Positions 1 through 24,737 of a stretch of 24,737 bases of DNA are shown piece after piece. Every line of letters begins with the position of its first letter. Positions within the stretch are counted from its first letter, which is position 1. The DNA comes from a virus (taxonomy: Duplodnaviria > Heunggongvirae > Uroviricota > Caudoviricetes). The DNA is taken from IMG/VR virus record IMGVR_UViG_2718218399_000013; one strand, written 5' to 3'. The notes beneath the pieces are model-generated. The model had not been told where the DNA came from and did no database searches. It worked only from the letters and a program-made list of their open reading frames with translations. The translations under genes and the position numbers were made by a program.

Positions 1-116
1 ATGTCTGCACCTGCATTGCCTGATGTCAGAACAGTATTTTGATTAATTGCCAGGGTTACAATGGCACAAATGCGGCACAGGAGGAAACGTGGTGTATTTA
101 AATATGGGGTAACTAC

Positions 117-142
117 TTGATTTAAATGGTGCGATAATAGGA
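117..142. repeat. att-like direct repeat: degenerate copy of the thrW 3' end (127-142, one base missing) plus the 10-nt flank ttgatttaaa that also abuts intact thrW; putative distal boundary of the P4-like element
   Basis: Plus strand 117-142 ttgatttaaatggtgcgataatagga versus 23284-23310 ttgatttaaatggtgccgataatagga; similarity ends at 143. Confidence 0.5.
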
Positions 143-675
143 ACCAATAATCGCCACCAACACAATGATTTTAATACATAAATTAAAATAGAAGATTTAA
201 ACTACACACACCCCTATACACATTGGTGAAGGCGTTCGCTTTCCGCGCATTCTCAAGGCAGAAAAAACTTTTTTTGGGGGAAAACTGTTCATACTACTCA
301 TTGTGTTTTTTTTCATTAATATTCAAAAAGATATGAAATTAACGATTGATAAGAAGTGAACACTTTACTGTTCACCTTGACTGATTAATAAGTGCATAAA
401 AACCTAATTTTTGAGCACGGAAGGTATTTGTTCCTTACCCCATTTTTTCTCTTTAGTCCAGTACAACAAAAAATGCGCCCAACAGAAAACTGTTTTGAAT
501 TTAAATGCAATCGCTTTGTAGTGATTGTAACGTAAGTTGATTTGATGGGTGCGATTTTGTTTAGCGATAATGGTATGTTGTAAAAATCATTTCGTTGCAA
601 TAAAATTGCATCGCTACATTTTATAGACAATATCAATTAAATTTTAATACTCATTATTAATTTTGAGGCTAACAA

Positions 676-1632
676 GTGACTAGTTATTCAAACTTTTCCA
701 ATCAAATAAAAGAAACCATCAATAATAAATTCGATCATGAAATTCATGATTGGGACATTATAAAAAACTCAATCACAACTTTAATAAATAAAAATATCCA
801 TGGTGCAGGTAGAAATATCGTTGATTTTATAGATTTAGGTAACTGGGATTTTATTTCAAACTTTTCCTTTGATGACTCTACAAGAAGACTTGAATTAGAG
901 TGGCACCCCAATGATAAATTCCATATATATATTGAGTCCGTTGTGTTTGTCGAGTTTAATGACACTATATATGCTTTCTTAAAGGGATACTATCACAATC
1001 AGTTATCTCTAAATAGAATATATAATACAAAATGCTCTTCATGTTCATTTGAAAACTCAGGTTCTTATATGGTAGACGTTTATAGAACGGTTAAAAGAGT
1101 AAATGAGACAATCCAGACCCCAAATATAAATTGCTATACTACATGTATTTTAACAAGGCCCGCAAATGGTCATGTTACATCTACAGGCTTCTCACGAAAC
1201 CTCATGGATGCGATAAATATTTCATTAGCAGAGCACAAAATAGCCTCTTTACATAATGAAGTCATGAGTATTGAGGAATATGATCGTGATTCTTTACAAG
1301 AGAAAGGAAATACTGCCAGGAGATATTTAGAATATATTCTCATGCTTGTTAATATTCGTATAATGCATTTAAACAACGTTCAATACCAAGAGCAAATGCT
1401 AGGTAGTTTAGTTTCTGTTATTGAGGCTCTGGACTATGAACCATTAATGAAAAATGATGTTGAAATTACAAAGGACATCCTTAATGCTTGCAGCCACCAC
1501 GGGGGGGTTAGAATTGAAAAGAAAGATGTAATTTTTTCTTTGGAAGTTATTGAAAACTTAATTAAAGCCATAAAGAAAACCGACATAAATAAATTACAAC
1601 TCGATGGGATGTTTAAATCAATTCAAAAATAA
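676..1632 (+). CDS. hypothetical protein, 318 aa; AT-rich cargo gene between the distal att repeat and the alpha gene
   Basis: Long ORF with GTG start and a gagg RBS-like motif about 7 nt upstream; very AT-rich with Asn/Ile/Lys-rich product, contrasting with the GC-richer alpha gene; followed by a hairpin; no recognisable motif. Confidence 0.55.
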   Translation: MTSYSNFSNQIKETINNKFDHEIHDWDIIKNSITTLINKNIHGAGRNIVDFIDLGNWDFISNFSFDDSTRRLELEWHPNDKFHIYIESVVFVEFNDTIYAFLKGYYHNQLSLNRIYNTKCSSCSFENSGSYMVDVYRTVKRVNETIQTPNINCYTTCILTRPANGHVTSTGFSRNLMDAINISLAEHKIASLHNEVMSIEEYDRDSLQEKGNTARRYLEYILMLVNIRIMHLNNVQYQEQMLGSLVSVIEALDYEPLMKNDVEITKDILNACSHHGGVRIEKKDVIFSLEVIENLIKAIKKTDINKLQLDGMFKSIQK

Positions 1633-1736
1633 ACATCATCTAACAATGAATTAGATGCATTTTCCGCTGACGCCTTAGCATATAACTTTTAAATTTTATC
1701 GATATATATTTTGAGATAATTTCCTGTAGCGGATTT

Positions 1737-1757
1737 AAGACCGGCACAGCCGGTCTT
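1737..1757. terminator. putative bidirectional hairpin between convergent orf318 and alpha
   Basis: Perfect inverted repeat aagaccgg-cacag-ccggtctt in the 130-bp gap between two convergent genes; no strong U-tract. Confidence 0.35.
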
Positions 1758-1764
1758 AGGTCAG

Positions 1765-4098
1765 TTATTTCGCTGCAAACTCATCGCATTTTGGCAACCA
1801 GTCAGCATTGCTTTCCTCTCTTAGGGCCAGATTAGTCTGCATTCCTTGATTGGTCCGTCGTTTCTCATACTGCAGCCCATATTCCTTGAGCATTAACGGT
1901 AGCCCCTTGCCAAACATGGTCAGACTGAGCGTATTTTTATAGCCGTTAGCCTCCATGTAGACCAGATAGGCATGGTAGAGGTAAGTTCGAGGCTGACGTG
2001 GAACAATATTAGCGTTCCCCATAAACATGCCCGTGGTGTCAGGTAGGACCTCAAGGTAGCCGCAAAAATCAAAAGCTGAATCAGCATCACGTTTGATGGT
2101 GAGCGCTTCATCGGAGTTCTGCTGTGACTGAAGCAATGTCCTGGCACTCATTGGGTCGCTGAAACGCTGCATAAGCTGGCGAACAATCACCGCTAGCTCA
2201 CTGGCAATTTTCTCTTTGAGCTGGGTATCGCGTTCCTCCGGGGCTATCTGGTCGGGGAAATGCAGGATCACCCTTCGGCGTGAAACTCCACCACTACGAT
2301 CAGTGAAGCGCATCGGATTATTGTTCACAGCCAGGATGACCGCCGGGATGTGGGTTGAATAGGCGTTCTGATATTTGGGATCAACGGATACCGCATCGCC
2401 GCCAGTGATGGCTTTTAGTCCGGCCCCGTCACCGCTCCACTTTTCCTGGTCGGGAAGTCGAATCAGTGAAAAACCTATTAACGCAGCTCGTTCTCTTGGC
2501 GACTCAAGCATTTCAATGGTTGCCGAGGTCGCGTTATCTTCACCCGCCAGCATGGTTGCTATTTCAGCAAGAATACTCTTTCCACTTCCGCCAGGGCCAG
2601 TGACCTCCAGAAACAGCTGCCAGTCATAACGGTTAGCCAGCACCATAAACAATGCAGCCAGAATAATGTCCCGTTTTTCAGGATTAAAACCTGCGGCACG
2701 ATCCAGCCAGCGCCAGAATGCCGGGGCATGGGTTTCCAGTGACTCACCGTCAACGGGCTGCGTGTAATCCACCTCGCACAGCGTACGTAACCAGTGCTTC
2801 TTATCGTGCGGGCTGAACAATCCTGTCCGGGTATCGAGCACACCGTTGCGAAATCCGATAAGTTGCCGCGCCGGATTCTGCTGTTGCGGAACGATCAGTT
2901 TGAGGGTTTCCACGAGAGACGCAATTTTCGCGGATGAAAAAGGTGCGTCGAGGCGCTGAAACAGCGCAGCGACATCACGGGCAAAATCGGCGTAATAGAT
3001 AACTTTCCAGGCCCCCGCCTCATAGCGTGAAAGGAGCTGCCCGTTCGGGTCTACTGCCAGTGAATTTTTATAGTGATCCACTACCCTCTGCGCTTTTTCG
3101 CTGACGCTCAGCGCGGTAAATTCAGCTTCGCTCATTGTGTCGAAGGGGCTGGCAACAGCTGGTTTTATTACTTCATGAATTGCATGCCGGGTGGCTTCTT
3201 CGCCGTTTTGCGTGAATGCATCGTTCCAGTCACCAAACACAGGCGGGAGCGCCATTGTGCAATTGCAGGCCCCGGTAACAGCTGCGCCCCTTGTTTGCCC
3301 CGCACCGTTGAGATCGCGGTCAGCAGCAATAATTATCTGGTGCGTTGGGTACTCACTGCAGGCAATGCTCGCCAGGGAAAGGAAATTGACGGACGAAAAG
3401 GCCACCATGACAGCATCGCCAGTCAGATAGTTGATAGTAAGTGCGGTGGCATATCCTTCCGCTATCCAGAGCCGTTTGGCTGCTTTGGCAGTACCTTCAA
3501 CCAGGTAAAAGGCATTCTTAACCTGACCGCCTTTAAGGAAGCATTTGCCCCCATTAGCGTTGATTAACTGCAGATTTACCAGCTCTCCATCTGCATACAA
3601 TGGAACGACAAGATCTCCCGCGCGAAATGCCACACCACCGACTTTATGCATAGCGGTTAATTCCCGGCAAGGCAGTGCAGGAAACCCTTTACTCGTCAGA
3701 TAGGCATTGCCAGTGGTCTGGCGGGACTTATCAAACAAACGGGCAGCCAGCACTGCTGCAGCTTTTCTCCCGTCCTCTTTTTCAGGAGAACCAGATTCAA
3801 GCATTCCCTGAGATACTGGCAGCAGGTTTCCGATAATGCCGTTTATTCTGTCTGCCGCTTCACTAATGCCTACATCCAGTACTTTACTTACAAGCGCCAG
3901 GCCATCACCTGCCCCGCACTGGTTACAGAACCACGTTCCCCGCCCTTCCTGGTCATCAAATCGAAAGCGGTCTTTCCCGGCACAGACCGGGCAGGGCTGG
4001 TGCCGATTTTTCAGTACATTTACGCCCAGCGCAGGTAAAATTCTTGACCAGTGACCCCGAGCTGCTTTCTCAGCCTGGCTAACTTTCATTCCTGACAT
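1765..4098 (-). CDS. P4 alpha-type primase-helicase (zinc-binding primase, TOPRIM, D5-like helicase), 777 aa
   Basis: N-terminal CPVCAGKDRFRFDDQEGRGTWFCNQCG zinc motif, Walker A GPGGSGKS, 777 aa from the ATG at 4098 with RBS aaggagg 9 nt upstream (the ORF track's 4155 start adds a 19-aa extension without RBS); satellite-phage gene context. Confidence 0.85.
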   Translation of the reverse strand: MSGMKVSQAEKAARGHWSRILPALGVNVLKNRHQPCPVCAGKDRFRFDDQEGRGTWFCNQCGAGDGLALVSKVLDVGISEAADRINGIIGNLLPVSQGMLESGSPEKEDGRKAAAVLAARLFDKSRQTTGNAYLTSKGFPALPCRELTAMHKVGGVAFRAGDLVVPLYADGELVNLQLINANGGKCFLKGGQVKNAFYLVEGTAKAAKRLWIAEGYATALTINYLTGDAVMVAFSSVNFLSLASIACSEYPTHQIIIAADRDLNGAGQTRGAAVTGACNCTMALPPVFGDWNDAFTQNGEEATRHAIHEVIKPAVASPFDTMSEAEFTALSVSEKAQRVVDHYKNSLAVDPNGQLLSRYEAGAWKVIYYADFARDVAALFQRLDAPFSSAKIASLVETLKLIVPQQQNPARQLIGFRNGVLDTRTGLFSPHDKKHWLRTLCEVDYTQPVDGESLETHAPAFWRWLDRAAGFNPEKRDIILAALFMVLANRYDWQLFLEVTGPGGSGKSILAEIATMLAGEDNATSATIEMLESPRERAALIGFSLIRLPDQEKWSGDGAGLKAITGGDAVSVDPKYQNAYSTHIPAVILAVNNNPMRFTDRSGGVSRRRVILHFPDQIAPEERDTQLKEKIASELAVIVRQLMQRFSDPMSARTLLQSQQNSDEALTIKRDADSAFDFCGYLEVLPDTTGMFMGNANIVPRQPRTYLYHAYLVYMEANGYKNTLSLTMFGKGLPLMLKEYGLQYEKRRTNQGMQTNLALREESNADWLPKCDEFAAK

Positions 4099-4111
4099 TG
4101 TGCGGCCCTCC

Positions 4112-4435
4112 TTAGTGCAGCGCTGGTTTGTTGAGGTGACGGGAACAAAGTTCATCCATGACCGTCATTCCGAGCAGTGAGAGAACCGGACAGGCTTTAA
4201 GCGGCCCCGACTCCATCAGATCCGAAAGCAACGCGCAGGCAATTTCCAGCCCTCTTTGCTGCCCATGCTGGCGCAGATAGAACCCTTCCAGCTCGCGGGC
4301 TATGGCATCTTCAAGTTCAGCGAGCGTCAGGCCGGAATAACGTTCCTGATGATTGCTTAGAGCCAGCCAGGCACAGGCAACGGCACGGCGATACAGAGCG
4401 GCACGAAGTGCCAGAAGAGATTCACAGCATATCAT
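4112..4435 (-). CDS. small protein (107 aa) immediately upstream of alpha; position of P4 left-operon accessory genes (Cnr-like position)
   Basis: ORF translationally coupled to neighbours (1-nt overlap with the upstream ORF, 13-nt gap to alpha containing the alpha RBS); GC-rich like the P4-like core; function not recognisable. Confidence 0.5.
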
Positions 4436-4656
4436 CAGGCCACCTCCGCATTCATCAGGTCGTCATGGCAGCGTTGCACCACTCCATCCAGTTGCTCTGT
4501 CATCAGATAAATGAGGGAAACCAGTTGTTCGCATTGGGCACCTGCTGGCTTTTCATAACAGTCCTGCAGGGCTGCCATGCCAGTTACATACTCACCCACA
4601 TTGCGTAAATGTTTCAGCCTTACAACATCGTCGTAGGAAATCTCAAACTGGTTCAT
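4435..4656 (-). CDS. small protein (73 aa), P4-like left operon
   Basis: ORF with 4-nt start/stop overlap to the upstream ORF and 1-nt overlap to the downstream ORF; acidic small protein. Confidence 0.45.
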
Positions 4657-4847
4657 AGCGTCACCTCCCCGGCAGGCAGCCGTGCAGAAAGGGAGAGTAC
4701 ATAATCTCGGACTAGCAAACGGCGCGCGGAACGCTCATCGCAGGAGACAGTGCGAAGCATACAGATGCGGGGGTGAGTGTCAGCACGGCGGATTGCGGCA
4801 AACACAAAGACATATTGCGGGTGTGACGGGGTGAGGATTGTAGCCAT
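4653..4847 (-). CDS. small protein (64 aa); only the 3' part of the 185-aa track ORF is likely coding
   Basis: ATG at 4847 preceded by GGAGG (4856-4860, 8-nt spacing); the upstream 120 codons of the track ORF translate to low-complexity sequence over a GC-rich repeat region. Confidence 0.4.
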
Positions 4848-5206
4848 GATGGCAGCCTCCAATAAGTAGCGGTTATTGCTACCACCGGAAACGCCAATTT
4901 CACTGGTGGCAGCCCGAACGGGGTTGGCGTAACCGGCCTTATTGGAAACCGGCCAGCCCGAAGGCTGCCCCGCCCGGACTACCATTATCTCGATAGAACC
5001 ATGGTGTAAGCATAAACACCACAGCCCTGAAAATGGTTGTGCCTGAGCTACGACGTAAAAAAAGACGCAAGGGGCGTCAATTGTCGCCAATAAGTTATAC
5101 GGAACGCCAATTCCGGCTGCCGATTTTGCGACAGCGGAAAAACTATACCTGGAAATGACGACAGTAAGCAAGCCAGAATAAAGGTATTTAATGTATGCAG
5201 GTATCA
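4848..5206 (-). ncRNA. candidate structured non-coding leader or immunity-RNA region of the P4-like left operon
   Basis: About 360 nt without a convincing ORF between the AlpA/Vis-like gene and the first small ORF; GC-rich direct repeats cagcccgaa (4910-4918, 4954-4962) and aaccggcc (4931-4938, 4947-4954) plus local hairpins (cagcc-cgaa-ggctg); P4 places its RNA-based immunity determinant at this position. Confidence 0.25.
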
Positions 5207-5467
5207 TCATGCATCACATCCCCGCCCACGGGCGCTGATGCGGTCCGCCATCCATGCGCTGACCTCAGACTGTGCCCAGGCGACATTTTTACCGCCAAGC
5301 GGGATCTGCTTCGGAAACGCATCGCGGCTGATCAGGTCGTAAACGGTCGAACGGGACAACCCGCATAAGTGCATCACCTCAGGCAGGCGTAAAAATCGCT
5401 CATGATGGTTCGATACAGGAAATAATGGCGCAGCAGGAGCTGGCGCAGACACAGAAATATTACGCAT
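5207..5467 (-). CDS. AlpA/Vis-family small DNA-binding regulator (excisionase-like HTH), 86 aa
   Basis: Motif [48 protein letters not shown] typical of the AlpA/Vis family; RBS gaggg upstream of the ATG at 5467; first gene of the leftward operon. Confidence 0.7.
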
Positions 5468-6312
5468 TTATCTACCCTCTTTAATTTCCACAACAGTCCG
5501 GATGAATTTATCCGGGTTCAGGTAGTTCCTTATTATGTGTATATAAACCACCTGCGCACGCATTTTTTATTTAGCGTCACATATTGATTTTATGGAATTT
5601 AAAGCCCGATTAAACCATATAAAATGACATAATAAATACCATGCCTGCGGACTATAAATACAGGAGCATTAATAGGAACTACCATTCACCCAGGGTTTAC
5701 TATCCTATGGGTCATTGCACCTGATAGTGCTAACCCCACCGCCAATACAGCAAGGCAGTACAACTTCTACACGAGGCCTTGCATTGCAGGCCCCAATTTC
5801 CGGGCATATTTTTGAATCGCATCCAACTTATAAACATTGGGCCTGCATAAAAACCTTGATATTAAATAACATCACCTTAAATCGTAAAATATATCCGAAT
5901 GAATCCATAAAGAACCGGACAGATCTAGTTTTATAAAAATCAGTATGAAATGCAACACCATGGCCAGAGGCGAAAATGTTATTCCCCGGCAAAAACATGC
6001 AGTCTATTTATGTGCCTGTTGAATACTCCTGAATAAGGGTGAATAGTGGTGAGGAGCAAAAAACAAATAGCTACGAGGAATAAAAAAACCACCCATTATG
6101 AAAAAATACCATAAATAATTTTATTCCCATGTGAACAGTTATGAACAGTCGATGAATACTGCCATGCCAACCCTTCACCTTATAACCTTCTGTATTACCT
6201 ATTTTTTTTACCTAAGTGAATAGTAGTGAATAGTTAAGGTAAGTCTGAAACAGCCTTAGTTAAACGAGGCCTTTTCTGGCTAGCCAAAAGAGGTCCGGGG
6301 CGGTTCAGTCTT

Positions 6313-6330
6313 TGTCTTGTCGCTCGCACA
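6313..6330 (+). promoter_or_regulatory. TGT-N12-ACA dyad, putative Ogr/Delta-type activator site of the late promoter upstream of the sid-like gene
   Basis: TGTcttgtcgctcgcACA lies about 70-90 bp upstream of the ATG at 6401, matching the P2/P4 late-promoter activator consensus recalled from the literature. Confidence 0.4.
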
Positions 6331-6400
6331 ATGGCGTTCAATGGCAGCTTTGTATGCATCACAGCACAATTGACACCACGACAAACCACTAGGTGCTGAC

Positions 6401-7153
6401 ATGACAATCCCAGAACAGAACAATAACCCGATCGTTGAAATTTCTATCCCTGTTTCGACGCAACAGGCGCTTGAGAAAGTGAATGCCACCAAATCTGCAT
6501 GGCTTGAAGCACGTCGTCAGCAAAAAGCGGCAGCGGATAATATTGCGACAATCCGCCAGCGCCGCGCTGAAATGGAAGCCACGACGAACGCCCTGAATGA
6601 GGAGTGGCGCACGCTATTTCGTGAAAGTCAGGGCGTAGTCTCAAAGGAAATGAAAAAACTGCGCACGGAAATTGCGCTGGGACGAGAAACGCTTGAGGAT
6701 TTTGATGAGCTGCTGGCGGCTCAGGAAAGCGAAAATGCACTTTTGCCGCAGGAGGCTGCGGAATTAGCCGGAAAGTATATCCACGCGCACGACACCCTTG
6801 TGGGTATTCGCGCAAAACAAATCTGGGAAGATTTTATGCAGTCGCATGGAAAAGCACTAATCCAGACACTAAGCCTGCTCAAATCAACAATGGGCAGGGA
6901 AGCCAGCGCAGTTGTCGGTGTGGTGCATTCAGTTAATGACCCGGACACACTGCTGAAAGATTTTATTCATAAACATATCACCAGACCGGCTCTGACTAAC
7001 GATGCGATGCCCGAACAGGACCCCGTGTTTAAACTGGCGGGAGTTGCCCCGGATTATGCGGCCCGTCTGGATTTCAGTAATAAACTCTCTCCAGCAGCTA
7101 TGCATAAAATGAAGGTTCGTCAGGAACGTGCTGAGAAGGAGAAAGCAGTATGA
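6401..7153 (+). CDS. first gene of the satellite late operon, 250 aa; Sid-like (capsid size determination) by position and size
   Basis: ORF with ATG start downstream of the TGT-N12-ACA dyad; charged, helix-rich composition; stop overlaps the next gene start (ATGA); assignment positional only. Confidence 0.55.
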   Translation: MTIPEQNNNPIVEISIPVSTQQALEKVNATKSAWLEARRQQKAAADNIATIRQRRAEMEATTNALNEEWRTLFRESQGVVSKEMKKLRTEIALGRETLEDFDELLAAQESENALLPQEAAELAGKYIHAHDTLVGIRAKQIWEDFMQSHGKALIQTLSLLKSTMGREASAVVGVVHSVNDPDTLLKDFIHKHITRPALTNDAMPEQDPVFKLAGVAPDYAARLDFSNKLSPAAMHKMKVRQERAEKEKAV

Positions 7154-7701
7154 TGGCCCGAGTCACTCCAGACCAAGCGCTTATCAGTTTTAGAAATGCC
7201 CGTATTCTGTGGGCTGGACATAGTGAGAGCCGAAAAGCCGTTGAACAACAGATAGAATCACTCCTCACTGCCATGGAAAAACCAGCAGATTATGCTCGAC
7301 AGCTCGAATTACAGCGGGAACATCTGGATGTGCTGAAATGGCAAATTAACTGTGCTGCGCGCGAATGCATTTACTCGCAGCATCAACTGATGGAGGCCTG
7401 CACAGAAGACGCTCTCAGCAATTTTATGCAGGCGAATGGAGCAGCCCTGACATCTGCACTGGCTCCGTTCCTGAAGGGGCGCGGAGGGGTTGACGTTGCG
7501 TCCCGTATATTACGCAATGCTCTGGTTCGCCAGCTGGCAATAACACCGCCTGAAATTGCCGGGGATTATCGTATGATTCTGGATGAATCCGGTGTGATGC
7601 CTGACCCCATGATGGTTCGTGATTGCCAGAGCTCTTACACCCCTGCACAACAACTGCGCTTTCAGCAACGTCTGGATTACATTAACGGCATGCAGGAGTA
7701 A
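7150..7701 (+). CDS. Psu-like protein, 183 aa
   Basis: Translationally coupled to the upstream gene; size and segments such as KWQINCAARECIYSQHQ and FMQANGAALTSALAPFLKG resemble my recollection of P4 Psu; not verified by alignment. Confidence 0.5.
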   Translation: MMARVTPDQALISFRNARILWAGHSESRKAVEQQIESLLTAMEKPADYARQLELQREHLDVLKWQINCAARECIYSQHQLMEACTEDALSNFMQANGAALTSALAPFLKGRGGVDVASRILRNALVRQLAITPPEIAGDYRMILDESGVMPDPMMVRDCQSSYTPAQQLRFQQRLDYINGMQE

Positions 7702-7706
7702 TATTA

Positions 7707-7979
7707 ATGGCACTTAAATGTCCCGAATGCGGTACGACGGCACACGCCAGAACCTCCGCCTATGAAGCACCATCGGTTAAACGCTCATGGTATCAGTGCC
7801 AGAATCTTGAATGTTCCTACACATTTACCGCACTGGAAAGTGTGGATACGATAATCATGAAGCCCCGGCGCAATGAACAGGAATCAGAGAAAGCACAAAT
7901 GCCGGAAAAACAACAGCAAACTCTCAATCGCTATGGCTCCGCGTCAAAGCTGTCAAGCCGTCAGCAAATTCCTGTCTGA
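7707..7979 (+). CDS. Ogr/Delta-family zinc-finger late transcriptional activator, 90 aa
   Basis: N-terminal CPECGTTAHARTS ... YQCQNLECSYTF matches the Ogr/Delta C-x2-C ... C-x4-C zinc finger; RBS aggag upstream of the ATG. Confidence 0.8.
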   Translation: MALKCPECGTTAHARTSAYEAPSVKRSWYQCQNLECSYTFTALESVDTIIMKPRRNEQESEKAQMPEKQQQTLNRYGSASKLSSRQQIPV

Positions 7980-7999
7980 TTAGCAAAAAAAGCCCACGT

Positions 8000-8026
8000 A
8001 ATCCCGGTCCAGTACTGGGATTTTTT
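8000..8026 (+). terminator. rho-independent terminator after the late operon
   Basis: aatccc-ggtccagtact-gggatt hairpin followed by TTTTTT directly after the delta stop codon. Confidence 0.5.
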
Positions 8027-8175
8027 ACGCCTTTTCCCTGGCTGGCCTGAGAGCGCATGAGTGCATGTCTATAGCGCATGAAAACGCATGATTCTCATGC
8101 ACCATTTTTGACGCGAAAGCCCTTGTGTGGTGGCTTCTGAGACGATTTGCGGAATGCATGAAAACCAGTCTGTTA

Positions 8176-8215
8176 AGCGAAGCGAGCAGGCGTGGGGGGC
8201 TGCGCGCGCTAAGGG
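8176..8215. other. possible cos-like GC-rich segment of the satellite
   Basis: gcgaagcgagcaggcgtggggggctgcgcgcgc loosely resembles the P2/P4 cohesive-end region as I recall it and sits between the late operon and the cargo/int genes, where P4 has cos; weak. Confidence 0.25.
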
Positions 8216-8388
8216 GTTAGATTATAAAATATCAAACGCCGGTGAGATCCATTATTGTGGAACCACCCGAAGGAAGTGTAGAGGCGAAAGTACCCAAAAT
8301 AATTTTGCAAATTATTTAGAAATGAACTGAGCGCTCGAAACGAAATATAATTTCGAGCACCCCAATTAGCAGTTATATTTTTAATGTA

Positions 8389-8955
8389 TTAAACAGGATA
8401 AAAACCAGAGCTTCCATTCTTATTTAAGTTATGGATTTTATTTGCATCATTAATTTTTATTTGGAACGTCGGACCTTTATTCTCAAGAATTACAATCTGG
8501 AAATTATAGTCCCTTTTGATTAATGCGTGATAAAATGAATCACTGAGACTGACGCTATTAACATCCGATAGAGAACCCCCTCTATCTTTATCAAAGTGCG
8601 TCACTAATGGACTATCAAGCACAACAAATCCAATGAATGGATTCCCTTTTCTTGATAAAAATTCCGCAAAGCAAATGGTAAATATAGCATGCATTACTGC
8701 ACGGGTACCTTTACCAAACATTCCTCGGCGTTTCCCATTGATATTAAAGTCATATGTATCTTCGTCAAATCGCACTTTGTTATCTTTAGAATTTTCAAAA
8801 TTTATATCATTCAAAAAGTCTTGCATCGCTATTTCTATATCATACAAATCAGCTACTGTTAAGGAGTCAAAGTCCTCGGCGGAGTATTTAAGTTCGTCAA
8901 CATCATCTTCTTTATCTTGTAATGAAGATAGAATGCTATGTTTTGTGTGATCCAT
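8389..8955 (-). CDS. C-terminal ABC-ATPase head fragment (Walker B / D-loop region), 188 aa; third piece of an SMC/Rad50-like ATPase
   Basis: FGKGTRAVMHAIF (degenerate signature-like) about 20 aa before GFVVLDSPL (Walker-B-like); start ATG overlaps the upstream stop as TAATG; AT-rich. Confidence 0.5.
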   Translation of the reverse strand: MDHTKHSILSSLQDKEDDVDELKYSAEDFDSLTVADLYDIEIAMQDFLNDINFENSKDNKVRFDEDTYDFNINGKRRGMFGKGTRAVMHAIFTICFAEFLSRKGNPFIGFVVLDSPLVTHFDKDRGGSLSDVNSVSLSDSFYHALIKRDYNFQIVILENKGPTFQIKINDANKIHNLNKNGSSGFYPV

Positions 8956-9545
8956 TAAAAGATTGTCTTTATATTCATAAAGTGATTCAAGAGATGAATG
9001 TATTGTTTTATATTTTTATCTTCTAACGTCTTAAAATCACTTTTTTCTGATTGATAAATTTCATTAACATCATTTTTTCTTAACATAATTAATTCATGTT
9101 CGCGAACATTAGATCCGATTGATTCAATTAATCCTTTCAGCTGGCTTTTGATTTTCAATTTTTCTGCATTACACGACAAAAAACAATCATCATATGATAT
9201 TTCATTTTCTTTTTTTTGCGGTGTATTACAGAACTCACAATAAATATCTGCAAAATTATTTAAATAGAAATTCGCCTGTGATACAACATCTATTCTTTGT
9301 AGATCTATAAAGTATTGGTCTTTAAGAAGACTAAATCTTTCAATGAGTAATGATAAGTATTTTTCCCTGTCACTGATTGAATATAATTCATCACTTAACT
9401 CTTTTAATAATTGCTTCTTATCATCAAGTGCATCAACAATACCTTTCAATATATCTTTCGATGATTCAATATCTTGCTCTACTTTCTCAAGTTCTCTTGA
9501 AACAATGACTTGATCATATTCAGGATAAATTAATTGCGCTTTCAA
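8955..9545 (-). CDS. coiled-coil middle segment of an SMC/Rad50-like ATPase with a possible zinc-hook motif, 196 aa; no ATG start, in frame with the upstream ORF across a single TAA
   Basis: Heptad-rich charged sequence; Cys cluster YCEFCNTPQKK...DCFLSCN; track start is TTG, first internal Met is near the C-terminus; upstream ORF is in the same frame, separated only by TAA at 9576-9578. Confidence 0.45.
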   Translation of the reverse strand: MKAQLIYPEYDQVIVSRELEKVEQDIESSKDILKGIVDALDDKKQLLKELSDELYSISDREKYLSLLIERFSLLKDQYFIDLQRIDVVSQANFYLNNFADIYCEFCNTPQKKENEISYDDCFLSCNAEKLKIKSQLKGLIESIGSNVREHELIMLRKNDVNEIYQSEKSDFKTLEDKNIKQYIHLLNHFMNIKTIF

Positions 9546-9575
9546 TTCCTCATAAATATTTGCAATTTGATTTTT

Positions 9576-10208
9576 TTAAAAATATCTTGCTTTTTTATTT
9601 GGTTTTTCTGCTAAGGAGTTAGTATCATCTCTCTGAGTTAAAAGGAATTTAAATTCAGACTTTCTTTTTGTCTCCTCGCTAGGAATATCAGAAAGAATTA
9701 ACGACTTCTCAGTTAACACTCTTAATTCATCAATACAAAAAAATTCAAAAACATTATTAAGATTAAATTTATGAAGAGTATTACTTAAGTTTGTTCTTAC
9801 TTTAGCCTCTTTGAAATTCAACCTACCATAAAAGTATGATGAAAAACTCTTTTTAGACGAAGCACTTTTGGAAAAAACCATCAACAGATTAGCTTCACTA
9901 ACATTTTCAATGCTCGAATCATATAATCTGTAATGGGCGCTATCCTGAAGAGACCTCTCAATTGTCATTACCCTACCTTGAAAATTAAATTCCAGATAGG
10001 CTAAATCATAACCTTGAGCATGATCGATATCTTTATTTTTTAGTTTTTCACTCCCTAATAAATATCGAATCAAATAATATATGTATGTTTTTCCAGAGTC
10101 AGAACCACCATATAAAATAGTCAATTTAGAACCAAATTCAATTATAGCATCTAATTTATTGAATCCGGTTACCTTTATTTTTCTGAACGTAAAAAAATTG
10201 TCATTCAT
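9576..10208 (-). CDS. N-terminal ABC-ATPase head (Walker A) of an SMC/RecF/Rad50-like protein, about 210 aa before an in-frame TAA
   Basis: FTFRKIKVTGFNKLDAIIEFGSKLTILYGGSDSGKTYIYYLI is a typical ABC/SMC N-terminal P-loop; candidate ATG starts at 10208 or 10226 (the track uses TTG at 10235); ends at TAA 9576-9578 with the next ORF in frame. Confidence 0.6.
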   Translation of the reverse strand: MNDNFFTFRKIKVTGFNKLDAIIEFGSKLTILYGGSDSGKTYIYYLIRYLLGSEKLKNKDIDHAQGYDLAYLEFNFQGRVMTIERSLQDSAHYRLYDSSIENVSEANLLMVFSKSASSKKSFSSYFYGRLNFKEAKVRTNLSNTLHKFNLNNVFEFFCIDELRVLTEKSLILSDIPSEETKRKSEFKFLLTQRDDTNSLAEKPNKKARYF

Positions 10209-10659
10209 AATTAAATTCCATATCATATTTGCCAATTTTATTTTTTATAATTGATTGCAACTGCTCATCAGGAATATCACTATATAACTTAACCACCAAA
10301 TTTATATTATGCTCCATCTGCGCAACATATTCATTATGTAGAGAATTTGTAAATGCATATGTTTTTTCAGAAGCTTTATATACAAAACCACGATGTGTAT
10401 AAATTTTTGAGGCTAGTTCATAGCCTTGCAACAAAGCCAATGATTCTAAAACAATCTCTCGTTTTAGGGCTAACTGAGCATCTCTACGGGGTATTGGAGG
10501 ATGAAGACTAATCTCTTCAGGTAAAAAATCCTTAAGATTTACTAAAATAAAATCAAAACAAATAAGCCGTTCAAGGCTTAATGAAGAAGGATAAATAGCG
10601 ACGAGCACTTTCGCCATTCGACATGCCACTTCTAAACTTGAATTATAAATTCTAACCAT
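10201..10659 (-). CDS. hypothetical small protein, 152 aa from the ATG at 10659; candidate small subunit of the cargo system
   Basis: ATG overlaps the upstream stop (TAATG); its stop lies 5 nt after the downstream ATG at 10208; AT-rich; no recognisable motif. Confidence 0.5.
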   Translation of the reverse strand: MVRIYNSSLEVACRMAKVLVAIYPSSLSLERLICFDFILVNLKDFLPEEISLHPPIPRRDAQLALKREIVLESLALLQGYELASKIYTHRGFVYKASEKTYAFTNSLHNEYVAQMEHNINLVVKLYSDIPDEQLQSIIKNKIGKYDMEFNYE

Positions 10660-11276
10660 TATCTCACCGTCCAAATTACTTCACCATCATTAACCAAATG
10701 ATGGCATATTCCTTTTTTATCATTTGCTTCACATATTTTTGATAGTACTGAATGTGCAATTGGTGTCAGAACAGCCTGCTTCAAGACTGCATTACACCTA
10801 ATAAATGCATAATTATGGTCTTCATAAAAGACGGGTTCAATTGAAGATGAAATGTAACATTTCAATGCTTTGAATACATCATCTTTAAATACTTCGCGGA
10901 CAAAAACCTCAAGCGAAGATGCAAAATAAAAATCATTTCTACTATTATTAAAGTGTCGTCTGTATGGATCATCAAGCTCTAAGAAAGAACTATAAGTTTT
11001 ATTTCCATGCTCTGAATAGGCTTGAAGCAGTGCATTAACATATACAGACTCTTTTTTTGAATTGTATGTTGGAATTTCATTTGGAGGGATTCTCACGACA
11101 TACAGCTCGTTAAAGTACTTAAAATAAAGGTGTGTATTTGCAATATCATTTAAAATCAATGATAAGGGTAGAGAGTAAAAAATACTAAAATCAAAATCCT
11201 CAATATATTTTTTTATTTCATCATCTAATGGAATATCAATCTTTTTAGTTATTTTTTTGAAATTGCTGAATCCCAT
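10659..11276 (-). CDS. hypothetical protein, 205 aa; possibly the C-terminal domain of the upstream Mrr-like nuclease ORF
   Basis: ATG lies 28 nt inside the upstream ORF with no clear RBS; one extra A in the A7 run at the junction would fuse the two ORFs in frame. Confidence 0.45.
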   Translation of the reverse strand: MGFSNFKKITKKIDIPLDDEIKKYIEDFDFSIFYSLPLSLILNDIANTHLYFKYFNELYVVRIPPNEIPTYNSKKESVYVNALLQAYSEHGNKTYSSFLELDDPYRRHFNNSRNDFYFASSLEVFVREVFKDDVFKALKCYISSSIEPVFYEDHNYAFIRCNAVLKQAVLTPIAHSVLSKICEANDKKGICHHLVNDGEVIWTVR

Positions 11277-11665
11277 GAATCAAGGACTGCTTTTTTAAGC
11301 TCGTTTTTATTTTTCAATAAATTAGAAAATGTAGTAGATAAATCATAGGGTGCCACAAAAAAGTACTTCTGAGGGATGGGATAATCACCATTCAGAGTAA
11401 AATAGATAAGTTTTCCAAACTCAACTACAACATCAGAGAACCCTAAACTTTTTTTGTACAGTTTGCATTGATAATTATCCCAAGAATAACCTTCTACGTT
11501 AGGATCCGATTTATATCCAACAACGTCTCTACCTTTATCTCCAGCTCCTCCCAAACGTTCGCTCCACGGGTAATCATCTGATTTACAGACAATAAGCCAA
11601 TCATGGACAAATACCTCCCATTGTTCATCATCCCATGTCAATATTTCCGAAAGTGGTTGAGACAC
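11249..11665 (-). CDS. Mrr-like PD-(D/E)xK restriction-endonuclease-fold protein, 138 aa; first gene of the cargo operon
   Basis: GGAGDKGRDVVGY ... YQCKLYKK matches the Mrr catalytic-domain pattern (G-x-G-D-x-G-x-D ... Q-x-K); GTG start with aaggag RBS embedded in the 3' end of int (int stop 3 nt upstream). Confidence 0.6.
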   Translation of the reverse strand: MSQPLSEILTWDDEQWEVFVHDWLIVCKSDDYPWSERLGGAGDKGRDVVGYKSDPNVEGYSWDNYQCKLYKKSLGFSDVVVEFGKLIYFTLNGDYPIPQKYFFVAPYDLSTTFSNLLKNKNELKKAVLDSWDSAISKK

Positions 11666-11668
11666 AAA

Positions 11669-12850
11669 TTAACTCCTTTTTAGTCTTTCAAATATCAAAT
11701 TACTGTACCAGTCCATCATAGACTTCCTTCCACTAAAATATTGAGCATGGTTATAAGTCCCCCTAATAGAATTTTTATCTACATGAGCCAACTGGATTTC
11801 AATCCAAGCACTCTCAAAACCTTGCTCATGCAGGATTGTAGAAAGGGTATGACGAAAACCATGTCCAGTGACTTTTCCTCCATACCCAATACGCTTAATG
11901 GCTTGATTTATACTCGCTTCGCTCATTGGCCTATTCGGATCGTTCCGCCCTGGAAAAACATAACGATAGTTCCCTGTCATGATCTTGAGTTCATTGAGTA
12001 AATCTACCGCTTGAGATGATAAGGGCACAAGATGTGGCCTACGCATTTTCATCCTTTCAGCAGGAATTTCCCAAATAGCGTTATCCAGATCAAATTCTTG
12101 CCATAATGCCGCGCGTAATTCGATGGTTCTCACACCCGTAATCATCAGTAATTTCGTGGCTATCTGGACAAGCTTACTCCCGGAGTAACCCTCTAAGGCA
12201 CGTAGAAAATCAGGTATCTCATCAGCTTTTAGGAATGGGAAATGATTGGATTGGTGTACTTCGAGAGCGCTGGAGAGATCAGCCGCAGGATTGTACTCCG
12301 CCCTACCCGTTGCAATTGCGTAGCGAAACACTTCGGAGCAACGCTGCCGCACTTTGCGCATTTTCTCCAACGCACCACGTTTCTCAATTTTACGCAGAAC
12401 GTTCAGCAGCTCTAGCGGTTTAATCTCTCCCACAGGCCTTGTTCCGACATAAGGAAAAATGTCGTTCTTAAACGCTTCCATGATGTCTGATGCATATCCC
12501 GCCGACCATTTAGCAGATTTAAGTTGATGCCACTCTCTGGCTATCTTTTCGAAGGCGTTCTCTGACTCTGTTTGCATAGCTAGCTTTTGCTCTTTTCGAA
12601 CCTCACTAGGGTTCTTTCCTTCTGCCACAAGTTTTCGAGCTTCATCACGACGGGAACGAGCATCGGCAAGGGTGATCGTTGGGTAAACACCAAGCGAGAT
12701 CATTTTGGGTTTGCCGGCATAGCGATAGCGGAACCGCCAACTCTTGCTTCCATTAGGTTCTATAAGTAATGACAACCCTAGCCCATCTCCAAATGTATAG
12801 GCTTTAGCTTCAGGCTTAGCGCGGCGAATCTGCATATCGTTTAAAGGCAT
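11669..12850 (-). CDS. P4-family tyrosine integrase, 393 aa
   Basis: N-terminus MPLNDMQIRRAKPEAKAYTFGDGLGLSLLIEPNGSKSWRFRY typical of P4/CP4-type integrases; C-terminal GHGFRHT ... Y catalytic region; adjacent to a partial thrW copy; the track's 12901 start adds 17 Cys-rich residues. Confidence 0.85.
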   Translation of the reverse strand: MPLNDMQIRRAKPEAKAYTFGDGLGLSLLIEPNGSKSWRFRYRYAGKPKMISLGVYPTITLADARSRRDEARKLVAEGKNPSEVRKEQKLAMQTESENAFEKIAREWHQLKSAKWSAGYASDIMEAFKNDIFPYVGTRPVGEIKPLELLNVLRKIEKRGALEKMRKVRQRCSEVFRYAIATGRAEYNPAADLSSALEVHQSNHFPFLKADEIPDFLRALEGYSGSKLVQIATKLLMITGVRTIELRAALWQEFDLDNAIWEIPAERMKMRRPHLVPLSSQAVDLLNELKIMTGNYRYVFPGRNDPNRPMSEASINQAIKRIGYGGKVTGHGFRHTLSTILHEQGFESAWIEIQLAHVDKNSIRGTYNHAQYFSGRKSMMDWYSNLIFERLKRS

Positions 12851-13012
12851 GTGTATAGGAATCCAGACCGAACAGGAACATATACACAATCCTATACACA
12901 TTCAGTACCGGATTCTACTGGATGGTTACGGACTACTATGGACTTAAAAGAATAAAAAATGTTATAAATCAGAGATTTTATGGACTAATACGGACGTTTG
13001 AGGAAGTTGAGA

Positions 13013-13058
13013 TGGTGCCGATAATAGGAGTCGAACCTACGACCTTCGCATTACGAAT
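13013..13058 (-). repeat. direct repeat: 46-nt copy of the thrW 3' end (att core) between the two elements
   Basis: 13013-13058 is identical to 23294-23339 (tggtgccgataataggagtcgaacctacgaccttcgcattacgaat); the 5' half of the tRNA is absent. Confidence 0.85.
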
Positions 13059-13405
13059 TATAAGAATCCGCTTCTAATTCAAAGCATTACCCCATCAACA
13101 CTGCGCTCACACGTCCCACCACATCAAAACATGTAAAGCCTTGCAAGCCATTGCGAGGCCTTATGTGTCTCAGTTTTGTCCCACCTTGTATTACGACTTG
13201 CATAGCCAATGAAGATAAACGTGACGACAAACGGCGCAGCAGTCTTCTTTTCTTTCACGACTTCTCCAGCATGCATACCTTTCTGCCATGACTGAAGTGA
13301 ATGCCTGTTATGAGCAAGGATTGGCCCAGATGAATCGCCCTGGACTGTTGCGATCGTGAAGCCATAGACTGGGCCGCAAGCACGGGAGGTTACGATAAAG
13401 CGACA

Positions 13406-13771
13406 GTGCAGGATGTCATGTTAGGAGCGATAGAAAAACGCTTTGGCGATAAAGTACCGGAACAGTCCATCCAGTGGCTGACAGATAACGGTTCAGCGTA
13501 TAGAGCGCATGAAACACGGCAGTTCGCCAGAGAGTTGAATCTGGAGCCCTGCACAACGGCAATCAGCAGTCCTCAGAGTAATGGAATTGCAGAAAGGTTC
13601 GTGAAAACGATGAAGGAAGACTACATCGCGTTCATGCCGAAACCGAATGTAAGAACGGCATTGCATAATCTTGCAGTGGCGATCGAACATTACAATGAAA
13701 ACCATCCGCACAGTGCGTTGGGTTATCGCTCTCCGCGAGAATATCGACGTCAGCGGGTAACGTTAACTTAA
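13406..13771 (+). pseudogene. IS3-family (IS2-like) transposase, C-terminal DDE-domain fragment
   Basis: [25 protein letters not shown] ... [19 protein letters not shown] ... [15 protein letters not shown] resembles the IS2 orfB C-terminus; no intact upstream reading frame; IR-like sequence gataccccccctgtctggaaataagggggcaa follows at about 13775-13806. Confidence 0.7.
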
Positions 13772-13812
13772 GATACCCCCCCTGTCTGGAAATAAGGGGG
13801 CAAGAACAATGA

Positions 13813-14556
13813 TCAGATTCCCTGGTGAGTAAGAATTTTACTTTCTGAACTCCTCTGAGAGTATTGACTTGGAGAAACACCAAAATAACGTCTAAATACA
13901 TAAGTAAAGTATGAGACACTGGCATAACCACAGACCTTAGCTACTTTACTAATAGGATAACAACGAGTGCTGAGTAAATATTCAGCCATTTGCATCCTCT
14001 CATCAAGTATGATCTTACTGAATGATACCCCCTCTTCTTTCAATTTCCTCTTTAGTAAACTTTCGCTGAGATATAATCTTGATGATATATCCTTAAGACG
14101 CCATGGTGCAGATAAATCCGTATGAATAATCGTTTTAACTTTAGCCCCTGTGCTTTTCAAACATCCAAACAGAAATACTCCAAATTGTTTTTCAGAAGAA
14201 AATGCAGAGAGACATGTAAAAGCAATAGACTCATCAAAAATTTCTATGTATTCAGCACAGTGATTAGCCCAACTAATTAATCCTTTAATTAAACTGAAGT
14301 CAGCAAAGTTTATTTTTAAATAAGATGGATATTCCCTACAATCAGAAATATCCCTTAAGTTATTAGCTTTCAAATAGCGACTAATAAACTCAGCGCCAAA
14401 ATCCGCCACTATCACTCTTTCAGGATATGTCAGGAAAAAATCTCTAGAGCTAGAGTCGACAAGTACAGATGAACCTCTCTCCAGAAACACACTCTCTTTT
14501 CCGAAATAAACATCAAAGGACTCCAAAATCAATATAACTGAACATGTAGTTGCCAT
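13813..14556 (-). CDS. AraC-family transcriptional regulator (AppY/GadX-like), 247 aa
   Basis: C-terminal double HTH WRLKDISSRLYLSESLLKRKLKEEGVSFSKIILDERMQMAEYLL ... GYASVSYFTYVFRRYFGVSPSQY; AT-rich; long AT-rich upstream region. Confidence 0.8.
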   Translation of the reverse strand: MATTCSVILILESFDVYFGKESVFLERGSSVLVDSSSRDFFLTYPERVIVADFGAEFISRYLKANNLRDISDCREYPSYLKINFADFSLIKGLISWANHCAEYIEIFDESIAFTCLSAFSSEKQFGVFLFGCLKSTGAKVKTIIHTDLSAPWRLKDISSRLYLSESLLKRKLKEEGVSFSKIILDERMQMAEYLLSTRCYPISKVAKVCGYASVSYFTYVFRRYFGVSPSQYSQRSSESKILTHQGI

Positions 14557-15138
14557 ATCATCCCCCCAATTTAACTGAAACCAGGATGAAGTATATGTAT
14601 ATAAAGTTCACTTTGCCAAACTTCAGTATAAAAAACCACTAAAAATAGGGTGTGATAAAAAATACCGTAACAATAAAGCAAAGGATTATAAATTCCGTTA
14701 CAGTTACAAATGATACTCAAGAAACAATTCCTTAGGAAAAACTTATTTACAGCCAATAAGTAAGACACTTATATGATATCAAGTTTTCATAAAACATAAC
14801 TAGGCTAAATAGCTGCGCCTAATACCGCTACACTTTTGCCAGCCCATGTTTGCCTCCGGGTATTGACCCCTTCTCTACGCAACTTCAGTTCCCACCACCA
14901 ACTTTGCGGCAGCTTTGTAGGATCAATGTCTAAAAGAATAATGGTGACCGATAAGAAAACGACTGAATAACTGCAGATTTTCGCTCAAAACCTTCCTGTC
15001 AGATCCATAGCGAATCAAGTGCTGAATGTCACAGTATCGAACAGAAAACAGTGACGATCTAACCCTTCAAGAATATTCTACGATTGTTCTGTTTAGGAAA
15101 AGCAAGACGGGAAGTCGGGAGATAAGTCATTGATAAAG

Positions 15139-15200
15139 TGGCGGAGAGAGGGGGATTTGAACCCCCGGTAGAGTTGCCCCTACTCCGGTTTTCGAGACCG
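15139..15200 (-). pseudogene. partial tRNA-Ser (CGA anticodon, serU-like): 3' 62 nt only
   Basis: Minus strand reads ggtctcgaaaaccggagtaggggcaactctaccgggggttcaaatccccctctctccgcca, matching the anticodon arm to CCA end of serU-type tRNA-Ser; the 5' part including the D-arm is absent. Confidence 0.65.
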
Positions 15201-15283
15201 ACCCGATCATCAAACGAAACATAAAATTAGCTCACATTATGAGGAAAGGTATCTTTTTGCGCTATGTAAATTCAAAGGGTTAG

Positions 15284-16153
<870 letters not shown>

Positions 16154-16210
16154 ATCTTCAAGTGGTAAGCATAAACCGCAGCACGATCTTGCATACGACG
16201 TGCTACGGTT

Positions 16211-16765
16211 TCATTTATCTCCGGCCGGAAACTTCTTATACAGTGTCGATACACCAACATCATAGATGATCGCTACCTTCTGGCGAGGAATTCCTGCTGC
16301 AATTAATCGTCCGGCCTGCGCCCATTGTTCTGGTGTAAGTTTGGGACGACGTCCACCAATTCGTCCCTGTGCGCGAGCAGCTTCCAGTCCAGCTTTTGTT
16401 CGTTCAACAATCAGTTCTCGTTCCATTTCAGCCAGGGCCCCCATCACATGAAAGAAAAAGCGCCCCATTGGGGTACTGGTATCAATAGCATCCGTCAGGC
16501 TGCGAAAATTAACGCCACGTTCGCGCAACTCCTCAACCAGAATGACCAGATGCCGCATACTGCGCCCCAGCCGATCCAGTTTCCAGACAACCAGAGTGTC
16601 ACCTGCCGATAATGTCCTGAGCAGTTTTTTCAGTCCCGGCCTTTCGGACTTTGTACCGCTTATCTTGTCTTCAAAAATCAGCTCGCATCCTGCACAGTTC
16701 AGCGCATTACGTTGTAGATCTGTGTTCTGGTCATTTGTTGACACACGTACATAGCCAATAAGCAT
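16211..16765 (-). CDS. pin: Pin/Gin/Hin-family serine DNA invertase, 184 aa
   Basis: MLIGYVRVSTNDQNTDLQRNAL ... GDTLVVWKLDRLGRSM ... GRIGGRRPKLT is near-identical to the e14 Pin sequence as recalled; a 26-bp crossover-type site lies just upstream. Confidence 0.9.
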   Translation of the reverse strand: MLIGYVRVSTNDQNTDLQRNALNCAGCELIFEDKISGTKSERPGLKKLLRTLSAGDTLVVWKLDRLGRSMRHLVILVEELRERGVNFRSLTDAIDTSTPMGRFFFHVMGALAEMERELIVERTKAGLEAARAQGRIGGRRPKLTPEQWAQAGRLIAAGIPRQKVAIIYDVGVSTLYKKFPAGDK

Positions 16766-16819
16766 GGTAGATCTCCCTGACAAAAGCAGGAATGATGCCA
16801 TTTGCTCGTTATTTCTGCA

Positions 16820-16845
16820 TTTTCATAAACGTTGGTTTGGGAGAA
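16820..16845. repeat. pix/gix-type recombination site (proximal) of the invertible segment
   Basis: ttttcataaacgttggtttgggagaa; its reverse complement shares the half-site ttctcccaaaccaa with the site at 18373-18398 and fits the Hin/Gin crossover-site pattern. Confidence 0.6.
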
Positions 16846-17254
16846 GCGGCAAAACGGGATGTGGGGACAGGGGAAAATCAGATACCGGACATGGCTCTTT
16901 GCCATGTATGGATGGATGAAATTACCCAACGGGAAAATCCTGCAATATGTCTGGTGCGGTTTCCCGCATTATCGACGCCGTGAATTCATTCGATCTATCC
17001 CAGGCGACTGCGCGAATTATTCTGGAGGCAGTACCTTTAGGCCGGGTAGGCGAGGTGCGGGACACGCAATTAACTTTCATGATGCATCGCGAATCACCAG
17101 GACACGATTAATTACAGTTGTGGGTGTGGTGGAATTTTTTCAGTCAGGGAATATGCATTATTTTGTAGGCAAATAATGACCTGTTTTTGATGAAAATGGG
17201 CTGGCTACAGGCGCATATGGTGTTTATATATGCTAATCTGAGTATAGGCTGTCG

Positions 17255-17708
17255 ATGAAAATTATATGCGTAGTATGCCGCCTGCATGGTATTGACCCTG
17301 GCGAAAACATTCCGGGAAGAGTTGCAGTATTTACAGGTAAGGGATGGAGCCATGAAGAAGACCATCGCAATGAGACTGTTTACTCAATCGAAAATGGCGC
17401 AGCTGTTACAGTGGATTATATCGGTGCCATCAAAGACGGTTATGTCACGATTTCACCGTTAACGCCATACGATAAATGGGATGGTGAGAAATGGGTGACA
17501 GACACTGAGGCACAACACAGTGCCGCAGTAGACGCGGCAGAAGCACAGCGCCAATCACTGATTGATGCAGCAATGGCTTCCATTAGTCTGATTCAGCTGA
17601 GTTACAGGCCGGACGGAAACTGACTCAGGCAGAAACAACCCGACTTAACGCCGTGCTGGATTACATTGACGCGGTGACGCAACATACCACCGCGCCGATT
17701 CATCTGGC
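17255..17708 (+). pseudogene. tail fibre assembly protein (Tfa-family), frameshifted twice near the 3' end
   Basis: GYVTISPLTPYDKWDGEKWVTDTEAQHSAAVDAAEAQRQSLIDAAMASISLIQL, then LTQAETTRLNAVLDYIDAVT and IWPELPEA-stop in two other frames (about 17600-17708). Confidence 0.65.
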
Positions 17709-18237
17709 CTGAACTGCCGGAGGCGTAGGCCATTCAATATCTGGCGCACCGGAAGTATCGACCAGCTCCAGTGCGTCCATTTCCGATTATATCGTCATTC
17801 GTCACCTTCAGGACCATCCCTTACCGCATTGCTACTGTTCATGTATTCGTTGGCCTGGTTAATTAGTAGCTGTCTTTCTGATTCAGTAATTTCAATAAGC
17901 TCTTCATGCGTGGTAGATATCTGCCACGCAGCAGCCATCATTCGCAATACGGATTTCCGCGGCACTGTAGCCAGCCATTTTCATCAAAACAGTTTCATTA
18001 TTTAGCCCTCACCAGAAAGTTAAATGCAATATTTCGCGGTCTGACTGCAACAAAATTCACACCATCACCCACAGACTGTGAATTAATCGTGAATCCTGGC
18101 TGATTTCCGGCGATGCCATCATGAAAGTTAATTGCGTGTCCCGCACCTTCGCCTATATCCGCAACTGAGAAAGTTGTAGCGCCTGCCAGCTAATAATGCG
18201 ACACGTCTGCACTCGCCGTCATCCAGATACGAATGAA

Positions 18238-24737: not shown

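Follow-up and report, generated by a model that had tools for sequence, protein, structure and literature searches.

The locus considered here raises the question of whether a P4-like satellite prophage lying at the tRNA gene thrW, with core genes that look intact and cargo genes that are disrupted, may still be mobilisable by a P2-like helper phage. The sequence analysed, referred to below as the window, is a stretch of 24,737 nucleotides, and its positions 143-13029 are very probably the prophage Sp2, a P4-family satellite of the O55:H7/O157:H7 lineage inserted at the 3' end of thrW. E. coli O157:H7 Sakai is 100% identical to positions 1-13100, and the Sakai record labels 143-13029 as “prophage Sp2, P4-like phage”, an annotated end which lies one 17-nt repeat beyond the end at 13012 given by the original prediction. 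The element is not new, since Sp2 has been annotated and published (Asadulghani et al. 2009, PMC2669165), at the same coordinates and with no sequence difference; in that study its repressor, integration, excision and replication functions were scored as conserved and its antirepressor as absent. What is added here to PMC2669165 is the assignment of the cargo to Lamassu, the description of the cis elements, the separate origins of a 46-nt and a 17-nt repeat, the order in which Sp2 and the neighbouring prophage Sp1 were inserted, and the HEPN-like fold of the product of orf318.

The ends of the element and its attachment sites comprise the following features.

127-142: distal att repeat, 16 nt, one C short of the 17-nt 3' end of thrW
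143-417: P arm of attP, with an arm-type integrase repeat and crr-like alpha iterons
12851-13012: P' arm of attP, with arm-type repeats at 12851-12861 (inverted) and 12881-12902
13013-13058, minus strand: partial thrW, 46 nt, of which the first 17 nt (13013-13029) are the proximal repeat of Sp2

The distal repeat, whose sequence is TGGTG-CGATAATAGGA, joins the host flank to the P arm, which up to about position 417 has a homologous counterpart at the left end of a sister satellite of serotype O169:H41 and in which the arm-type integrase repeat TACACACACCCCTATACACATT at 203-224 has its partner copy at 12881-12902. Among 5426 complete E. coli genomes, 948 have positions 1-126 continuous with thrW-proA in a single alignment piece, so the left thrW copy is no chance match; these empty sites, and the occurrence elsewhere of Sp2 alone at thrW, mean that similarity does not run on past the repeats. 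Because the same 16-mer is found at the far junction of sister satellites (O55:H7, O169:H41 and strain 50EVAW), and so in other E. coli lineages, its shortness does not reflect decay specific to this copy. The 46-nt copy has the same sequence as the 3' part of the intact thrW (23294-23369, minus strand) and matches exactly the 46-nt att core of the SfI/SfII/SfV/P22 family printed in PMC3636060, and positions 13012-13100 match attP of SfII, SfV and SfIV; on account of the identity to that core, the 46-nt repeat is attributed to the integration of Sp1. The bounds originally proposed, 143-13012 between thrW repeats, are therefore correct as to the ends of the element, but the 46-nt repeat that was taken as its own belongs to Sp1, and Sp2's own repeat is 17 nt at the proximal end and 16 nt at the distal end.

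The description of the element as a P4-like satellite with an intact-looking core and disrupted cargo was borne out in every test that was run, and the proposed gene order and positions were all recovered. Alignment to P4 and to the sister satellites, one of the checks proposed, matched the core ORFs at full length and revealed no disruption in any of them.

1765-4098, minus strand: alpha primase-helicase, 777 aa, 73% identity to P4 alpha over 771 aa (Pfam Zn_Ribbon_Prim, Toprim_3, D5_N, DUF5906 and Pox_D5)
4112-4435, minus strand: homologue of P4 ORF106 (DUF5375), 71% identity, Pfam E = 1.7e-49
4435-4656, minus strand: 73-aa ORF in the position of P4 orf151 and epsilon, matching phrog_10110 (function unknown)
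4653-5210, minus strand: immunity region, “Ash/Icd-like” ORF (Pfam Phage_ASH)
5207-5467, minus strand: Vis/AlpA excisionase-regulator, 86 aa, 63% identity to P4 ORF88/Vis (Pfam Phage_AlpA)
6401-7153, plus strand: Sid-like capsid-size protein, 250 aa, 23% identity to P4 Sid over its full length, E = 5e-12
7150-7701, plus strand: capsid protein Psu, 183 aa, 31% identity to P4 Psu, Pfam Psu E = 4.8e-42
7707-7979, plus strand: Delta/Ogr-type late-gene activator, 90 aa, Pfam Ogr_Delta E = 1e-16
11669-12850, minus strand: P4-family tyrosine integrase, 393 aa, 38% identity to P4 Int over 405 aa (Pfam Arm-DNA-bind_3, Phage_int_M and Phage_integrase)

The Sid-like protein also matches phrog_6165 (E = 5e-96) and carries the Sakai annotation “capsid size determining protein”, and the single zinc-finger domain of Delta matches each half of the two-domain P4 protein. 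Three small ORFs (4112-5210, minus strand) stand between the alpha and Vis genes. The first is the homologue of P4 ORF106, the copy-number gene cnr of P4. The second, the 73-aa ORF, gave no alignment to P4 epsilon or orf151 and was rejected as an epsilon homologue; a small ORF of similar kind occupies this position in sister satellites. Epsilon, the helper-derepression gene of P4, is absent from Sp2, as is also stated in PMC2669165, and, judged by sequence, it is the one P4-type function that Sp2 does not possess.

The control elements and the cos block lie between and over these genes.

4902-4989: cI/C4 RNA (Rfam C4, 84 bits), overlying the Ash/Icd-like ORF
5058-5135: isrK-like leader (Rfam isrK, 71.9 bits), overlying the same ORF
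5468-6400: divergent control region, with ori-like iterons at 6039-6234 and a TGT-N12-ACA dyad at 6313-6330
8060-8215, plus strand: cos block, homologous to the P4 cos junction

The predicted fold of the C4 RNA has an energy of -50.8 kcal/mol (z = -4.9). Its loop carries a seqB-like octamer, CCAAUAAG, at 4938-4945, with complements at 5087-5094 (seqA-like) and 4859-4866 (seqC-like); the octamer occurs five times in the window against 0.95 expected, three of these within the immunity region. The predicted loop octamer with its flanking complements is the arrangement by which, in P4, an RNA prematurely terminates the left operon. The iteron pattern [GA]TGAA[CT]A[GC]T has ten matches in the window, six at 6039-6234 and three at 284-375, so that nine of the ten lie at positions corresponding to ori and crr. 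The dyad upstream of sid is of the type recognised by Ogr/Delta activators, and is only suggestive, by its position, because a sequence the size of the window would contain about six dyads of this kind by chance alone. Within the cos block a 19-nt cohesive end, GGCGTGGGGGGCTGCGCGC, is predicted at 8189-8207, preceded by AAGCGAGCA. The block is kept in about 29 IMG/VR satellite loci, with homology ending at the start of the variable cargo, and its register, AAGCGGGCA/GGCG, is also present in Peduoviridae phages at a site upstream of the portal genes; a search for phages with a cos matching the predicted cohesive end, which also differs from the P2/P4 19-mer, returned none. A G-to-A change at 8185, where O55:H7 has G, is private to O157 and falls in the otherwise invariant motif AAGCGGGC, 4 nt before the predicted cos nick.

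The cargo, decayed in part, comprises the following features.

8389-11665, minus strand: decayed Lamassu defence operon in the psu-int hotspot (PADLOC and Pfam)
11249-11665 and 10659-11276, minus strand: lmuA in two pieces (PADLOC)
10201-10674, minus strand: lmuC, intact
9576-10235, 8955-9545 and 8389-8955, minus strand: lmuB in three pieces (PADLOC)
418-1764, plus strand: low-GC insertion (about 31% GC) carrying orf318
676-1632, plus strand: orf318, an intact accessory cargo gene with a HEPN-like C-terminal domain

By PADLOC profile coordinates the fragments tile one LmuA and one LmuB, and the operon has Pfam matches to MC2, CTD6, AAA_23 and DUF3732. Frameshifts and a stop codon disrupt it. 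The TTA-to-TAA stop at 9576-9578 is specific to O157, and the Lamassu ATPase is annotated as a pseudogene in Sakai; on its reading frames, the Lamassu cargo of Sp2 is inactivated. Since the divergence of O55:H7 and O157 the Lamassu remnant has acquired 8 changes in 3277 nt, with new stops in each lineage, against 3 changes and no disruptions in 6459 nt of core coding sequence (Fisher p = 0.009). All three core differences are non-synonymous, and the comparison is therefore no demonstration of ongoing purifying selection. Complete copies of Sp2, about 100% identical, occur in 304 genomes, those inspected being O157 or O55:H7 with the element at this locus only, and the next best match has 35% coverage and 81% identity; recent horizontal spread is accordingly not indicated.

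These observations bear on the proposal that Sp2 may still be mobilisable, which is conjectural and has against it the sole recorded experiment, one in Sakai in which no excision was seen. Prophages of the P4 type are induced by a helper and should not respond to mitomycin C, and for this reason the negative PCR in Sakai is no test of the competence of Sp2. In that experiment no circular Sp2 was detected by PCR, and there was neither replication nor packaging, with or without mitomycin C and with no helper added (PMC2669165, Table 2); the resident P2-like prophage of Sakai, Sp13, is defective and lacks most morphogenesis genes (PMC2669165). If a compatible P2-like phage were present, homology suggests that Vis and Int would excise Sp2, that alpha would replicate it, with the cnr-like gene and the ori/crr-like iterons completing the replication set, that Delta would turn on the late genes of the helper, that Sid would reduce its capsid size, and that its terminase would package Sp2 from cos. 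That the excision and replication functions still work is somewhat favoured; that a natural helper exists which is able to package and transfer Sp2 is rather doubtful.

A fixed, non-mobilisable relic, inherited vertically as an island and with its ORFs intact merely for lack of time, is a serious contender that falls a little short of an even chance. It would account for the failure of Sp2 to excise, replicate or be packaged in Sakai and for the missing epsilon in a genome with no functional helper (PMC2669165), and it agrees with the occurrence of about 100% identical copies in a single lineage and at a single locus, with the pseudogenised cargo, which implies relaxed selection on part of Sp2, with the private O157 substitution adjoining the predicted cos nick, and with the non-synonymous nature of every core difference. 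Against it, the nine core genes (6.4 kb) are undisrupted in both O55:H7 and O157 while the 3.3-kb Lamassu region has gained a further stop in each lineage, and the imperfection of the distal repeat, although it resembles decay, recurs in sister satellites of unrelated lineages.

A generic tRNA-associated island with a P4-type integrase (SpLE-like), or a PICI-type satellite, is very improbable as the identity of the element. Int, AlpA and primase are core markers of PICI-like elements too (PMC10085698), and P4-type integrases are frequent on non-phage islands, but Sid, Psu, Delta, the C4/cI RNA, a P2/P4-type cos and the P4-like alpha are all present in P4 order, and this marker set, which includes every P4 marker of a seven-marker definition (PMC10085698), rules such an identity out. 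That 143-13012 and the next 10 kb form one composite element in which the internal 46-nt copy is no real boundary is hardly tenable, for although the two elements adjoin and both use the repeat at 13013-13058, two separate prophages are annotated in Sakai, the sequence beyond 13012 resembles attP of Sf/P22-type phages, and in O55:H7 DEC5A and O157 strains 2571, 493/89 and F6321, which have no Sp1 there, the Sp2 integrase adjoins an intact thrW with a junction 99.8-100% identical, on which ground the composite reading was rejected. On the favoured reading, Sp2 entered the 3' end of thrW by means of its own P4-type integrase, and the lambdoid remnant Sp1, with its SfI/P22-type integrase, was inserted later into the regenerated thrW. 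The SfI/SfII/SfV/P22-type prophages, which use the same tRNA gene and the 46-nt att core, are like Sp1 in this respect; they are lambdoid phages unrelated to Sp2 and have a different integrase.

In comparison with P4 (NC_001609), Sp2 has the same order of modules (int, cargo hotspot, cos, late operon, ori, vis, cI RNA, small ORFs, alpha, crr), with protein identities that fall from 73% for alpha, 71% for ORF106 and 63% for Vis to 38% for Int and 31% for Psu, and with a homologous Sid. The C4/cI RNA immunity with flanking complementary sites and the cos junction are also held in common, and the Sp2 iterons are related to TGTTCACC. The two differ in the late operon, which is sid-psu-delta in Sp2 and sid-delta-psu in P4, in Delta, which has a single Ogr-type domain (90 aa) in Sp2 and two domains (166 aa) in P4, in the replacement of epsilon and orf151 by the unrelated 73-aa ORF, and in the predicted cohesive end, GGCGTGGGGGGCTGCGCGC as against GGCGAGGCGGGGAAAGCAC. 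Sp2 carries a broken Lamassu where P4 has gop-beta-cII, and it has an additional cargo gene between alpha and crr. P4 integrates at leuX, unlike Sp2, which is at thrW.

The sister P4-like satellites of E. coli (Rousset et al. 2022, PMC9122126; 2026 NAR study, PMC13586616) share the backbone of Sp2 and its cos-adjacent psu-int hotspot. The satellite of O169:H41 (L051) also occupies thrW; its int-thrW junction is 96% identical, its distal repeat is the same 16-mer and its P arm is homologous, but it lacks the orf318 insertion found in Sp2; another, L006, is 81% identical to Sp2 over 1681-8111. Sister satellites carry intact cargo of the Hachimoji, Gabija or DRT3 type at the hotspot, as described in PMC9122126, in contrast to the pseudogenised Lamassu of Sp2, and defence-like pseudogenes are rare in P4-like satellites, making up <1% of their pseudogenes (PMC13586616).

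Positions 1-13100 match the DNA of E. coli O157:H7 genomes, among them Sakai and EDL933, with 100% identity, and in the Sakai record positions 143-13029 are annotated as "prophage Sp2, P4-like phage" and the next stretch, up to thrW, as "prophage Sp1, lambda-like phage", with yagP to the left of Sp2 and thrW-proA to the right of Sp1; the satellite is therefore an element that had been described and named before and is found again here. The name Sp2 dates from the publication of the Sakai genome, and the mobility of the element was already studied in 2009. A literature search for CP-933I, which we take to be the EDL933 name of Sp2, found nothing, and no weight is placed on this name. Within Sp1, positions 17047-17956 are inverted relative to Sakai and constitute a Pin-invertible tail-fibre segment adjoining pinE. 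In about 1.5 kb around this segment (16895-18370) there are dozens of minor deletions and substitutions, the remaining window being essentially identical to Sakai, and these changes look like assembly noise over a segment of heterogeneous orientation.

Both the P4-like identity originally predicted for the element and the intactness of its core are borne out by pairwise protein and DNA alignment to the P4 reference (locus L002): all of the core products compared are full length relative to P4, and Pfam and PHROGs concur with the assignments.

Core products of Sp2 and their relation to P4
Alpha primase-helicase: 73% identity to P4 alpha over 771 aa
ORF106 (DUF5375): 71% identity to P4
Vis/ORF88 (AlpA-type regulator): 63% identity to P4 ORF88/Vis; Pfam Phage_AlpA
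Int: 393 aa, uninterrupted; 38% identity to P4 Int over 405 aa; Pfam Arm-DNA-bind_3, Phage_int_M and Phage_integrase
Psu: 31% identity to P4 Psu; Pfam Psu, E = 4.8e-42
Sid: 23% identity to P4 Sid end to end, E = 5e-12; phrog_6165, E = 5e-96; predicted role in capsid size
Delta: one Ogr-type zinc-finger domain, which aligns to each half of P4 Delta; Pfam Ogr_Delta, E = 1e-16
4653-5210: Ash-family ORF; Pfam Phage_ASH, E = 4.8e-30; lies over the cI RNA region; distinct from the P4 epsilon gene

The SatelliteFinder definition of a P4-like satellite comprises seven markers, namely integrase, Psu, Delta, Sid, AlpA, 'Ash (also called epsilon)' and alpha (PMC10085698), and Sp2 carries all seven, the marker called "epsilon" there being the Ash family, which is represented by the ORF at 4653-5210. 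P4 epsilon itself, the derepressor of the helper prophage, gave no alignment to any Sp2 ORF at the place that epsilon takes in P4, and the Sp2 antirepressor was likewise scored as absent by Asadulghani et al. (PMC2669165). A 73-aa ORF (4435-4656; phrog_10110), unrelated to epsilon, occupies the epsilon/orf151 place in Sp2 and in its sisters, the P4-like E. coli satellites with the same backbone; this ORF could be a functional substitute directed at another helper repressor.

The thrW-derived repeats had been proposed as the bounds of the satellite, and of this proposal the ends are real but the repeat length belongs to another element. The single tRNA gene detected in the window by ARAGORN is thrW (Thr-CGT; 23294-23369, minus strand); its 3' part recurs exactly in the 46 nt at 13013-13058, and the 16 nt at 127-142 correspond to its last 17 nt minus one C. 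An artificial "empty site" query, in which the yagP flank and positions 1-126 were fused to thrW-proA, was matched in one piece at ~99% identity in 948 of 5426 complete E. coli genomes, from which it follows that 127-23293 is entirely inserted DNA and that the left junction is exact. A second artificial junction, the int end of Sp2 fused to the whole of thrW and proA, was matched at 99.8-100% in the O55:H7 strain DEC5A and in the O157 strains 2571, 493/89 and F6321, and the locus in DEC5A has the order yagP-Sp2-thrW-proA, without Sp1. Because genomes with Sp2 alone exist, Sp2 is a separate element and the earlier arrival, and Sp1 entered the regenerated thrW after it. The 46-nt length is the signature of Sp1, since the window copy has exactly the sequence published as the att core of SfI, SfII, SfV, SfX and P22 (PMC3636060) and positions 13012-13100, including the 42 nt adjoining the copy, match the attP of SfI/P22-type phages. 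Sp1 is a lambdoid remnant of the SfI/SfII/SfV/P22 integrase family, and its integrase beside thrW (22305-23293) is annotated as a pseudogene in Sakai.

The repeat that belongs to Sp2 is 17 nt long, as the Sakai annotation implies, with a distal copy of 16 nt, and the empty sites, the Sp2-alone genomes and these 17/16-nt repeats together constitute site-specific integration into a tRNA 3' end with direct repeats. Just within each end of Sp2 is an arm-type repeat, CCTATACACATT, and the attP junction is predicted to read ...GAGGAAGTTGAGA-TGGTGC(C)GATAATAGGA-ACCAATAATCG...

Distal thrW copies without the C
127-142: window
~8687-8702: satellite of O169:H41 (L051)
12564-12579: locus L005
1244-1259: locus L047

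The same 16-mer, with the same single C absent, is present in four contexts, namely O157, O55:H7, the O169:H41 satellite (which has Gabija-like cargo and a homologous P arm) and the 50EVAW element (which has DRT3 cargo); the distal copy of K-12 CP4-6 is the full 17-mer. Decay of the distal repeat to 16 nt, as a block to excision, was rejected because the same 16-mer recurs in O55:H7 and in two sisters with different cargo. The pattern suggests instead that the missing C either distinguishes attP from attB, as a trait of this integrase family, or marks an ancient relic site that these elements share. At ~526-555 a third thrW-like stretch was rejected as chance, its local alignment score of ~24 (hand count) falling within the range of 19-26 obtained from shuffled sequence.

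Regulatory and putative replicative elements of the P4 type accompany the core genes. Rfam assigns 4902-4989 to the C4/cI antisense RNA, the immunity RNA of P4, with 84 bits, and 5058-5135 to an isrK-type leader, with 71.9 bits, and the C4/cI RNA folds with an energy of -50.8 kcal/mol (z = -4.9). The octamer CCAAUAAG in the loop of this RNA finds its complement at 5087-5094 and again at 4859-4866, and 3 of its 5 occurrences in the window lie within 236 nt, where ~1 would be expected in the whole window; judged by predicted pairing, this arrangement is the seqA/seqB/seqC layout of P4 immunity. Sp2 thus has the cI RNA and the seqA/seqB/seqC pairing of P4-type RNA immunity, by which transcription would be terminated. 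The isrK match, just upstream of the C4/cI RNA, contains the seqA-like complement, and this 'sRNA family' appears in Sp2 to be the leader of a P4-type immunity transcript.

The exact P4 type-1 iteron TGTTCACC was dropped as a marker of alpha-binding sites because it occurs only once in the window; it is the variant motif [GA]TGAA[CT]A[GC]T that clusters. Of its 10 matches in the window, 6 lie at 6039-6234, the position of ori, and 3 at 284-375, the position of crr (ori and crr being the alpha-bound iteron sites of P4), so that 9 of the 10 putative alpha sites fall at the two expected positions. The sid promoter region contains a TGT-N12-ACA dyad, at a distance of 71-88 nt upstream of sid. Because chance alone would give ~6 of these over the length of the window, only the location of the dyad in front of sid is suggestive. 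A 15-nt stretch GTCCGGGGCGGTTCA at 6293-6307, just upstream of this dyad, is present in O157 and absent from O55:H7 DEC5A.

Packaging would depend on a cos site for a P2-family terminase, and a block of ~155 nt downstream of delta aligns with the P4 cos junction. The block is kept in ~29 IMG/VR satellite loci, its homology ending a few bases past the GC-rich core, where diverse cargo starts. The AAGCGGGCA/GGCG junction also occurs in Klebsiella and E. coli Peduoviridae, immediately before the portal gene, and this common junction fixes the register of cos, in which the predicted cohesive end of Sp2 is 8189-8207, GGCGTGGGGGGCTGCGCGC, a sequence unlike the 19-mer of P2 and P4. Relative to P2/P4, the cos of these satellites (8180-8207 in Sp2) has a 4-nt insertion before the nick and another cohesive end, GGCG[G/T]G[C/G]GGGGC... 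At 8185, within AAGCGGGC, which is invariant elsewhere, O157 alone has A in place of G; the G is present in O55:H7. The region 7980-8240 returned no match from the phage collection in distant mode, and a 57-nt cos consensus returned short matches only, none with a matching cohesive end, which fell in the cos sites of Klebsiella and E. coli Peduoviridae and close to the ends of Burkholderia phage genomes. A pattern scan of IMG/VR for a helper-type version of the variant returned only another satellite, so that the phage collection, the 57-nt consensus and the IMG/VR scan together yielded no phage with a cohesive end matching that of Sp2. The variant cos and the absence of epsilon imply for these satellites a helper outside the phages that these searches returned.

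The disruption of cargo genes that had been noted from the sequence can now be attributed to a defence system. The region 8389-11665 (minus strand) is a Lamassu (ABC-3C) system with LmuA, LmuB and LmuC together (PADLOC; Pfam CTD6, MC2, AAA_23 and DUF3732), in which LmuA is in 2 pieces and LmuB in 3, each set tiling a single PADLOC profile, and LmuC is intact; the frames of the system are interrupted, and its ATPase is annotated as a pseudogene in Sakai. The splitting of lmuA and the second split of lmuB (near 8955) are common to O157 and O55:H7, a TTA-to-TAA change at 9576-9578 produces a stop specific to O157, and DEC5A has an internal stop in lmuC in its place. Sp2 of O157 is separated from that of O55:H7 by 17 substitutions and 2 indels; the 3277-nt Lamassu remnant accounts for 8 changes, against 3 for the core coding sequence, 6459 nt long (Fisher p = 0.009), and these 3 are all non-synonymous. 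The cargo site is the psu-int hotspot of Rousset et al. (PMC9122126). A 2026 study found that pseudogenes of defence genes are rare in P4-like satellites, in which such genes are swapped rather than pseudogenised (PMC13586616); Sp2 is an exception to this pattern, and it provides a clean natural counterexample in which Lamassu has undergone stepwise decay in both O55:H7 and O157, with the core of the satellite still open. The system of O157:H7 FRIK944 that was tested in PMC9122126 was rejected as evidence on Sp2, because it belongs to another satellite, whose cos is of the canonical P2 type and whose cargo is a cytidine deaminase.

A second cargo gene, orf318 (676-1632, plus strand), lies within a 1.35-kb insertion of 31% GC, without which the O169:H41 sister is found. 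Searches including Pfam, PADLOC and PHROGs assigned it to no family, and Foldseek against the PDB returned nothing significant. Its homologues form 36 clusters, nearly all of 313-321 aa, and the Sp2 copy is therefore intact. They are found on integrative or conjugative elements beside ArdC, an orphan methyltransferase and a type I restriction system, and, in another setting, directly after an integrase at thrW. The protein has a HEPN-like four-helix fold; no conserved copy of the catalytic HEPN motif Rx4-6H was found in the family, whose invariant residues are NxCSHHGGxRIxK and EKGNTARRY. In DEC5A, orf318 carries D50N and D58N (window 823 and 847) at invariant or near-invariant positions, at both of which O157 has the consensus Asp, and 4 of the 17 substitutions between the O157 and O55:H7 versions of Sp2 cluster in 92 nt around these sites. 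An intact HEPN-fold gene that recurs on integrative elements by restriction and anti-restriction genes is a reasonable candidate for defence assays.

P4-type prophages respond to a helper and not to the SOS response, so that a negative result obtained with no helper supplied indicates quiescence rather than incapacity. Such a result exists for Sp2. Asadulghani et al. searched by attP PCR for circularised DNA of every Sakai prophage, both in the presence and in the absence of mitomycin C (PMC2669165); Sp2 was negative for circularisation, replication and packaging, no helper having been supplied (PMC2669165, Table 2), and the P2-like Sp13 of Sakai is without most of its morphogenesis genes (PMC2669165). 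The complete element is present in 304 genomes at ~100% identity, those inspected being O157/O55:H7 with Sp2 at thrW, and because the next best match covers 35% of Sp2, there is no trace of recent spread. We lean slightly towards the view that excision and replication of Sp2 still work; its packaging by some natural helper is possible but somewhat doubtful.

Sp2 matters little as a discovery, and the additions made here, which are the distinction between the 17-nt and 46-nt repeats, the order of insertion, the decay of Lamassu, the variant cos and the HEPN-like orf318, are incremental. A tentative reading, which we consider rather unlikely, is that Sp2 and its sisters form a distinct P4-like subfamily with the variant cos, with the conserved 73-aa ORF but no epsilon, and with a helper other than P2, in which Sp2 would be unusual for the decay of its defence cargo beside an intact hijacking core. 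On this reading orf318, at a further cargo position located between alpha and crr, would be a novel stand-alone gene of HEPN-like type that acts in defence or as a toxin. Compared with P4, in which Delta has two domains and epsilon is present, Sp2 has a single-domain Delta and no epsilon, and whereas its sisters carry intact systems at the psu-int hotspot, Sp2 carries a broken Lamassu.

What the first reader, a model, noticed from the sequence alone, without database searches (positions are those of the whole stretch)
676..1632. Second AT-rich cargo ORF (318 aa) at the alpha-proximal end of the satellite
A single, strongly AT-rich gene of unknown function sits between the distal att repeat and the alpha gene, convergent with alpha and separated from it by a hairpin. 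Its composition contrasts with the GC-richer core, suggesting independently acquired cargo, possibly a single-gene defence or exclusion factor. Several Cys residues occur (CSSCS, NINCYTTC) but no confident motif.
Basis: inference. Interest (0 to 1): 0.5.

Follow-up and report, generated by a model that had tools for sequence, protein, structure and literature searches.

The report
Orphan HEPN-nuclease cargo gene in satellite
The AT-rich gene beside the primase of this E. coli O157:H7 P4-like phage satellite is real, independently acquired cargo that encodes an unannotated two-domain protein with a PrrC/DUF4145-type HEPN (RNA-cutting) domain, so it is most likely a single-gene abortive-infection defence, though nobody has tested this.

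Summary
ORF 676-1632 (+), 318 aa, has a GTG start that aligns with the ATG of its homologues. Its GC is 31%, against 52% for alpha. It is convergent with alpha, with a strong hairpin between them, and it lies inside the thrW att repeats. The window is the thrW island of E. coli O157:H7/O55:H7.

The protein matches nothing in Pfam, PADLOC, PHROGs or NCBIfam. It belongs to a rare family of 152 clusters among 1.84 billion representative proteins. AlphaFold models are confident (pLDDT 88.6 and 94.3).

- **N-terminal domain (1-168):** no sequence relatives outside the family, and only weak resemblance to nucleotidyltransferase folds.

Homologues are always solitary and sit in varied mobile or variable contexts. 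The primase-to-att interval is a published minor P4 defence hotspot.

Best reading: a latent HEPN RNase held in check by its N-terminal domain. Function is inferred, not shown. This is a new variant of a known kind, of moderate interest.

The parts
676..1632 (+). Cargo gene, 318 aa (WP_000205213.1), GTG start, stop included
   Evidence: start confirmed by alignment with homologues
676..1179 (+). N-terminal alpha/beta domain (aa 1-168). Near-invariant G45, D50 (823-825), D58 (847-849), W76; D53 (832-834) in most. No sequence family.
1180..1629 (+). C-terminal HEPN domain (aa 169-318). Codons: R215 1318-1320, E219 1330-1332, N270 1483-1485, S273 1492-1494, H274 1495-1497; Asp267 at the PrrC Arg349-equivalent position.
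665..668 (+). Shine-Dalgarno GAGG, 7 nt before the GTG
   Evidence: Sequence; conserved in homologous loci
578..651 (+). Two overlapping sigma-70-like promoter matches (578-606, 624-651) upstream of the gene. Weak evidence only.
   Evidence: the number of hits is not above the shuffled expectation
1637..1657 (+). Small AT-rich hairpin followed by UUUU, directly after the stop codon. Possibly the gene's own weak terminator.
1732..1762 (.). Strong 14-bp hairpin abutting the alpha stop codon. Likely a bidirectional terminator between the convergent genes.
117..142 (.). Distal att copy: 10 nt of native thrW-downstream flank plus 16-17 nt of the tRNA-Thr 3' end (26/27 match)
   Evidence: window 1-142 is conserved next to thrW in most E. 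coli
538..575 (.). Second, decayed att-like copy (about 21/26 match, with a 10-nt insertion). Either the satellite's original end or a relic of an earlier integration.
   Evidence: and reading of the sequence; inference
13012..13058 (.). Integrase-proximal att: exact 47-bp copy of the thrW 3' end
1765..4098 (-). Alpha primase-helicase of the P4-like satellite (context; convergent neighbour)

Best explanation
The gene encodes a self-contained, single-protein abortive-infection (or anti-mobile-element) RNase. The P4-like satellite carries it as swappable cargo in its minor primase-to-att hotspot. The C-terminal domain is a DUF4145/PrrC-type HEPN domain. By analogy with PrrC, Arg215 would stabilise the transition state, Glu219 would act as general base and His274 as general acid, with Asn270 assisting. 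The expected reaction is metal-independent cleavage of RNA, most plausibly tRNA anticodon loops, leaving 2',3'-cyclic phosphate ends. The N-terminal alpha/beta domain, with its acidic D50/D53/D58 loop, takes the place of PrrC's ABC-ATPase domain and its restriction-enzyme partner. It would keep the nuclease latent and release it, probably through a change in oligomer state, when it senses an invader-derived protein or ligand. Shown here: the gene, its cargo status, the HEPN fold, the conserved residue set, its solitary occurrence and its mobile contexts. Inferred: RNase activity, the substrate, the trigger, the regulatory role of the N-terminal domain and the defence phenotype.
For: - **Pfam hits:** the family consensus hits AAA_13 at profile positions 602-693 of 713, the nuclease end of PrrC/RloC (E 2.3e-6), and DUF4145 at 23.6 bits against a cut-off of 23.1. 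The only Pfam families hit by more than one natural member that carry an informative annotation are AAA_13 (4 of 44) and DUF4145 (2 of 44).
- **Conserved residues:** R215 in 112/112, E219 in 111/112, H274 in 111/111, N270 in 107, S273 in 105.
- **Match to PrrC:** PrrC's essential nuclease residues are R320, N321, E324, R349, N352 and H356 (PMC1484252; PMC3025547). The R-x3-E and N-x3-H spacings are identical here. The HEPN-typical E-x3-K motif is present across the family (E219...K223, 98/113), though residue 223 is Met in the window protein and its close clade.
- **Profile alignment:** hhalign puts L269-N270...H274 on the R-N-x-x-E-H motif of DUF4145-type Ishtar HEPNs, and N212/R215-R216 on their N-x-K-R motif.
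- **Solitary and mobile:** no conserved neighbour in the P4 satellite, the ICE, the thrW island, chromosomal spots or next to an MmeI-like R-M gene.
- **Known hotspot:** the primase-att interval holds 7% of P4 defence systems (PMC13586616). A sister satellite carries an HNH nuclease and a restriction-enzyme fragment there.
- **Architecture and precedents:** a novel N-terminal domain fused to a C-terminal HEPN domain is the standard Abi architecture (PMC3710099). Solo HEPN defence proteins are known: HepS, BxaP and Ishtar.
- **Retention:** the gene is kept at 99% identity or more in 306 O157:H7/O55:H7 genomes.
Against: - **No experiment** exists for any member of the family.
- **The canonical Rx4-6H arginine is missing.** Position 269 is Leu/Ala. 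The PrrC Arg349-equivalent position 267 is Arg/Lys in only 31 of 111 members and is Asp in this protein. In PrrC, Arg349 is strictly essential.
- **Sequence links to DUF4145 and AAA_13 rest on an artificial consensus sequence.** Individual natural members score weakly (best 0.0011), and the window protein itself hits neither family.
- **hhalign probability is only 2.3%**.
- **No PADLOC hit**.
- **HEPN domains fused behind nucleotidyltransferase-like domains are often non-catalytic** (PMC3710099), and the N-terminal domain weakly resembles such folds.
Confidence: 0.55

Rival explanations
1. It is a fused nucleotidyltransferase-plus-HEPN enzyme of the KNTase/LinB/HalB/MNT-HEPN type. The N-terminal domain would be a divergent Pol-beta-fold transferase that uses the D50/D53/D58 carboxylates. 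The HEPN domain would be a substrate-binding or self-regulated module. The protein would nucleotidylate a small molecule or protein, or make a nucleotide signal, rather than cut RNA.
Confidence: 0.13
2. It is a toxin-like addiction or competition factor, or an anti-plasmid factor like Ishtar. It would stabilise the island or exclude rival mobile elements rather than defend against lytic phage.
For: HEPN toxins are common in toxin-antitoxin modules. Ishtar HEPN proteins act against RP4 conjugation and are reported in P4 satellites. One close homologue sits in a conjugative element next to ArdC and a methyltransferase.
Against: No antitoxin-like partner gene is conserved next to any homologue. 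Several copies lie in chromosomal spots with no mobile-element genes. The sequence motifs are absent from the Ishtar homologue table. The domain order is reversed relative to Ishtar, and the non-HEPN domains are unrelated.
Confidence: 0.15
3. It is a non-catalytic RNA- or nucleotide-binding protein: a regulatory or satellite-helper interaction factor whose HEPN domain has lost nuclease activity.
For: The canonical motif arginine is missing, and Asp267 stands where PrrC needs Arg349. Non-catalytic HEPN domains exist, such as MtlR and sacsin.
Against: HEPN domains regarded as inactive lack conserved polar residues. Here R215, E219 and H274 are essentially invariant over sequences that are only 15-25% identical overall. 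The gene is not tied to satellites, so a role in P4-helper biology is unlikely.
Confidence: 0.12

Closest known systems
PrrC / RloC anticodon nucleases (Pfam AAA_13; HEPN superfamily)
   Same: The C-terminal nuclease-type HEPN domain has the same residue pattern: R-x3-E on one helix and N-x3-H later. Four of PrrC's experimentally essential residues are kept (R320, E324, N352 and H356 correspond to R215, E219, N270 and H274). The consensus sequence hits the C-terminal end of the AAA_13 profile. Both are accessory defence-type cargo.
   Different: There is no ABC-ATPase N-terminal domain and no linked type I R-M system. The unrelated 168-aa alpha/beta N-terminal domain takes their place. The Arg349 equivalent is not conserved and is Asp here. 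There are 55 residues between the Glu and the His, against 32 in PrrC. No PrrC sequence was aligned directly, so the correspondence rests on published residue numbers and motif spacing.
DUF4145-like HEPN proteins (PF13643), including BxaP, the Ishtar anti-plasmid proteins and the 'c2405' family (H conserved, R lost)
   Same: The consensus reaches the DUF4145 gathering score. The upstream N-x-[KR]-R helix motif and the N...H motif align in register. These are single-polypeptide defence proteins that combine a HEPN domain with an uncharacterised second domain, and some are found in P4 satellites.
   Different: The R of R-N-x-x-E-H is Leu/Ala here. The domain order is opposite to Ishtar and BxaP, which have the HEPN domain at the N-terminus. 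The partner domain is unrelated to Ishtar's. The window protein itself does not hit PF13643, and there is no AbiTii domain as in c2405.
HepS (solo HEPN anticodon nuclease of the Gifsy-1 prophage)
   Same: It is a single HEPN protein carried as accessory cargo of an integrated mobile element. It is made constitutively in an inactive oligomer and is activated by direct binding of a phage protein, after which it cleaves tRNA anticodons. This is the working model proposed here.
   Different: HepS is under 250 aa, has a canonical R100-x4-H105 motif and has no separate N-terminal domain. No sequence relationship was detected.
MNT-HEPN toxin-antitoxin pairs and KNTase-type NTase-HEPN fusions
   Same: They give the best structural matches of the C-terminal domain (7ae2, 8xdj, 5yep, 1wwp, 2hsb). 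The N-terminal domain has weak NTase-fold resemblance, in the same N-to-C order.
   Different: The NTase catalytic motif is absent, there is no sequence similarity, and the conserved HEPN residues differ.

Membership tests
HEPN superfamily | Four-helix up-and-down bundle of about 100-130 residues, with an insert between helices 2 and 3 | tested here: met
HEPN superfamily | Rx4-6H motif, with a polar residue after the R | tested here: not met
   The H (274) and the polar N (270, at -4) are near-invariant. The R position is Leu/Ala (269). Position 267, seven residues before the His like PrrC Arg349, is R/K in 31 of 111 members and Asp in this protein. The pattern is like the published 'H conserved, R lost' variants Parep1/8 and c2405.
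HEPN superfamily | Upstream conserved acidic residue, typically within Ex3[KR] | tested here: met
   E219 is present in 111 of 112 members and K223 in 98 of 113. Residue 223 is Met in the window clade.
HEPN superfamily | Metal-independent endoribonuclease activity | not testable with these tools
   Requires biochemistry.
PrrC/RloC anticodon nucleases (AAA_13) | N-terminal ABC-type NTPase domain | tested here: not met
   No P-loop or ABC hit in the window protein. The N-terminal domain is an unrelated alpha/beta fold.
PrrC/RloC anticodon nucleases (AAA_13) | Nuclease-domain residue set Arg320, Glu324, Arg349, Asn352, His356 | tested here: inconclusive
   Four of the five are kept with identical local spacing. 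The Arg349 equivalent is absent. The match to the AAA_13 profile is significant only for the consensus sequence (E 2.3e-6); among natural members, 4 of 44 hit, with a best E of 0.0011.
PrrC/RloC anticodon nucleases (AAA_13) | Genetic linkage to a type Ic R-M system (PrrC) | tested here: not met
   There is no hsd gene next to it in the window. R-M genes are near only some homologues.
DUF4145 (PF13643) | Score at or above the Pfam gathering threshold | tested here: inconclusive
   The window protein gives no hit at E up to 10. The family consensus scores 23.6 bits against a cut-off of 23.1. 2 of 44 natural members hit, with a best E of 0.023.
Pol-beta-type nucleotidyltransferase (N-terminal domain) | hG[GS]x9-13Dh[DE]h motif, a third carboxylate and the alpha-beta-alpha-beta core | tested here: not met
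Cargo of the P4-like satellite's minor defence hotspot (primase-att) | Lies between alpha and the att site, inside the att-delimited element, with variable content among related satellites | tested here: met
   Att copies at 117-142 and 538-575 against the ORF at 676. Content differs in satellites with a 91%- or 82%-identical alpha. The hotspot is described in PMC13586616.
Known anti-phage defence systems (PADLOC v2.0.0) | Match to any model | tested here: not met
   No hits for the protein, and none of note for the consensus sequences.

The most novel reading that the evidence does not exclude
This family is a previously undescribed single-gene immune system. A PrrC-type anticodon-nuclease HEPN domain has been uncoupled from both its ABC-ATPase regulator and its restriction-enzyme partner. 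It has been fused instead to a new sensor domain, possibly a degenerate MNT-like fold, and uses a rearranged active site in which Arg215 replaces the motif arginine. The family is fixed throughout the O55:H7/O157:H7 lineage in the little-studied second hotspot of P4-like satellites.
Probability: 0.35. Interest if true: 0.6.

Novelty: new variant of a known kind. Interest (0 to 1): 0.45.

Why it matters
If it is active, this would add a named, testable single-gene system to the defence repertoire of a major pathogen lineage. It is present at 99% identity or more in 306 complete O157:H7/O55:H7 genomes. It would also give a concrete example for the primase-to-att hotspot of P4-like satellites, which so far is known only statistically. 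It would show that the PrrC/DUF4145-type nuclease module can be regulated by a domain other than an ABC ATPase or an R-M complex. And it offers a natural test of whether a HEPN site that lacks the motif arginine but has an invariant arginine on the neighbouring helix is catalytically competent. Practically, a tRNA-cleaving abortive-infection gene in O157 could affect phage-therapy and phage-typing outcomes. If the protein is inactive or non-defensive, the finding is simply one more orphan cargo gene.

Tried and rejected
- **Direct family scans.** Pfam, PADLOC, PHROGs and NCBIfam scans of the protein gave only noise. PADLOC and NCBIfam were also silent for the consensus sequences.
- **PDB sequence searches.** Profile searches with the full-length, N-terminal and C-terminal alignments gave nothing meaningful.
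- **Search for PrrC-like proteins.** A word-indexed search of the large protein database with the C-terminal domain profile returned only fragments of the same family. No direct alignment to a PrrC sequence could therefore be made.
- **Extra domains in longer members.** The C-terminal extensions (570-612 aa members) have no Pfam domain. Some N-terminal extensions carry DUF3775, which is uninformative.
- **Foldseek searches.** The search against viral structures found no match at E of 0.001 or below. AFDB50 was unavailable.
- **Phage and plasmid origin.** There was one weak hit in Psychrobacillus phage PVJ1. The single 'plasmid' hit is a misassembled O157 chromosome fragment carrying the same satellite.
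- **Zinc-binding idea.** The Cys clusters are not conserved across the family, so this was rejected.
- **PD-(D/E)xK reading of the N-terminal domain.** There is no conserved (D/E)xK, so this was rejected.
- **Identity with Ishtar.** Rejected: the family's motifs are absent from the Ishtar homologue table, the domain order is opposite, and the second domains are unrelated.
- **L031 as a divergent allele.** It is the same island at 99% identity with a 3.9-kb internal deletion.
- **Genome-wide locus scan.** The alignment-based scan gave only one extra locus, so no statistical neighbourhood enrichment could be computed.

Full report
**Where the window comes from.** The first 1800 bases are 100% identical to many E. 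coli O157:H7 chromosomes and to O55:H7. The window is the thrW island:
- proA at 24737-23484 and tRNA-Thr (thrW) at 23369-23294, both on the minus strand.
- A first composite element running down to an exact 47-bp copy of the thrW 3' end at 13012-13058.
- A P4-like satellite, whose genes are listed below.
- The target gene at 676-1632.
- Chromosomal flank at 1-142, conserved in 3673 of 5426 complete E. coli genomes.

The satellite genes, from the integrase end, are:
- integrase, 11669-12850 (minus strand);
- an AT-rich main hotspot, 8389-11665, with an ABC-three-component system;
- delta, psu and sid;
- an AlpA-type helix-turn-helix regulator, an Icd-like gene and a DUF5375 gene;
- alpha, 1765-4098 (minus strand).

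A 26/27 copy of the tRNA end plus its native flank lies at 117-142, and a more decayed copy at about 538-575. The gene therefore lies inside the att-delimited satellite, at the alpha end.

**Check of the observation.** All elements hold.
- ORF 676-1632 (+) encodes 318 aa from a GTG start. RefSeq calls the same coordinates (WP_000205213.1, 'hypothetical protein').
- The GTG aligns with the ATG of homologous genes, behind a conserved GAGG.
- GC is 0.313 (GC3 0.285), against 0.523 for alpha and 0.502 for the satellite core. This resembles the main hotspot at 0.309.
- The gene is convergent with alpha. A 14-bp GC-rich hairpin (1732-1762) abuts alpha's stop codon. A smaller hairpin with a U-run follows the gene's own stop. 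The 143-nt spacer folds far better than shuffled sequence (z = -4.4).
- The Cys strings are present, but they are features of the close clade only.

**It is independently acquired cargo.**
- DNA similarity to other carriers begins about 30 bp before the start codon and ends 4 bp after the stop.
- 375 E. coli genomes carry this alpha type. The gene accompanies only the O157/O55:H7 version, in 306 genomes at 99% identity or more.
- A satellite with a 91%-identical alpha has an HNH endonuclease and a fragment of a phosphorothioate-dependent restriction enzyme in the same interval. Another has an IS1 there.
[quoted passage not shown] None of the systems tested in that paper corresponds to this gene.

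**The family.**
- The protein hits nothing in Pfam, PADLOC, PHROGs or NCBIfam.
- A word-indexed search of 5.8 billion clusters found 36 relatives, all 'hypothetical'. They come from Citrobacter, Providencia, Pantoea, Pectobacterium, Proteus, Aeromonas, Enterobacter, Serratia, Salmonella and Klebsiella.
- An exhaustive profile search of 1.84 billion representatives found only 152 clusters. These include Marinobacter and Arcobacter, and most clusters have 1-7 members.
- A pattern scan of 185,579 species-representative genomes confirmed one locus. IMG/VR gave six loci, four of them the O157 island itself.
- Phage genomes gave one weak hit. The one 'plasmid' hit is a misassembled O157 fragment.
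- In sum, the family is rare, sporadic and accessory.

**Genomic contexts of homologues**.
- In a Citrobacter conjugative element, the gene sits between a DNA methyltransferase and ArdC, a few kb from a type I R-M locus.
- In other E. coli, a 45%-identical paralogue lies immediately after the integrase of a different thrW island, beside a three-gene Y4jQ cluster.
- One copy lies next to an MmeI-like R-M gene.
- One copy lies near a resolvase.
- In Proteus and Serratia, the gene sits alone in chromosomal variable spots with long non-coding flanks.
- No neighbouring gene is conserved, so the protein acts alone.

**Structure.**
- An AlphaFold2 model built on 34 sequences is confident (pLDDT 88.6, pTM 0.84).
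- The N-terminal domain was modelled separately (pLDDT 94.3). It has three helices and about ten strands.
- The NTase signature motif is absent, and no member hits an NTase Pfam model.

**Sequence signals in the HEPN domain.** Across 113 sequences that are mostly 15-25% identical to the query, the following are near-invariant:

| Residue | Conservation |
|---|---|
| R215 | 112/112 |
| E219 | 111/112 |
| H274 | 111/111 |
| N270 | 107 |
| S273 | 105 |
| N212 | 100 |
| G277 | 99 |
| K223 | 98 |

- No natural member reached a Pfam family convincingly. The majority-consensus sequence of the domain hit AAA_13 (the PrrC/RloC family) at profile positions 602-693 of 713, with E 2.3e-6. It also hit DUF4145 at 23.6 bits, just above the 23.1 cut-off.
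- Among 44 natural C-terminal domains, AAA_13 (4 members) and DUF4145 (2 members) recurred. Single weak hits went to HEPN and EC042_2821.
- Mutagenesis of PrrC identified Arg320, Asn321, Glu324, Arg349, Asn352 and His356 as essential nuclease-domain residues (PMC1484252; PMC3025547).
- The family pattern R215-[RK]-x-x-E219 ... N270-x-x-S-H274 reproduces the R-x3-E and N-x3-H spacings of PrrC.
- A profile-profile alignment to DUF4145-type HEPN domains was statistically weak (E 0.02, probability 2.3%). The sequences came from the Ishtar supplementary table. The alignment nevertheless places L269-N270...H274 on their R-N-x-x-E-H motif, and N212/R215-R216 on their invariant N-x-K-R.
- The domain is therefore a DUF4145/PrrC-type HEPN in which the motif arginine is replaced. 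Position 269 is Leu/Ala. The PrrC Arg349-equivalent position 267 is Arg/Lys in 31 of 111 members and Asp here.
- The HEPN survey describes such 'H kept, R lost' families. It suggests that another conserved basic residue can substitute, and that inactive HEPN domains lack conserved polar residues altogether (PMC3710099). The invariance of R215, E219 and H274 argues for a functional site.

**Most likely mechanism.**
- The protein is a latent HEPN RNase, probably a tRNA anticodon nuclease.
- Its N-terminal domain does the job that PrrC delegates to its ABC-ATPase domain and to the EcoprrI restriction enzyme. That job is to hold the nuclease inactive and to release it on sensing an invader.
- Solo HEPN defence proteins give direct precedent. 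HepS is an inactive tetramer that is opened by a phage tail-tip protein and then cleaves tRNAs. BxaP has DUF4145 plus a HEAT domain and acts as an abortive-infection protein against T4. Ishtar has a HEPN domain plus an uncharacterised beta/alpha domain, acts against plasmids, and is also reported in P4 satellites.
- This gene is not an Ishtar homologue. Its motifs are absent from the Ishtar table, the domain order is opposite, and the second domains are unrelated.
- I put about 0.55 on 'HEPN-nuclease defence or abortive-infection protein'. Within that, perhaps half goes to anticodon cleavage specifically.

**Rival readings.**
- An NTase-plus-HEPN enzyme, or a fused MNT-HEPN module (0.13). It is supported only by weak fold similarity, and it fails the NTase motif test.
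- An addiction, competition or anti-plasmid role (0.15).
- A non-catalytic binding protein (0.12). This is suggested by the missing arginine but argued against by the invariant residue set.

**Verdict.** The gene defines an unannotated, rare family with a recognisable nuclease module and a new partner domain, so it is a new variant of a known kind. Interest is moderate. Such candidates are numerous. This one is attractive because it is lineage-wide in O157:H7, sits in the under-studied second P4 hotspot, and has an unusual active-site arrangement that a few point mutants could test.

Noticed in passing
window 355-387: A 33-bp element containing the inverted repeat GTGAACA-N5-TGTTCAC is 88% identical to a sequence about 290 bp upstream of the 77%-identical homologue in other E. 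coli contigs (L015, L017). The DNA around it is not alignable. It could be an operator or a recombination site that travels with the gene.
   Followed up: partly
window 143-575: Two att-like copies (117-142 and about 538-575) bracket about 400 bp of AT-rich non-coding DNA. This suggests either a relic of a third tandem integration at thrW or a duplicated satellite end. The 83-aa ORF on the minus strand (385-636, TTG start) is probably spurious.
   Followed up: partly
window 8389-11665: The main psu/delta-to-integrase hotspot is equally AT-rich (GC 0.31). RefSeq annotates an ABC-three-component system there (two components), together with an AAA ATPase and three hypothetical proteins.
   Followed up: no
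window 13059-23293: Between the intact thrW and its 47-bp copy lies a decayed composite element. It holds an IS fragment, an AraC-type regulator, a LEM-3-like GIY-YIG protein, the pinE invertase with tail-fibre pseudogenes, and replication-protein pseudogenes. Some O157 strains have an IS1203 inserted after the GIY-YIG gene.
   Followed up: no
L009-L011 and L030 (other E. coli, e.g. SMS-3-5): A 45%-identical paralogue of the gene also sits at thrW, directly after a different integrase. It is followed on the opposite strand by a three-gene cluster (387 aa, a 149-aa response-regulator-like protein and a 1091-aa Y4jQ-family protein) that looks like an uncharacterised defence system.
   Followed up: partly
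L031 (IMG/VR contig): This is a variant of the same satellite at 99% identity. It has an internal deletion corresponding to window 4228-8144, which removes the start of alpha through delta. The cargo-gene region is retained, though probably with a frameshift.
   Followed up: partly
L021 (strain 1368KP) locus 2079-3382: In a satellite with a 91%-identical alpha, the alpha-to-att interval holds an HNH endonuclease, a fragment of a phosphorothioated-DNA-binding restriction endonuclease, and small hypothetical genes. This illustrates turnover at this minor hotspot.
   Followed up: partly
L002 (Citrobacter ICE) locus 11767-16957: A 539-aa AAA_15/AAA_21 ATPase and a 260-aa protein are embedded next to the hsdS and hsdM genes of a type I R-M locus, 3.6 kb from the 80%-identical homologue. 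This may be an R-M-embedded defence pair.
   Followed up: no

Follow-up and report, generated by a model that had tools for sequence, protein, structure and literature searches.

A predicted P4-type RNA immunity switch within the eta-like reading frame of a satellite prophage of Escherichia coli O157:H7

Immunity in phage P4 is exerted by RNA from a region that comprises PLE, seqA, t1, cI/CI RNA with seqB, seqC, and kil nested in eta, through a mechanism that involves the termination sites t1, t4 and timm and processing by RNase P. Control by the C4 RNA of phages P1 and P7 (immI operon c4-icd-ant) is described as translational repression with polarity; there, the C4 segments a' and b' pair with a1 and b1 upstream and with a2 and b2 at the ribosome-binding site of icd, and the first gene under control encodes an Icd-like inhibitor of division. 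In P4, a constitutive promoter, seqA and CI all lie within one long open reading frame, eta, whose C-terminal portion is Kil (PMC10111431). Translation of this frame is coupled to the alpA homolog, occurs only on transcripts from a late promoter upstream, and keeps termination from taking place (PMC10111431, citing Forti et al., 1999). The RNAs IsrK and C4 are the equivalents of P4 seqA and CI RNA (PMC3632133; PMC4825925). In the Salmonella prophage Gifsy-1, IsrK also precedes a C4-like processed RNA, designated STnc1160 in Salmonella, and was shown to activate translation in trans (PMC4825925). An RNA immunity switch of this kind is therefore textbook P4/P1 biology and already known; both RNAs are curated Rfam families, and Rfam already lists both for O157:H7 strain EDL933. 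A large survey of P4-like satellites leaves the immunity RNAs, eta and kil unmentioned (PMC8628076).

We analyzed a 24,737-nt stretch of DNA from an IMG/VR virus record (IMGVR_UViG_2718218399_000013), referred to here as the window. A sequence-only reading had singled out positions 4848-5206 as a GC-rich, repeat-bearing stretch with no credible coding potential, lying where P4 encodes its RNA-based immunity. It had placed the limits correctly: on the minus strand, this is the interval between an AlpA/Vis-like gene, whose reading frame ends at 5207, and a small Icd-like gene with its ATG at 4847..4845. The interval belongs to a P4-like satellite prophage carried by E. coli O157:H7. Many O157:H7 chromosomes contain a sequence identical to the window, and a 901-nt query around the region found matches in 988 of 5426 complete E. 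coli genomes, with at least 99% identity in 306. Gene order runs from the integrase through a defense hotspot to homologs of delta, psu and sid, followed by the divergent alpA, the long ORF described below, two small ORFs and an alpha-type primase-helicase. The P4-like satellite core set is present, as judged by Pfam for the primase domains and AlpA and by RefSeq for the integrase, psu and an ogr/Delta-like gene.

Two neighboring stretches may be recorded here. Between the delta/psu/sid homologs and the integrase (8389-11665, minus strand) lies a satellite variable region with an ABC-three-component system, comprising by RefSeq name an AAA ATPase, a middle component 2 and an ABC-3C protein, with hypothetical genes alongside; such defense-system cargo has been described for P4-like hotspots. 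To the right of the satellite integrase, 12900-24737 (where coordinates from the reference-strain annotation drift by about 88 nt relative to the window) holds lambdoid prophage remnants, with cII, cro/cI-type and LexA-family repressor genes and a truncated replication gene, broken up by IS3-family elements and accompanied by pseudogenes. Beyond the remnants are a truncated integrase beside tRNA-Thr (CGU; 23294-23369) and proA.

The region itself is organized as follows.

5207..5467, minus strand: AlpA/Vis-like HTH gene, 86 aa (Pfam Phage_AlpA, 1.2e-19)
4653..5210, minus strand: 185-aa ORF, homolog of P4 eta, annotated in RefSeq as "Icd-like protein" (WP_000973389.1), which holds the promoter, leader, C4 and kil
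5142..5171, minus strand: predicted PLE-like constitutive promoter, with -35 TTGCTT (5171..5166), an 18-nt spacer and -10 TATAGT (5147..5142)
5058..5135, minus strand: leader RNA, homolog of IsrK and P4 seqA (Rfam RF01394, 71.9 bits, model positions 1-77 of 77)
5057..5078, minus strand: intrinsic terminator, equivalent of P4 t1 (GACGC-CCCUU-GCGUC, then U7)
4996..5027, minus strand: conserved spacer hairpin between t1 and C4 (arms 5027..5018 and 5005..4996), outside any Rfam model
4902..4989, minus strand: C4 antisense RNA of the P4 CI type (Rfam RF01695, 84 bits, model positions 1-87 of 87)
4653..4847, minus strand: 64-aa kil gene (icd-like), 3' portion of the long ORF and first gene under control

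Both RNAs emerged from an Rfam search, a check that the sequence-only reading had proposed: two full-length minus-strand matches exceeded their gathering scores (50 for isrK, RF01394, and 45 for C4, RF01695), with E-values of 1e-14 to 1e-15. P4 yields the same two matches in the same order, between orf88 (vis) and kil, plus a sub-threshold match to the c4-a1b1 target motif (RF03163). That motif likewise fell under its gathering score of 46.7 here, at 44.6 bits (5148..5096, E 8.7e-10), as P4's own match does just barely (44.1); the sequence it matches is also covered by the isrK match. The proposal of a riboregulator analogous to P4 CI RNA is thus supported by a full-length C4/CI together with a full-length IsrK/seqA leader. 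Two other sub-threshold Rfam matches in the region, CRISPR-DR22 and IS009, were rejected as chance (E 0.13-0.15, far under gathering score).

These matches bear on the idea that the repeats and hairpins are chance features of a nonfunctional remnant in a decaying prophage. Although IS elements and pseudogenes do lie to the right of the satellite, chance does not account for two full-length Rfam matches or for the covariation of C4 and its targets reported below; moreover, the satellite core genes are all intact, more than 300 E. coli genomes carry an identical copy of the region, and Phytobacter, Kosakonia and Kluyvera have elements of the same immunity type. We assign this explanation a negligible probability.

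Beyond the Rfam matches, P4 aligns with the region query at 69% identity over 82% of its length. The two share the TATAGT -10 hexamer, leader hairpin 1, the t1 terminator, the C4 core and the kil Shine-Dalgarno (SD) sequence and ATG. They also share complementarity of C4 to two sites, one upstream and one downstream, a long in-frame ORF over all of these elements (185 aa here), and the overlap of the alpA stop with the start of the long ORF (GCATGATGA), which is kept in several other relatives as well. In contrast, the element has 39 nt less between t1 and C4 than P4, in a spacer of different sequence that forms another hairpin, and it shares neither recognition box and none of the four target boxes with P4 (CCUGUGAA and UUCUCAC in P4 versus CCAAUAAG and ACGCCAA here). 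The C4 RNA of P1 and P7 belongs to the same RF01695 family and has the same fold, but the P1/P7 operon continues to the antirepressor gene ant, while here replication genes of the P4 type would come next in the transcript and the RNA is enclosed by an open frame. Similarly, the leader is a full-length match to the model of Gifsy-1 IsrK (two 5' hairpins, a single-stranded stretch and a Rho-independent terminator, approximately 77 nt), yet IsrK lies upstream of orf45-anrP (antirepressor) in a lambdoid prophage, whereas the leader here lies upstream of kil and alpha in a P4-like satellite.

The leader comprises two hairpins, the single-stranded a1 box and the terminator t1, which falls within the isrK model match, is conserved in P4 and was also found by an independent search. 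The TATAGT hexamer ends 7 nt before the start of the isrK model, and the P4 record X02534 annotates the same conserved hexamer as the -10 sequence. A consensus promoter scan did not call the promoter at 5142..5171, because its -35 element is weak (3/6).

C4 consists of a 17-bp closing stem, a UUCG hairpin, a second hairpin with a' in its loop, the single-stranded b' and an ACCA-type 3' end. Folding and covariance analysis had also been suggested as checks, and both point to a structured RNA: alone, the minus-strand C4 segment folds into the model structure (minimum free energy [MFE] of -50.8 kcal/mol, z -4.9; plus strand z -1.2), and relatives show compensatory changes. We scanned one genome per species with a core pattern that left the C4 variable positions free; this gave 120 loci, about half of which were discarded as fortuitous matches in genomes of high GC content. 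With a covariance model made from 12 P4-type sequences, we retrieved 51 C4 copies. Across an alignment of 47 distinct sequences, pairing is seen in 98.1% of cells (30-50% in slid controls) and 16 of 27 pairs are compensatory; this alignment was fitted to the model, and the scan pattern had predetermined part of hairpin 1. Two features of the sequence-only reading need correction. Its "GNRA-like hairpins" came from reading the plus strand, while the tetraloop on the transcribed minus strand is C(UUCG)G; and "GC-rich" applies to the C4 segment only, the central ~90 nt at about 62-65% GC, with the remainder at 45-50%.

As a separate observation, the segment comprising C4 and the downstream target (approximately 4988-4829) matches Stx1- and Stx2-converting phages, phiP27 and phage 2H10 at 70-82% identity. 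In those phages the matching segment lies under genes annotated as antirepressor or regulatory protein, and the matches would fit c4-icd-ant modules of the P1 type carried by lambdoid phages that share this host.

Two pairs of direct repeats had been noted from the sequence, CAGCCCGAA (4910-4918 and 4954-4962) and AACCGGCC (4931-4938 and 4947-4954). Both pairs are present, and both are arms of C4 RNA stems. More informative are two repeats that had gone unremarked, AACGCCAATT (4890-4899 and 5103-5112) and CCAATAAGT (4859-4867 and 5087-5095); their copies flank the central GC-rich block, and each has an inverted copy inside C4. A further motif, CTTATTGG, occurs five times in the window against 0.93 expected, with three copies within 236 nt. 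The boxes of the putative switch are the following.

4938..4945, minus strand: a' recognition segment CCAAUAAG, 8 nt, in the loop of C4 hairpin 2
4924..4930, minus strand: b' recognition segment ACGCCAA, 7 nt, single-stranded, 3' of C4 hairpin 2
5104..5110, minus strand: b1 box UUGGCGU, in the loop of leader hairpin 2, complementary to b'
5087..5094, minus strand: a1 box CUUAUUGG, in the leader, complementary to a'
4891..4897, minus strand: b2 box UUGGCGU, in the downstream target, seqC-like
4859..4866, minus strand: a2 box CUUAUUGG, overlapping the kil SD GGAGG (4860..4856)

If G-U pairs are counted, the pairing of a2 with C4 reaches 12 bp. We assessed these pairings in a plain MAFFT alignment, fitted to no structure, of 25 P4-type elements from Escherichia, Erwinia, Serratia, Pantoea, Kosakonia, Kluyvera, Enterobacter, Edwardsiella and others. 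Upstream (b1 with b' and a1 with a'), all 375 of 375 cells are paired and 12 of 15 pairs have changed on both sides; downstream (a' with a2 and b' with b2), 99.2% of cells are paired and 13 of 15 pairs have changed on both sides. Slid controls for pairing between segments gave 36-54%, and shuffle controls overstate the significance of such counts because related elements share ancestry. The expectation, taken from P4, that the RNA would pair with both upstream and downstream sequences is thus supported by complementarity of C4 to each site that covaries across the 25 elements.

The boxes also vary as sets. In the comparative set we found 12 types of a and 8 types of b in at least 17 combinations, matched within every element. 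Each module is present as three interleaved copies (b1, a1 ... a', b' ... b2, a2), and whenever one copy changes so do the others; reassortment would therefore need triple or several crossovers within very short conserved segments, or else concerted evolution of the copies; the pattern hints that such concerted evolution would be under diversifying selection. The predicted duplex of C4 with its own downstream site is about -38 kcal/mol, against -23 to -24 kcal/mol for cross pairs between the window and P4, but these whole-segment RNAduplex energies are confounded by palindromic CCGG stems that pair in any combination, and we therefore relied on box-level pairing counts. Because its recognition boxes differ from those of P4, the element is predicted to be heteroimmune to P4, and probably is.

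The statement that the interval has no credible coding potential held in one respect and failed in another, and the evidence also bears on the possibility that the region is simply protein coding, that is, the N-terminal two-thirds of an "Ash/Icd-like" protein with incidental repeats and hairpins. The 185-aa ORF spans the whole interval and is a RefSeq CDS, the only feature given by RefSeq at the locus, which lists no ncRNA there. Pfam PF10554 (Phage_ASH) matches aa 22-132 of the ORF (E 4.8e-30), which correspond to the translated leader and C4. From the leader to the kil ATG, the eta frame contains no stop in 16 of 16 P4-type elements, while the other two frames contain 1-5 and 3-7, and all indels within it either have lengths divisible by three or occur as compensating -1/-2 pairs. 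Codon-level signatures of protein selection, however, are absent from the eta-specific part: its codon-position entropies are 0.54, 0.55 and 0.51, with a synonymous fraction of 0.17 (0.20 and 0.17 in the shifted frames). The kil part shows both a third-position and a synonymous excess (entropies of 0.53, 0.45 and 1.10; synonymous fraction of 0.48, compared with 0.10 and 0.09 in the shifted frames). The Icd domain itself is limited to kil (NCBIfam phage_ICD_like, 1e-17, confined to aa 133-179 of the long ORF).

Conservation instead tracks the RNA pairs, with compensatory changes both within C4 and between C4 and its targets, and in more distant C4 loci (Rahnella, Thiothrix and others) the RNA persists across an eta frame interrupted by stops. 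A protein-only reading as the sole explanation is refuted by this covariation, and we consider it very improbable. The sequence-only reading had treated a conserved protein in the region as grounds for abandoning the riboregulator; this was mis-specified. The RNA elements of P4 lie inside the eta ORF (PMC10111431), as they do here, and the presence of an ORF is therefore no argument against RNA function. We conclude that kil is a real, Icd-like protein-coding gene. On the sequence comparisons made here, the eta frame is selected to stay open while its protein sequence is unconstrained and RNA constraints dominate. PF10554 is probably a model of translated conserved RNA genes.

Folded in isolation, the downstream target region (4848-4901, minus strand) adopts a hairpin of -24.1 kcal/mol (z -4.7) in which the kil SD is hidden, and a YUCC anti-SD just 3' of b2 can pair with GGAG in 25 of 25 elements. 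This arrangement recalls the trans-activation described for Gifsy-1 (PMC4825925), in which a terminated leader acts in trans on the read-through transcript and opens a translationally inactive structure to activate the downstream ORF. Under such a mechanism C4 would be secondary here rather than the main repressor. The full-length isrK match of the leader fits such a mechanism, as do the a and b boxes that it shares with the downstream site, through which it could compete for C4 or for intramolecular partners. We tried the SD-burying hairpin as a family feature and rejected it: as a whole its pairing is unconserved (70% of cells, compared with 69% in shuffles), and only this immunity type has the long form. 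What remains across the elements is an invariant pairing of anti-SD with SD, which does not covary. In addition, the gene content of the element is P4-like with no antirepressor operon, and covariation ties both target sites to C4. As a replacement for the P4 mechanism, trans-activation of the IsrK type is thus very unlikely; it could be an extra layer beside that mechanism and need not replace it.

We also observed that the kil ribosome-binding site and start, GGCUGCCAUCA (4847-4857), form a direct repeat with the 3' end of C4, GGCUGCCACCA (4904-4914), of which they are a near copy. P4 and the window do not differ in this kil start region, which in the unprocessed transcript could form an alternative pairing with the 5' arm of the C4 closing stem.

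Taken together, these results indicate that the region is very probably a P4-type RNA immunity switch that works as in P4, a function that we strongly infer from homology and covariation. The anatomy and pairings come from the sequence and its comparison with relatives; the steps of action set out below follow P4 and P1, and the mature RNA ends, processing by RNase P and sites of termination are carried over from them. Transcription from the internal promoter would yield the leader and would often end at the terminator at 5078..5057. Read-through would produce the spacer hairpin, C4 and the kil ribosome-binding site. C4 would be cut from this primary transcript, accumulate and pair with nascent transcripts of the same promoter. 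Pairing of b' and a' with b1 and a1 on the leader would increase termination at the leader terminator, by which C4 would regulate itself, and pairing with b2 and a2 would block kil translation and cause termination before the replication genes (alpha primase). The expected outcome is an element that stays quiescent and is immune to superinfecting elements of its own type.

Escape from this switch would depend on eta. By analogy with P4, eta would be translated only from late-promoter transcripts that start upstream of alpA, through coupling to alpA, and the transit of ribosomes through eta would make such transcripts insensitive to the RNA switch. An open frame with unconstrained amino acids is consistent with this role of translation as transit. 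TGT-N12-ACA is the type of motif found in late promoters activated by P2 Ogr and P4 Delta. A search upstream of alpA found no exact copy of this P2-type motif. The only sites nearby are three TGT-N12-ACA dyads (at 6130, 6313 and 6351) within 6130-6368, just upstream of the divergent sid-like gene (6401); this cluster is suggestive, while over the whole window the motif is no more frequent than chance (6 versus 6.1 expected).

The spacer hairpin between t1 and C4 is conserved in structure within a spacer that is otherwise highly variable: over the 25 elements, 90% of its cells are paired and 6 of 10 pairs have changed on both sides, compared with 31-61% paired in slid controls. It might aid processing of the precursor or insulate folding. 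We tentatively join three features into one reading, which we regard as possible though rather doubtful as a whole: a two-module immunity code, an unmodeled hairpin between t1 and C4, and an eta frame that may be kept only for the passage of ribosomes, with PF10554 perhaps built on RNA genes. In the literature that we searched, we found no description of modular boxes, of the spacer hairpin or of a frame that is open yet unconstrained.

A well-understood RNA immunity switch thus very probably resides, apparently intact, in the P4-like satellite of O157:H7, with a predicted specificity unlike that of P4. For annotation, the locus is a case that automated pipelines misdescribe, as RefSeq gives a CDS without an ncRNA and Phage_ASH largely reflects conserved RNA. 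The modular boxes, the spacer hairpin and the unconstrained open frame could be of interest to those who study competition among satellites.

What the first reader, a model, noticed from the sequence alone, without database searches (positions are those of the whole stretch)
8389..11665. AT-rich cargo operon in the P4-like psu/delta–int hotspot: Mrr-like nuclease plus SMC/Rad50-like ATPase, candidate defence system
Six tightly packed minus-strand ORFs sit between the late operon and int, the position where P4-like satellites are known to carry variable anti-phage cargo. The sequence shows an Mrr-type PD-(D/E)xK motif (GGAGDKGRDVVGY...QCKLYKK) in the first ORF, an ABC-ATPase P-loop head (GGSDSGKT), a coiled-coil segment with a CxxC...CxxxC cluster, and a Walker-B-like C-terminal head (FVVLDSPL). 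The logic (nuclease effector + small subunit + SMC-like ATPase) resembles Lamassu, but the six-ORF layout and the unknown 205-aa and 152-aa proteins do not obviously match a described architecture. It may be a decayed Lamassu-Mrr-type system or a distinct variant. The cargo is AT-rich (around 30% GC by eye) against a GC-richer satellite core, and its first gene is translationally coupled to int.
Basis: partly seen in the sequence, partly recalled or inferred. Interest (0 to 1): 0.85.

Follow-up and report, generated by a model that had tools for sequence, protein, structure and literature searches.

The report
Broken Lamassu defence operon in O157 satellite
The six small genes are the fragments of an ordinary three-gene Lamassu anti-phage system (nuclease LmuA, small LmuC, SMC-like ATPase LmuB), broken by two single-base deletions and one stop codon; it sits in the cargo slot of the P4-like prophage Sp2 of E. 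coli O157:H7 and has already been published as 'Lamassu-var'.

Summary
In detail: six abutting minus-strand ORFs, 31% GC against a 50% GC satellite core, with every quoted motif present. The window is E. coli O157:H7 and the element is prophage Sp2, a P4-like satellite.

The six ORFs are three genes:
- **LmuA**: Mrr-like PD-(D/E)xK nuclease plus ABC-3C CTD6, split 138+205 aa by a 1-nt loss in an A-run.
- **LmuC**: Pfam MC2, 152 aa, intact.
- **LmuB**: short SMC/Rad50-like ATPase with a CxxC hook, split 210+196+188 aa by TTA>TAA at invariant Leu211 and by a 1-nt loss in an A-run.

Undoing the three lesions gives proteins of 335 and 606 aa. These align without gaps to intact orthologues in Proteus mirabilis (88-93% identity) and Pantoea (76-86%). 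The Pantoea copies sit in the same int-lmuACB-delta-psu slot.

All about 309 E. coli complete genomes carrying the locus (the O55:H7/O157:H7 clone) have the LmuA frameshift. Sublineages add further lesions, which is neutral decay.

The locus is annotated in RefSeq and was published as 'Lamassu-var' (Domainator, NAR 2024). That paper does not mention the breaks and reports only smaller T-even plaques.

Verdict: a pseudogenised member of a known system, not a new architecture. Low interest.

The parts
10659..11665 (-). lmuA pseudogene: Mrr-like PD-(D/E)xK nuclease domain plus ABC-3C CTD6, now two ORFs (11249-11665, 138 aa; 10659-11276, 205 aa)
   Evidence: The fragments match PADLOC LmuA PDLC03852 at profile positions 10-140 and 141-333. 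The repaired protein matches 10-333 of 336 in one stretch, E 8e-89. Pfam CTD6 scores 8e-30. The repaired 335-aa protein aligns without gaps to intact Proteus (92.5%) and Pantoea-type (86.3%) LmuA.
11252..11258 (-). LmuA frameshift site: an A7 run (T7 on the + strand), inferred A8>A7 loss of one base; 0-frame stop TAA at 11249-11251
   Evidence: Adding one A restores ...DSWDSAISKKITKKIDIPLDD..., colinear with the orthologues' ...SWDSAISKKISKKVDIPLD.... None of 309 E. coli records carries the A8 form.
11450..11551 (-). Nuclease catalytic motifs GGAGDKGRD ... QCK (D43, D47, Q66, K68)
10201..10659 (-). lmuC (ABC-3C middle component 2), 152 aa, intact in this window
   Evidence: Pfam MC2 6e-30 and PADLOC LmuC PDLC03871 2.5e-36. 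It is 90.8% and 81.6% identical, without gaps, to the Proteus and Pantoea-type orthologues.
8389..10208 (-). lmuB pseudogene: short SMC/Rad50-like ABC ATPase, now three ORFs (9576-10208; 8955-9545; 8389-8955)
   Evidence: The fragments match PADLOC LmuB PDLC03863 at profile positions 3-199, 231-412 and 428-608. The repaired protein matches 3-608 of 610, E 1.7e-116. The repaired 606-aa protein aligns 1-606 with no gaps to P0001 (87.8%) and P0002 (75.6%). The Sakai record annotates it as a pseudogene, ECs_0293.
9576..9578 (-). Nonsense codon TAA replacing TTA (Leu211, invariant in the seven closest homologues)
   Evidence: F210, L211 and K212 are invariant in alignment A1. The orthologues have TTA or CTG here. 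The TTA form survives in exactly 10 E. coli records: seven O55:H7 strains, one unserotyped record, 493/89 and LSU61.
9013..9017 (-). LmuB frameshift site: an A5 run, inferred A6>A5 loss of one base
   Evidence: Alignment to the Proteus DNA (GGTAAAAAATAT against GATAAAAATAT) places the loss here. The repair restores ...EDKKYKTIHSSLESLYEYKD..., against KKYKKIHLLLESLYEYKD in Proteus.
10086..10109 (-). LmuB Walker A (GGSDSGKT)
   Evidence: G34, S36, D37, G39 and K40 are invariant in 22 homologues. Coordinates.
9228..9239 (-). CxxC (CEFC) zinc-hook-type motif at the coiled-coil apex
   Evidence: C324 and C327 are invariant in 22 homologues, including ones at 21-24% identity. CxxC hooks are described for many short LmuB proteins (PMC12663957).
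8605..8628 (-). LmuB Walker B (FVVLDS, the hhhhD[QSTE] form of short Lamassu)
   Evidence: D532, S533 and P534 are invariant. The motif definition is from PMC12663957.
8329..8362 (-). Terminator-like hairpin just downstream of the lmuB stop
   Evidence: Consensus scan: 13-bp stem with 6 GC pairs. This is a pattern match only.
11669..12850 (-). P4-type tyrosine integrase (intS) directly upstream of lmuA
   Evidence: Pfam Arm-DNA-bind_3, Phage_int_M and Phage_integrase. Sakai ECs_0289.
6401..7979 (+). sid-like, psu and delta genes of the satellite, forming the other flank of the hotspot
   Evidence: Pfam Psu (two proteins) and Ogr_Delta. Sakai annotation.

Best explanation
The region is a pseudogenised short (type II, lmuA-lmuC-lmuB) Lamassu system of the Mrr-effector subtype. 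Pfam files the same kind of system under ABC-3C (MC2 and CTD6). It sits in the variable defence slot between delta/psu and int of the P4-like prophage Sp2 of E. coli O157:H7.

**How the intact form works (from published Lamassu work, not tested here).** An LmuA1-LmuB2-LmuC1 complex holds the nuclease inactive. The LmuB dimer, helped by LmuC, senses dsDNA ends or phage replication intermediates. ATP turnover releases LmuA, which oligomerises through its C-terminal domain. The activated nuclease then degrades DNA and aborts the infection.

**What happened here (shown).**
- lmuA lost one A from an inferred A8 run.
- lmuB lost one A from an inferred A6 run.
- lmuB then gained TTA>TAA at Leu211.

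This leaves six ORFs.

**Inferred.** The two frameshifts predate the O55:H7/O157:H7 split. The nonsense codon arose on the branch leading to typical O157:H7. The system is non-functional as a canonical Lamassu and is drifting neutrally in a satellite that no longer moves.
For: **Family assignment.**
- Each fragment hits consecutive, non-overlapping parts of single PADLOC LmuA, LmuC and LmuB profiles.
- Pfam gives CTD6, MC2 and AAA_23 above their curated cut-offs; the SMC_N match to the first LmuB piece is below its cut-off.

**Repair test.**
- Three one-base edits yield proteins of 335 and 606 aa that match the profiles end to end.
- These proteins align without gaps to intact orthologues at 76-93% identity.

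**Intact copies in the same slot.** An intact int-lmuA(335)-lmuC(152)-lmuB(606)-delta-psu-sid array exists in P4-like elements of Pantoea alhagi and in a metagenome contig. Proteus mirabilis has an intact lmuACB next to an int remnant.

**The split is specific to this lineage.**
- 26 of 28 close LmuB homologues are 594-612 aa.
- Nearly all of the 120 listed LmuA homologues are about 300-380 aa; the only short ones are the E. coli fragment cluster and one other short protein.

**Real, not sequencing error.** The same lesions occur in about 309 independent complete genomes.

**Continuing decay.**
- O55:H7 strains have an extra A6>A5 frameshift in lmuB.
- LSU61 has A7 at the same run.
- DEC5A has a stop in lmuC.
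- NE1092-2 and JEONG-1266 each have a further 1-nt deletion.
- Three strains carry an IS1203 insertion.

**Published requirements for activity.** All three components and a working ATPase site are needed for Lamassu defence (Millman 2022 preprint; PMC12663957).

**Mobility.** Sp2 showed no excision, replication or packaging in Sakai, and its P2-like helper Sp13 is defective (PMC2669165).
Against: - Johnson et al. (PMC11754643) cloned the O55:H7 TB182A copy, which itself has the lmuA break and two lmuB frameshifts. They saw smaller T2, T4, T6 and RB69 plaques at the highest dilutions, so some residual activity of the fragments is not excluded.
- lmuC is intact in the window, and the fragments keep plausible starts (an ATG for the LmuA C-terminal half; a TAATG overlap for the LmuB C-terminal piece).
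- The lmuA break lies on an A_AAA_AAA heptamer where -1 slippage would recreate the wild-type protein.
- No expression or phenotype data were generated here.
Confidence: 0.9

Rival explanations
1. A working 'split Lamassu' variant (the published 'Lamassu-var'). The five or six polypeptides assemble non-covalently, with the N- and C-terminal head halves of LmuB pairing as engineered Rad50 head constructs do, and still restrict some phages.
For: - The cloned O55:H7 copy reduced T-even plaque size (PMC11754643).
- The fragments have usable start codons and tight or overlapping junctions.
- lmuC is intact in the window.
- The locus is retained at >=99% identity in about 309 genomes.
Against: - The reported phenotype is weak: plaque size only, and only at the highest dilutions.
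- The break points are homopolymer slips and a nonsense codon at a residue invariant in the seven closest homologues, not domain boundaries conserved elsewhere.
- Sublineages add further frameshifts, a stop in lmuC and IS insertions, so lmuB is not under purifying selection.
- The O157 copy differs from the tested O55:H7 copy: it has an additional stop.
- The >=99% identity simply reflects the youth of the clone.
Confidence: 0.06
2. Recoding rather than decay of lmuA. Programmed -1 ribosomal frameshifting or transcriptional slippage on the A7 run (A_AAA_AAA followed by TAA) makes low levels of full-length toxic LmuA, as a dosage or phase-variation control.
For: The heptamer is a classical slippery sequence next to a 0-frame stop. 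A -1 shift yields exactly ...AISKK|ITKKIDI..., the orthologous sequence.
Against: - Intact orthologues have no homopolymer here (TCAAAGAAAATA in Pantoea, TCCAATAAAATA in Proteus) and read through in one frame, so the site is not a conserved recoding signal.
- 0 of 309 genomes have switched back to A8, which argues against phase variation.
- lmuB is independently broken at two places that are not slippery, so full-length LmuA would lack its partner.
- Any 1-nt loss within an A-run produces this pattern trivially.
Confidence: 0.03
3. A new six-gene defence architecture unrelated to described systems, or sequencing or assembly artefacts that create false breaks.
For: Only the naive ORF map and the absence of NCBIfam names for the fragments.
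Against: - Every ORF maps to part of an LmuA, LmuC or LmuB profile.
- The lesions are identical in hundreds of independently sequenced complete genomes from several technologies.
Confidence: 0.01

Closest known systems
'Lamassu-var' of Johnson et al., Domainator paper (NAR 2024, PMC11754643), cloned from E. coli O55:H7 TB182A, CP038295:4116517-4120474
   Same: The same locus in the same prophage slot. Only 10 real nucleotide differences from the window over about 5 kb. It shares the lmuA frameshift and the lmuB frameshift at 9013-9017. It is that paper's cluster 1, with 259 hotspots in 2718 E. coli genomes.
   Different: TB182A keeps Leu211 (TTA) but has an additional A6>A5 frameshift at 9036-9041. 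The paper calls it a previously undescribed Lamassu variant and does not use the words frameshift, pseudogene, truncated or split.
Intact lmuACB orthologues in Proteus mirabilis (L006), Pantoea alhagi CP019706 (L007) and a Logan contig (L008)
   Same: Same three genes in the same order, with the same GTG start for lmuA close behind the int stop. The two Pantoea-type loci also share the int...delta-psu-sid P4-like context. Identities are LmuA 86-93%, LmuC 82-91% and LmuB 76-88%, all without gaps.
   Different: Their reading frames are uninterrupted (335, 152 and 606 aa). They have no A8 or A7 homopolymer at the lmuA site. The Proteus copy lies beside a decayed int near smpB.
Lamassu-Mrr (DefenseFinder subtype; the E. 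coli SE15 system validated by Millman et al. 2022)
   Same: LmuA with an Mrr-type restriction-endonuclease domain, plus LmuC and an SMC-like LmuB. It acts by abortive infection and needs all three genes and the ATPase site.
   Different: No DNA-level similarity to any E. coli locus outside the O55:H7/O157:H7 clone was found, even in distant mode, so any relationship is distant. The SE15 system is intact and active. It was not compared directly here.
DdmABC / Lamassu Vc-Cap4 of Vibrio cholerae (cryo-EM structures; PMC12663957)
   Same: A short Lamassu with an LmuB of about 600 aa, Walker A Gx4GKT, Walker B hhhhD[QSTE], the small LmuC, and LmuA as an N-terminal nuclease plus a C-terminal domain. 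This gives the mechanistic template.
ABC-three-component (ABC-3C) systems, as filed in Pfam
   Same: Pfam MC2 (PF20288) and CTD6 (PF20282) hit well above threshold, and RefSeq uses these names. That these are the same systems as type II Lamassu is my own knowledge of the literature; it was not tested here.
   Different: Nothing beyond the breaks.

Membership tests
Lamassu (short / type II, lmuA-lmuC-lmuB) | LmuB: an SMC/Rad50-like ABC ATPase of about 600 aa with Walker A, a long coiled coil and Walker B hhhhD[QSTE] | tested here: met
   The sequence is present but fragmented. PADLOC LmuB PDLC03863 covers profile positions 3-199, 231-412 and 428-608 in the three ORFs, and 3-608 of 610 after repair (E 1.7e-116). 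GGSDSGKT and FVVLDS are conserved.
Lamassu (short / type II, lmuA-lmuC-lmuB) | LmuC: a small middle component encoded between lmuA and lmuB | tested here: met
   A 152-aa ORF at 10201-10659. Pfam MC2 6e-30 and PADLOC LmuC 2.5e-36.
Lamassu (short / type II, lmuA-lmuC-lmuB) | LmuA: a variable N-terminal effector domain fused to a conserved C-terminal domain | tested here: met
   PADLOC LmuA PDLC03852 is matched at 10-140 and 141-333 by the two ORFs and at 10-333 after repair (8e-89). Pfam CTD6.
Lamassu (short / type II, lmuA-lmuC-lmuB) | Uninterrupted reading frames for all three genes (a complete system) | tested here: not met
   lmuA has one frameshift. lmuB has one nonsense codon and one frameshift. 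All 309 E. coli copies carry the lmuA break.
Lamassu (short / type II, lmuA-lmuC-lmuB) | Anti-phage protection that depends on the ATPase and the effector | not testable with these tools
   Only published data exist: a plaque-size reduction for the O55:H7 copy, with no mutant controls mentioned in the sections read (PMC11754643).
Mrr-like PD-(D/E)xK nuclease (Pfam Mrr_cat) | A significant match to the Mrr_cat profile | tested here: inconclusive
   The window's own protein, as found or repaired, gives no Mrr_cat hit at E<=0.1. 14 of 41 homologues do, with a best E of 1.6e-6.
Mrr-like PD-(D/E)xK nuclease (Pfam Mrr_cat) | A catalytic D ... (D/E/Q)xK motif on the core sheet | tested here: met
   GDKGRD ... 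QCK, with D43, D47, Q66 and K68 invariant in 41 homologues. That the D-QxK variant is typical of Mrr is my own knowledge.
Mrr-like PD-(D/E)xK nuclease (Pfam Mrr_cat) | The restriction-endonuclease fold | tested here: met
P4-like satellite defence hotspot (between psu/delta and int) | P4 core genes flanking the cargo: int on one side, delta-psu-sid on the other, with an alpha primase and ash in the element | tested here: met
   Pfam hits for all of these. The Sakai record labels 'prophage Sp2, P4-like phage'. Johnson et al. report about 31% Psu identity to P4 for this cluster and regard it as a more distant satellite lineage.
Programmed -1 frameshift / recoding site | A slippery site conserved in orthologues, with both frames required | tested here: not met
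   The A_AAA_AAA heptamer is present in the window, but intact orthologues lack the homopolymer and use a single frame.

The most novel reading that the evidence does not exclude
The fragments are not dead. A 'split' Lamassu could retain partial, phage-specific activity. It would consist of separately translated LmuB head halves and coiled-coil piece, intact LmuC, and LmuA either as two chains or restored by -1 slippage on the A_AAA_AAA site. This would explain the T-even plaque-size phenotype reported for the O55:H7 copy and the retention of the locus across the O55:H7/O157:H7 clone.
Probability: 0.07. Interest if true: 0.55.

Novelty: already known. Interest (0 to 1): 0.2.

Why it matters
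As a discovery it matters little. The family (Lamassu / ABC-3C), the Mrr effector subtype and the P4-like hotspot are all described, and this exact locus is annotated and published.

Three modest points remain:
- **A correction to the literature.** The most frequent 'P4-like hotspot' cluster in E. coli, reported as a new Lamassu variant with in vivo activity, is a frameshifted copy of a canonical three-gene system whose intact form exists in Proteus and Pantoea. The weak phenotype should be read in that light. The repaired or orthologous operon is the construct worth testing.
- **A counter-example.** A 2026 preprint reports that defence pseudogenes are rare in P4 hotspots, under 1%, because systems are swapped before they decay. 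Here a system decayed in place. That fits a satellite showing no excision, replication or packaging, with a defective helper.
- **A lineage marker.** The order of lesions follows the known O55:H7 > sorbitol-fermenting O157 > LSU61 > typical O157:H7 series, so it gives a small marker for those lineages.

Tried and rejected
- **NCBIfam:** the scan of the six ORFs gave nothing usable.
- **Sequence searches of the PDB:** with repaired LmuA, the LmuA family profile and the LmuB profile, these gave only noise or a marginal SMC-head hit at E 0.0055. No solved close relative was found by sequence.
- **Pfam Mrr_cat:** it does not hit the window's own protein. The Mrr assignment rests on homologues, the motif and the fold.
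- **First frameshift placement:** my first repair of the lmuB frameshift, at CTCTT^GAA, was wrong by about 25 nt. DNA alignment to the Proteus orthologue moved it to the A-run at 9013-9017.
- **Short probe for the TTA codon:** an 81-nt probe found nothing because of low-complexity masking. A 261-nt probe worked.
- **Distant blastn:** run across E. coli genomes to find other relatives, such as the SE15 Lamassu-Mrr, it returned only the same clone.
- **Rejected readings:** sequencing artefact, a novel six-gene architecture and conserved programmed frameshifting (see the rival explanations).
- **Not used:** metagenome and viral contig scans, the representative-protein search and an LmuB structure prediction. 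The HMM and orthologue evidence was already decisive.

Full report
**Where the window comes from.** The 3.4-kb region is 100% identical to E. coli O157:H7 genomes, including Sakai and EDL933. In Sakai it lies inside the feature 'prophage Sp2, P4-like phage'. Sp2 is flanked by yagP on one side and by the lambda-like remnant Sp1 on the other. Pfam confirms the satellite core:
- alpha primase (Zn_Ribbon_Prim, Toprim_3, D5_N, Pox_D5) at 1765-4155
- DUF5375
- Ash
- a Sid-like Psu paralogue at 6401-7153
- Psu at 7150-7701
- Delta at 7707-7979
- a P4-type tyrosine integrase at 11669-12850

The finding therefore sits exactly in the delta/psu-int slot, which Rousset et al. 2022 (PMC9122126, listed) described as a defence hotspot.

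**Check of the observation.** All six minus-strand ORFs are present at the stated coordinates.
- The cargo is 30.9% GC, against 50.3% for the core.
- Every quoted motif is present.
- The lmuA GTG start lies 4 nt after the int stop, with an AAGGAG Shine-Dalgarno inside the int 3' end. The same spacing is seen in Pantoea.

Two ORF starts need small corrections: LmuC is 152 aa from the ATG at 10659, and the LmuB N-terminal piece is 210 aa from the ATG at 10208.

**What the ORFs are.** PADLOC assigns the ORFs to consecutive parts of three profiles.

| ORF(s) | Profile | Profile positions matched | E-value |
|---|---|---|---|
| 138 aa | LmuA PDLC03852 | 10-140 | 9e-41 |
| 205 aa | LmuA PDLC03852 | 141-333 | 4e-44 |
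| LmuC ORF (scanned as 157 aa from TTG; 152 aa from ATG 10659) | LmuC PDLC03871 | n/a | 2.5e-36 |
| 219 aa | LmuB PDLC03863 | 3-199 | 8e-50 |
| 196 aa | LmuB PDLC03863 | 231-412 | 1.6e-21 |
| 188 aa | LmuB PDLC03863 | 428-608 | 5e-37 |

Pfam gives these matches:
- ABC-3C CTD6 for the 205-aa ORF (8e-30)
- ABC-3C MC2 for LmuC (6e-30)
- AAA_23 above its cut-off, and SMC_N below its cut-off, for the P-loop piece

Six ORFs are therefore three genes in pieces.

**The three lesions.**
1. *lmuA.* The two frames meet on an A7 run (11252-11258). Adding one A gives ...DSWDSAISKKITKKIDIPLDD....
2. *lmuB, nonsense.* A single in-frame TAA (9576-9578) replaces TTA. This is Leu211, which is invariant in the seven-sequence LmuB alignment. 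Early-branching strains still have TTA.
3. *lmuB, frameshift.* One base was lost from an A-run at 9013-9017, placed by DNA alignment with the Proteus orthologue.

After these three edits:
- LmuA (335 aa) matches its PADLOC profile over 10-333 of 336 (E 8e-89).
- LmuB (606 aa) matches its profile over 3-608 of 610 (E 1.7e-116).
- Both align without a single gap to intact proteins: LmuB at 87.8% to Proteus mirabilis and 75.6% to Pantoea alhagi, and LmuA at 92.5% and 86.3%.
- The unedited LmuC is 90.8% and 81.6% identical to the same orthologues.

**Intact relatives and their context.** In Pantoea alhagi (L007) and a Logan contig (L008) the order is int, lmuA (335 aa, GTG start), lmuC (152 aa), lmuB (606 aa), then delta, psu, sid, alpA, ash and the alpha primase. 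That is the same P4-like slot. In Proteus mirabilis (L006) the intact operon lies beside a decayed integrase remnant near smpB. Gene callers had shortened lmuA in two of these records by missing the GTG start, but the frames are open.

Among database homologues, full length is the rule:
- 26 of 28 close LmuB hits are 594-612 aa.
- LmuA hits are about 300-380 aa, apart from the E. coli fragment cluster (P0035, 692 member sequences) and one other short protein.

**Domain claims.**
- *Mrr-like nuclease.* The window's own sequence does not reach Pfam Mrr_cat, but 14 of 41 family members do, with a best E of 1.6e-6.
  - G42, D43, G45, D47, Q66, C67 and K68 are invariant.
  - An AF2 model of the 138-aa piece has pLDDT 92.9 and the alpha-beta-beta-beta-alpha-beta core.
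  - Foldseek agrees in kind but with weak E-values.
- *LmuB.* Walker A is GGSDSGKT. Walker B is FVVLDS, the hhhhD[QSTE] form given for short Lamassu in PMC12663957. A CxxC is invariant across 22 homologues down to 21% identity. This fits the Rad50/SbcC-type zinc hook described for many short LmuB proteins.

**Population picture.**
- The locus occurs in 309 of 5426 complete E. coli genomes, always at >=99% identity. Distant-mode blastn finds no other E. coli relative.
- A probe carrying the repaired A8 junction matches all 309 records at 98.9% and none at 100%, so the lmuA frameshift is fixed.
- The ancestral TTA codon survives in exactly ten records: seven O55:H7 strains, one unserotyped record (FDAARGOS_946), the sorbitol-fermenting O157 strain 493/89, and LSU61.
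- 493/89 carries only the two shared frameshifts, with a 417-aa N-terminal LmuB ORF.
- Further independent lesions are seen:
  - A6>A5 at 9036-9041 in O55:H7 strains from different sequencing projects
  - A7 at the same run in LSU61
  - an internal stop in lmuC in DEC5A
  - extra single-base deletions in NE1092-2 and JEONG-1266
  - IS1203 insertions in three strains

This is the signature of a gene set no longer under selection.

**Literature.**
- Johnson et al. (Domainator, NAR 2024, PMC11754643) extracted Psu-int hotspots from 2718 E. coli genomes. Their largest cluster (259 hotspots, 3-9 CDSs, Psu about 31% identical to P4 Psu) was 'related to Lamassu systems' and 'not previously described'.
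  - They cloned CP038295:4116517-4120474 as 'Lamassu-var' and saw smaller T2, T4, T6 and RB69 plaques at the highest dilutions.
  - That accession is O55:H7 TB182A. Its copy differs from the window at only 10 positions over about 5 kb and has the lmuA break plus two lmuB frameshifts.
  - The paper does not use the words frameshift, pseudogene, truncated or split.
- Millman et al. (2022 preprint) defined the expanded Lamassu family, including Mrr effectors, validated a Lamassu-Mrr from E. coli SE15, and showed that the ATPase site, the effector and lmuC are all required.
- PMC12663957 supplies the mechanism used here. An LmuA1B2C1 complex senses dsDNA ends or replication origins. Release of LmuA depends on ATP hydrolysis. 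LmuA then forms a tetramer through its C-terminal domain, and the nuclease is activated.
- Asadulghani et al. 2009 (PMC2669165) found no excision, replication or packaging of Sp2 in Sakai, and a defective P2-like helper (Sp13).
- A 2026 preprint reports that defence pseudogenes are rare in P4 hotspots, under 1%. This locus is an exception, and it sits in a satellite that does not appear to move.

**Rivals.**
- *A functional split system* cannot be excluded outright because of the published plaque-size effect. It is disfavoured by the nature of the breaks, by their absence in other species and by the continuing accumulation of lesions.
- *Recoding at the A_AAA_AAA site in lmuA* would recreate the wild-type sequence. 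However, intact orthologues lack the homopolymer, no genome has reverted, and lmuB would still be broken.
- *Artefact and 'new architecture'* are refuted.

**Verdict.** This is a pseudogenised short Lamassu with an Mrr-like effector in the P4-like prophage Sp2 of E. coli O157:H7. It belongs to a known family, in a known hotspot, at an annotated and published locus. The 'distinct variant / candidate defence system' framing and the high interest score are not. What is left is a correction to how 'Lamassu-var' should be read, and a small example of in-place decay of satellite cargo.

Noticed in passing
window 676-1632 (+): A 318-aa ORF (Sakai ECs_0304) in AT-rich DNA (29-35% GC) at the far end of Sp2, beyond the alpha primase. 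It has no Pfam or PADLOC hit. It may be a second cargo slot of the satellite.
   Followed up: partly
window 9036-9041 (A-run inside lmuB): This homopolymer is A6 (in frame) in the window, A5 in O55:H7 strains (TB182A, RM12579, DEC5A) and A7 in LSU61. All the frameshift lesions in this AT-rich operon that were placed against flanking sequence lie in A-runs.
   Followed up: yes
E. coli records H1-H3 (NZ_CP089270, CP089034, CP089032), matching window 8300-11700: Three O157:H7 strains carry an IS1203 (IS3-family) insertion inside the Lamassu remnant. In addition, one of the 312 matching places lies on a record classed as a plasmid.
   Followed up: no
window 15329-16153 (+), 13813-14556 (-), 13406-13771 (+): In the adjacent Sp1 remnant there is a 274-aa protein with a LEM-3-like GIY-YIG nuclease domain, an AraC-family regulator in AT-rich DNA, and a partial IS3-family transposase (ISEc48 fragment in the Sakai annotation).
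   Followed up: partly
L007 8545-9553 and L006 8546-9553: The gene calls held for the Pantoea alhagi and Proteus mirabilis contigs shorten lmuA to 201 and 145 aa because the GTG start is missed. The 335-aa frame is open in both.
   Followed up: yes
protein P0027 (Logan contig, 344 aa): A database protein 96% identical to the LmuB N-terminal piece that also carries a Pfam MC2 hit. It looks like an lmuC-lmuB read-through or fusion call in some assembly of this clone.
   Followed up: no
L006 (Proteus mirabilis) 8400-8545: The intact Proteus lmuACB lies just downstream of a decayed P4-type integrase 3' end (with an in-frame stop), in an island near smpB. There the satellite has decayed and the defence operon has stayed intact, the reverse of the O157 situation.
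   Followed up: partly
window 11669-12901 (-): The longest int ORF is 410 aa from the ATG at 12901. RefSeq annotates 393 aa from the ATG at 12850 (MPLNDMQIRR...), the same length as the Pantoea-type integrases.
   Followed up: partly

What the first reader, a model, noticed from the sequence alone, without database searches (positions are those of the whole stretch)
8950..8962. Coiled-coil ORF and C-terminal ATPase-head ORF joined by TAATG next to a T4 run
The stop of the 196-aa ORF overlaps the ATG of the 188-aa Walker-B ORF (TAATG), which could be genuine translational coupling of a split ATPase. However, one extra T in the adjacent T4 run would fuse the two in frame. Together with the other two junctions, all three breaks in the ATPase/nuclease genes fall at A/T homopolymers.
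Basis: seen in the sequence. Interest (0 to 1): 0.45.

Follow-up and report, generated by a model that had tools for sequence, protein, structure and literature searches.

The report
Decayed Lamassu defence ATPase pseudogene junction
The flagged stop/start overlap is a by-product of an old one-base deletion about 57 bases upstream, in a phage-defence (Lamassu) ATPase gene that has decayed into a pseudogene in the E. coli O157:H7 lineage; it is not a designed coupling of two genes and not a sequencing error.

Summary
The sequence facts hold. On the minus strand a 196-aa ORF stops at TAA (8955-8957), overlapping the ATG (8953-8955) of a 188-aa Walker-B ORF, next to TTTT. One extra T would fuse them.

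The window is E. coli O157:H7 prophage Sp2, a P4-like satellite. Its psu-int defence hotspot carries a short Lamassu (ABC-3C) operon, LmuA-LmuC-LmuB. Intact relatives in Proteus, Pantoea and six other genera encode LmuB as one 594-612 aa protein.

The string AATCTTTTAATGGAT occurs verbatim inside the intact Pantoea-type genes, where it reads N-L-L-M-D. So the T4 run and the TAATG are unmutated ancestral sequence, and the ATG is internal Met419.

The real lesion is loss of one A from an A6 run (now A5, 9013-9017). It leaves a 19-residue out-of-frame tail, and 20 ancestral residues are encoded by no ORF. The upstream break is a TTA→TAA nonsense change (9577), not a frameshift. LmuA carries a −1 at an A-run (11252-11258).

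The two frameshifts are shared with O55:H7. The nonsense change is specific to the main O157:H7 clade. All three are fixed in about 300 complete genomes. RefSeq Sakai already annotates the gene as a pseudogene. This is ordinary gene decay.

The parts
8389..10208 (-). LmuB (SMC/Rad50-like ABC ATPase of a short Lamassu system), a pseudogene of 1820 nt against 1821 nt when intact. It is broken into ORFs of 210, 196 and 188 aa.
   Evidence: The conceptual fusion aligns without gaps to 606-aa intact proteins at 86% (Proteus) and 73% (Pantoea) identity. PADLOC LmuB E = 1e-115 to 1e-117 over the full length. RefSeq Sakai annotates ECs_0293 as an AAA-ATPase pseudogene over exactly this span. The model of the intact homolog best matches solved LmuB chains 9uxh, 9hqu and 9nyg.
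8953..8957 (-). The flagged TAATG. The TAA (8955-8957) is the first stop met in the shifted frame. The ATG (8953-8955) is the ancestral internal Met419.
   Evidence: AATCTTTTAATGGAT is identical in the intact genes of L008, L009 and L010, where it reads N L L M D. TAATG is not enriched in the window.
8957..8960 (-). It is unmutated ancestral sequence (codons CTT TTA).
   Evidence: DNA alignment with intact genes.
9013..9017 (-). The true frameshift site. This A5 run was A6 (codons 398-399, AAA AAA) in the ancestor, and one A has been lost.
   Evidence: The Proteus gene has GGT AAAAAA TAT where the window has GAT AAAAA TAT. The match to homologs switches from the 196-aa frame to the 188-aa frame exactly here. 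The deletion is shared by O157:H7, LSU61 and both O55:H7 strains. The stretch is identical in 306 of 308 records.
8958..9014 (-). A 19-codon out-of-frame tail of the 196-aa ORF (NIKQYIHLLNHFMNIKTIF). The same DNA in the ancestral frame encoded residues 399-418 (KYKTIHSSLESLYEYKDNLL), which no ORF now encodes.
   Evidence: Three-frame translation compared with alignment A1.
9576..9578 (-). In-frame TAA at codon 211, a nonsense mutation TTA→TAA (T→A at 9577) that turns T6A6 into T5A7.
   Evidence: The 219-aa and 196-aa ORFs are in the same frame. Leu is invariant here in homologs. LSU61, O55:H7 DEC5B and CB9615, Proteus and the Pantoea-type genes all have T. 294 of 308 records are identical to the window over this stretch.
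10086..10109 (-). Walker A motif GGSDSGKT (residues 34-41, with K40).
   Evidence: Invariant G34, S36, G39 and K40 in alignment A2. It fits Gx4GK[S/T] as defined for LmuB (PMC12663957).
9228..9239 (-). CxxC (C324-E-F-C327), a zinc-hook-type motif at the coiled-coil apex.
   Evidence: C324 and C327 are invariant in 34 sequences. They lie in the non-helical apex 318-338 between helices 233-317 and 339-439.
8611..8628 (-). Walker B motif F-V-V-L-D-S (residues 528-533), with Ser instead of Glu after the Asp.
   Evidence: D532, S533 and P534 are invariant. This matches hhhhD[Q/S/T/E] of short Lamassu (PMC12663957).
10201..10659 (-). LmuC (ABC-3C middle component 2), 152 aa, intact.
   Evidence: Pfam MC2 E = 6e-30, above its cut-off. 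PADLOC LmuC E = 5e-35 on the ortholog. It has the same length and the same overlaps as in intact loci.
10657..10661 (-). The genuine LmuA-stop/LmuC-start overlap. It is also TAATG, and it serves as an internal control for real coupling.
   Evidence: The 1-nt overlap is conserved in the intact loci L007, L009 and L010.
10659..11665 (-). LmuA effector pseudogene (1007 nt against 1008 nt when intact). It is split into a 138-aa N-terminal putative nuclease ORF and a 205-aa ORF carrying CTD6.
   Evidence: Intact orthologs are 335 aa. Pfam CTD6 E = 8e-30. PADLOC LmuA E = 6e-85 on the ortholog.
11252..11258 (-). The LmuA frameshift site. This is an A7 run where intact genes have 8 nt (AAAGAAAA or CAATAAAA), so one base has been lost.
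   Evidence: Identical in 308 of 308 records. Shared with O55:H7.
11669..12901 (-). P4-type tyrosine integrase, one border of the satellite's defence hotspot.
   Evidence: Pfam Arm-DNA-bind_3, Phage_int_M and Phage_integrase. Annotated intS in Sakai.
6401..7979 (+). P4 sid, psu and delta (ogr/Delta) genes, the other border of the hotspot.
   Evidence: Annotation of Sakai and EDL933. The same neighbours flank the intact Lamassu in L008 and L009.

Best explanation
**What it is.** The locus is a short (type II, LmuA-LmuC-LmuB) Lamassu / ABC-3C anti-phage system. It is carried as cargo in the psu-int hotspot of the P4-like satellite prophage Sp2 of E. coli O157:H7, and it is dead.

**The three lesions.**
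1. A −1 in an A-run of the effector gene lmuA (11252-11258). It separates the N-terminal putative nuclease from its C-terminal CTD6 domain.
2. A −1 in an A6 run of lmuB (now A5, 9013-9017).
3. A later TTA→TAA nonsense mutation at lmuB codon 211 (9577).

**How the flagged junction arises.** The TAATG is a passive consequence of lesion 2. After the deletion the ribosome reads 19 wrong codons and meets the first out-of-frame stop. That stop happens to straddle the ancestral codons TTA-ATG (Leu418-Met419). Met419 is also the first start codon available in the correct frame, so an ORF finder calls a 188-aa 'gene' that abuts the 196-aa one.

**Shown:** the single-gene ancestral state, the position and nature of each lesion, their order (both frameshifts predate the O55:H7/O157:H7 split and the nonsense change is later), and their fixation in the lineage.

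**Inferred:** loss of function.
- LmuB needs its N- and C-terminal head halves joined through one antiparallel coiled coil with a zinc hook. Here 20 residues of the descending helix are lost.
- LmuA needs its C-terminal domain on the same chain as the nuclease, both for sequestration and for activating tetramerisation.
For: **Identity of the system**
- Pfam MC2 and CTD6 score above their cut-offs.
- PADLOC gives LmuA 6e-85, LmuC 5e-35 and LmuB 2e-115 on the intact orthologs.
- The model of the intact homolog has pLDDT 85.8. Its best PDB matches are solved LmuB chains, then Rad50.
- The motifs fit the published definition of short Lamassu (PMC12663957).

**Single-gene ancestral state**
- 26 full-length homologs of 594-612 aa come from Proteus, Pantoea, Salmonella, Serratia, Klebsiella, Citrobacter, Yersinia and Aeromonas.
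- The alignment to the 606-aa homologs has no gaps.
- Intact loci have the architecture 335 + 152 + 606 aa. In the Pantoea-type loci the system sits in the same P4 slot.

**Lesion mapping**
-.
- The T4 + TAATG string is identical in intact genes.

**Fixation**
- 306 of 308, 294 of 308 and 308 of 308 records are identical over the three lesion sites.

**Continuing decay is tolerated**
- IS1203 sits inside the N-terminal fragment in three strains.
- Other strains carry extra homopolymer indels: LSU61, DEC5B, CB9615, OkiPb01699 and AR-0429.
- Of 5 O157-specific substitutions, 3 are non-synonymous, 1 is nonsense and 1 is synonymous.

**Other support**
- RefSeq Sakai annotates the span as one pseudogene.
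- Sp2 neither excises, replicates nor packages in Sakai, and its P2-like helper is defective (PMC2669165).
- For the mechanism that requires intact chains, see 10.1101/2025.03.14.643221.
Against: - No expression or activity data were examined. Loss of function is inferred from architecture, not measured.
- LmuC is still intact, and the fragment ORFs remain open and long. Residual or altered activity of the pieces cannot be formally excluded.
- PGAP annotates the three ATPase pieces as ordinary CDSs in most O157 genomes.
- The sample of substitutions (5) is too small for a real test of selection.
- The ancestral E. coli sequence at the LmuA lesion is not known. It could have been A8 or AAAGAAAA, so 'homopolymer slippage' there is an inference.
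Confidence: 0.93

Rival explanations
1. A genuine split ATPase. The coiled-coil ORF and the C-terminal head ORF are separate, translationally coupled genes (termination-reinitiation at TAATG), and their products reassemble into a working LmuB.
For: The stop/start overlap is real. The same operon does use a genuine TAATG overlap between lmuA and lmuC. The arrangement is identical in 306 of 308 complete genomes. PGAP calls the pieces as CDSs.
Against: - All those genomes are one clone, at least 99% identical.
- Every relative outside it has one ORF.
- The ATG is an internal Met, conserved only in the two closest homologs and Ser in the rest.
- There is no Shine-Dalgarno sequence upstream.
- The 196-aa product ends in 19 out-of-frame residues, and 20 ancestral residues of the descending coiled-coil helix are missing.
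- The same gene has an upstream nonsense codon, and the effector gene is also frameshifted.
Confidence: 0.03
2. A sequencing or assembly error in a homopolymer. The gene is really intact in the organism, with one base miscalled in the T4 run or another run.
For: The breaks lie at or next to A/T runs, which are classic sites of indel errors. A few long-read assemblies do show extra one-off homopolymer indels in this locus.
Against: - The same A5 and A7 lengths and the same TAA are present in about 300 independently sequenced complete genomes made on different platforms. These include the Sanger-era Sakai and EDL933 genomes.
- The T4 run is unchanged relative to intact genes.
- One lesion is a substitution, not an indel.
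Confidence: 0.01
3. A regulated bypass. Phase variation, transcriptional slippage or programmed ribosomal frameshifting at the A/T runs occasionally restores full-length LmuA and LmuB, giving a stochastic ON/OFF defence.
For: Two of the three lesions are ±1 events at A-runs. O55:H7 DEC5B and O157:H7 LSU61, which both lack the nonsense codon, carry independent +A insertions in nearby A6 runs (9079 and 9047) that restore the downstream frame arithmetically.
Against: - Runs of 5-7 A are short for efficient slippage (established knowledge; appreciable slippage needs about 8-9 or more).
- There is no tract-length polymorphism at the lesion sites in 306-308 of 308 genomes.
- The TAA at codon 211 cannot be bypassed by slippage.
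- The two +A insertions create immediate TGA stops, and the annotated CDSs end there.
- Intact relatives need no frameshift.
Confidence: 0.02

Closest known systems
Short (type II) Lamassu LmuA-LmuC-LmuB, e.g. Salmonella enterica LmuACB (PDB 9hqu/9hqx) and the systems of PMC12663957; equivalent to the ABC-3C systems with middle component 2 and CTD6
   Same: - Gene order and overlaps match.
- LmuB is ~600 aa, with Walker A Gx4GKT (K40), Walker B hhhhDS, and a coiled coil with a CxxC apex.
- LmuC matches MC2.
- LmuA has a C-terminal CTD6 domain behind a variable N-terminal effector domain.
- The fold of the intact homolog best matches solved LmuB chains.
   Different: - Sequence identity to solved LmuB chains is only ~14%, and no PDB hit is found by sequence.
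- In this window the system is not intact: lmuA has a −1 frameshift, and lmuB has a nonsense codon plus a −1 frameshift.
- The effector's N-terminal domain is only weakly Mrr-like (E = 0.2).
Intact orthologous operons in Proteus mirabilis (L006/L007) and in Pantoea alhagi and related contigs (L008-L010)
   Same: - They are 89% and 79% nucleotide identical over the whole operon.
- The Pantoea-type copies sit in the same P4-like slot (int - Lamassu - delta/psu/sid), next to proBA.
- The T4 + TAATG string is identical in the Pantoea-type copies.
   Different: They have one 606-aa LmuB. The gene caller reports a 335-aa LmuA in L007, L009 and L010 but a shorter CDS (145 or 201 aa) in L006 and L008, although my translation of the same span reads through without a stop in all of them. 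The window has three inactivating lesions.
Defence cargo of the P4-like satellite psu-int hotspot (Rousset et al. 2022, PMC9122126; PMC13586616)
   Same: The position between psu/delta and int of a P4-like element, and the AT-rich (31% GC) cargo between ~45% GC core genes.
   Different: [quoted passage not shown] Here a recognisable system has decayed in place, inside a satellite that no longer excises or replicates.
Rad50 / SbcC (CxxC-type SMC-like ABC ATPases)
   Same: A bipartite ABC head joined by an antiparallel coiled coil with a CxxC hook. This architecture is the reason a break in the coiled coil separates Walker A from Walker B.
   Different: The coiled coil is much shorter, the Walker B motif is divergent (D-S), and the partner proteins are LmuA and LmuC rather than Mre11 or SbcD.

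Membership tests
Short Lamassu (LmuACB) / ABC-3C | LmuB: an SMC/Rad50-like ABC ATPase of ~600 aa with Walker A Gx4GK[S/T] | tested here: met
   GGSDSGKT at residues 34-41 is invariant. PADLOC LmuB 2e-115, full length, on the ortholog. Homologs are 594-612 aa.
Short Lamassu (LmuACB) / ABC-3C | Divergent Walker B hhhhD[Q/S/T/E] | tested here: met
   F-V-V-L-D-S, with D532, S533 and P534 invariant. The definition comes from PMC12663957.
Short Lamassu (LmuACB) / ABC-3C | Antiparallel coiled coil with a CxxC zinc-hook-type apex (0-2 copies allowed) | tested here: met
   Helices 233-317 and 339-439 flank an apex that holds the invariant C324 and C327.
Short Lamassu (LmuACB) / ABC-3C | Fold similarity to experimentally solved LmuB | tested here: met
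   The top Foldseek PDB hits are 9uxh_F, 9hqu, 9hqx, 9ux7 and 9nyg (E = 2e-15 to 6e-12), ahead of Rad50. TM-scores of ~0.4 are low because the relative orientation of coiled coil and head differs.
Short Lamassu (LmuACB) / ABC-3C | LmuC / middle component encoded between lmuA and lmuB | tested here: met
   Pfam MC2 104.5 bits against a cut-off of 26.9. PADLOC LmuC 5e-35.
Short Lamassu (LmuACB) / ABC-3C | LmuA with the conserved C-terminal (oligomerisation/sequestration) domain | tested here: met
   Pfam CTD6 104.4 bits against a cut-off of 26.4 on the 205-aa ORF. PADLOC LmuA 6e-85 on the intact 335-aa ortholog.
Short Lamassu (LmuACB) / ABC-3C | LmuA N-terminal effector domain is a nuclease | tested here: inconclusive
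   There is only a sub-threshold Mrr_cat hit (E = 0.2, 12 bits against a cut-off of 21). A D...QxK-like motif is visible by eye (GDKGRD...YQCK), but that is inference.
Short Lamassu (LmuACB) / ABC-3C | All three genes intact (a functional member) | tested here: not met
   lmuA has a −1, and lmuB has a TAA at codon 211 plus a −1 at codons 398-399. The locus is a relic of a member, not a working member.
Short Lamassu (LmuACB) / ABC-3C | Confers anti-phage defence / abortive infection | not testable with these tools
   This needs phage challenge of the native locus against a repaired one.
Naturally split, translationally coupled two-chain ATPase | The split and its junction are conserved in independent lineages | tested here: not met
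   The split occurs only in the O55:H7/O157:H7 clone. Eight other genera have a single ORF.
Naturally split, translationally coupled two-chain ATPase | The pieces together contain the complete ancestral sequence | tested here: not met
   Residues 399-418 are encoded by no ORF, and 19 out-of-frame residues are appended to the middle piece.
Phase-variable / programmed-frameshift gene | A long slippery tract with length polymorphism among isolates | tested here: not met
   The tracts are A5 and A7. They are identical in 306 of 308 and 308 of 308 genomes.
P4-like satellite psu-int defence hotspot cargo | Located between psu/delta and the P4-type integrase of a P4-like element | tested here: met
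   Sakai annotation 'prophage Sp2, P4-like phage', with sid, psu and delta on one side and intS on the other. The hotspot is defined in PMC9122126.

The most novel reading that the evidence does not exclude
The most novel reading not excluded is that the relic is not inert.
- The intact LmuC and the still-open fragments (a free N-LmuA nuclease domain, a free CTD6 domain and LmuB head halves) might have a residual or new role.
- One example would be a decoy that interferes with incoming Lamassu-bearing elements.
- More modestly, the locus may be a rare documented case of in-place decay of a recognisable defence system in a P4-like satellite. That would be an exception to the reported 'swap before decay' rule, explained by the satellite having lost its mobility and its helper.
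Probability: 0.06. Interest if true: 0.35.

Novelty: already known. Interest (0 to 1): 0.12.

Why it matters
The practical value is mainly for annotation.
- Most O157:H7 genomes carry three 'hypothetical protein / AAA family ATPase' CDSs and two effector CDSs that should be two pseudogenes of a Lamassu system.
- Defence-system predictors should not count this system as active in O157:H7.

The case also illustrates a general trap. A stop/start overlap next to a short homopolymer looks like either coupling or a local frameshift, when the real lesion can lie tens of bases upstream. Only comparison with intact relatives shows this.

Biologically, it dates the stepwise decay of a satellite-borne defence system. 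The frameshifts predate the O55:H7/O157:H7 split and the nonsense change is later. It is also one of the apparently rare recognisable defence pseudogenes in P4-like satellites.

Tried and rejected
- **NCBIfam scan.** It gave nothing for any of the six fragment ORFs.
- **PDB sequence searches.** The intact homolog and a 10-sequence profile gave no meaningful hit, only weak SMC/Rad50 N-terminal matches. The fold search was needed instead.
- **Short-query search across the nonsense site.** It returned 'no match' because of the low-complexity filter. I repeated it with a shifted 99-nt query.
- **FRIK944 lead.** Rousset et al. 2022 synthesised a P4-hotspot system from O157:H7 FRIK944 that showed no activity. 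I checked whether it was this locus. It was not. It is a two-gene cytidine-deaminase system from another P4-like element in that strain.
- **Diverged intact copy in other E. coli lineages.** blastn 'distant' found only the same ≥99% clone.
- **tblastn against phage records.** It gave only remote hits (21-37% identity).
- **LSU61 and DEC5B +A insertions as compensatory frame restorations.** Rejected, because each creates an immediate TGA.
- **Literature search for O157 + Lamassu + Sp2.** I found no paper describing this relic.
Full report
**1. The observation**

Read on the minus strand, the region is ...AAT ATA AAG ACA ATC TTT TAATG GAT CAC....
- The 196-aa ORF (8955-9545) ends at TAA 8957-8955.
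- The 188-aa ORF (8389-8955) begins at ATG 8955-8953.
- The T4 run is 8957-8960, and its last T is the first base of the stop.
- One extra T would give ATC TTT TTA ATG GAT, an in-frame fusion.

The motif itself is unremarkable. TAATG occurs 85 times in the window against 73 ± 8 in shuffles, and this locus is only 31% G+C.

**2. What the locus is**

- The window is E. coli O157:H7. Bases 8300-11700 are 100% identical to Sakai, EDL933 and about 300 other complete genomes.
- In Sakai the region is annotated 'prophage Sp2, P4-like phage'. The sid, psu and delta genes lie on one side and intS on the other.
- That is the psu-int defence hotspot of P4-like satellites (PMC9122126).
- Pfam identifies the 157-aa ORF as ABC-3C middle component 2 and the 205-aa ORF as ABC-3C CTD6, both far above their cut-offs. 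It gives AAA_23/SMC_N hits on the 219-aa ORF.
- PADLOC models call the intact orthologs LmuA (6e-85), LmuC (5e-35) and LmuB (2e-115, full length).

The system is therefore a Lamassu system of the LmuA-LmuC-LmuB type.

**3. The ancestral state is one gene**

- I joined the three ATPase ORFs conceptually (606 aa) and searched with the result. It returned 26 full-length homologs of 594-612 aa from Proteus, Pantoea, Salmonella, Serratia, Klebsiella, Citrobacter, Yersinia and Aeromonas.
- The two closest, at 86% and 73% identity, are exactly 606 aa and align without a single gap.
- Their loci encode LmuC at 152 aa and LmuB at 606 aa, with the same gene overlaps. LmuA is called at 335 aa in L007, L009 and L010, and my translation of the same span reads through without a stop in L006 and L008 as well.
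- The Pantoea-type copies sit in the same int / delta-psu-sid slot of a P4-like element, next to proBA.

**4. Where the breaks really are**

DNA alignments with the intact genes and a three-frame translation show three lesions.

- *(a) The 219/196 junction is not a frameshift.* The two ORFs are in the same frame, separated by a single TAA (9576-9578). Every homolog has Leu211 there. A T→A change at 9577 turned TTA into TAA, and T6A6 into T5A7.
- *(b) The 196/188 junction does not arise in the T4 run.* The last 19 residues of the 196-aa ORF (NIKQYIHLLNHFMNIKTIF) match nothing. The other frame reads KYKTIHSSLESLYEYKDNLL-MDHTKH, against KKYKKIHLLLESLYEYKDNLLMDYTKH in Proteus. The frames switch at GAT AAAAA TAT (A5 = 9013-9017), where the Proteus gene has GGT AAAAAA TAT. 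One A has been lost from codons 398-399.
- *The flagged string is ancestral.* AATCTTTTAATGGAT is identical in the intact Pantoea-type genes, where it encodes N-L-L-M-D. The T4 run and the TAATG are untouched ancestral sequence. The ATG is Met419. The TAA is simply the first stop in the shifted frame, and it happens to straddle the codons TTA-ATG. Residues 399-418 are now encoded by no ORF.
- *(c) The effector gene lmuA has lost one base at an A-run.* The window has A7 at 11252-11258, against 8 nt in the intact genes. This separates a 138-aa N-terminal domain from the CTD6 domain.

For comparison, the genuine lmuA/lmuC junction in both intact and broken loci is itself a TAATG overlap (10657-10661). 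The genuine lmuC/lmuB junction is ATGAATGA (10201-10208). The artefactual junction therefore mimics a real feature of the operon.

**5. Not an error, and when it happened**

- Short queries, designed so that one difference drops identity below 99%, gave these counts of identical records: 306 of 308 across the A5 run plus TAATG, 308 of 308 across the lmuA lesion, and 294 of 308 across the TAA.
- O55:H7 strains DEC5B and CB9615 and the early-branching O157:H7 strain LSU61 share both frameshifts but keep TTA at codon 211.
- So the frameshifts predate the O55:H7/O157:H7 split, or came in with the element. The nonsense mutation arose later, in the main O157:H7 clade.
- Decay continues. IS1203 sits in the N-terminal fragment in three strains, and several strains have further one-off homopolymer indels. 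Some of those may be assembly errors.
- Of the five substitutions specific to the O157 branch, one is the nonsense change, three are non-synonymous and one is synonymous. That fits relaxed constraint, but the sample is far too small to prove it.
- RefSeq's Sakai record already annotates the whole 1820-nt span as one AAA-ATPase pseudogene. PGAP calls three CDSs in most other genomes.

**6. Why the pieces should not work (inference)**

- A model of the 606-aa Proteus protein has the same numbering as the fusion, and its mean pLDDT is 85.8. It shows an N-terminal head (~1-200), an ascending helix (233-317), an apex (318-338) carrying the invariant C324-x-x-C327, a descending helix (339-439) and a C-terminal head (~450-606).
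- Its best PDB matches are solved LmuB chains (9uxh, 9hqu, 9hqx, 9nyg), followed by Rad50.
- Walker A (GGSDSGKT, with K40) and Walker B (VVLDS) fit the published definition of short Lamassu (PMC12663957).
- The nonsense codon cuts the chain just after the N-terminal head.
- The frameshift removes 20 residues from the descending coiled-coil helix and separates Walker A from Walker B.
- In solved Lamassu complexes, an LmuB dimer folded through its coiled coils and zinc hook, together with LmuC, sequesters the C-terminal domain of LmuA. On release, that domain tetramerises to activate the N-terminal nuclease (10.1101/2025.03.14.643221). Here the lmuA frameshift puts the effector domain and the CTD on different polypeptides.
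- No Shine-Dalgarno sequence precedes Met419.

**7. Rivals**

- *Genuine translational coupling.* This fails because the split is confined to one clone and the pieces are incomplete.
- *Sequencing error.* This fails because about 300 independent genomes agree and because the T4 run is unchanged relative to intact genes.
- *Phase variation or programmed frameshifting.* This fails because the tracts are short and invariant, and because slippage cannot bypass a TAA.

**8. Context**

- Sp2 does not circularise, replicate or package in Sakai, and its P2-like helper Sp13 is itself defective (PMC2669165).
- A 2026 survey reports that recognisable defence pseudogenes are rare in P4-like satellites, because systems are swapped before they decay (PMC13586616).
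- An immobilised satellite that can no longer exchange cargo is a plausible setting for the exception seen here. This is an inference.

**9. Verdict**

The sequence observation is real. The proposed coupling is not. The proposed frameshift is right in kind but misplaced by about 57 nt. The locus is a known kind of system (Lamassu) in a known kind of place (the P4 hotspot), in a known state (an annotated pseudogene). Interest is low.

Noticed in passing
window 9576-9578 (−): The junction between the 219-aa and 196-aa ORFs is an in-frame TAA nonsense codon (T→A at 9577, TTA→TAA), not a frameshift. It is confined to the main O157:H7 clade. LSU61 and O55:H7 strains DEC5B and CB9615 keep TTA.
   Followed up: yes
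window 11252-11258 (−): The effector gene lmuA is also a pseudogene, with a −1 at an A7 run where intact orthologs have 8 nt. This splits the putative nuclease domain from the CTD6 domain. The lesion is identical in 308 of 308 E. coli records and is shared with O55:H7.
   Followed up: yes
L003 (LSU61), L011 (DEC5B), L012 (CB9615), L004 (OkiPb01699), L005 (AR-0429); window equivalents 9047, 9079, 9744/9046, 10197, 9743/9217: Individual strains carry additional, independent single-base indels in other A/T runs of lmuB. Two of them (+A at 9047 in LSU61, +A at 9079 in DEC5B) lie just upstream of the shared −1 and create immediate TGA stops. I did not resolve whether these are real mutations or long-read homopolymer errors.
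   Followed up: partly
L013 1827-3040 (strain M1300706002; also H2 and H3): An IS1203 (IS3-family) element is inserted inside the N-terminal ATPase fragment in three O157:H7 strains, truncating it to 159 aa. This is further decay of the relic.
   Followed up: partly
window 8611-8628 (−); alignment A2: The residue after the Walker B aspartate is an invariant Ser (D532-S533-P534) in all 34 homologs, instead of the catalytic Glu. This agrees with the 'hhhhD[Q/S/T/E]' reported for short Lamassu and implies slow ATP hydrolysis in the intact proteins.
   Followed up: partly
window 10657-10661 and 10201-10208 (−): The genuine operon junctions are overlaps conserved in intact loci: lmuA/lmuC is TAATG and lmuC/lmuB is ATGAATGA. 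The first is the same pentamer as the artefactual junction that was flagged.
   Followed up: yes
window 8389-11665 versus its flanks: The Lamassu cargo is 30.9% G+C, against 44.8% for the integrase gene and 46.3% for the first 8 kb of the window. This is typical of horizontally exchanged hotspot cargo.
   Followed up: partly
window 8333-8358 (−): An 8-bp inverted repeat (GCTCGAAA ... TTTCGAGC, 10-nt loop) lies about 30 nt downstream of the lmuB stop. It may be a terminator hairpin, but it has no clear T-run. Seen by eye only.
   Followed up: no
window 23294-23369 (−) and 23484-24737 (−): tRNA-Thr(CGT) (thrW) lies next to the 417-aa ORF that runs to the end of the window. That ORF is probably proA. 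I did not scan it, but its length and position match the Aldedh-family proA gene next to the integrase in L008. By the Sakai annotation the window holds Sp2 and the Sp1 remnant in tandem. In Pantoea alhagi (L008) the intact Lamassu-bearing P4-like element sits directly next to proBA.
   Followed up: partly
summary; protein P0027: Two oddities were left unexamined. One of the 311 E. coli matches lies on a record labelled as a plasmid, and one genome has two copies. P0027 (344 aa, from one read-set assembly) carries an MC2 domain and is 96% identical to the LmuB N-terminus, which looks like an LmuC-LmuB read-through call in yet another variant.
   Followed up: no

What the first reader, a model, noticed from the sequence alone, without database searches (positions are those of the whole stretch)
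9540..9580. ATPase N-terminal and coiled-coil ORFs are in the same frame, separated by a single TAA inside a T5A7 tract
The 219-aa Walker-A ORF ends at TAA (9576-9578). The next ORF (8955-9545) is in the same frame, starts only at TTG, and has no ATG until near its C-terminus. This looks like one gene of about 425 codons interrupted by a nonsense codon: a recent inactivation, a homopolymer sequencing artefact, or a stop needing read-through. The tract reads gatatttttaaaaaaatc on the minus strand.
Basis: seen in the sequence. Interest (0 to 1): 0.6.

Follow-up and report, generated by a model that had tools for sequence, protein, structure and literature searches.

The report
Nonsense mutation in dead Lamassu ATPase
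The in-frame TAA is a real, lineage-fixed nonsense mutation (Leu TTA to TAA) in the ATPase gene of an anti-phage "Lamassu" operon carried by a P4-like prophage of E. coli O157:H7, but older frameshifts had already broken that operon, so this is ordinary pseudogene decay and the reference genome already flags the gene as a pseudogene.

Summary
On the minus strand, TAA at 9578-9576 sits in a T5A7 tract, and the next ORF continues in the same frame.

The two ORFs are pieces of one gene, but that gene has 606 codons, not about 425. It is lmuB, the SMC/Rad50-like ATPase of a short Lamassu (ABC-3C) operon, lmuA-lmuC-lmuB. The operon lies in the psu-int hotspot of the P4-like prophage Sp2 of E. coli O157:H7.

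- **Ancestral codon:** Eight intact homologues (594-612 aa) have Leu at this codon. Proteus, O55:H7, O157:H- 493/89 and LSU61 read TTA in a T6A6 tract.
- **Distribution:** The TAA allele is exact in 295 complete E. coli genomes, so it is not a sequencing artefact. It arose on the typical non-sorbitol-fermenting O157:H7 branch.
- **Older damage:** A -1 deletion in an A-run near 9018 splits off the C-terminal third of lmuB (ORF 8389-8955). Another -1 deletion near 11259 splits lmuA.
- **Continuing decay:** Individual lineages add further indels, a stop in lmuC, an IS insertion and large deletions.

Reverting TAA alone gives only 417 aa. Repairing all three lesions restores a 335-aa LmuA and a 606-aa LmuB. 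Read-through, recoding and phase variation are not supported. Sakai RefSeq already annotates ECs_0293 as a pseudogene. Interest is low.

The parts
9576..9578 (-). TAA nonsense codon at codon 211 of lmuB. The ancestral codon was TTA (Leu); the change is T to A at window 9577 on the coding strand.
   Evidence: Searches show the stop. Leu in all 8 intact homologues. T at 9577 in O55:H7, 493/89, LSU61 and Proteus, A in Sakai, EDL933, EC4115 and the window.
9571..9582 (-). T5A7 tract, derived from an ancestral T6A6 tract by a substitution at the junction of the two runs.
   Evidence: alignment: TATTTTTTAAAAAATC in O55:H7 and Proteus, TATTTTTAAAAAAATC in the window.
9576..10208 (-). lmuB fragment 1: N-terminal half of the ABC head (210 aa plus stop), with Walker A GGSDSGKT at 10109-10086.
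   Evidence: LmuB PDLC03863 positions 3-199, E = 8e-50. AAA_23, AAA_15 and SMC_N. RefSeq CDS WP_000999326.1.
8955..9575 (-). lmuB fragment 2: coiled-coil arm with the CxxC zinc-hook motif (CEFC, 9239-9228). It is in frame with fragment 1. Its last ~20 codons, downstream of about 9018, are out of the ancestral frame.
   Evidence: LmuB profile positions 210-412, E = 5e-22. C324 and C327 invariant..
9013..9018 (-). Site of a 1-nt deletion in an A-run (A6 to A5, GAT[A]AAAAATAT). It shifts lmuB into the frame of ORF 8389-8955.
   Evidence: gap against Proteus and Pantoea; present in all 8 E. coli alleles aligned across this site.
8389..9015 (-). lmuB fragment 3: distal coiled coil and C-terminal half of the ABC head, with Walker B FVVLDS at 8628-8611. 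The annotated ATG at 8955 is the internal Met419 codon of the intact gene.
   Evidence: LmuB profile positions 428-608, E = 5e-37; weak DUF3732 match; in this frame the sequence KYKTIHSSLESLYEYKDNLLMDH matches Proteus YKKIHLLLESLYEYKDNLLMDY.
10201..10659 (-). lmuC (ABC-3C middle component 2). It is intact in the window and overlaps the lmuB start as ATGAATGA.
   Evidence: PF20288 MC2, 6e-30. LmuC PDLC03871, 2.5e-36..
10659..11276 (-). lmuA C-terminal fragment (CTD6 domain).
   Evidence: PF20282 CTD6, 7.7e-30. LmuA PDLC03852 positions 141-333.
11249..11665 (-). lmuA N-terminal fragment: a predicted PD-(D/E)xK-type nuclease domain (GDKGRD...YQCK, Lys68). It has a GTG start preceded by GGAG.
   Evidence: LmuA PDLC03852 positions 10-140, 9e-41. 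SD upstream of the GTG; the catalytic residue in the solved Salmonella LmuA is K68.
11252..11260 (-). Site of a 1-nt deletion at or in an A-run that splits lmuA into two overlapping ORFs.
8329..8362 (-). Terminator-like hairpin just downstream of the lmuB stop; probably the end of the operon.
   Evidence: 13-bp stem followed by a T-rich tail.
11669..12850 (-). P4-type tyrosine integrase (intS) flanking the hotspot. ogr/delta (7707-7979), psu (7150-7701) and sid (6401-7153) flank the other side.

Best explanation
The TAA is a genuine, fixed nonsense substitution: TTA (Leu211) to TAA, which turned a T6A6 tract into T5A7. It lies in lmuB, the 606-codon SMC/Rad50-like ABC ATPase of a short Lamassu (ABC-3C) anti-phage operon, lmuA (nuclease plus CTD6), lmuC (MC2), lmuB. 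The operon is cargo in the psu-int defence hotspot of the P4-like prophage Sp2 of E. coli O157:H7.

The operon was already non-functional when the TAA arose. Two -1 deletions in A-runs, in lmuA near 11259 and in lmuB near 9018, are shared by O55:H7 and every O157 allele examined, so they predate it. The TAA appeared later, on the branch leading to typical non-sorbitol-fermenting O157:H7, as a neutral secondary lesion. Further lineage-specific lesions followed.

- **Shown:** the identity of the gene, the ancestral codon, the allele distribution, the other lesions, and their order by parsimony.
- **Inferred:** loss of function, because no fragment carries both halves of the ABC head joined by the coiled coil. 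The mutational mechanism, a misalignment-type substitution at a run boundary that copies the neighbouring base, is also inferred.
For: **Gene identity**
- One LmuB profile is covered colinearly by three ORFs, one LmuA profile by two ORFs, and LmuC is intact. Pfam finds MC2 and CTD6.
- A profile of intact homologues matches solved DUF3732 chains best, at 1e-18, then Rad50 and SMC heads.
- Intact single-protein homologues of 594-612 aa exist, including Proteus (85% identity) and Pantoea (73%).
- The intact operons encode 335-, 152- and 606-aa proteins. In Pantoea the operon sits in the same P4-like int ... ogr-psu context.

**The codon**
- Leu occupies the stop position in 8 of 8 aligned homologues.
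- Base 9577 is T in O55:H7, 493/89, LSU61 and Proteus, and A in typical O157:H7.
- TAA is exact in 295 records and TTA in 10.

**Older lesions**
- The window operon is 3277 nt against 3279 nt for the intact operons. The difference is exactly two 1-nt gaps, and O55:H7 has both.
- All eight E. coli alleles aligned base by base carry both deletions.
- None of 308 E. coli records matches either repaired site.
- Repairing all three lesions gives 335- and 606-aa ORFs. Repairing only TAA gives 417 aa. Strain 493/89 carries exactly that 417-aa CDS.

**Ongoing decay**
- O55:H7 has a -1 at 9046, LSU61 a +1 at 9047, and EC4115 a -1 at 9217. DEC5A has an internal stop in lmuC.
- Three strains carry an IS1203 insertion. 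One sample has a 670-nt deletion. F3113 keeps only 17% of the lmuB query.

**Annotation and phylogeny**
- Sakai RefSeq annotates ECs_0293 as one pseudogene spanning all three ORFs.
- LSU-61 lies between O55:H7 and both O157 branches (PMC3309690).
- Lamassu protection needs the LmuB zinc hook, ATP binding and head engagement (bioRxiv 10.1101/2025.03.14.643221).
Against: - No expression or functional data were available, so loss of function is inferred from sequence.
- lmuC is intact in most strains, and the operon has been retained rather than deleted in about 300 genomes.
- dN/dS on the E. coli branch is still low (about 0.07). I read this as recent decay, but it does not exclude residual constraint.
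- PGAP annotates the fragments as three ordinary CDSs in most genomes.
- Three of the 308 records carry some other variant within the 95 nt around the stop, and I did not inspect them.
Confidence: 0.94

Rival explanations
1. Homopolymer sequencing or assembly artefact: the real sequence has a sense codon, and the T5A7 tract was miscalled.
For: The lesion sits at a junction between two homopolymer runs, a context prone to platform errors. Three of 308 records show some other variant within the 95 nt.
Against: The TAA allele is exact in 295 independent complete genomes, including Sakai, two EDL933 assemblies and many strains from different laboratories. The alternative allele is confined to phylogenetically basal strains. 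The change is a substitution that keeps the tract length at 12, not the length error typical of homopolymer miscalls.
Confidence: 0.01
2. Programmed recoding: stop-codon read-through or ribosomal or transcriptional slippage at the T5A7 tract yields a full-length ATPase.
For: The U- and A-rich tract superficially resembles a slippery sequence, and the downstream ORF is in frame.
Against: - Functional homologues have a plain Leu codon and no stop here, so the signal is not conserved.
- The -1 and +1 frames hit stops after 11 and 13 codons.
- The 111 nt around and downstream of the stop fold no better than shuffles (z = -0.57).
- Read-through would still meet the frameshift near 9018, giving 417 aa without Walker B.
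- lmuA is frameshifted as well.
- From general knowledge, UAA is the most efficiently terminated stop codon in E. coli.
Confidence: 0.01
3. Phase-variable contingency locus: the homopolymer tracts in lmuA and lmuB switch the defence system ON and OFF by slipped-strand mispairing, and the window happens to show the OFF state.
For: All the frame-breaking indels found lie in or beside A-runs of 5-8 nt. One run (9041-9046) has changed by -1 in O55:H7 and by +1 in LSU61. Phase-variable defence genes are known in other bacteria (general knowledge).
Against: No ON allele was found at either ancestral indel site among 308 E. coli records. The TAA is a substitution and cannot be reversed by slippage. 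The tract changes follow clonal lineages instead of varying among close isolates. Runs of 5-8 nt are short for efficient switching (general knowledge).
Confidence: 0.02
4. Functional split gene: the fragments are translated separately and reassemble, or have acquired a new role, as the PGAP annotation of three CDSs implies.
For: - PGAP calls three CDSs.
- N- and C-terminal halves of Rad50 and SMC heads can reassemble in vitro: PDB entries such as 1f2t hold Rad50 head fragments, and the reassembly itself is general knowledge.
- The operon is retained in about 300 genomes, and lmuC is intact.
Against: - Homologues are never split: 26 single proteins of 594-612 aa.
- The TTG of ORF2 has GAGGA only 1 nt upstream, and that sequence is simply the Glu-Glu codons conserved in the intact genes. 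The ATG of ORF3 has no SD and is an internal Met codon.
- Fragment boundaries differ between lineages: 210+196+188 aa, 417+188, 394+188, 390+188 and 210+129+188. That is incompatible with a selected architecture.
- The effector LmuA is split between its nuclease domain and the CTD that docks it to LmuB and LmuC.
Confidence: 0.03

Closest known systems
Short (type II) Lamassu systems LmuA-LmuC-LmuB, e.g. Salmonella enterica SalEnt LmuACB and Vibrio cholerae DdmABC (PMC12663957; bioRxiv 10.1101/2025.03.14.643221)
   Same: - Same gene order: effector, middle component, ATPase.
- LmuB is about 600 aa, with Walker A GxxxxGKT, a coiled coil carrying one CxxC zinc hook, and the short-Lamassu Walker B form hhhhD[Q/S/T/E] (VVLDS here).
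- LmuA has an N-terminal PD-(D/E)xK-like domain with Lys68, plus a C-terminal docking domain.
- PADLOC LmuA, LmuB and LmuC profiles match at 1e-36 to 1e-50.
   Different: The window copy is broken in lmuA (a -1 frameshift) and in lmuB (a nonsense codon plus a -1 frameshift), so it cannot form the LmuA-LmuB2-LmuC complex. Sequence is distant from the solved examples: single-sequence PDB searches found nothing, and only a profile reached them.
Intact orthologous operons in Proteus mirabilis (L006, L007) and in a Pantoea alhagi P4-like element (L008, L009)
   Same: 89% and 79% nucleotide identity over the whole 3.28-kb operon. The gene order and the overlapping gene junctions are identical. The Pantoea copy sits in the same int ... 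ogr-psu-sid hotspot.
   Different: They have TTA or CTG (Leu) at codon 211 and no frameshifts. LmuA is 335 aa and LmuB 606 aa.
ABC-three-component (ABC-3C) systems as defined in Pfam (MC2 PF20288, CTD6 PF20282)
   Same: The middle component MC2 and the effector C-terminal domain CTD6 both score far above Pfam's thresholds, next to an SMC-like ABC ATPase.
   Different: This is a second name for the same system, not a separate family. The same pseudogenisation caveat applies.
Rad50/SbcC zinc-hook SMC-like ATPases
   Same: ABC head split into N- and C-terminal halves by an antiparallel coiled coil with a CxxC apex. The profile matches Rad50 heads at 4e-8. Lamassu is proposed to derive from SbcCD (PMC12663957).
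   Different: The coiled coil is much shorter, there is no Mre11/SbcD partner, and the gene sits in a defence operon on a mobile element.
Defence cargo in the P4 psu-int hotspot (PMC9122126) and its turnover (PMC13586616)
   Same: The operon lies exactly between int and ogr/psu of a P4-like satellite and is AT-rich (27-33% GC) compared with its flanks.
   Different: PMC13586616 reports that recognisable defence pseudogenes are rare in P4 elements (under 1% of their pseudogenes) and favours swapping of intact systems. This locus is one of the rare decayed-in-place cases, vertically retained from before the O55:H7/O157:H7 split.

Membership tests
Lamassu (short / type II), LmuB component | SMC/Rad50-like ABC ATPase of about 600 aa with Walker A and the short-Lamassu Walker B form hhhhD[Q/S/T/E] | tested here: met
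   After repair of the lesions the ORF is 606 aa. Walker A is GGSDSGKT and Walker B is VVLDS. The motif definition comes from PMC12663957. PADLOC LmuB matches at 8e-50, 5e-22 and 5e-37 across the three pieces.
Lamassu (short / type II), LmuB component | Coiled coil with a CxxC zinc-hook dimerisation motif (present in many but not all short LmuB) | tested here: met
   CEFC at 9239-9228. C324 and C327 are invariant across 20 homologues.
Lamassu (short / type II), operon | LmuA effector with a C-terminal docking domain, plus the LmuC middle component, encoded next to LmuB | tested here: met
   PADLOC LmuA positions 10-140 and 141-333, and LmuC at 2.5e-36. Pfam CTD6 and MC2. The order is lmuA-lmuC-lmuB, as in the intact operons.
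Lamassu (short / type II), operon | Uninterrupted reading frames that encode a functional complex giving anti-phage or anti-plasmid protection | tested here: not met
   lmuA is in 2 pieces and lmuB in 3. The locus is therefore a Lamassu pseudogene operon, not a functional member. The phenotype itself cannot be tested with these tools.
Lamassu LmuB, structural relatives | Closest solved structures are LmuB chains | tested here: inconclusive
   The profile's best PDB matches are 'DUF3732 domain-containing protein' chains 9hqu, 9uxl and 9ny5 (1e-18 to 1e-9), ahead of Rad50 and SMC. I infer that these chains are the published LmuB structures, but I could not confirm the entry codes in the papers.
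Pseudogene (unitary, decaying) | Homologues encode one uninterrupted protein with a sense codon at the disrupted position | tested here: met
   26 homologues of 594-612 aa. Leu in 8 of 8 aligned. TTA in O55:H7 and Proteus.
Pseudogene (unitary, decaying) | The disruption is real, and multiple independent lesions accumulate in different lineages | tested here: met
   295 genomes carry TAA. Two shared frameshifts plus at least 7 lineage-specific lesions.
Pseudogene (unitary, decaying) | Relaxed selection visible as a raised dN/dS | tested here: not met
   dN/dS on the E. coli branch is about 0.07 for lmuA and lmuB, similar to the intact Proteus branch. This fits inactivation that is recent relative to the 11% divergence from Proteus. 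There are too few post-inactivation substitutions to test directly.
Programmed stop-codon read-through / frameshift recoding site | The stop or slippery site is conserved among homologues, and a stimulatory downstream structure is present | tested here: not met
   No homologue has a stop here. Fold z = -0.57. The shifted frames terminate within 11-13 codons.
Phase-variable (contingency) locus | ON and OFF tract lengths segregate among closely related isolates | tested here: not met
   No ON alleles among 308 records at either ancestral indel. The TAA is a substitution.

The most novel reading that the evidence does not exclude
The inactivation may not be incidental. Lamassu-family systems restrict both phages and plasmids. 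Losing this P4-borne copy before the O55:H7/O157:H7 split could have been a permissive, or even selected, step for the lineage's later build-up of Stx and other lambdoid prophages and of pO157. Alternatively, the still-intact LmuC or the freed LmuA nuclease fragment may retain some activity, which would explain why the wreck is kept in about 300 genomes. Nothing here tests either idea. Retention is equally expected from the short time elapsed and from linkage to an otherwise intact-looking P4-like element.
Probability: 0.04. Interest if true: 0.5.

Novelty: already known. Interest (0 to 1): 0.1.

Why it matters
The finding matters mainly for annotation. PGAP presents the lmuB and lmuA fragments as five ordinary CDSs ("AAA family ATPase", "ABC-three component system protein" and three "hypothetical protein") in hundreds of O157:H7 genomes. 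In reality they are two broken genes of one dead Lamassu operon, as the curated Sakai record already indicates for lmuB. Tools that count defence systems should not score O157:H7 as Lamassu-positive.

It also has some value as a dated series of decay steps that maps onto the stepwise O55:H7 to O157:H7 model. The TAA and the C-to-T change at 8926 mark the typical non-sorbitol-fermenting O157:H7 branch. The locus is also one of the reportedly rare defence systems in a P4 hotspot that decayed in place instead of being swapped out.

It reveals no new mechanism.

Tried and rejected
- **FRIK944 lead.** Rousset et al. 2022 (PMC9122126) synthesised an inactive P4-hotspot system from O157:H7 FRIK944, a strain whose locus is 100% identical to the window. 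I suspected it was this operon. The supplement shows the construct, pFR98, was a 2-gene "cytidine deaminase" system from a different P4-like element. Rejected.
- **P0027.** This 344-aa MC2-containing protein is 96% identical to part of LmuB and looked like a divergent allele sharing the stop. It is an O157-type allele with a 670-nt deletion (window 10247..9578) that fuses lmuC to the coiled-coil fragment.
- **Short lmuA gene calls in L006 and L008.** The 145- and 201-aa calls suggested that lmuA is also broken in the "intact" relatives. The 335-codon GTG-initiated frames are open in all four loci, so this is a start-calling difference only.
- **Single-sequence PDB searches.** The repaired LmuB and LmuA found nothing. 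Only a 20-sequence profile reached solved structures.
- **NCBIfam.** No significant family for any piece.
- **Pfam on the LmuA N-terminal domain.** No match even at E = 10. The nuclease assignment therefore rests on the PADLOC LmuA profile, the D...QxK motif, and the equivalent Lys68 in the published Salmonella LmuA.
- **Promoter scan.** Hits were no more frequent than in shuffles (20 against 18.8), so I make no claim about internal promoters.
- **Elevated dN/dS.** Not seen.
Full report
**1. Checking the observation**

On the minus strand the window reads ...AAGCAAGA TAT TTT TAA AAA AAT CAA ATT GCA.... The TAA occupies 9578-9576, inside a T5 run (9582-9578) followed by an A7 run (9577-9571). 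The upstream ORF (9576-10235 as listed mechanically) contains Walker A, GGSDSGKT. The downstream ORF (8955-9545) starts at a TTG 33 nt further on, in the same frame. The description is accurate.

Two corrections are needed. First, the true start of the upstream piece is the ATG at 10208, giving 210 aa. This is the start RefSeq uses and the one that aligns with the homologues' N-termini.

**2. What the gene is**

- Pfam finds AAA_23, AAA_15 and SMC_N in piece 1 and a weak DUF3732 match in piece 3. It also finds ABC-3C "middle component 2" (6e-30) and "CTD6" (8e-30) in the two ORFs upstream.
- PADLOC is decisive. One 610-position LmuB profile is covered colinearly by the three ORFs at positions 3-199, 210-412 and 428-608, with E = 8e-50, 5e-22 and 5e-37. 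One 336-position LmuA profile is covered by ORF 11249-11665 (positions 10-140) and ORF 10659-11276 (positions 141-333). ORF 10201-10674 is LmuC.
- The locus is therefore a short Lamassu (ABC-3C) operon, lmuA-lmuC-lmuB, with lmuB in three pieces and lmuA in two.
- A profile of 20 intact homologues matches solved "DUF3732 domain-containing" chains best (1e-18), then Rad50 and SMC heads.
- The family keeps an invariant CxxC (CEFC, 9239-9228) in the middle piece. This is the zinc hook described for LmuB (PMC12663957; bioRxiv 10.1101/2025.03.14.643221).
- Walker B VVLDS fits the short-Lamassu form hhhhD[Q/S/T/E].
- The LmuA N-terminal piece has GDKGRD...YQCK with Lys68. That is the residue number of the catalytic lysine mutated in the solved Salmonella LmuA PD-(D/E)xK nuclease.

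**3. Where it is**

The 3.4-kb operon is at least 99% identical in 308 of 5426 complete E. coli genomes, essentially all O157:H7 or O55:H7.

In Sakai it lies in "prophage Sp2, P4-like phage", between intS and ogr/delta-psu-sid. This is the psu-int defence hotspot of P4-like satellites (PMC9122126).

The operon is 27-33% GC against 45-52% in its flanks. A terminator-like hairpin follows lmuB.

The curated Sakai record annotates ECs_0293 as a single pseudogene, "AAA family ATPase", spanning all three lmuB pieces. PGAP records such as EDL933 list three separate CDSs.

**4. The ancestral state of the stop**

The joined conceptual protein finds 26 single-chain homologues of 594-612 aa, including Proteus mirabilis (606 aa, 85% identity) and Pantoea alhagi (606 aa, 73%). 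In an alignment of eight of them, the stop position is Leu in every sequence, within a conserved EKPNKKA..FLK.Q motif.

The intact operons encode 335-aa LmuA, 152-aa LmuC and 606-aa LmuB. The Pantoea copy sits in the same P4-like context.

At the DNA level, Proteus and O55:H7 read TAT TTT TTA AAA AAT (T6A6), where the window reads TAT TTT TAA AAA AAT (T5A7). That is a single T-to-A change at window 9577 on the coding strand.

**5. Not an artefact, and when it arose**

A 95-nt query with the TAA allele matches exactly in 295 records. The TTA allele matches exactly in 10: seven strains labelled O55:H7, FDAARGOS_946, the sorbitol-fermenting O157:H- strain 493/89, and LSU61. Three records carry some other variant.

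LSU-61 is the published intermediate between O55:H7 and both O157 branches (PMC3309690). By parsimony, the TAA arose on the branch leading to typical non-sorbitol-fermenting O157:H7. A C-to-T change at 8926 arose on the same branch.

**6. The TAA was not what killed the gene**

- The window operon is 3277 nt against 3279 nt for the intact operons. The difference is exactly two 1-nt gaps, one at TTTC[N]AAAAAAATA near 11259 in lmuA and one at GAT[A]AAAAATAT near 9018 in lmuB. O55:H7 shares both.
- All eight E. coli alleles aligned base by base carry both deletions.
- Downstream of 9018, the frame of ORF 8389-8955 reads KYKTIHSSLESLYEYKDNLLMDH, matching Proteus YKKIHLLLESLYEYKDNLLMDY. The "start" ATG at 8955 is therefore the internal Met419 codon.
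- Repairing all three lesions restores open frames of 335 and 606 codons. Reverting only the TAA gives 417 codons. That is exactly the CDS annotated in strain 493/89, which represents the pre-TAA state.

The order of events is therefore two frameshifts before the O55:H7/O157:H7 split, then the TAA.

**7. Continuing decay**

Lineage-specific lesions include:
- a -1 in the A6 run at 9046 in O55:H7, and a +1 in the same run plus four substitutions in LSU61;
- a -1 in the A8 run at 9217 in EC4115-type strains;
- a nonsense change in lmuC of DEC5A;
- an IS1203 insertion in three strains;
- loss of most of the locus in F3113;
- a 670-nt deletion fusing lmuC to the coiled-coil fragment in one sequencing sample.

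Every small frame-breaking lesion lies in or beside a homopolymer run of at least 5 nt. Such runs make up only 7.8% of the operon. The T-to-A change at the T-run/A-run boundary copies the neighbouring base, which is what transient-misalignment mutagenesis would produce. That mechanism is my inference.

dN/dS on the E. coli branch (about 0.07 for lmuA and lmuB) resembles the intact Proteus branch. The operon was therefore under purifying selection for most of its history, and its decay is recent.

**8. Rival explanations**

- *Read-through or recoding:* the stop is absent from functional homologues, the shifted frames terminate after 11-13 codons, downstream RNA folds no better than shuffles (z = -0.57), and any read-through product is still frameshifted.
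- *Phase variation:* no ON allele among 308 records at either ancestral indel, and the TAA is a substitution.
- *Functional split gene:* homologues are never split, and fragment boundaries differ between lineages. The TTG of ORF2 has GAGGA only 1 nt upstream, which is just the conserved Glu-Glu codons, and the ATG of ORF3 has no SD. The effector is also cut between its nuclease domain and its docking domain.
- *Functional requirements:* published mutagenesis shows Lamassu needs the LmuB zinc hook, ATP binding and head engagement. No fragment here provides these together.

**9. Comparison and verdict**

The locus works like nothing, because it is a wreck. By descent it belongs to short Lamassu / ABC-3C systems, with intact orthologues in Proteus and in a Pantoea P4-like element. 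It fails the membership feature "intact, functional", so it should be filed as a Lamassu pseudogene operon.

The pseudogene status of lmuB is already recorded in the Sakai reference annotation, so the finding is already known in kind and in substance.

Two minor points are worth keeping:
- PGAP over-annotates five fragment CDSs in hundreds of genomes.
- A 2026 survey reports that recognisable defence pseudogenes are rare in P4 elements (PMC13586616). This locus is one of the uncommon decayed-in-place cases, fixed in a major pathogen lineage.

Interest is low.

Noticed in passing
window 11249-11276 (deletion site about 11252-11260): The Lamassu effector gene lmuA is also broken.
   Followed up: yes
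A 1-nt deletion (A6 to A5) moves the gene into the frame of ORF 8389-8955. The TAATG overlap at 8955 is a by-product, and the ATG is the internal Met419 codon.
   Followed up: yes
window 9041-9047; L003, L004, L013 (O55:H7) and L012 (LSU61): The same A6 run has changed independently in two lineages: -1 in O55:H7 and +1 in LSU61. Each change gives a different truncation of lmuB (394 and 390 aa).
   Followed up: yes
window 9210-9217; L005 (EC4115) and other strains whose lmuB region is 1846 nt: EC4115 has an A8-to-A7 deletion that shortens the middle fragment to 129 aa. Many other O157:H7 strains also have a 1846-nt allele, but I inspected only EC4115 at the base level.
   Followed up: partly
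window 10399; L003 (O55:H7 DEC5A): In DEC5A a T-to-A change creates an internal stop in lmuC (MC2), the one gene still intact elsewhere. PGAP flags it as a pseudogene.
   Followed up: partly
hits H1-H3 and H90: Three O157:H7 strains (M1300706002, 6535NalR, 6535WT) have an IS1203 (IS3-family) element inserted in the locus. Strain F3113 retains only the last 17% of the lmuB region.
   Followed up: no
L010 2383-3417 (sample SRR7251010); window 9578-10247: A 670-nt deletion between two A-runs removes the N-terminal lmuB fragment and fuses lmuC in frame to the coiled-coil fragment, giving a 344-aa chimera (P0027).
   Followed up: yes
window 9530-9624, across E. coli records: Three of 308 records match neither the TAA nor the TTA 95-mer exactly. 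They could carry extra mutations, reversions or tract miscalls. I did not retrieve them.
   Followed up: no
summary: One of the 311 matching places lies on a record classed as a plasmid, and one genome has two places. This could reflect a misassigned contig or a duplicated or mobilised copy of the P4-like element.
   Followed up: no
window 8926: A C-to-T substitution in the C-terminal lmuB fragment has the same distribution as the TAA among the alleles aligned: T in typical O157:H7, C in O55:H7, 493/89, LSU61 and Proteus. It is a second marker of the same branch.
   Followed up: partly
window 23294-23369 (- strand): This tRNA-Thr (CGT) is the only tRNA gene in the window. It is far from the P4-like element and lies on the side of the neighbouring lambda-like prophage Sp1.
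   Followed up: no
L006 5113-5550 and L008 4945-5550: In the NCBI assemblies of the intact Proteus and Pantoea operons, lmuA is called as only 145 or 201 aa. The full 335-codon frame starting at GTG is open in both, so these are start-site miscalls and not lesions.
   Followed up: yes

Follow-up and report, generated by a model that had tools for sequence, protein, structure and literature searches.

Gene content and setting of the locus

The stretch of DNA that we analyzed, referred to here as the window (24,737 nucleotides), is 100% identical to Escherichia coli O157:H7 genomes, including that of EDL933, and corresponds to their thrW region. Two 47-nt copies of the 3' end of a tRNA-Thr gene, at 13012-13058 and 23293-23339, bracket a lambda-like remnant, and a P4-like satellite prophage lies beyond them. 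The gene order of the P4-like element is int, lmuA-lmuC-lmuB, ogr/delta, psu, a sid-like gene and the alpha primase-helicase gene. The features that concern us are the following, with positions counted along the window:

11669-12850, minus strand: P4-type tyrosine integrase gene (int), directly upstream of lmuA (Pfam Arm-DNA-bind_3, Phage_int_M and Phage_integrase; PGAP)
10659-11665, minus strand: lmuA pseudogene, a Lamassu/ABC-3C effector with an Mrr-like PD-(D/E)xK nuclease and a CTD6 domain, split by a 1-nt deletion
11249-11665, minus strand: ORF1, the nuclease half of lmuA, 138 aa
10659-11276, minus strand: ORF2, the CTD6 half of lmuA, in the -1 frame, 205 aa
11252-11258, minus strand (T7 on the plus strand): A7 run at which the frame shifts; with A8 (TCA AAA AAA ATA, S-K-K-I) the reading frame is kept
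10201-10659, minus strand: lmuC, ABC-3C middle component 2, 152 aa, apparently intact
8389-10208, minus strand: lmuB pseudogene, an SMC-like ABC ATPase, annotated as ORFs at 9576-10208, 8955-9545 and 8389-8955
9576-9578, minus strand: nonsense codon TAA in lmuB (Leu211, TTA to TAA), specific to O157:H7-type genomes
9013-9017, minus strand: A5 run in lmuB, probably left by a second 1-nt deletion (A6 to A5)
8329-8362, minus strand: terminator-like hairpin after lmuB, a match to the consensus only
6401-7979, plus strand: the P4 core genes sid-like, psu and ogr/delta, the other border of the hotspot (PGAP; Psu and Ogr_Delta Pfam matches in identical loci)

In the PGAP annotation two of the genes are named "ABC-three component system" proteins, and none of the ORFs of lmuA and lmuB is flagged as a pseudogene. 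A scan of these genes against NCBIfam gave no matches.

Comparison with profiles of known defense genes identified each member of the operon, and ORF1 and ORF2 are the two halves of one gene, lmuA, in an lmuA-lmuC-lmuB anti-phage system. The 335-aa product of the repaired reading frame is matched by the PADLOC LmuA profile (PDLC03852) over residues 3-333 (E=8.4e-89) and by Pfam CTD6 (PF20282) at residues 206-332 (E=2e-29), and it aligns colinearly and without gaps to the LmuA of Xenorhabdus, also of 335 aa. The lmuC product matches Pfam MC2 (PF20288; E=6e-30) and PADLOC LmuC (E=2.5e-36). For lmuB, the pieces in the window match Pfam AAA_23 and DUF3732; the PADLOC LmuB profile (PDLC03863) matches intact homologs of 601-609 aa at E ~ 1e-118, and the pieces in the window are colinear with these homologs.

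An Mrr-like N-terminal nuclease followed by a C-terminal domain had been proposed in the original prediction, and both labels appear to be correct. Pfam Mrr_cat gave no match to the O157 protein itself at E<=1 and matched 5 of 23 relatives (best E=6.3e-6); it is at the level of the family that the term "Mrr-like" is supported. All of the family-invariant residues G42, D43, G45, D47, Q66, C67 and K68 are kept in ORF1, including the four (D43, D47, Q66 and K68) that would make up the D...D...QxK catalytic motif. The structure model that we used is the AlphaFold model of a 68%-identical Xenorhabdus homolog (pLDDT 92.7), and not of the O157 protein. Its best matches are the solved LmuA chains 9nxx, 9ny1 and 9uxh, and the next are the PD-(D/E)xK nucleases Cap4, MspJI and FokI. 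A profile search of PDB sequences returned nothing significant, and by sequence we likewise found no solved structure for the Mrr/CTD6 subtype.

The locus resembles Lamassu systems with an Mrr-type LmuA (Lamassu-Mrr) in its lmuA-lmuC-lmuB gene order, in its matches to the LmuA, LmuC and LmuB profiles and in its carriage on a mobile element. It differs from them in that lmuA is frameshifted and lmuB has both a nonsense codon and a frameshift. As in Lamassu generally, LmuC is encoded between lmuA and lmuB, by an intact ORF (10201-10659). Homology to the SMC-like LmuB of ~600 aa with a coiled-coil insert is evident, but the integrity of the gene is not preserved. Lamassu effectors also carry their C-terminal domain in the same polypeptide; here the two domains lie in different frames, and the locus is therefore a pseudogenized member of Lamassu and not a working one.

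The location of the operon is also characteristic. The defense hotspot of P4-like satellites lies between psu and int (Rousset et al. 2022, PMC9122126), and lmuA-lmuC-lmuB is found between int (11669-12850) and ogr-delta/psu (7150-7979). The sole P4-like prophage of strain Sakai, Sp2, contains an ogr homolog and does not circularize, replicate or get packaged (PMC2669165); we infer that the satellite described here is Sp2. We note that Rousset et al. found a P4 system of O157:H7 strain FRIK944 to be inactive (PMC9122126), which is a different locus, encoding a cytidine deaminase system.

The reading-frame junction in lmuA

ORF1 starts at a GTG, 7 nt after a Shine-Dalgarno sequence (AAGGAG, 11673-11678). 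Its 3' end reads GAT TCA TGG GAT TCA GCA ATT TCA AAA AAA TAA, in which the stop codon TAA (11249-11251) directly follows the A7 run. The run had been singled out at the junction of the two ORFs in the original prediction, and its coordinates, 11252-11258, check out. ORF2 begins in the other frame at an ATG (11274-11276), so that its start precedes the end of ORF1 by 28 nt. The suspicion that this start has no clear ribosome binding site was borne out, as the ATG is preceded by ...GCAGTCCTTGATTC, in which there is no purine-rich Shine-Dalgarno sequence. The A of this ATG is the final base of the Ser130 codon (TCA) and its TG opens the codon for Trp131 (TGG), and Trp131 is invariant across the LmuA family. 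We regard it as incidental, the first ATG available in the shifted frame, from which a product is unlikely to be translated efficiently.

Insertion of one A into the run yields an uninterrupted ORF of 335 aa, the size that had been anticipated for the fusion. The A7 run by itself means little, because such runs are common in the AT-rich lmuA: there are four in the 1007 nt of the gene, and 19 A7 or T7 runs in the window. The feature that rises above chance is instead the position at which homology breaks. When intact LmuA proteins of Xenorhabdus and Serratia were used as TBLASTN queries against the window, the frame switched between nt 11255 and 11252, within the A run, and the two alignments met at residue 138 with no gap and no residue lost or gained. 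The A8 version of the gene is therefore exactly colinear with its intact relatives.

Lesions in lmuB

TBLASTN searches with LmuB homologs of 601-609 aa passed an in-frame stop and later switched frame. The stop is the TAA at codon 211, which is TTA in the loci L013 and L018 and in O55:H7 strain CB9615, and which is a Leu codon in Xenorhabdus and Klebsiella aerogenes. At the A5 run (9013-9017), addition of one A restores LEDKKYKTIHS, identical to K. aerogenes LmuB at that place. With TAA changed to TTA and one A added, lmuB becomes an ORF of 606 aa, whose product aligns without gaps to intact K. aerogenes LmuB (P0162), is 95.4% identical to it overall and is identical to it at both repaired sites. 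Six guessed variants of the repaired LmuB had no exact match in the protein collection.

Further lesions are distributed among the lineages. Sublineages carry an A8 to A7 change at 9210-9217 and an IS3-family insertion. Two homopolymer changes are found in O55:H7, one of A6 to A5 (9041-9046) and one of T7 to T8 (9737-9743), and O55:H7 CB9615 has a nonsense codon that arose independently, Q214*. No E. coli copy that we examined has fewer than two breaks in lmuB. Both O55:H7 and O157:H7 have the lmuA A7 and the lmuB A5, which are therefore older than the split of these lineages, and the lmuB TAA arose later than either. Relative to the window, O55:H7 CB9615 has 9 non-synonymous or nonsense changes and 1 synonymous change in the operon, as against 1 non-synonymous and 2 synonymous changes in int (operon versus int, Fisher p=0.11); this excess of non-synonymous change in the operon is at most suggestive of decay.

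LmuA is encoded by a single gene in relatives

Of the 157 relatives of LmuA, we examined the 120 that were listed; all but three are 324-381 aa long, and their alignments span 91% or more of the fused query. The three short exceptions are the E. coli ORF2 fragment (P0003), the truncated P0016 and the 298-aa P0104. Among species-representative genomes, the best 80 loci of 542 relatives match residues about 3-333 as a single segment. The original prediction had looked ahead to the case in which homologs exist as two separate genes, and the relatives that we found are single genes.

The same is true of whole operons. Those of Xenorhabdus bovienii (L002) and Serratia marcescens (L005) encode LmuA of 335 and 334 aa, LmuC of 152 and 159 aa, and LmuB of 601-609 aa, and the Serratia operon lies in a P4-like element adjoining proA, likewise between int and ogr. 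In the orthologous systems of Salmonella enterica (P0129, P0134, P0154, P0164 and P0166), K. aerogenes (P0162), Xenorhabdus and Serratia the junction is in frame, and the LmuB of the intact systems is uninterrupted at 601-609 aa, in contrast to the broken lmuB of O157. The LmuA fragments labeled as Salmonella match the O157 sequence exactly, apart from F83L in one of them, and stay in frame beyond the junction. The long A run is missing from more distant relatives, all of which are likewise in frame, reading AGT AAA ATA, CAC AAA ATC, CGT AAA ATC or AAG GAA ATC. Since all of the relatives are in frame, A7 is probably the derived state, and the change would have proceeded from A8 to A7.

These comparisons bear on whether the nuclease and CTD6 halves could be functional as separate proteins, either as a two-piece effector or with the nuclease acting alone. 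In favor of such a split, each half remains an open frame in every E. coli copy, the catalytic residues are preserved and PGAP annotates the halves as ordinary CDSs. Against this, no split architecture was found in the relatives (the 120 listed of 157, and the best 80 of 542), ORF2 has no ribosome binding site and owes its ATG to an accident of the Ser-Trp codons, the sensor LmuB is destroyed, and nearly every substitution in the operon is non-synonymous. Furthermore, in the Lamassu complexes that have been solved, the C-terminal domain must be covalently linked in order to dock and tetramerize the effector (PMC12663957). We therefore consider a functional split to be very improbable, and we treat the two ORFs as the remains of one gene.

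Length of the A tract across genomes

We compared an 81-nt probe centered on the lmuA tract with complete E. coli genomes. With coverage never below 80% and identity never below 99%, the probe was found in 308 records from 307 complete genomes (O157:H7 and O55:H7), of which 308 were identical and none differed. Because identity of at least 99% over 81 nt allows no mismatch or gap, every one of these records is A7. The same kind of probe placed on the A8 run of lmuB (9210-9217) gave 240 records identical to the window and 68 that differed. A probe at 8970-9050, also in lmuB, gave 290 identical and 18 differing records, and with a 96-nt probe that holds the lmuB stop codon (9500-9595) 294 of the 308 records were identical to the window and 14 differed. 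The A7 state is also present in draft contigs, in five clean IMG/VR contigs and in three metagenome contigs, and among contigs encoding an identical LmuC, the 24 blocks with the longest contigs are all of the E. coli split type. The phage collection contained no match for the locus, and the plasmid collection contained one A7-type record, which is probably a mis-binned piece of chromosome.

An in-frame A8 allele with an identical protein does exist outside of the complete E. coli genomes that carry the locus. The exact 335-aa A8 product (P0123) is recorded, as a protein, on 434 contigs in a collection of 15 billion proteins. Two NCBI fragments labeled as Salmonella enterica, P0129 and P0134, read ...SAISKKITKKIDI... 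through the junction, and the fragments labeled as E. coli are all of the split type. A gapped pattern search of IMG/VR yielded one A8 contig only (L023), which contains dozens of homopolymer errors. Lastly, a fused product of the O55 type (E14K) is encoded on a single 2-kb ENA contig and may represent either a rare revertant or an assembly error.

Three explanations of the tract had been offered at the outset: a homopolymer error, a phase-variable slippery tract and a decayed gene. Under the first, the true genome would be A8 with an intact gene, and it is the case that homopolymers are error-prone and that contig L023 has errors of this kind, including its A8 at this very site. Nevertheless, A7 is identical in all 308 complete-genome records, which come from independent projects, many laboratories and different platforms and technologies, with EDL933 having been sequenced several times, and it recurs in the draft, IMG/VR and metagenome contigs. 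The presence of A7 in all 308 records rules out sequencing error, and we assign this explanation practically no probability.

The second explanation is that of a contingency locus, in which the tract would toggle at high frequency between A7 (OFF) and A8 (ON) and thereby switch a toxic defense effector. The homopolymeric A run at the frame junction is a feature shared with contingency loci, homopolymer indels occur elsewhere in the operon, and the A8 allele with an identical protein in public assemblies, together with the one fused product in an E14K background on a 2-kb contig, is a further point in its favor. Contingency loci are polymorphic in length, though, whereas here the tract is the same in all 308 complete-genome records, even as probes made in the same way detected variants elsewhere (68 of them at the lmuB A8 run). 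The three metagenome contigs and the five clean IMG/VR contigs are all A7, the sole A8 contig that was read as DNA (L023) is full of homopolymer errors, and the named fragments that read through the junction are labeled Salmonella and not E. coli. A run of A7 is short for a contingency tract in an enterobacterium proficient in mismatch repair. Moreover, switching lmuA ON would be pointless where lmuB is broken, as it is in every E. coli copy examined. In our judgment phase variation is highly unlikely.

The third explanation, a decayed gene, is the one that the evidence favors: the homologs are single genes, and lmuB carries at least two more inactivating lesions.

We also considered programmed recoding, by which -1 ribosomal frameshifting or transcriptional slippage would yield two products in fixed proportion, a short nuclease and full-length LmuA. 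The candidate -1 slippery stretch at the junction is TTTCAAAAAAATAACT; it presents an X XXY YYZ heptamer, A AAA AAA (11252-11258), in the zero frame with a stop directly after it, and the -1 frame is that of ORF2. In form this resembles the A AAA AAG frameshift sites of dnaX and IS3. Unlike at those sites, there is neither a stimulatory element nor conservation of the site. The 102 nt downstream show no structure, as their MFE of -7.9 kcal/mol is equaled or bettered by 191 of 200 shuffled sequences (z=+1.58); upstream there is no Shine-Dalgarno-like (GGAGG-like) stimulator. The A run and the two-frame arrangement are not conserved in relatives, which are in frame, the near-identical A8 allele is simply in frame, and a full-length LmuA would have no partner while lmuB is broken. 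Programmed recoding thus has very little chance of being correct, though slippage on A AAA AAA could yield traces of a fused LmuA with some residual role and no working partner.

A model for the decay of the operon

Taken together, these results lead us to conclude with high confidence that the locus holds one lmuA gene with a fixed homopolymer frameshift, which makes it a decaying pseudogene of a known defense system and not a switch.

The solved Lamassu complexes provide a basis for interpreting the lesion. In these, LmuA is tethered to LmuB and LmuC through its C-terminal domain, and after DNA ends are sensed the same domain mediates the tetramerization that forms the active nuclease site (PMC12663957). 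Intact LmuA of this operon would have been a single polypeptide of ~335 aa, with the nuclease covalently joined to its C-terminal domain. We propose that in the common ancestor of O55:H7 and O157:H7 one A was dropped from A8 (TCA AAA AAA ATA), probably by replication slippage. This loss would end the nuclease domain after Lys138 and shift the C-terminal domain into another frame. Lacking the C-terminal domain, a nuclease domain of 138 aa could presumably be neither docked nor activated, and the ORF comprising the C-terminal domain, with no ribosome binding site, would be unlikely to be made; the split of LmuA is thus predicted to be a loss of function.

In this model the A6 to A5 deletion of lmuB, common to O55 and O157, would have been followed by the O157:H7 nonsense codon, after which sublineages acquired further indels, one more nonsense codon and an IS element. 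The lesions of the ancestor would have been fixed in the O55/O157 ancestor, with neutral decay thereafter. Without LmuB there is no sensor, and because lmuB is broken, restoring lmuA alone would not restore the system. Some residual activity is conceivable, as judged from the sequence, since the nuclease half retains its catalytic motif and lmuC is apparently undamaged throughout.

The setting of the operon may explain the persistence of its remains. Defense pseudogenes in the P4 hotspot were reported to be rare in a recent survey (PMC13586616), whereas the one described here is fixed across a whole pathogenic lineage. The likely reason is that the satellite (Sakai Sp2) has lost excision and transfer; as it is no longer mobile, the cargo of its hotspot cannot be swapped.

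Implications for annotation and for O157:H7 biology

Lamassu systems with an Mrr effector, P4 hotspots and pseudogenes caused by homopolymer frameshifts are all already known, and our analysis does not describe a new mechanism. In a small way, there may be novelty in recognizing that RefSeq "proteins" are fragments of two pseudogenes, in a dead Lamassu system with a traceable series of decay in O157:H7 and O55:H7, and in an example of the P4-hotspot defense pseudogenes that have been reported as rare (PMC13586616).

The five ORFs of 138, 205, 210, 196 and 188 aa stand as ordinary RefSeq proteins in hundreds of O157:H7 genomes, and their correct annotation is as two pseudogenes, lmuA and lmuB. 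Censuses of defense systems that count HMM matches could wrongly score O157:H7 as Lamassu-positive.

Relatives of Lamassu such as DdmABC act against plasmids and against replicating phage DNA. It is accordingly worth asking whether loss of lmuA and lmuB was adaptive, rather than neutral, in the O55:H7 ancestor; we consider this improbable. If it were true, the loss would have removed an autoimmune or exclusion barrier, such that the lineage could build up its unusually large load of lambdoid prophages (including Stx prophages) and pO157.

The locus offers a clean, datable case of a defense system that is decaying in place within an immobilized P4-like satellite, and we predict that three single-base repairs should resurrect it.

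Decay of lmuB in the window and in O55:H7

The LmuB gene of the Lamassu operon is interrupted in the window at two places, and the public annotation divides it among separate proteins:

8389-10208, minus strand: lmuB, a single 606-aa gene, broken; entered in RefSeq as three ordinary CDSs of 210, 196 and 188 aa

The first lesion is a TAA stop at 9576-9578 and the second is a 1-nt deletion in an A5 run at 9013-9017; RefSeq places no pseudogene flag on either site.

Inactivation of lmuB is not confined to O157:H7. In the O55:H7 strain CB9615 (locus L107), the gene carries the change Q214* (CAA to TAA), equivalent to window position 9569. This nonsense mutation arose independently of the L211* of O157, which is just three codons away. 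Two more homopolymer indels are present in this copy, equivalent to window 9041-9046 and 9737-9743. Because CB9615 has its own nonsense mutation together with these further indels, it shows that lmuB decayed in parallel in the sister lineage.

Variation and copies of the operon

Among O157:H7 genomes, the lmuB A8 run at window 9210-9217 is A7 in several (L009, L010, L012 and L016), and 68 of the 308 complete-genome E. coli records that carry the operon are unlike the window inside an 81-nt probe spanning this run. Separately, one O157:H7 genome (L015, GCA_000155125.1) has an IS3-family element at 4934-6147, within the first third of lmuB.

An IMG/VR contig of the element that carries the operon (L023, IMGVR_UViG_2923272612_000005) has dozens of homopolymer length differences and lacks approximately 3.9 kb, such that the alpha-primase side (window 4227) is fused to window 8145 and icd through ogr/delta are absent. 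It looks like a low-accuracy assembly, and the A8 that it carries at the lmuA tract is unreliable.

The operon is also found at 33270-36542 of NZ_CP044147.1, a 46.9-kb, non-mobilizable "plasmid" record in PLSDB that is probably an unplaced chromosomal fragment, and it occurs in two places in a single chromosome record, NZ_CP089272.1.

Integration site and possible sharing of the cargo

The P4-like satellite and a lambda-like remnant lie in tandem, with their att sites marked by a repeated stretch of thrW; the remnant also has genes annotated as pseudogenes in RefSeq:

13012-13058 and 23293-23339: 47-nt direct repeat, the 3' end of tRNA-Thr(CGU) thrW (23294-23369)
13337-13771, plus strand: partial IS integrase-core ORF, RefSeq pseudogene, in the remnant (mapped from locus L001, 15238-15672)
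~19330-20260, minus strand: fragmented and frameshifted replication protein genes, RefSeq pseudogenes, in the remnant (mapped from L001, 20929-22159)

At another locus (L013) the satellite directly adjoins proA, and the remnant is absent.

One LmuA relative (P0016), from another lineage, is 211 aa long with a different truncation point. Many LmuA and LmuB fragments in the protein clusters lie at contig ends and carry a Salmonella enterica label, with serovars Brandenburg, Inverness and Richmond represented. Because these are identical or nearly so to the O157 sequences and are free of the O157 lesions, they suggest that the P4-like cargo was shared recently between Salmonella and E. coli.

What the first reader, a model, noticed from the sequence alone, without database searches (positions are those of the whole stretch)
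15139..15200. Orphan 3' fragment of tRNA-Ser (serU-like) inside the prophage remnant
A 62-nt stretch matches the anticodon arm to CCA end of tRNA-Ser(CGA) but lacks the 5' part. Such fragments are typical footprints of attP or attR sites of elements that integrate into serU, hinting at recombination between elements from different tRNA sites or a module boundary within the remnant. It lies just upstream of the GIY-YIG-like ORF.
Basis: partly seen in the sequence, partly recalled or inferred. Interest (0 to 1): 0.45.

Follow-up and report, generated by a model that had tools for sequence, protein, structure and literature searches.

The report
Fossil serU phage attachment site
The 62-base tRNA-Ser fragment is the dead right-hand attachment scar (attR) of a phage that once sat in the serU tRNA gene; it was carried off with 278 bases of neighbouring host DNA, is still present in living lambda-like phages, and reached the O157:H7 thrW prophage remnant that way, which makes it an ordinary but tidy record of phage mosaicism.

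Summary
Window 15139-15200 (minus strand) is 62/62 identical to the 3' part of E. coli serU, from the anticodon stem to CCA. It is not a tRNA gene.

It is an attR-type junction that is no longer at serU. The 278 bp on its CCA side (14861-15138) are the chromosomal DNA that follows serU in 5404 of 5426 E. coli genomes. The other side (GIY-YIG, pin, tail fibre) is collinear with the right end of a complete prophage found in place at serU in strain MB15.

The host flank stops at 14860/14861, where it is fused to the interior of an IS630-family relic. That is an illegitimate joint.

The block IS3'-AraC-IS630'-flank-serU' (13335-15201) is 99% identical in three deposited complete lambda-like phage genomes: ev099, mEp332 and PhiR70_1. 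In ev099 and mEp332 it lies between the tail-fibre genes and a lambda-type attP-int. It spans the joint in 535 E. coli genomes. O157's own serU flank is only 97% identical.

So the scar was captured once by a phage lineage. One member with a thrW integrase decayed into this remnant (Sakai Sp1).

The fragment is probably inert, because other copies carry T-loop mutations or an insertion. It does mark a module-swap point. It is a new example of a known kind, of modest interest.

The parts
15139..15200 (-). serU' : the 62-nt 3' part of tRNA-Ser(CGA), from the second base of the anticodon stem (serU position 29) to CCA. It is the core identity block of serU-integrating phages.
   Evidence: 62/62 identity to serU. 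Unique in the window, 0 matches in 100 shuffles. The same 62-63 nt block sits next to the integrase gene in phages Chris1 and KpF5 and in SerU-LTIIb's in-place attR.
14861..15138 (-). 278 bp of captured host DNA: the chromosomal sequence immediately 3' of serU, part of the serU-yodB intergenic region (the B' side of attR).
   Evidence: 96-99% identity to the DNA directly abutting serU in 5404 of 5426 E. coli genomes. K-12 and Sakai alignments. Seven SNPs at 14913-14991 are shared by all displaced copies and absent from the four native copies compared.
14805..14860 (.). 56-bp terminal relic of an IS630-family (ISEc33-like) element. Its terminus is at 14805. Its truncated interior is fused to the host flank at 14860/14861, which is the novel joint.
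   Evidence: Alignment to ISEc33 in strain PSS-10 and its inverted-repeat end. The identical joint is present in ev099, mEp332, strain 120899 and E2386 and in 30 IMG/VR viral contigs.
13813..14556 (-). AraC-family regulator gene, cargo of the shared block.
   Evidence: RefSeq annotation. Pfam HTH_AraC 1.3e-16 and HTH_18. 99% identical in ev099, mEp332 and PhiR70_1.
13335..13771 (+). IS3-family transposase relic. 13335 is the left end of the block shared with ev099 and mEp332; the annotated integrase-core pseudogene occupies about 13337-13771.
   Evidence: Annotation as an integrase-core-domain pseudogene. Matches to IS3-family elements. The phage homology boundary falls at 13335.
13013..13058 (-). 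thrW' : a 46-nt 3' fragment of thrW. This is the real right end (attR) of the lambdoid remnant and the junction with the P4-like element.
   Evidence: Direct repeat with thrW. The adjacent 13059-13334 resembles the region next to attP in phage 21 and lambda at 87%.
15201..16153 (+). Phage-side arm (15201-15379) and the LEM-3-like GIY-YIG gene (15380-16153). Together these are the right end of a serU-integrating myovirus-type lambdoid prophage.
   Evidence: Window 14861-16905 is collinear at 95.8% with the in-place attR end of the MB15 serU prophage. Pfam LEM-3_GIY-YIG 3.3e-14.
16211..16765 (-). pin-type serine DNA invertase, followed by tail-fibre fragments up to about 18970. Same origin as the GIY-YIG arm.
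   Evidence: Annotation. Pfam Resolvase 8.3e-52. Collinear with MB15 and EcE.CRE.COL prophage ends.
18971..22361 (.). Early region of the remnant (O/P fragments, cII, cro, cI, N side), 97-99% identical to phage ev099.
   Evidence: BLAST of the window against ev099 and mEp332. Annotations.
23294..23369 (-). Intact thrW (tRNA-Thr CGT), the attachment site actually used by the remnant. A truncated integrase gene lies next to it.
   Evidence: ARAGORN and Rfam. Annotation.

Best explanation
The fragment is a fossil, displaced attR (phage arm, 62-nt serU core, host arm). Proposed history follows.

Step 1, shown by anatomy: a temperate phage integrated into serU by tyrosine-integrase recombination. 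Its attP carried a 62-nt block identical to the serU 3' part, starting in the anticodon stem. This left a displaced 3' fragment at the prophage's right end, followed by host DNA.

Step 2, inferred: an imprecise excision or illegitimate recombination took that right end with 278 bp of host DNA into a phage genome, in the manner of lambda-bio. It fused the host DNA to the interior of an IS630-family element beside an AraC gene, in the region between the tail-fibre genes and attP (the 'b region').

Step 3, shown: the resulting block persists at 99% identity in the lambda-like phages ev099, mEp332 and PhiR70_1; ev099 and mEp332 carry a lambda-type attP and int. It also persists in thrW-integrated prophages, so it has been passed between phages with different integration modules.

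Step 4, shown: one thrW-integrating carrier lysogenised the O157:H7 lineage and decayed into this remnant (Sakai Sp1, alongside the P4-like Sp2).

Step 5, shown as a pattern, mechanism inferred: the DNA on the phage side of the core was exchanged at or near the core between two kinds of serU-phage arm.

Today the fragment is most likely inert. It is not a tRNA and not the att site used by either resident element. It only offers about 340 bp of homology plus an integrase core sequence.
For: Exact 62-nt identity, and no tRNA call.

The host flank abuts serU in 5404 of 5426 genomes.

The orientation matches in-place attRs: yodB side, serU', tail-fibre side in SerU-LTIIb, Sakai Sp14 and MB15. In genuine attPs the integrase gene occupies the CCA side.

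The remnant is bounded by thrW and thrW', not by serU repeats.

The block 13335-15201 is 98.8-99.3% identical in three complete phage genomes. In ev099 and mEp332 it lies between tfa and a lambda-type attP core plus int.

Strain 120899 has an apparently complete prophage of about 42 kb at thrW with the same block at the same place.

O157's own serU flank differs at 10 of 337 positions. All displaced copies compared share 7 private SNPs and the same joint, which points to a single capture.

The joint is 56 bp inside an IS630-family element, so it is not an IS terminus or an att junction.

535 genomes span the joint, as do 30 IMG/VR viral contigs.

Other copies carry T-loop substitutions, a 1-nt deletion, or a 1.3-kb insertion inside the fragment. 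This fits an absence of selection on the tRNA sequence.
Against: The capture mechanism is not observable. Imprecise excision cannot be told apart from recombinational pick-up from a lysogen, for example one crossover in tail-fibre genes and one in an IS.

In ev099 only 115 bp of the original phage arm remain, so both sides of the scar have been reworked since.

Which of the two arm types was the original one is unresolved.

It is also possible that IS630'-AraC-IS3' was host DNA downstream of serU in an unsampled donor strain, rather than phage b-region DNA.

Inertness is inferred, not tested.
Confidence: 0.85

Rival explanations
1. The scar is a live secondary attachment site. A serU-specific phage (the GIY-YIG/pin myovirus type) integrated by its own integrase into the fossil attR carried in the resident lambda-like prophage. 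Later deletion left only its right end. Under this reading the fragment works as a portable landing pad that nests phages inside phages.
For: The two arm types change exactly at the edge of the 62-nt core, while the other side stays 99% identical. Window 14861-16905 looks just like an in-place attR of the MB15-type phage. One deletion from its tail-fibre genes to gene P of the lambda-like phage would give the Sp1 layout.
Against: The reciprocal hybrid junction (MB15-type P' arm, core, ev099-type P arm) was not found in any of 5426 E. coli genomes. No diagnostic SNPs lie between 14992 and 15200, so ordinary homologous recombination within about 210 identical bases explains the swap equally well. 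attR is a poor substitute for attB in the lambda paradigm (general knowledge).
Confidence: 0.1
2. The fragment is a recent intragenomic copy. Ectopic recombination or gene conversion in the O157 lineage, between the thrW prophage and the Sp14 prophage at O157's own serU, moved attR and flank to thrW.
For: O157 does carry a lambdoid prophage (Sp14) at serU with its own attR. Prophage-prophage recombination is well documented in O157 (PMC2669165).
Against: The thrW copy differs from O157's own serU flank at 10 of 337 positions but is 99% identical to copies in free phages and in unrelated strains. The phage-side arm is unrelated to Sp14's arm. The same joint exists in strains without the O157 background and in phage genomes.
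Confidence: 0.02
3. The fragment is the functional attP or att site of one of the two resident elements, the lambdoid remnant or the P4-like satellite.
For: It has the same orientation as thrW and lies 2.3 kb upstream of the P4-like integrase gene. tRNA 3' fragments normally flank such elements.
Against: Both elements are delimited by thrW-derived repeats: 23294-23369, 13013-13058, and a short repeat at 109-132. The CCA side of the fragment is host DNA, not an integrase gene. The P4-like int sits directly next to thrW', as does the corresponding integrase in strain 120899.
Confidence: 0.02
4. Chance similarity, or an unrecognised functional RNA such as a truncated tRNA or tRNA-derived regulator.
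For: Sub-threshold Rfam hits overlap it: Plastid-psbl-rps4 at 40.9 bits against a cut-off of 68, and tRNA-Sec at 27.5 against 47.
Against: 62/62 identity with 0 expected by chance. The Rfam hits simply reflect tRNA-Ser-like sequence and are below their thresholds. No promoter-like site lies upstream on the tRNA strand and no terminator-like site was found. Other copies have mutated T loops or an insertion.
Confidence: 0.01

Closest known systems
Displaced tRNA-gene fragments that mark the far end of integrated phages and islands (attR), as catalogued in Islander (PMC4383910)
   Same: It is a 3' tRNA-gene fragment created by tyrosine-integrase integration. The identity block runs from the anticodon arm to the 3' end. 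Phage DNA lies on one side and host DNA on the other.
   Different: It is not at its tRNA locus and does not mark the end of the element it lies in. That element is bounded by thrW repeats, and the host arm is only 278 bp long before it ends in an illegitimate joint.
Specialised transducing phages of the lambda-bio type (general knowledge)
   Same: A hybrid att site (P-O-B') plus adjacent host DNA is carried inside a phage genome. The cognate integrase is absent. A novel non-att joint is present.
   Different: The captured host DNA is tiny, non-coding and old. The carrier lineage has an unrelated attP-int (lambda-type or thrW-type) and is found in nature rather than selected in the laboratory. 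The forming event is inferred.
In-place attR of serU prophages: SerU-LTIIb (KU052038), Sakai Sp14, and the MB15 serU prophage
   Same: The same 62-nt core, the same host flank and the same orientation. The MB15 arm (GIY-YIG-pin-tail fibre) matches the window at 95.8% over 2 kb. The SerU-LTIIb arm matches the ev099 copy.
   Different: In those, the flank continues to yodB and an intact serU plus integrase sit at the other end of the prophage. Here neither is true.
b-region cargo of the lambda-like phages ev099 (NC_049953), mEp332 (PV340541) and PhiR70_1 (PV340577)
   Same: The block IS3'-AraC-IS630'-flank-serU' is 98.8-99.3% identical. The immunity and replication region of the remnant is also 97-99% identical to ev099.
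   Different: ev099 and mEp332 carry a different phage-side arm next to the core and use a lambda-type attP core. The window's prophage used thrW and is heavily deleted.

Membership tests
Functional tRNA-Ser gene | Complete cloverleaf: acceptor 5' strand, D arm, anticodon arm, long variable arm and T arm | tested here: not met
   Only serU positions 29-90 are present. ARAGORN gives no call. Rfam's tRNA model is below threshold.
attR of a tRNA-integrating tyrosine-recombinase phage | Identity block equal to the 3' part of the target tRNA gene, and the same block present in attP of independent phages next to their int | tested here: met
   62/62 identity to serU. 62-63 nt blocks sit next to the integrase genes of Chris1 and KpF5.
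attR of a tRNA-integrating tyrosine-recombinase phage | Host DNA on the 3' (CCA) side collinear with the native locus | tested here: met
   278 bp at 96-99% identity to the DNA abutting serU in 5404 of 5426 genomes.
attR of a tRNA-integrating tyrosine-recombinase phage | Phage DNA on the 5' side collinear with the right end of a prophage seen in place at that tRNA | tested here: met
   MB15 carries a complete serU prophage ending tail fibre-pin-GIY-YIG-serU'-yodB. Window 14861-16905 is collinear with it at 95.8%.
attR of a tRNA-integrating tyrosine-recombinase phage | Located at the target tRNA locus, with the regenerated tRNA and the cognate integrase at the other end of the same element | tested here: not met
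   The locus is thrW. The element is bounded by thrW and thrW', and no serU-type integrase or intact serU is in the window. Hence 'fossil, displaced attR' and not a working attR.
Specialised-transduction-type capture (lambda-bio-like) | Hybrid att plus adjacent host DNA carried within complete phage genomes | tested here: met
   Present in ev099, mEp332 and PhiR70_1. Located between tfa and attP-int in ev099 and mEp332.
Specialised-transduction-type capture (lambda-bio-like) | Novel joint made by illegitimate recombination, not an att site or IS terminus | tested here: met
   Flank position 278 is fused to a point 56 bp inside an ISEc33-like element, with at most minimal microhomology.
Specialised-transduction-type capture (lambda-bio-like) | Origin by imprecise excision of the integrated prophage | not testable with these tools
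   A historical event. Recombinational pick-up from a lysogen would leave the same product.
Active attP of the resident elements | Cognate integrase gene next to the CCA side of the core, and a matching repeat at the other end of the element | tested here: not met
   The CCA side is host DNA followed by an IS relic and AraC. The 62-mer occurs only once in the window.

The most novel reading that the evidence does not exclude
The fossil attR is a portable recombination site. Because it keeps the full integrase core and about 340 bp of serU-locus homology, it lets serU-specific phages recombine into, or swap right-end modules with, prophages that live at other sites. This could happen by Int-mediated or homologous exchange. 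In strains that also carry a serU prophage, as O157 does with Sp14, it could also seed large chromosomal inversions between thrW and serU, because the two sites are in inverted orientation.
Probability: 0.12. Interest if true: 0.5.

Novelty: new member of a known kind. Interest (0 to 1): 0.3.

Why it matters
It explains an odd tRNA fragment in a much-studied pathogen genome. The O157:H7 Sp1 remnant turns out to be a composite of an ev099-like lambda phage and the right end of a serU-type myovirus-like prophage.

It also gives a natural example of a specialised-transduction-like scar that has survived inside phage genomes. The same joint is in about 10% of complete E. coli genomes in RefSeq, a set rich in O157.

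In practice, such displaced fragments can mislead tools that define island or prophage ends by tRNA-fragment repeats. The unique 14860/14861 joint is a convenient lineage marker for this phage block.

It does not reveal a new mechanism.

Tried and rejected
Complete or functional tRNA: rejected.

Recent copy of O157's own serU/Sp14 attR: rejected on sequence divergence and a different arm.

att site of the P4-like element or the lambdoid remnant: rejected, because thrW repeats delimit both.

IS630 insertion as the cause of the flank's end: rejected. The IS terminus faces away from the flank, and the flank is fused to the IS interior.

Nested integration: I built a chimeric query for the reciprocal junction (MB15-type P' arm, core, ev099-type P arm) and found no genome covering it. 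This is negative but not decisive, because P' variants exist.

Spread outside E. coli: the exact joint 31-mer is absent from the representative genomes of 185,579 GTDB species.

Promoter and terminator scan around the fragment: nothing relevant.

Literature: searches for serU/thrW/prophage, mEp332 and the O157 defective-prophage paper gave no description of this fragment. PMC2669165 only calls Sp1 a highly degraded or chimeric prophage.

Locating the arm swap with SNPs: uninformative, because there are no diagnostic sites between 14992 and the core.

Full report
**Where the window comes from.**
The window is 99-100% identical to the E. coli O157:H7 thrW region. This is EDL933 at about 300-325 kb, or Sakai prophages Sp1 and Sp2.

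Layout from right to left in window coordinates:
- thrW at 23294-23369 on the minus strand.
- A truncated integrase gene, then cI, cro, cII and fragments of the replication genes.
- Tail-fibre fragments with a pin invertase.
- A LEM-3-like GIY-YIG gene (15380-16153).
- The fragment in question (15139-15200).
- An AraC-family gene (13813-14556) and an IS3 relic.
- A 46-nt 3' fragment of thrW (13013-13058).
- A P4-like satellite: integrase 11669-12901, defence cargo, psu, delta, C4 and isrK RNAs, and a primase.

A third short thrW-related repeat at 109-132 closes the array. The fragment therefore lies inside the lambdoid remnant, whose true ends are thrW and thrW'.

**The observation.**
On the minus strand, 15139-15200 equals serU positions 29-90 with no mismatch. 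That span runs from the second base of the anticodon stem, through the CGA anticodon, the long variable arm and the T arm, to CCA.

The reference was verified against genomes. The match is unique in the window and absent from 100 shuffles. No tRNA is called there. Sub-threshold Rfam hits (a plastid motif, tRNA-Sec) merely reflect tRNA-Ser-like sequence.

**What lies on each side.**
The 278 bp on the CCA side (14861-15138) match, at 96-99%, the DNA that directly follows serU in 5404 of 5426 E. coli genomes. In K-12 this is part of the 570-bp serU-yodB spacer. So the fragment still has its host arm and is an attR-type junction.

The orientation agrees with attRs seen in place:
- yodB, flank, serU', side tail fibres in prophage SerU-LTIIb.
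- The same order for Sakai Sp14 and for strain MB15.
- In genuine attPs of serU-type phages (Chris1, KpF5), the CCA side instead carries the integrase gene.

The 62-nt block starts in the anticodon stem. This is the classical anticodon-loop class of tRNA integration sites (general knowledge). Islander describes how the displaced fragment marks island ends (PMC4383910).

On the other side, window 14861-16905 is collinear at 95.8% with the right end of a complete prophage of about 39 kb in strain MB15. That prophage runs mtfA, intact serU, cargo, int, early genes, HK97-type head, contractile tail, baseplate, tail fibre, pin, GIY-YIG, serU', yodB.

**The end of the host flank.**
At 14860/14861 the flank is fused to 56 bp of an IS630-family (ISEc33-like) element. 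The terminus of that IS is at 14805 and points away from the flank. The flank is therefore joined to the IS interior. This is an illegitimate joint, not an IS insertion site and not an att junction.

**The key comparison.**
The block 13335-15201 (IS3', AraC, IS630', flank, serU') is 98.8-99.3% identical in three complete phage genomes: ev099, mEp332 and PhiR70_1. In ev099 and mEp332 it lies between the tail-fibre assembly gene and an attP with the lambda core sequence, followed by int and xis.

The remnant's early region (18971-22361) is also 97-99% identical to ev099. Strain 120899 has an apparently complete lambdoid prophage of about 42 kb at thrW with the block in the same place. A different P4-like satellite sits next to it. 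Strain E2386 has another decayed version.

Further points on the distribution and age of the block:
- 535 genomes span the joint, as do 30 IMG/VR viral contigs.
- No GTDB species representative carries the joint.
- O157's own serU flank differs from the displaced copy at 10 of 337 positions.
- All five displaced copies compared share seven private SNPs (14913-14991) and the same joint.

The capture therefore happened once, in a phage lineage, and the O157 remnant inherited it.

**The module boundary.**
To the right of the core there are two arm types.
- ev099 and mEp332 keep about 115 bp of an arm matching SerU-LTIIb's in-place attR.
- O157, 120899 and E2386 have the GIY-YIG arm, which matches MB15's attR.
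- Among the 30 viral contigs, 8 have the first type and 22 the second.

The exchange point lies between 14992 and 15200, a stretch with no diagnostic sites. It could therefore be homologous recombination or integrase-mediated exchange. The reciprocal junction expected from a nested integration was not found.

**Function.**
Several copies elsewhere have T-loop changes (AA to CC, or a one-base deletion), and one has a 1.3-kb insertion at the position of 15159. There is no promoter-like site on the tRNA strand. The fragment is best seen as an inert scar that still offers homology and an integrase core.

**Most likely history.**
1. Integration of a temperate phage at serU (shown by anatomy).
2. 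Imprecise excision or recombinational pick-up of attR with 278 bp of host DNA into a phage b region (inferred).
3. Spread of the block among lambda-like phages with different int/att modules (shown).
4. Exchange of the phage-side arm (pattern shown, mechanism open).
5. Lysogeny at thrW in the O157 lineage, followed by decay (shown).

**Comparison with what is known, and novelty.**
The kind is well known: displaced tRNA fragments at att sites, and lambda-bio-type capture of host DNA. The specific case appears undescribed. This covers a displaced serU attR with host flank carried in phage genomes, and its role as the seam of Sakai Sp1. The O157 prophage paper only calls Sp1 highly degraded or chimeric, and the other searches found nothing.

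It is a new member of a known kind, with interest about 0.3.

Noticed in passing
window 13013-13058, 109-132 and 23294-23369: thrW and two thrW-derived repeats: a 46-nt 3' fragment, and a 24-nt repeat holding the last 6 nt of thrW plus its downstream flank. They delimit a tandem array at thrW, the lambdoid remnant (Sp1) next to a P4-like satellite (Sp2).
   Followed up: partly
window 17047-17956: The tail-fibre segment next to pin is inverted, with indels, relative to the EDL933 RefSeq record. The rest of the window is collinear at 99-100%. The Pin-invertible segment therefore sits in different orientations in different O157 assemblies.
   Followed up: no
window 4902-4989 and 5058-5135 (minus strand): C4 antisense RNA (84 bits) and isrK (71.9 bits), both above Rfam gathering scores, lie in the P4-like element near the Icd-like gene.
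   Followed up: no
window about 8389-11665; L009 20640-23387: The cargo slot of the P4-like satellite, between delta/psu and int, holds an ABC-three-component system, an AAA ATPase and hypothetical genes in O157. In strain 120899 the same slot holds a SIR2-family gene. It looks like a variable defence hotspot.
   Followed up: no
L005 about 4975-5000 (strain EcE.CRE.COL, next to ssrA) and L007: In prophages lying beside ssrA, the same GIY-YIG arm is preceded by only about 19-20 nt of serU-like sequence, the anticodon stem-loop CGGTTTTCGAGACCGGTCC. The rest of the 62-nt block is missing and unrelated DNA (a type II restriction-modification system) follows. This could be recombination at a pseudo-att site. 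It is unexplained.
   Followed up: partly
L024 about 1972-3314 (IMG/VR contig 2537561945_000005); L022, L026, L027, L029, L030, L033, L036, L039: Other copies of the scar have decayed. One has a 1.3-kb insertion inside the T-loop region. Eight loci share an AA-to-CC change in the T loop. L018 and L020 have a 1-nt deletion.
   Followed up: partly
window 19499-19544: Two tandem 23-bp repeats (CCCC..TTTGAGGGATAGCAAT) lie inside the replication-gene fragment. They look like lambdoid ori iterons in an O-like gene.
   Followed up: no
window 14913-14991: The seven differences between the displaced and native serU flanks are clustered in 79 bp, and none occur in the 147 bp nearest the tRNA. A few native flanks (strains M00057, PCP07014) are 98.6-98.9% identical to the displaced copy and may point to the donor lineage.
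   Followed up: no
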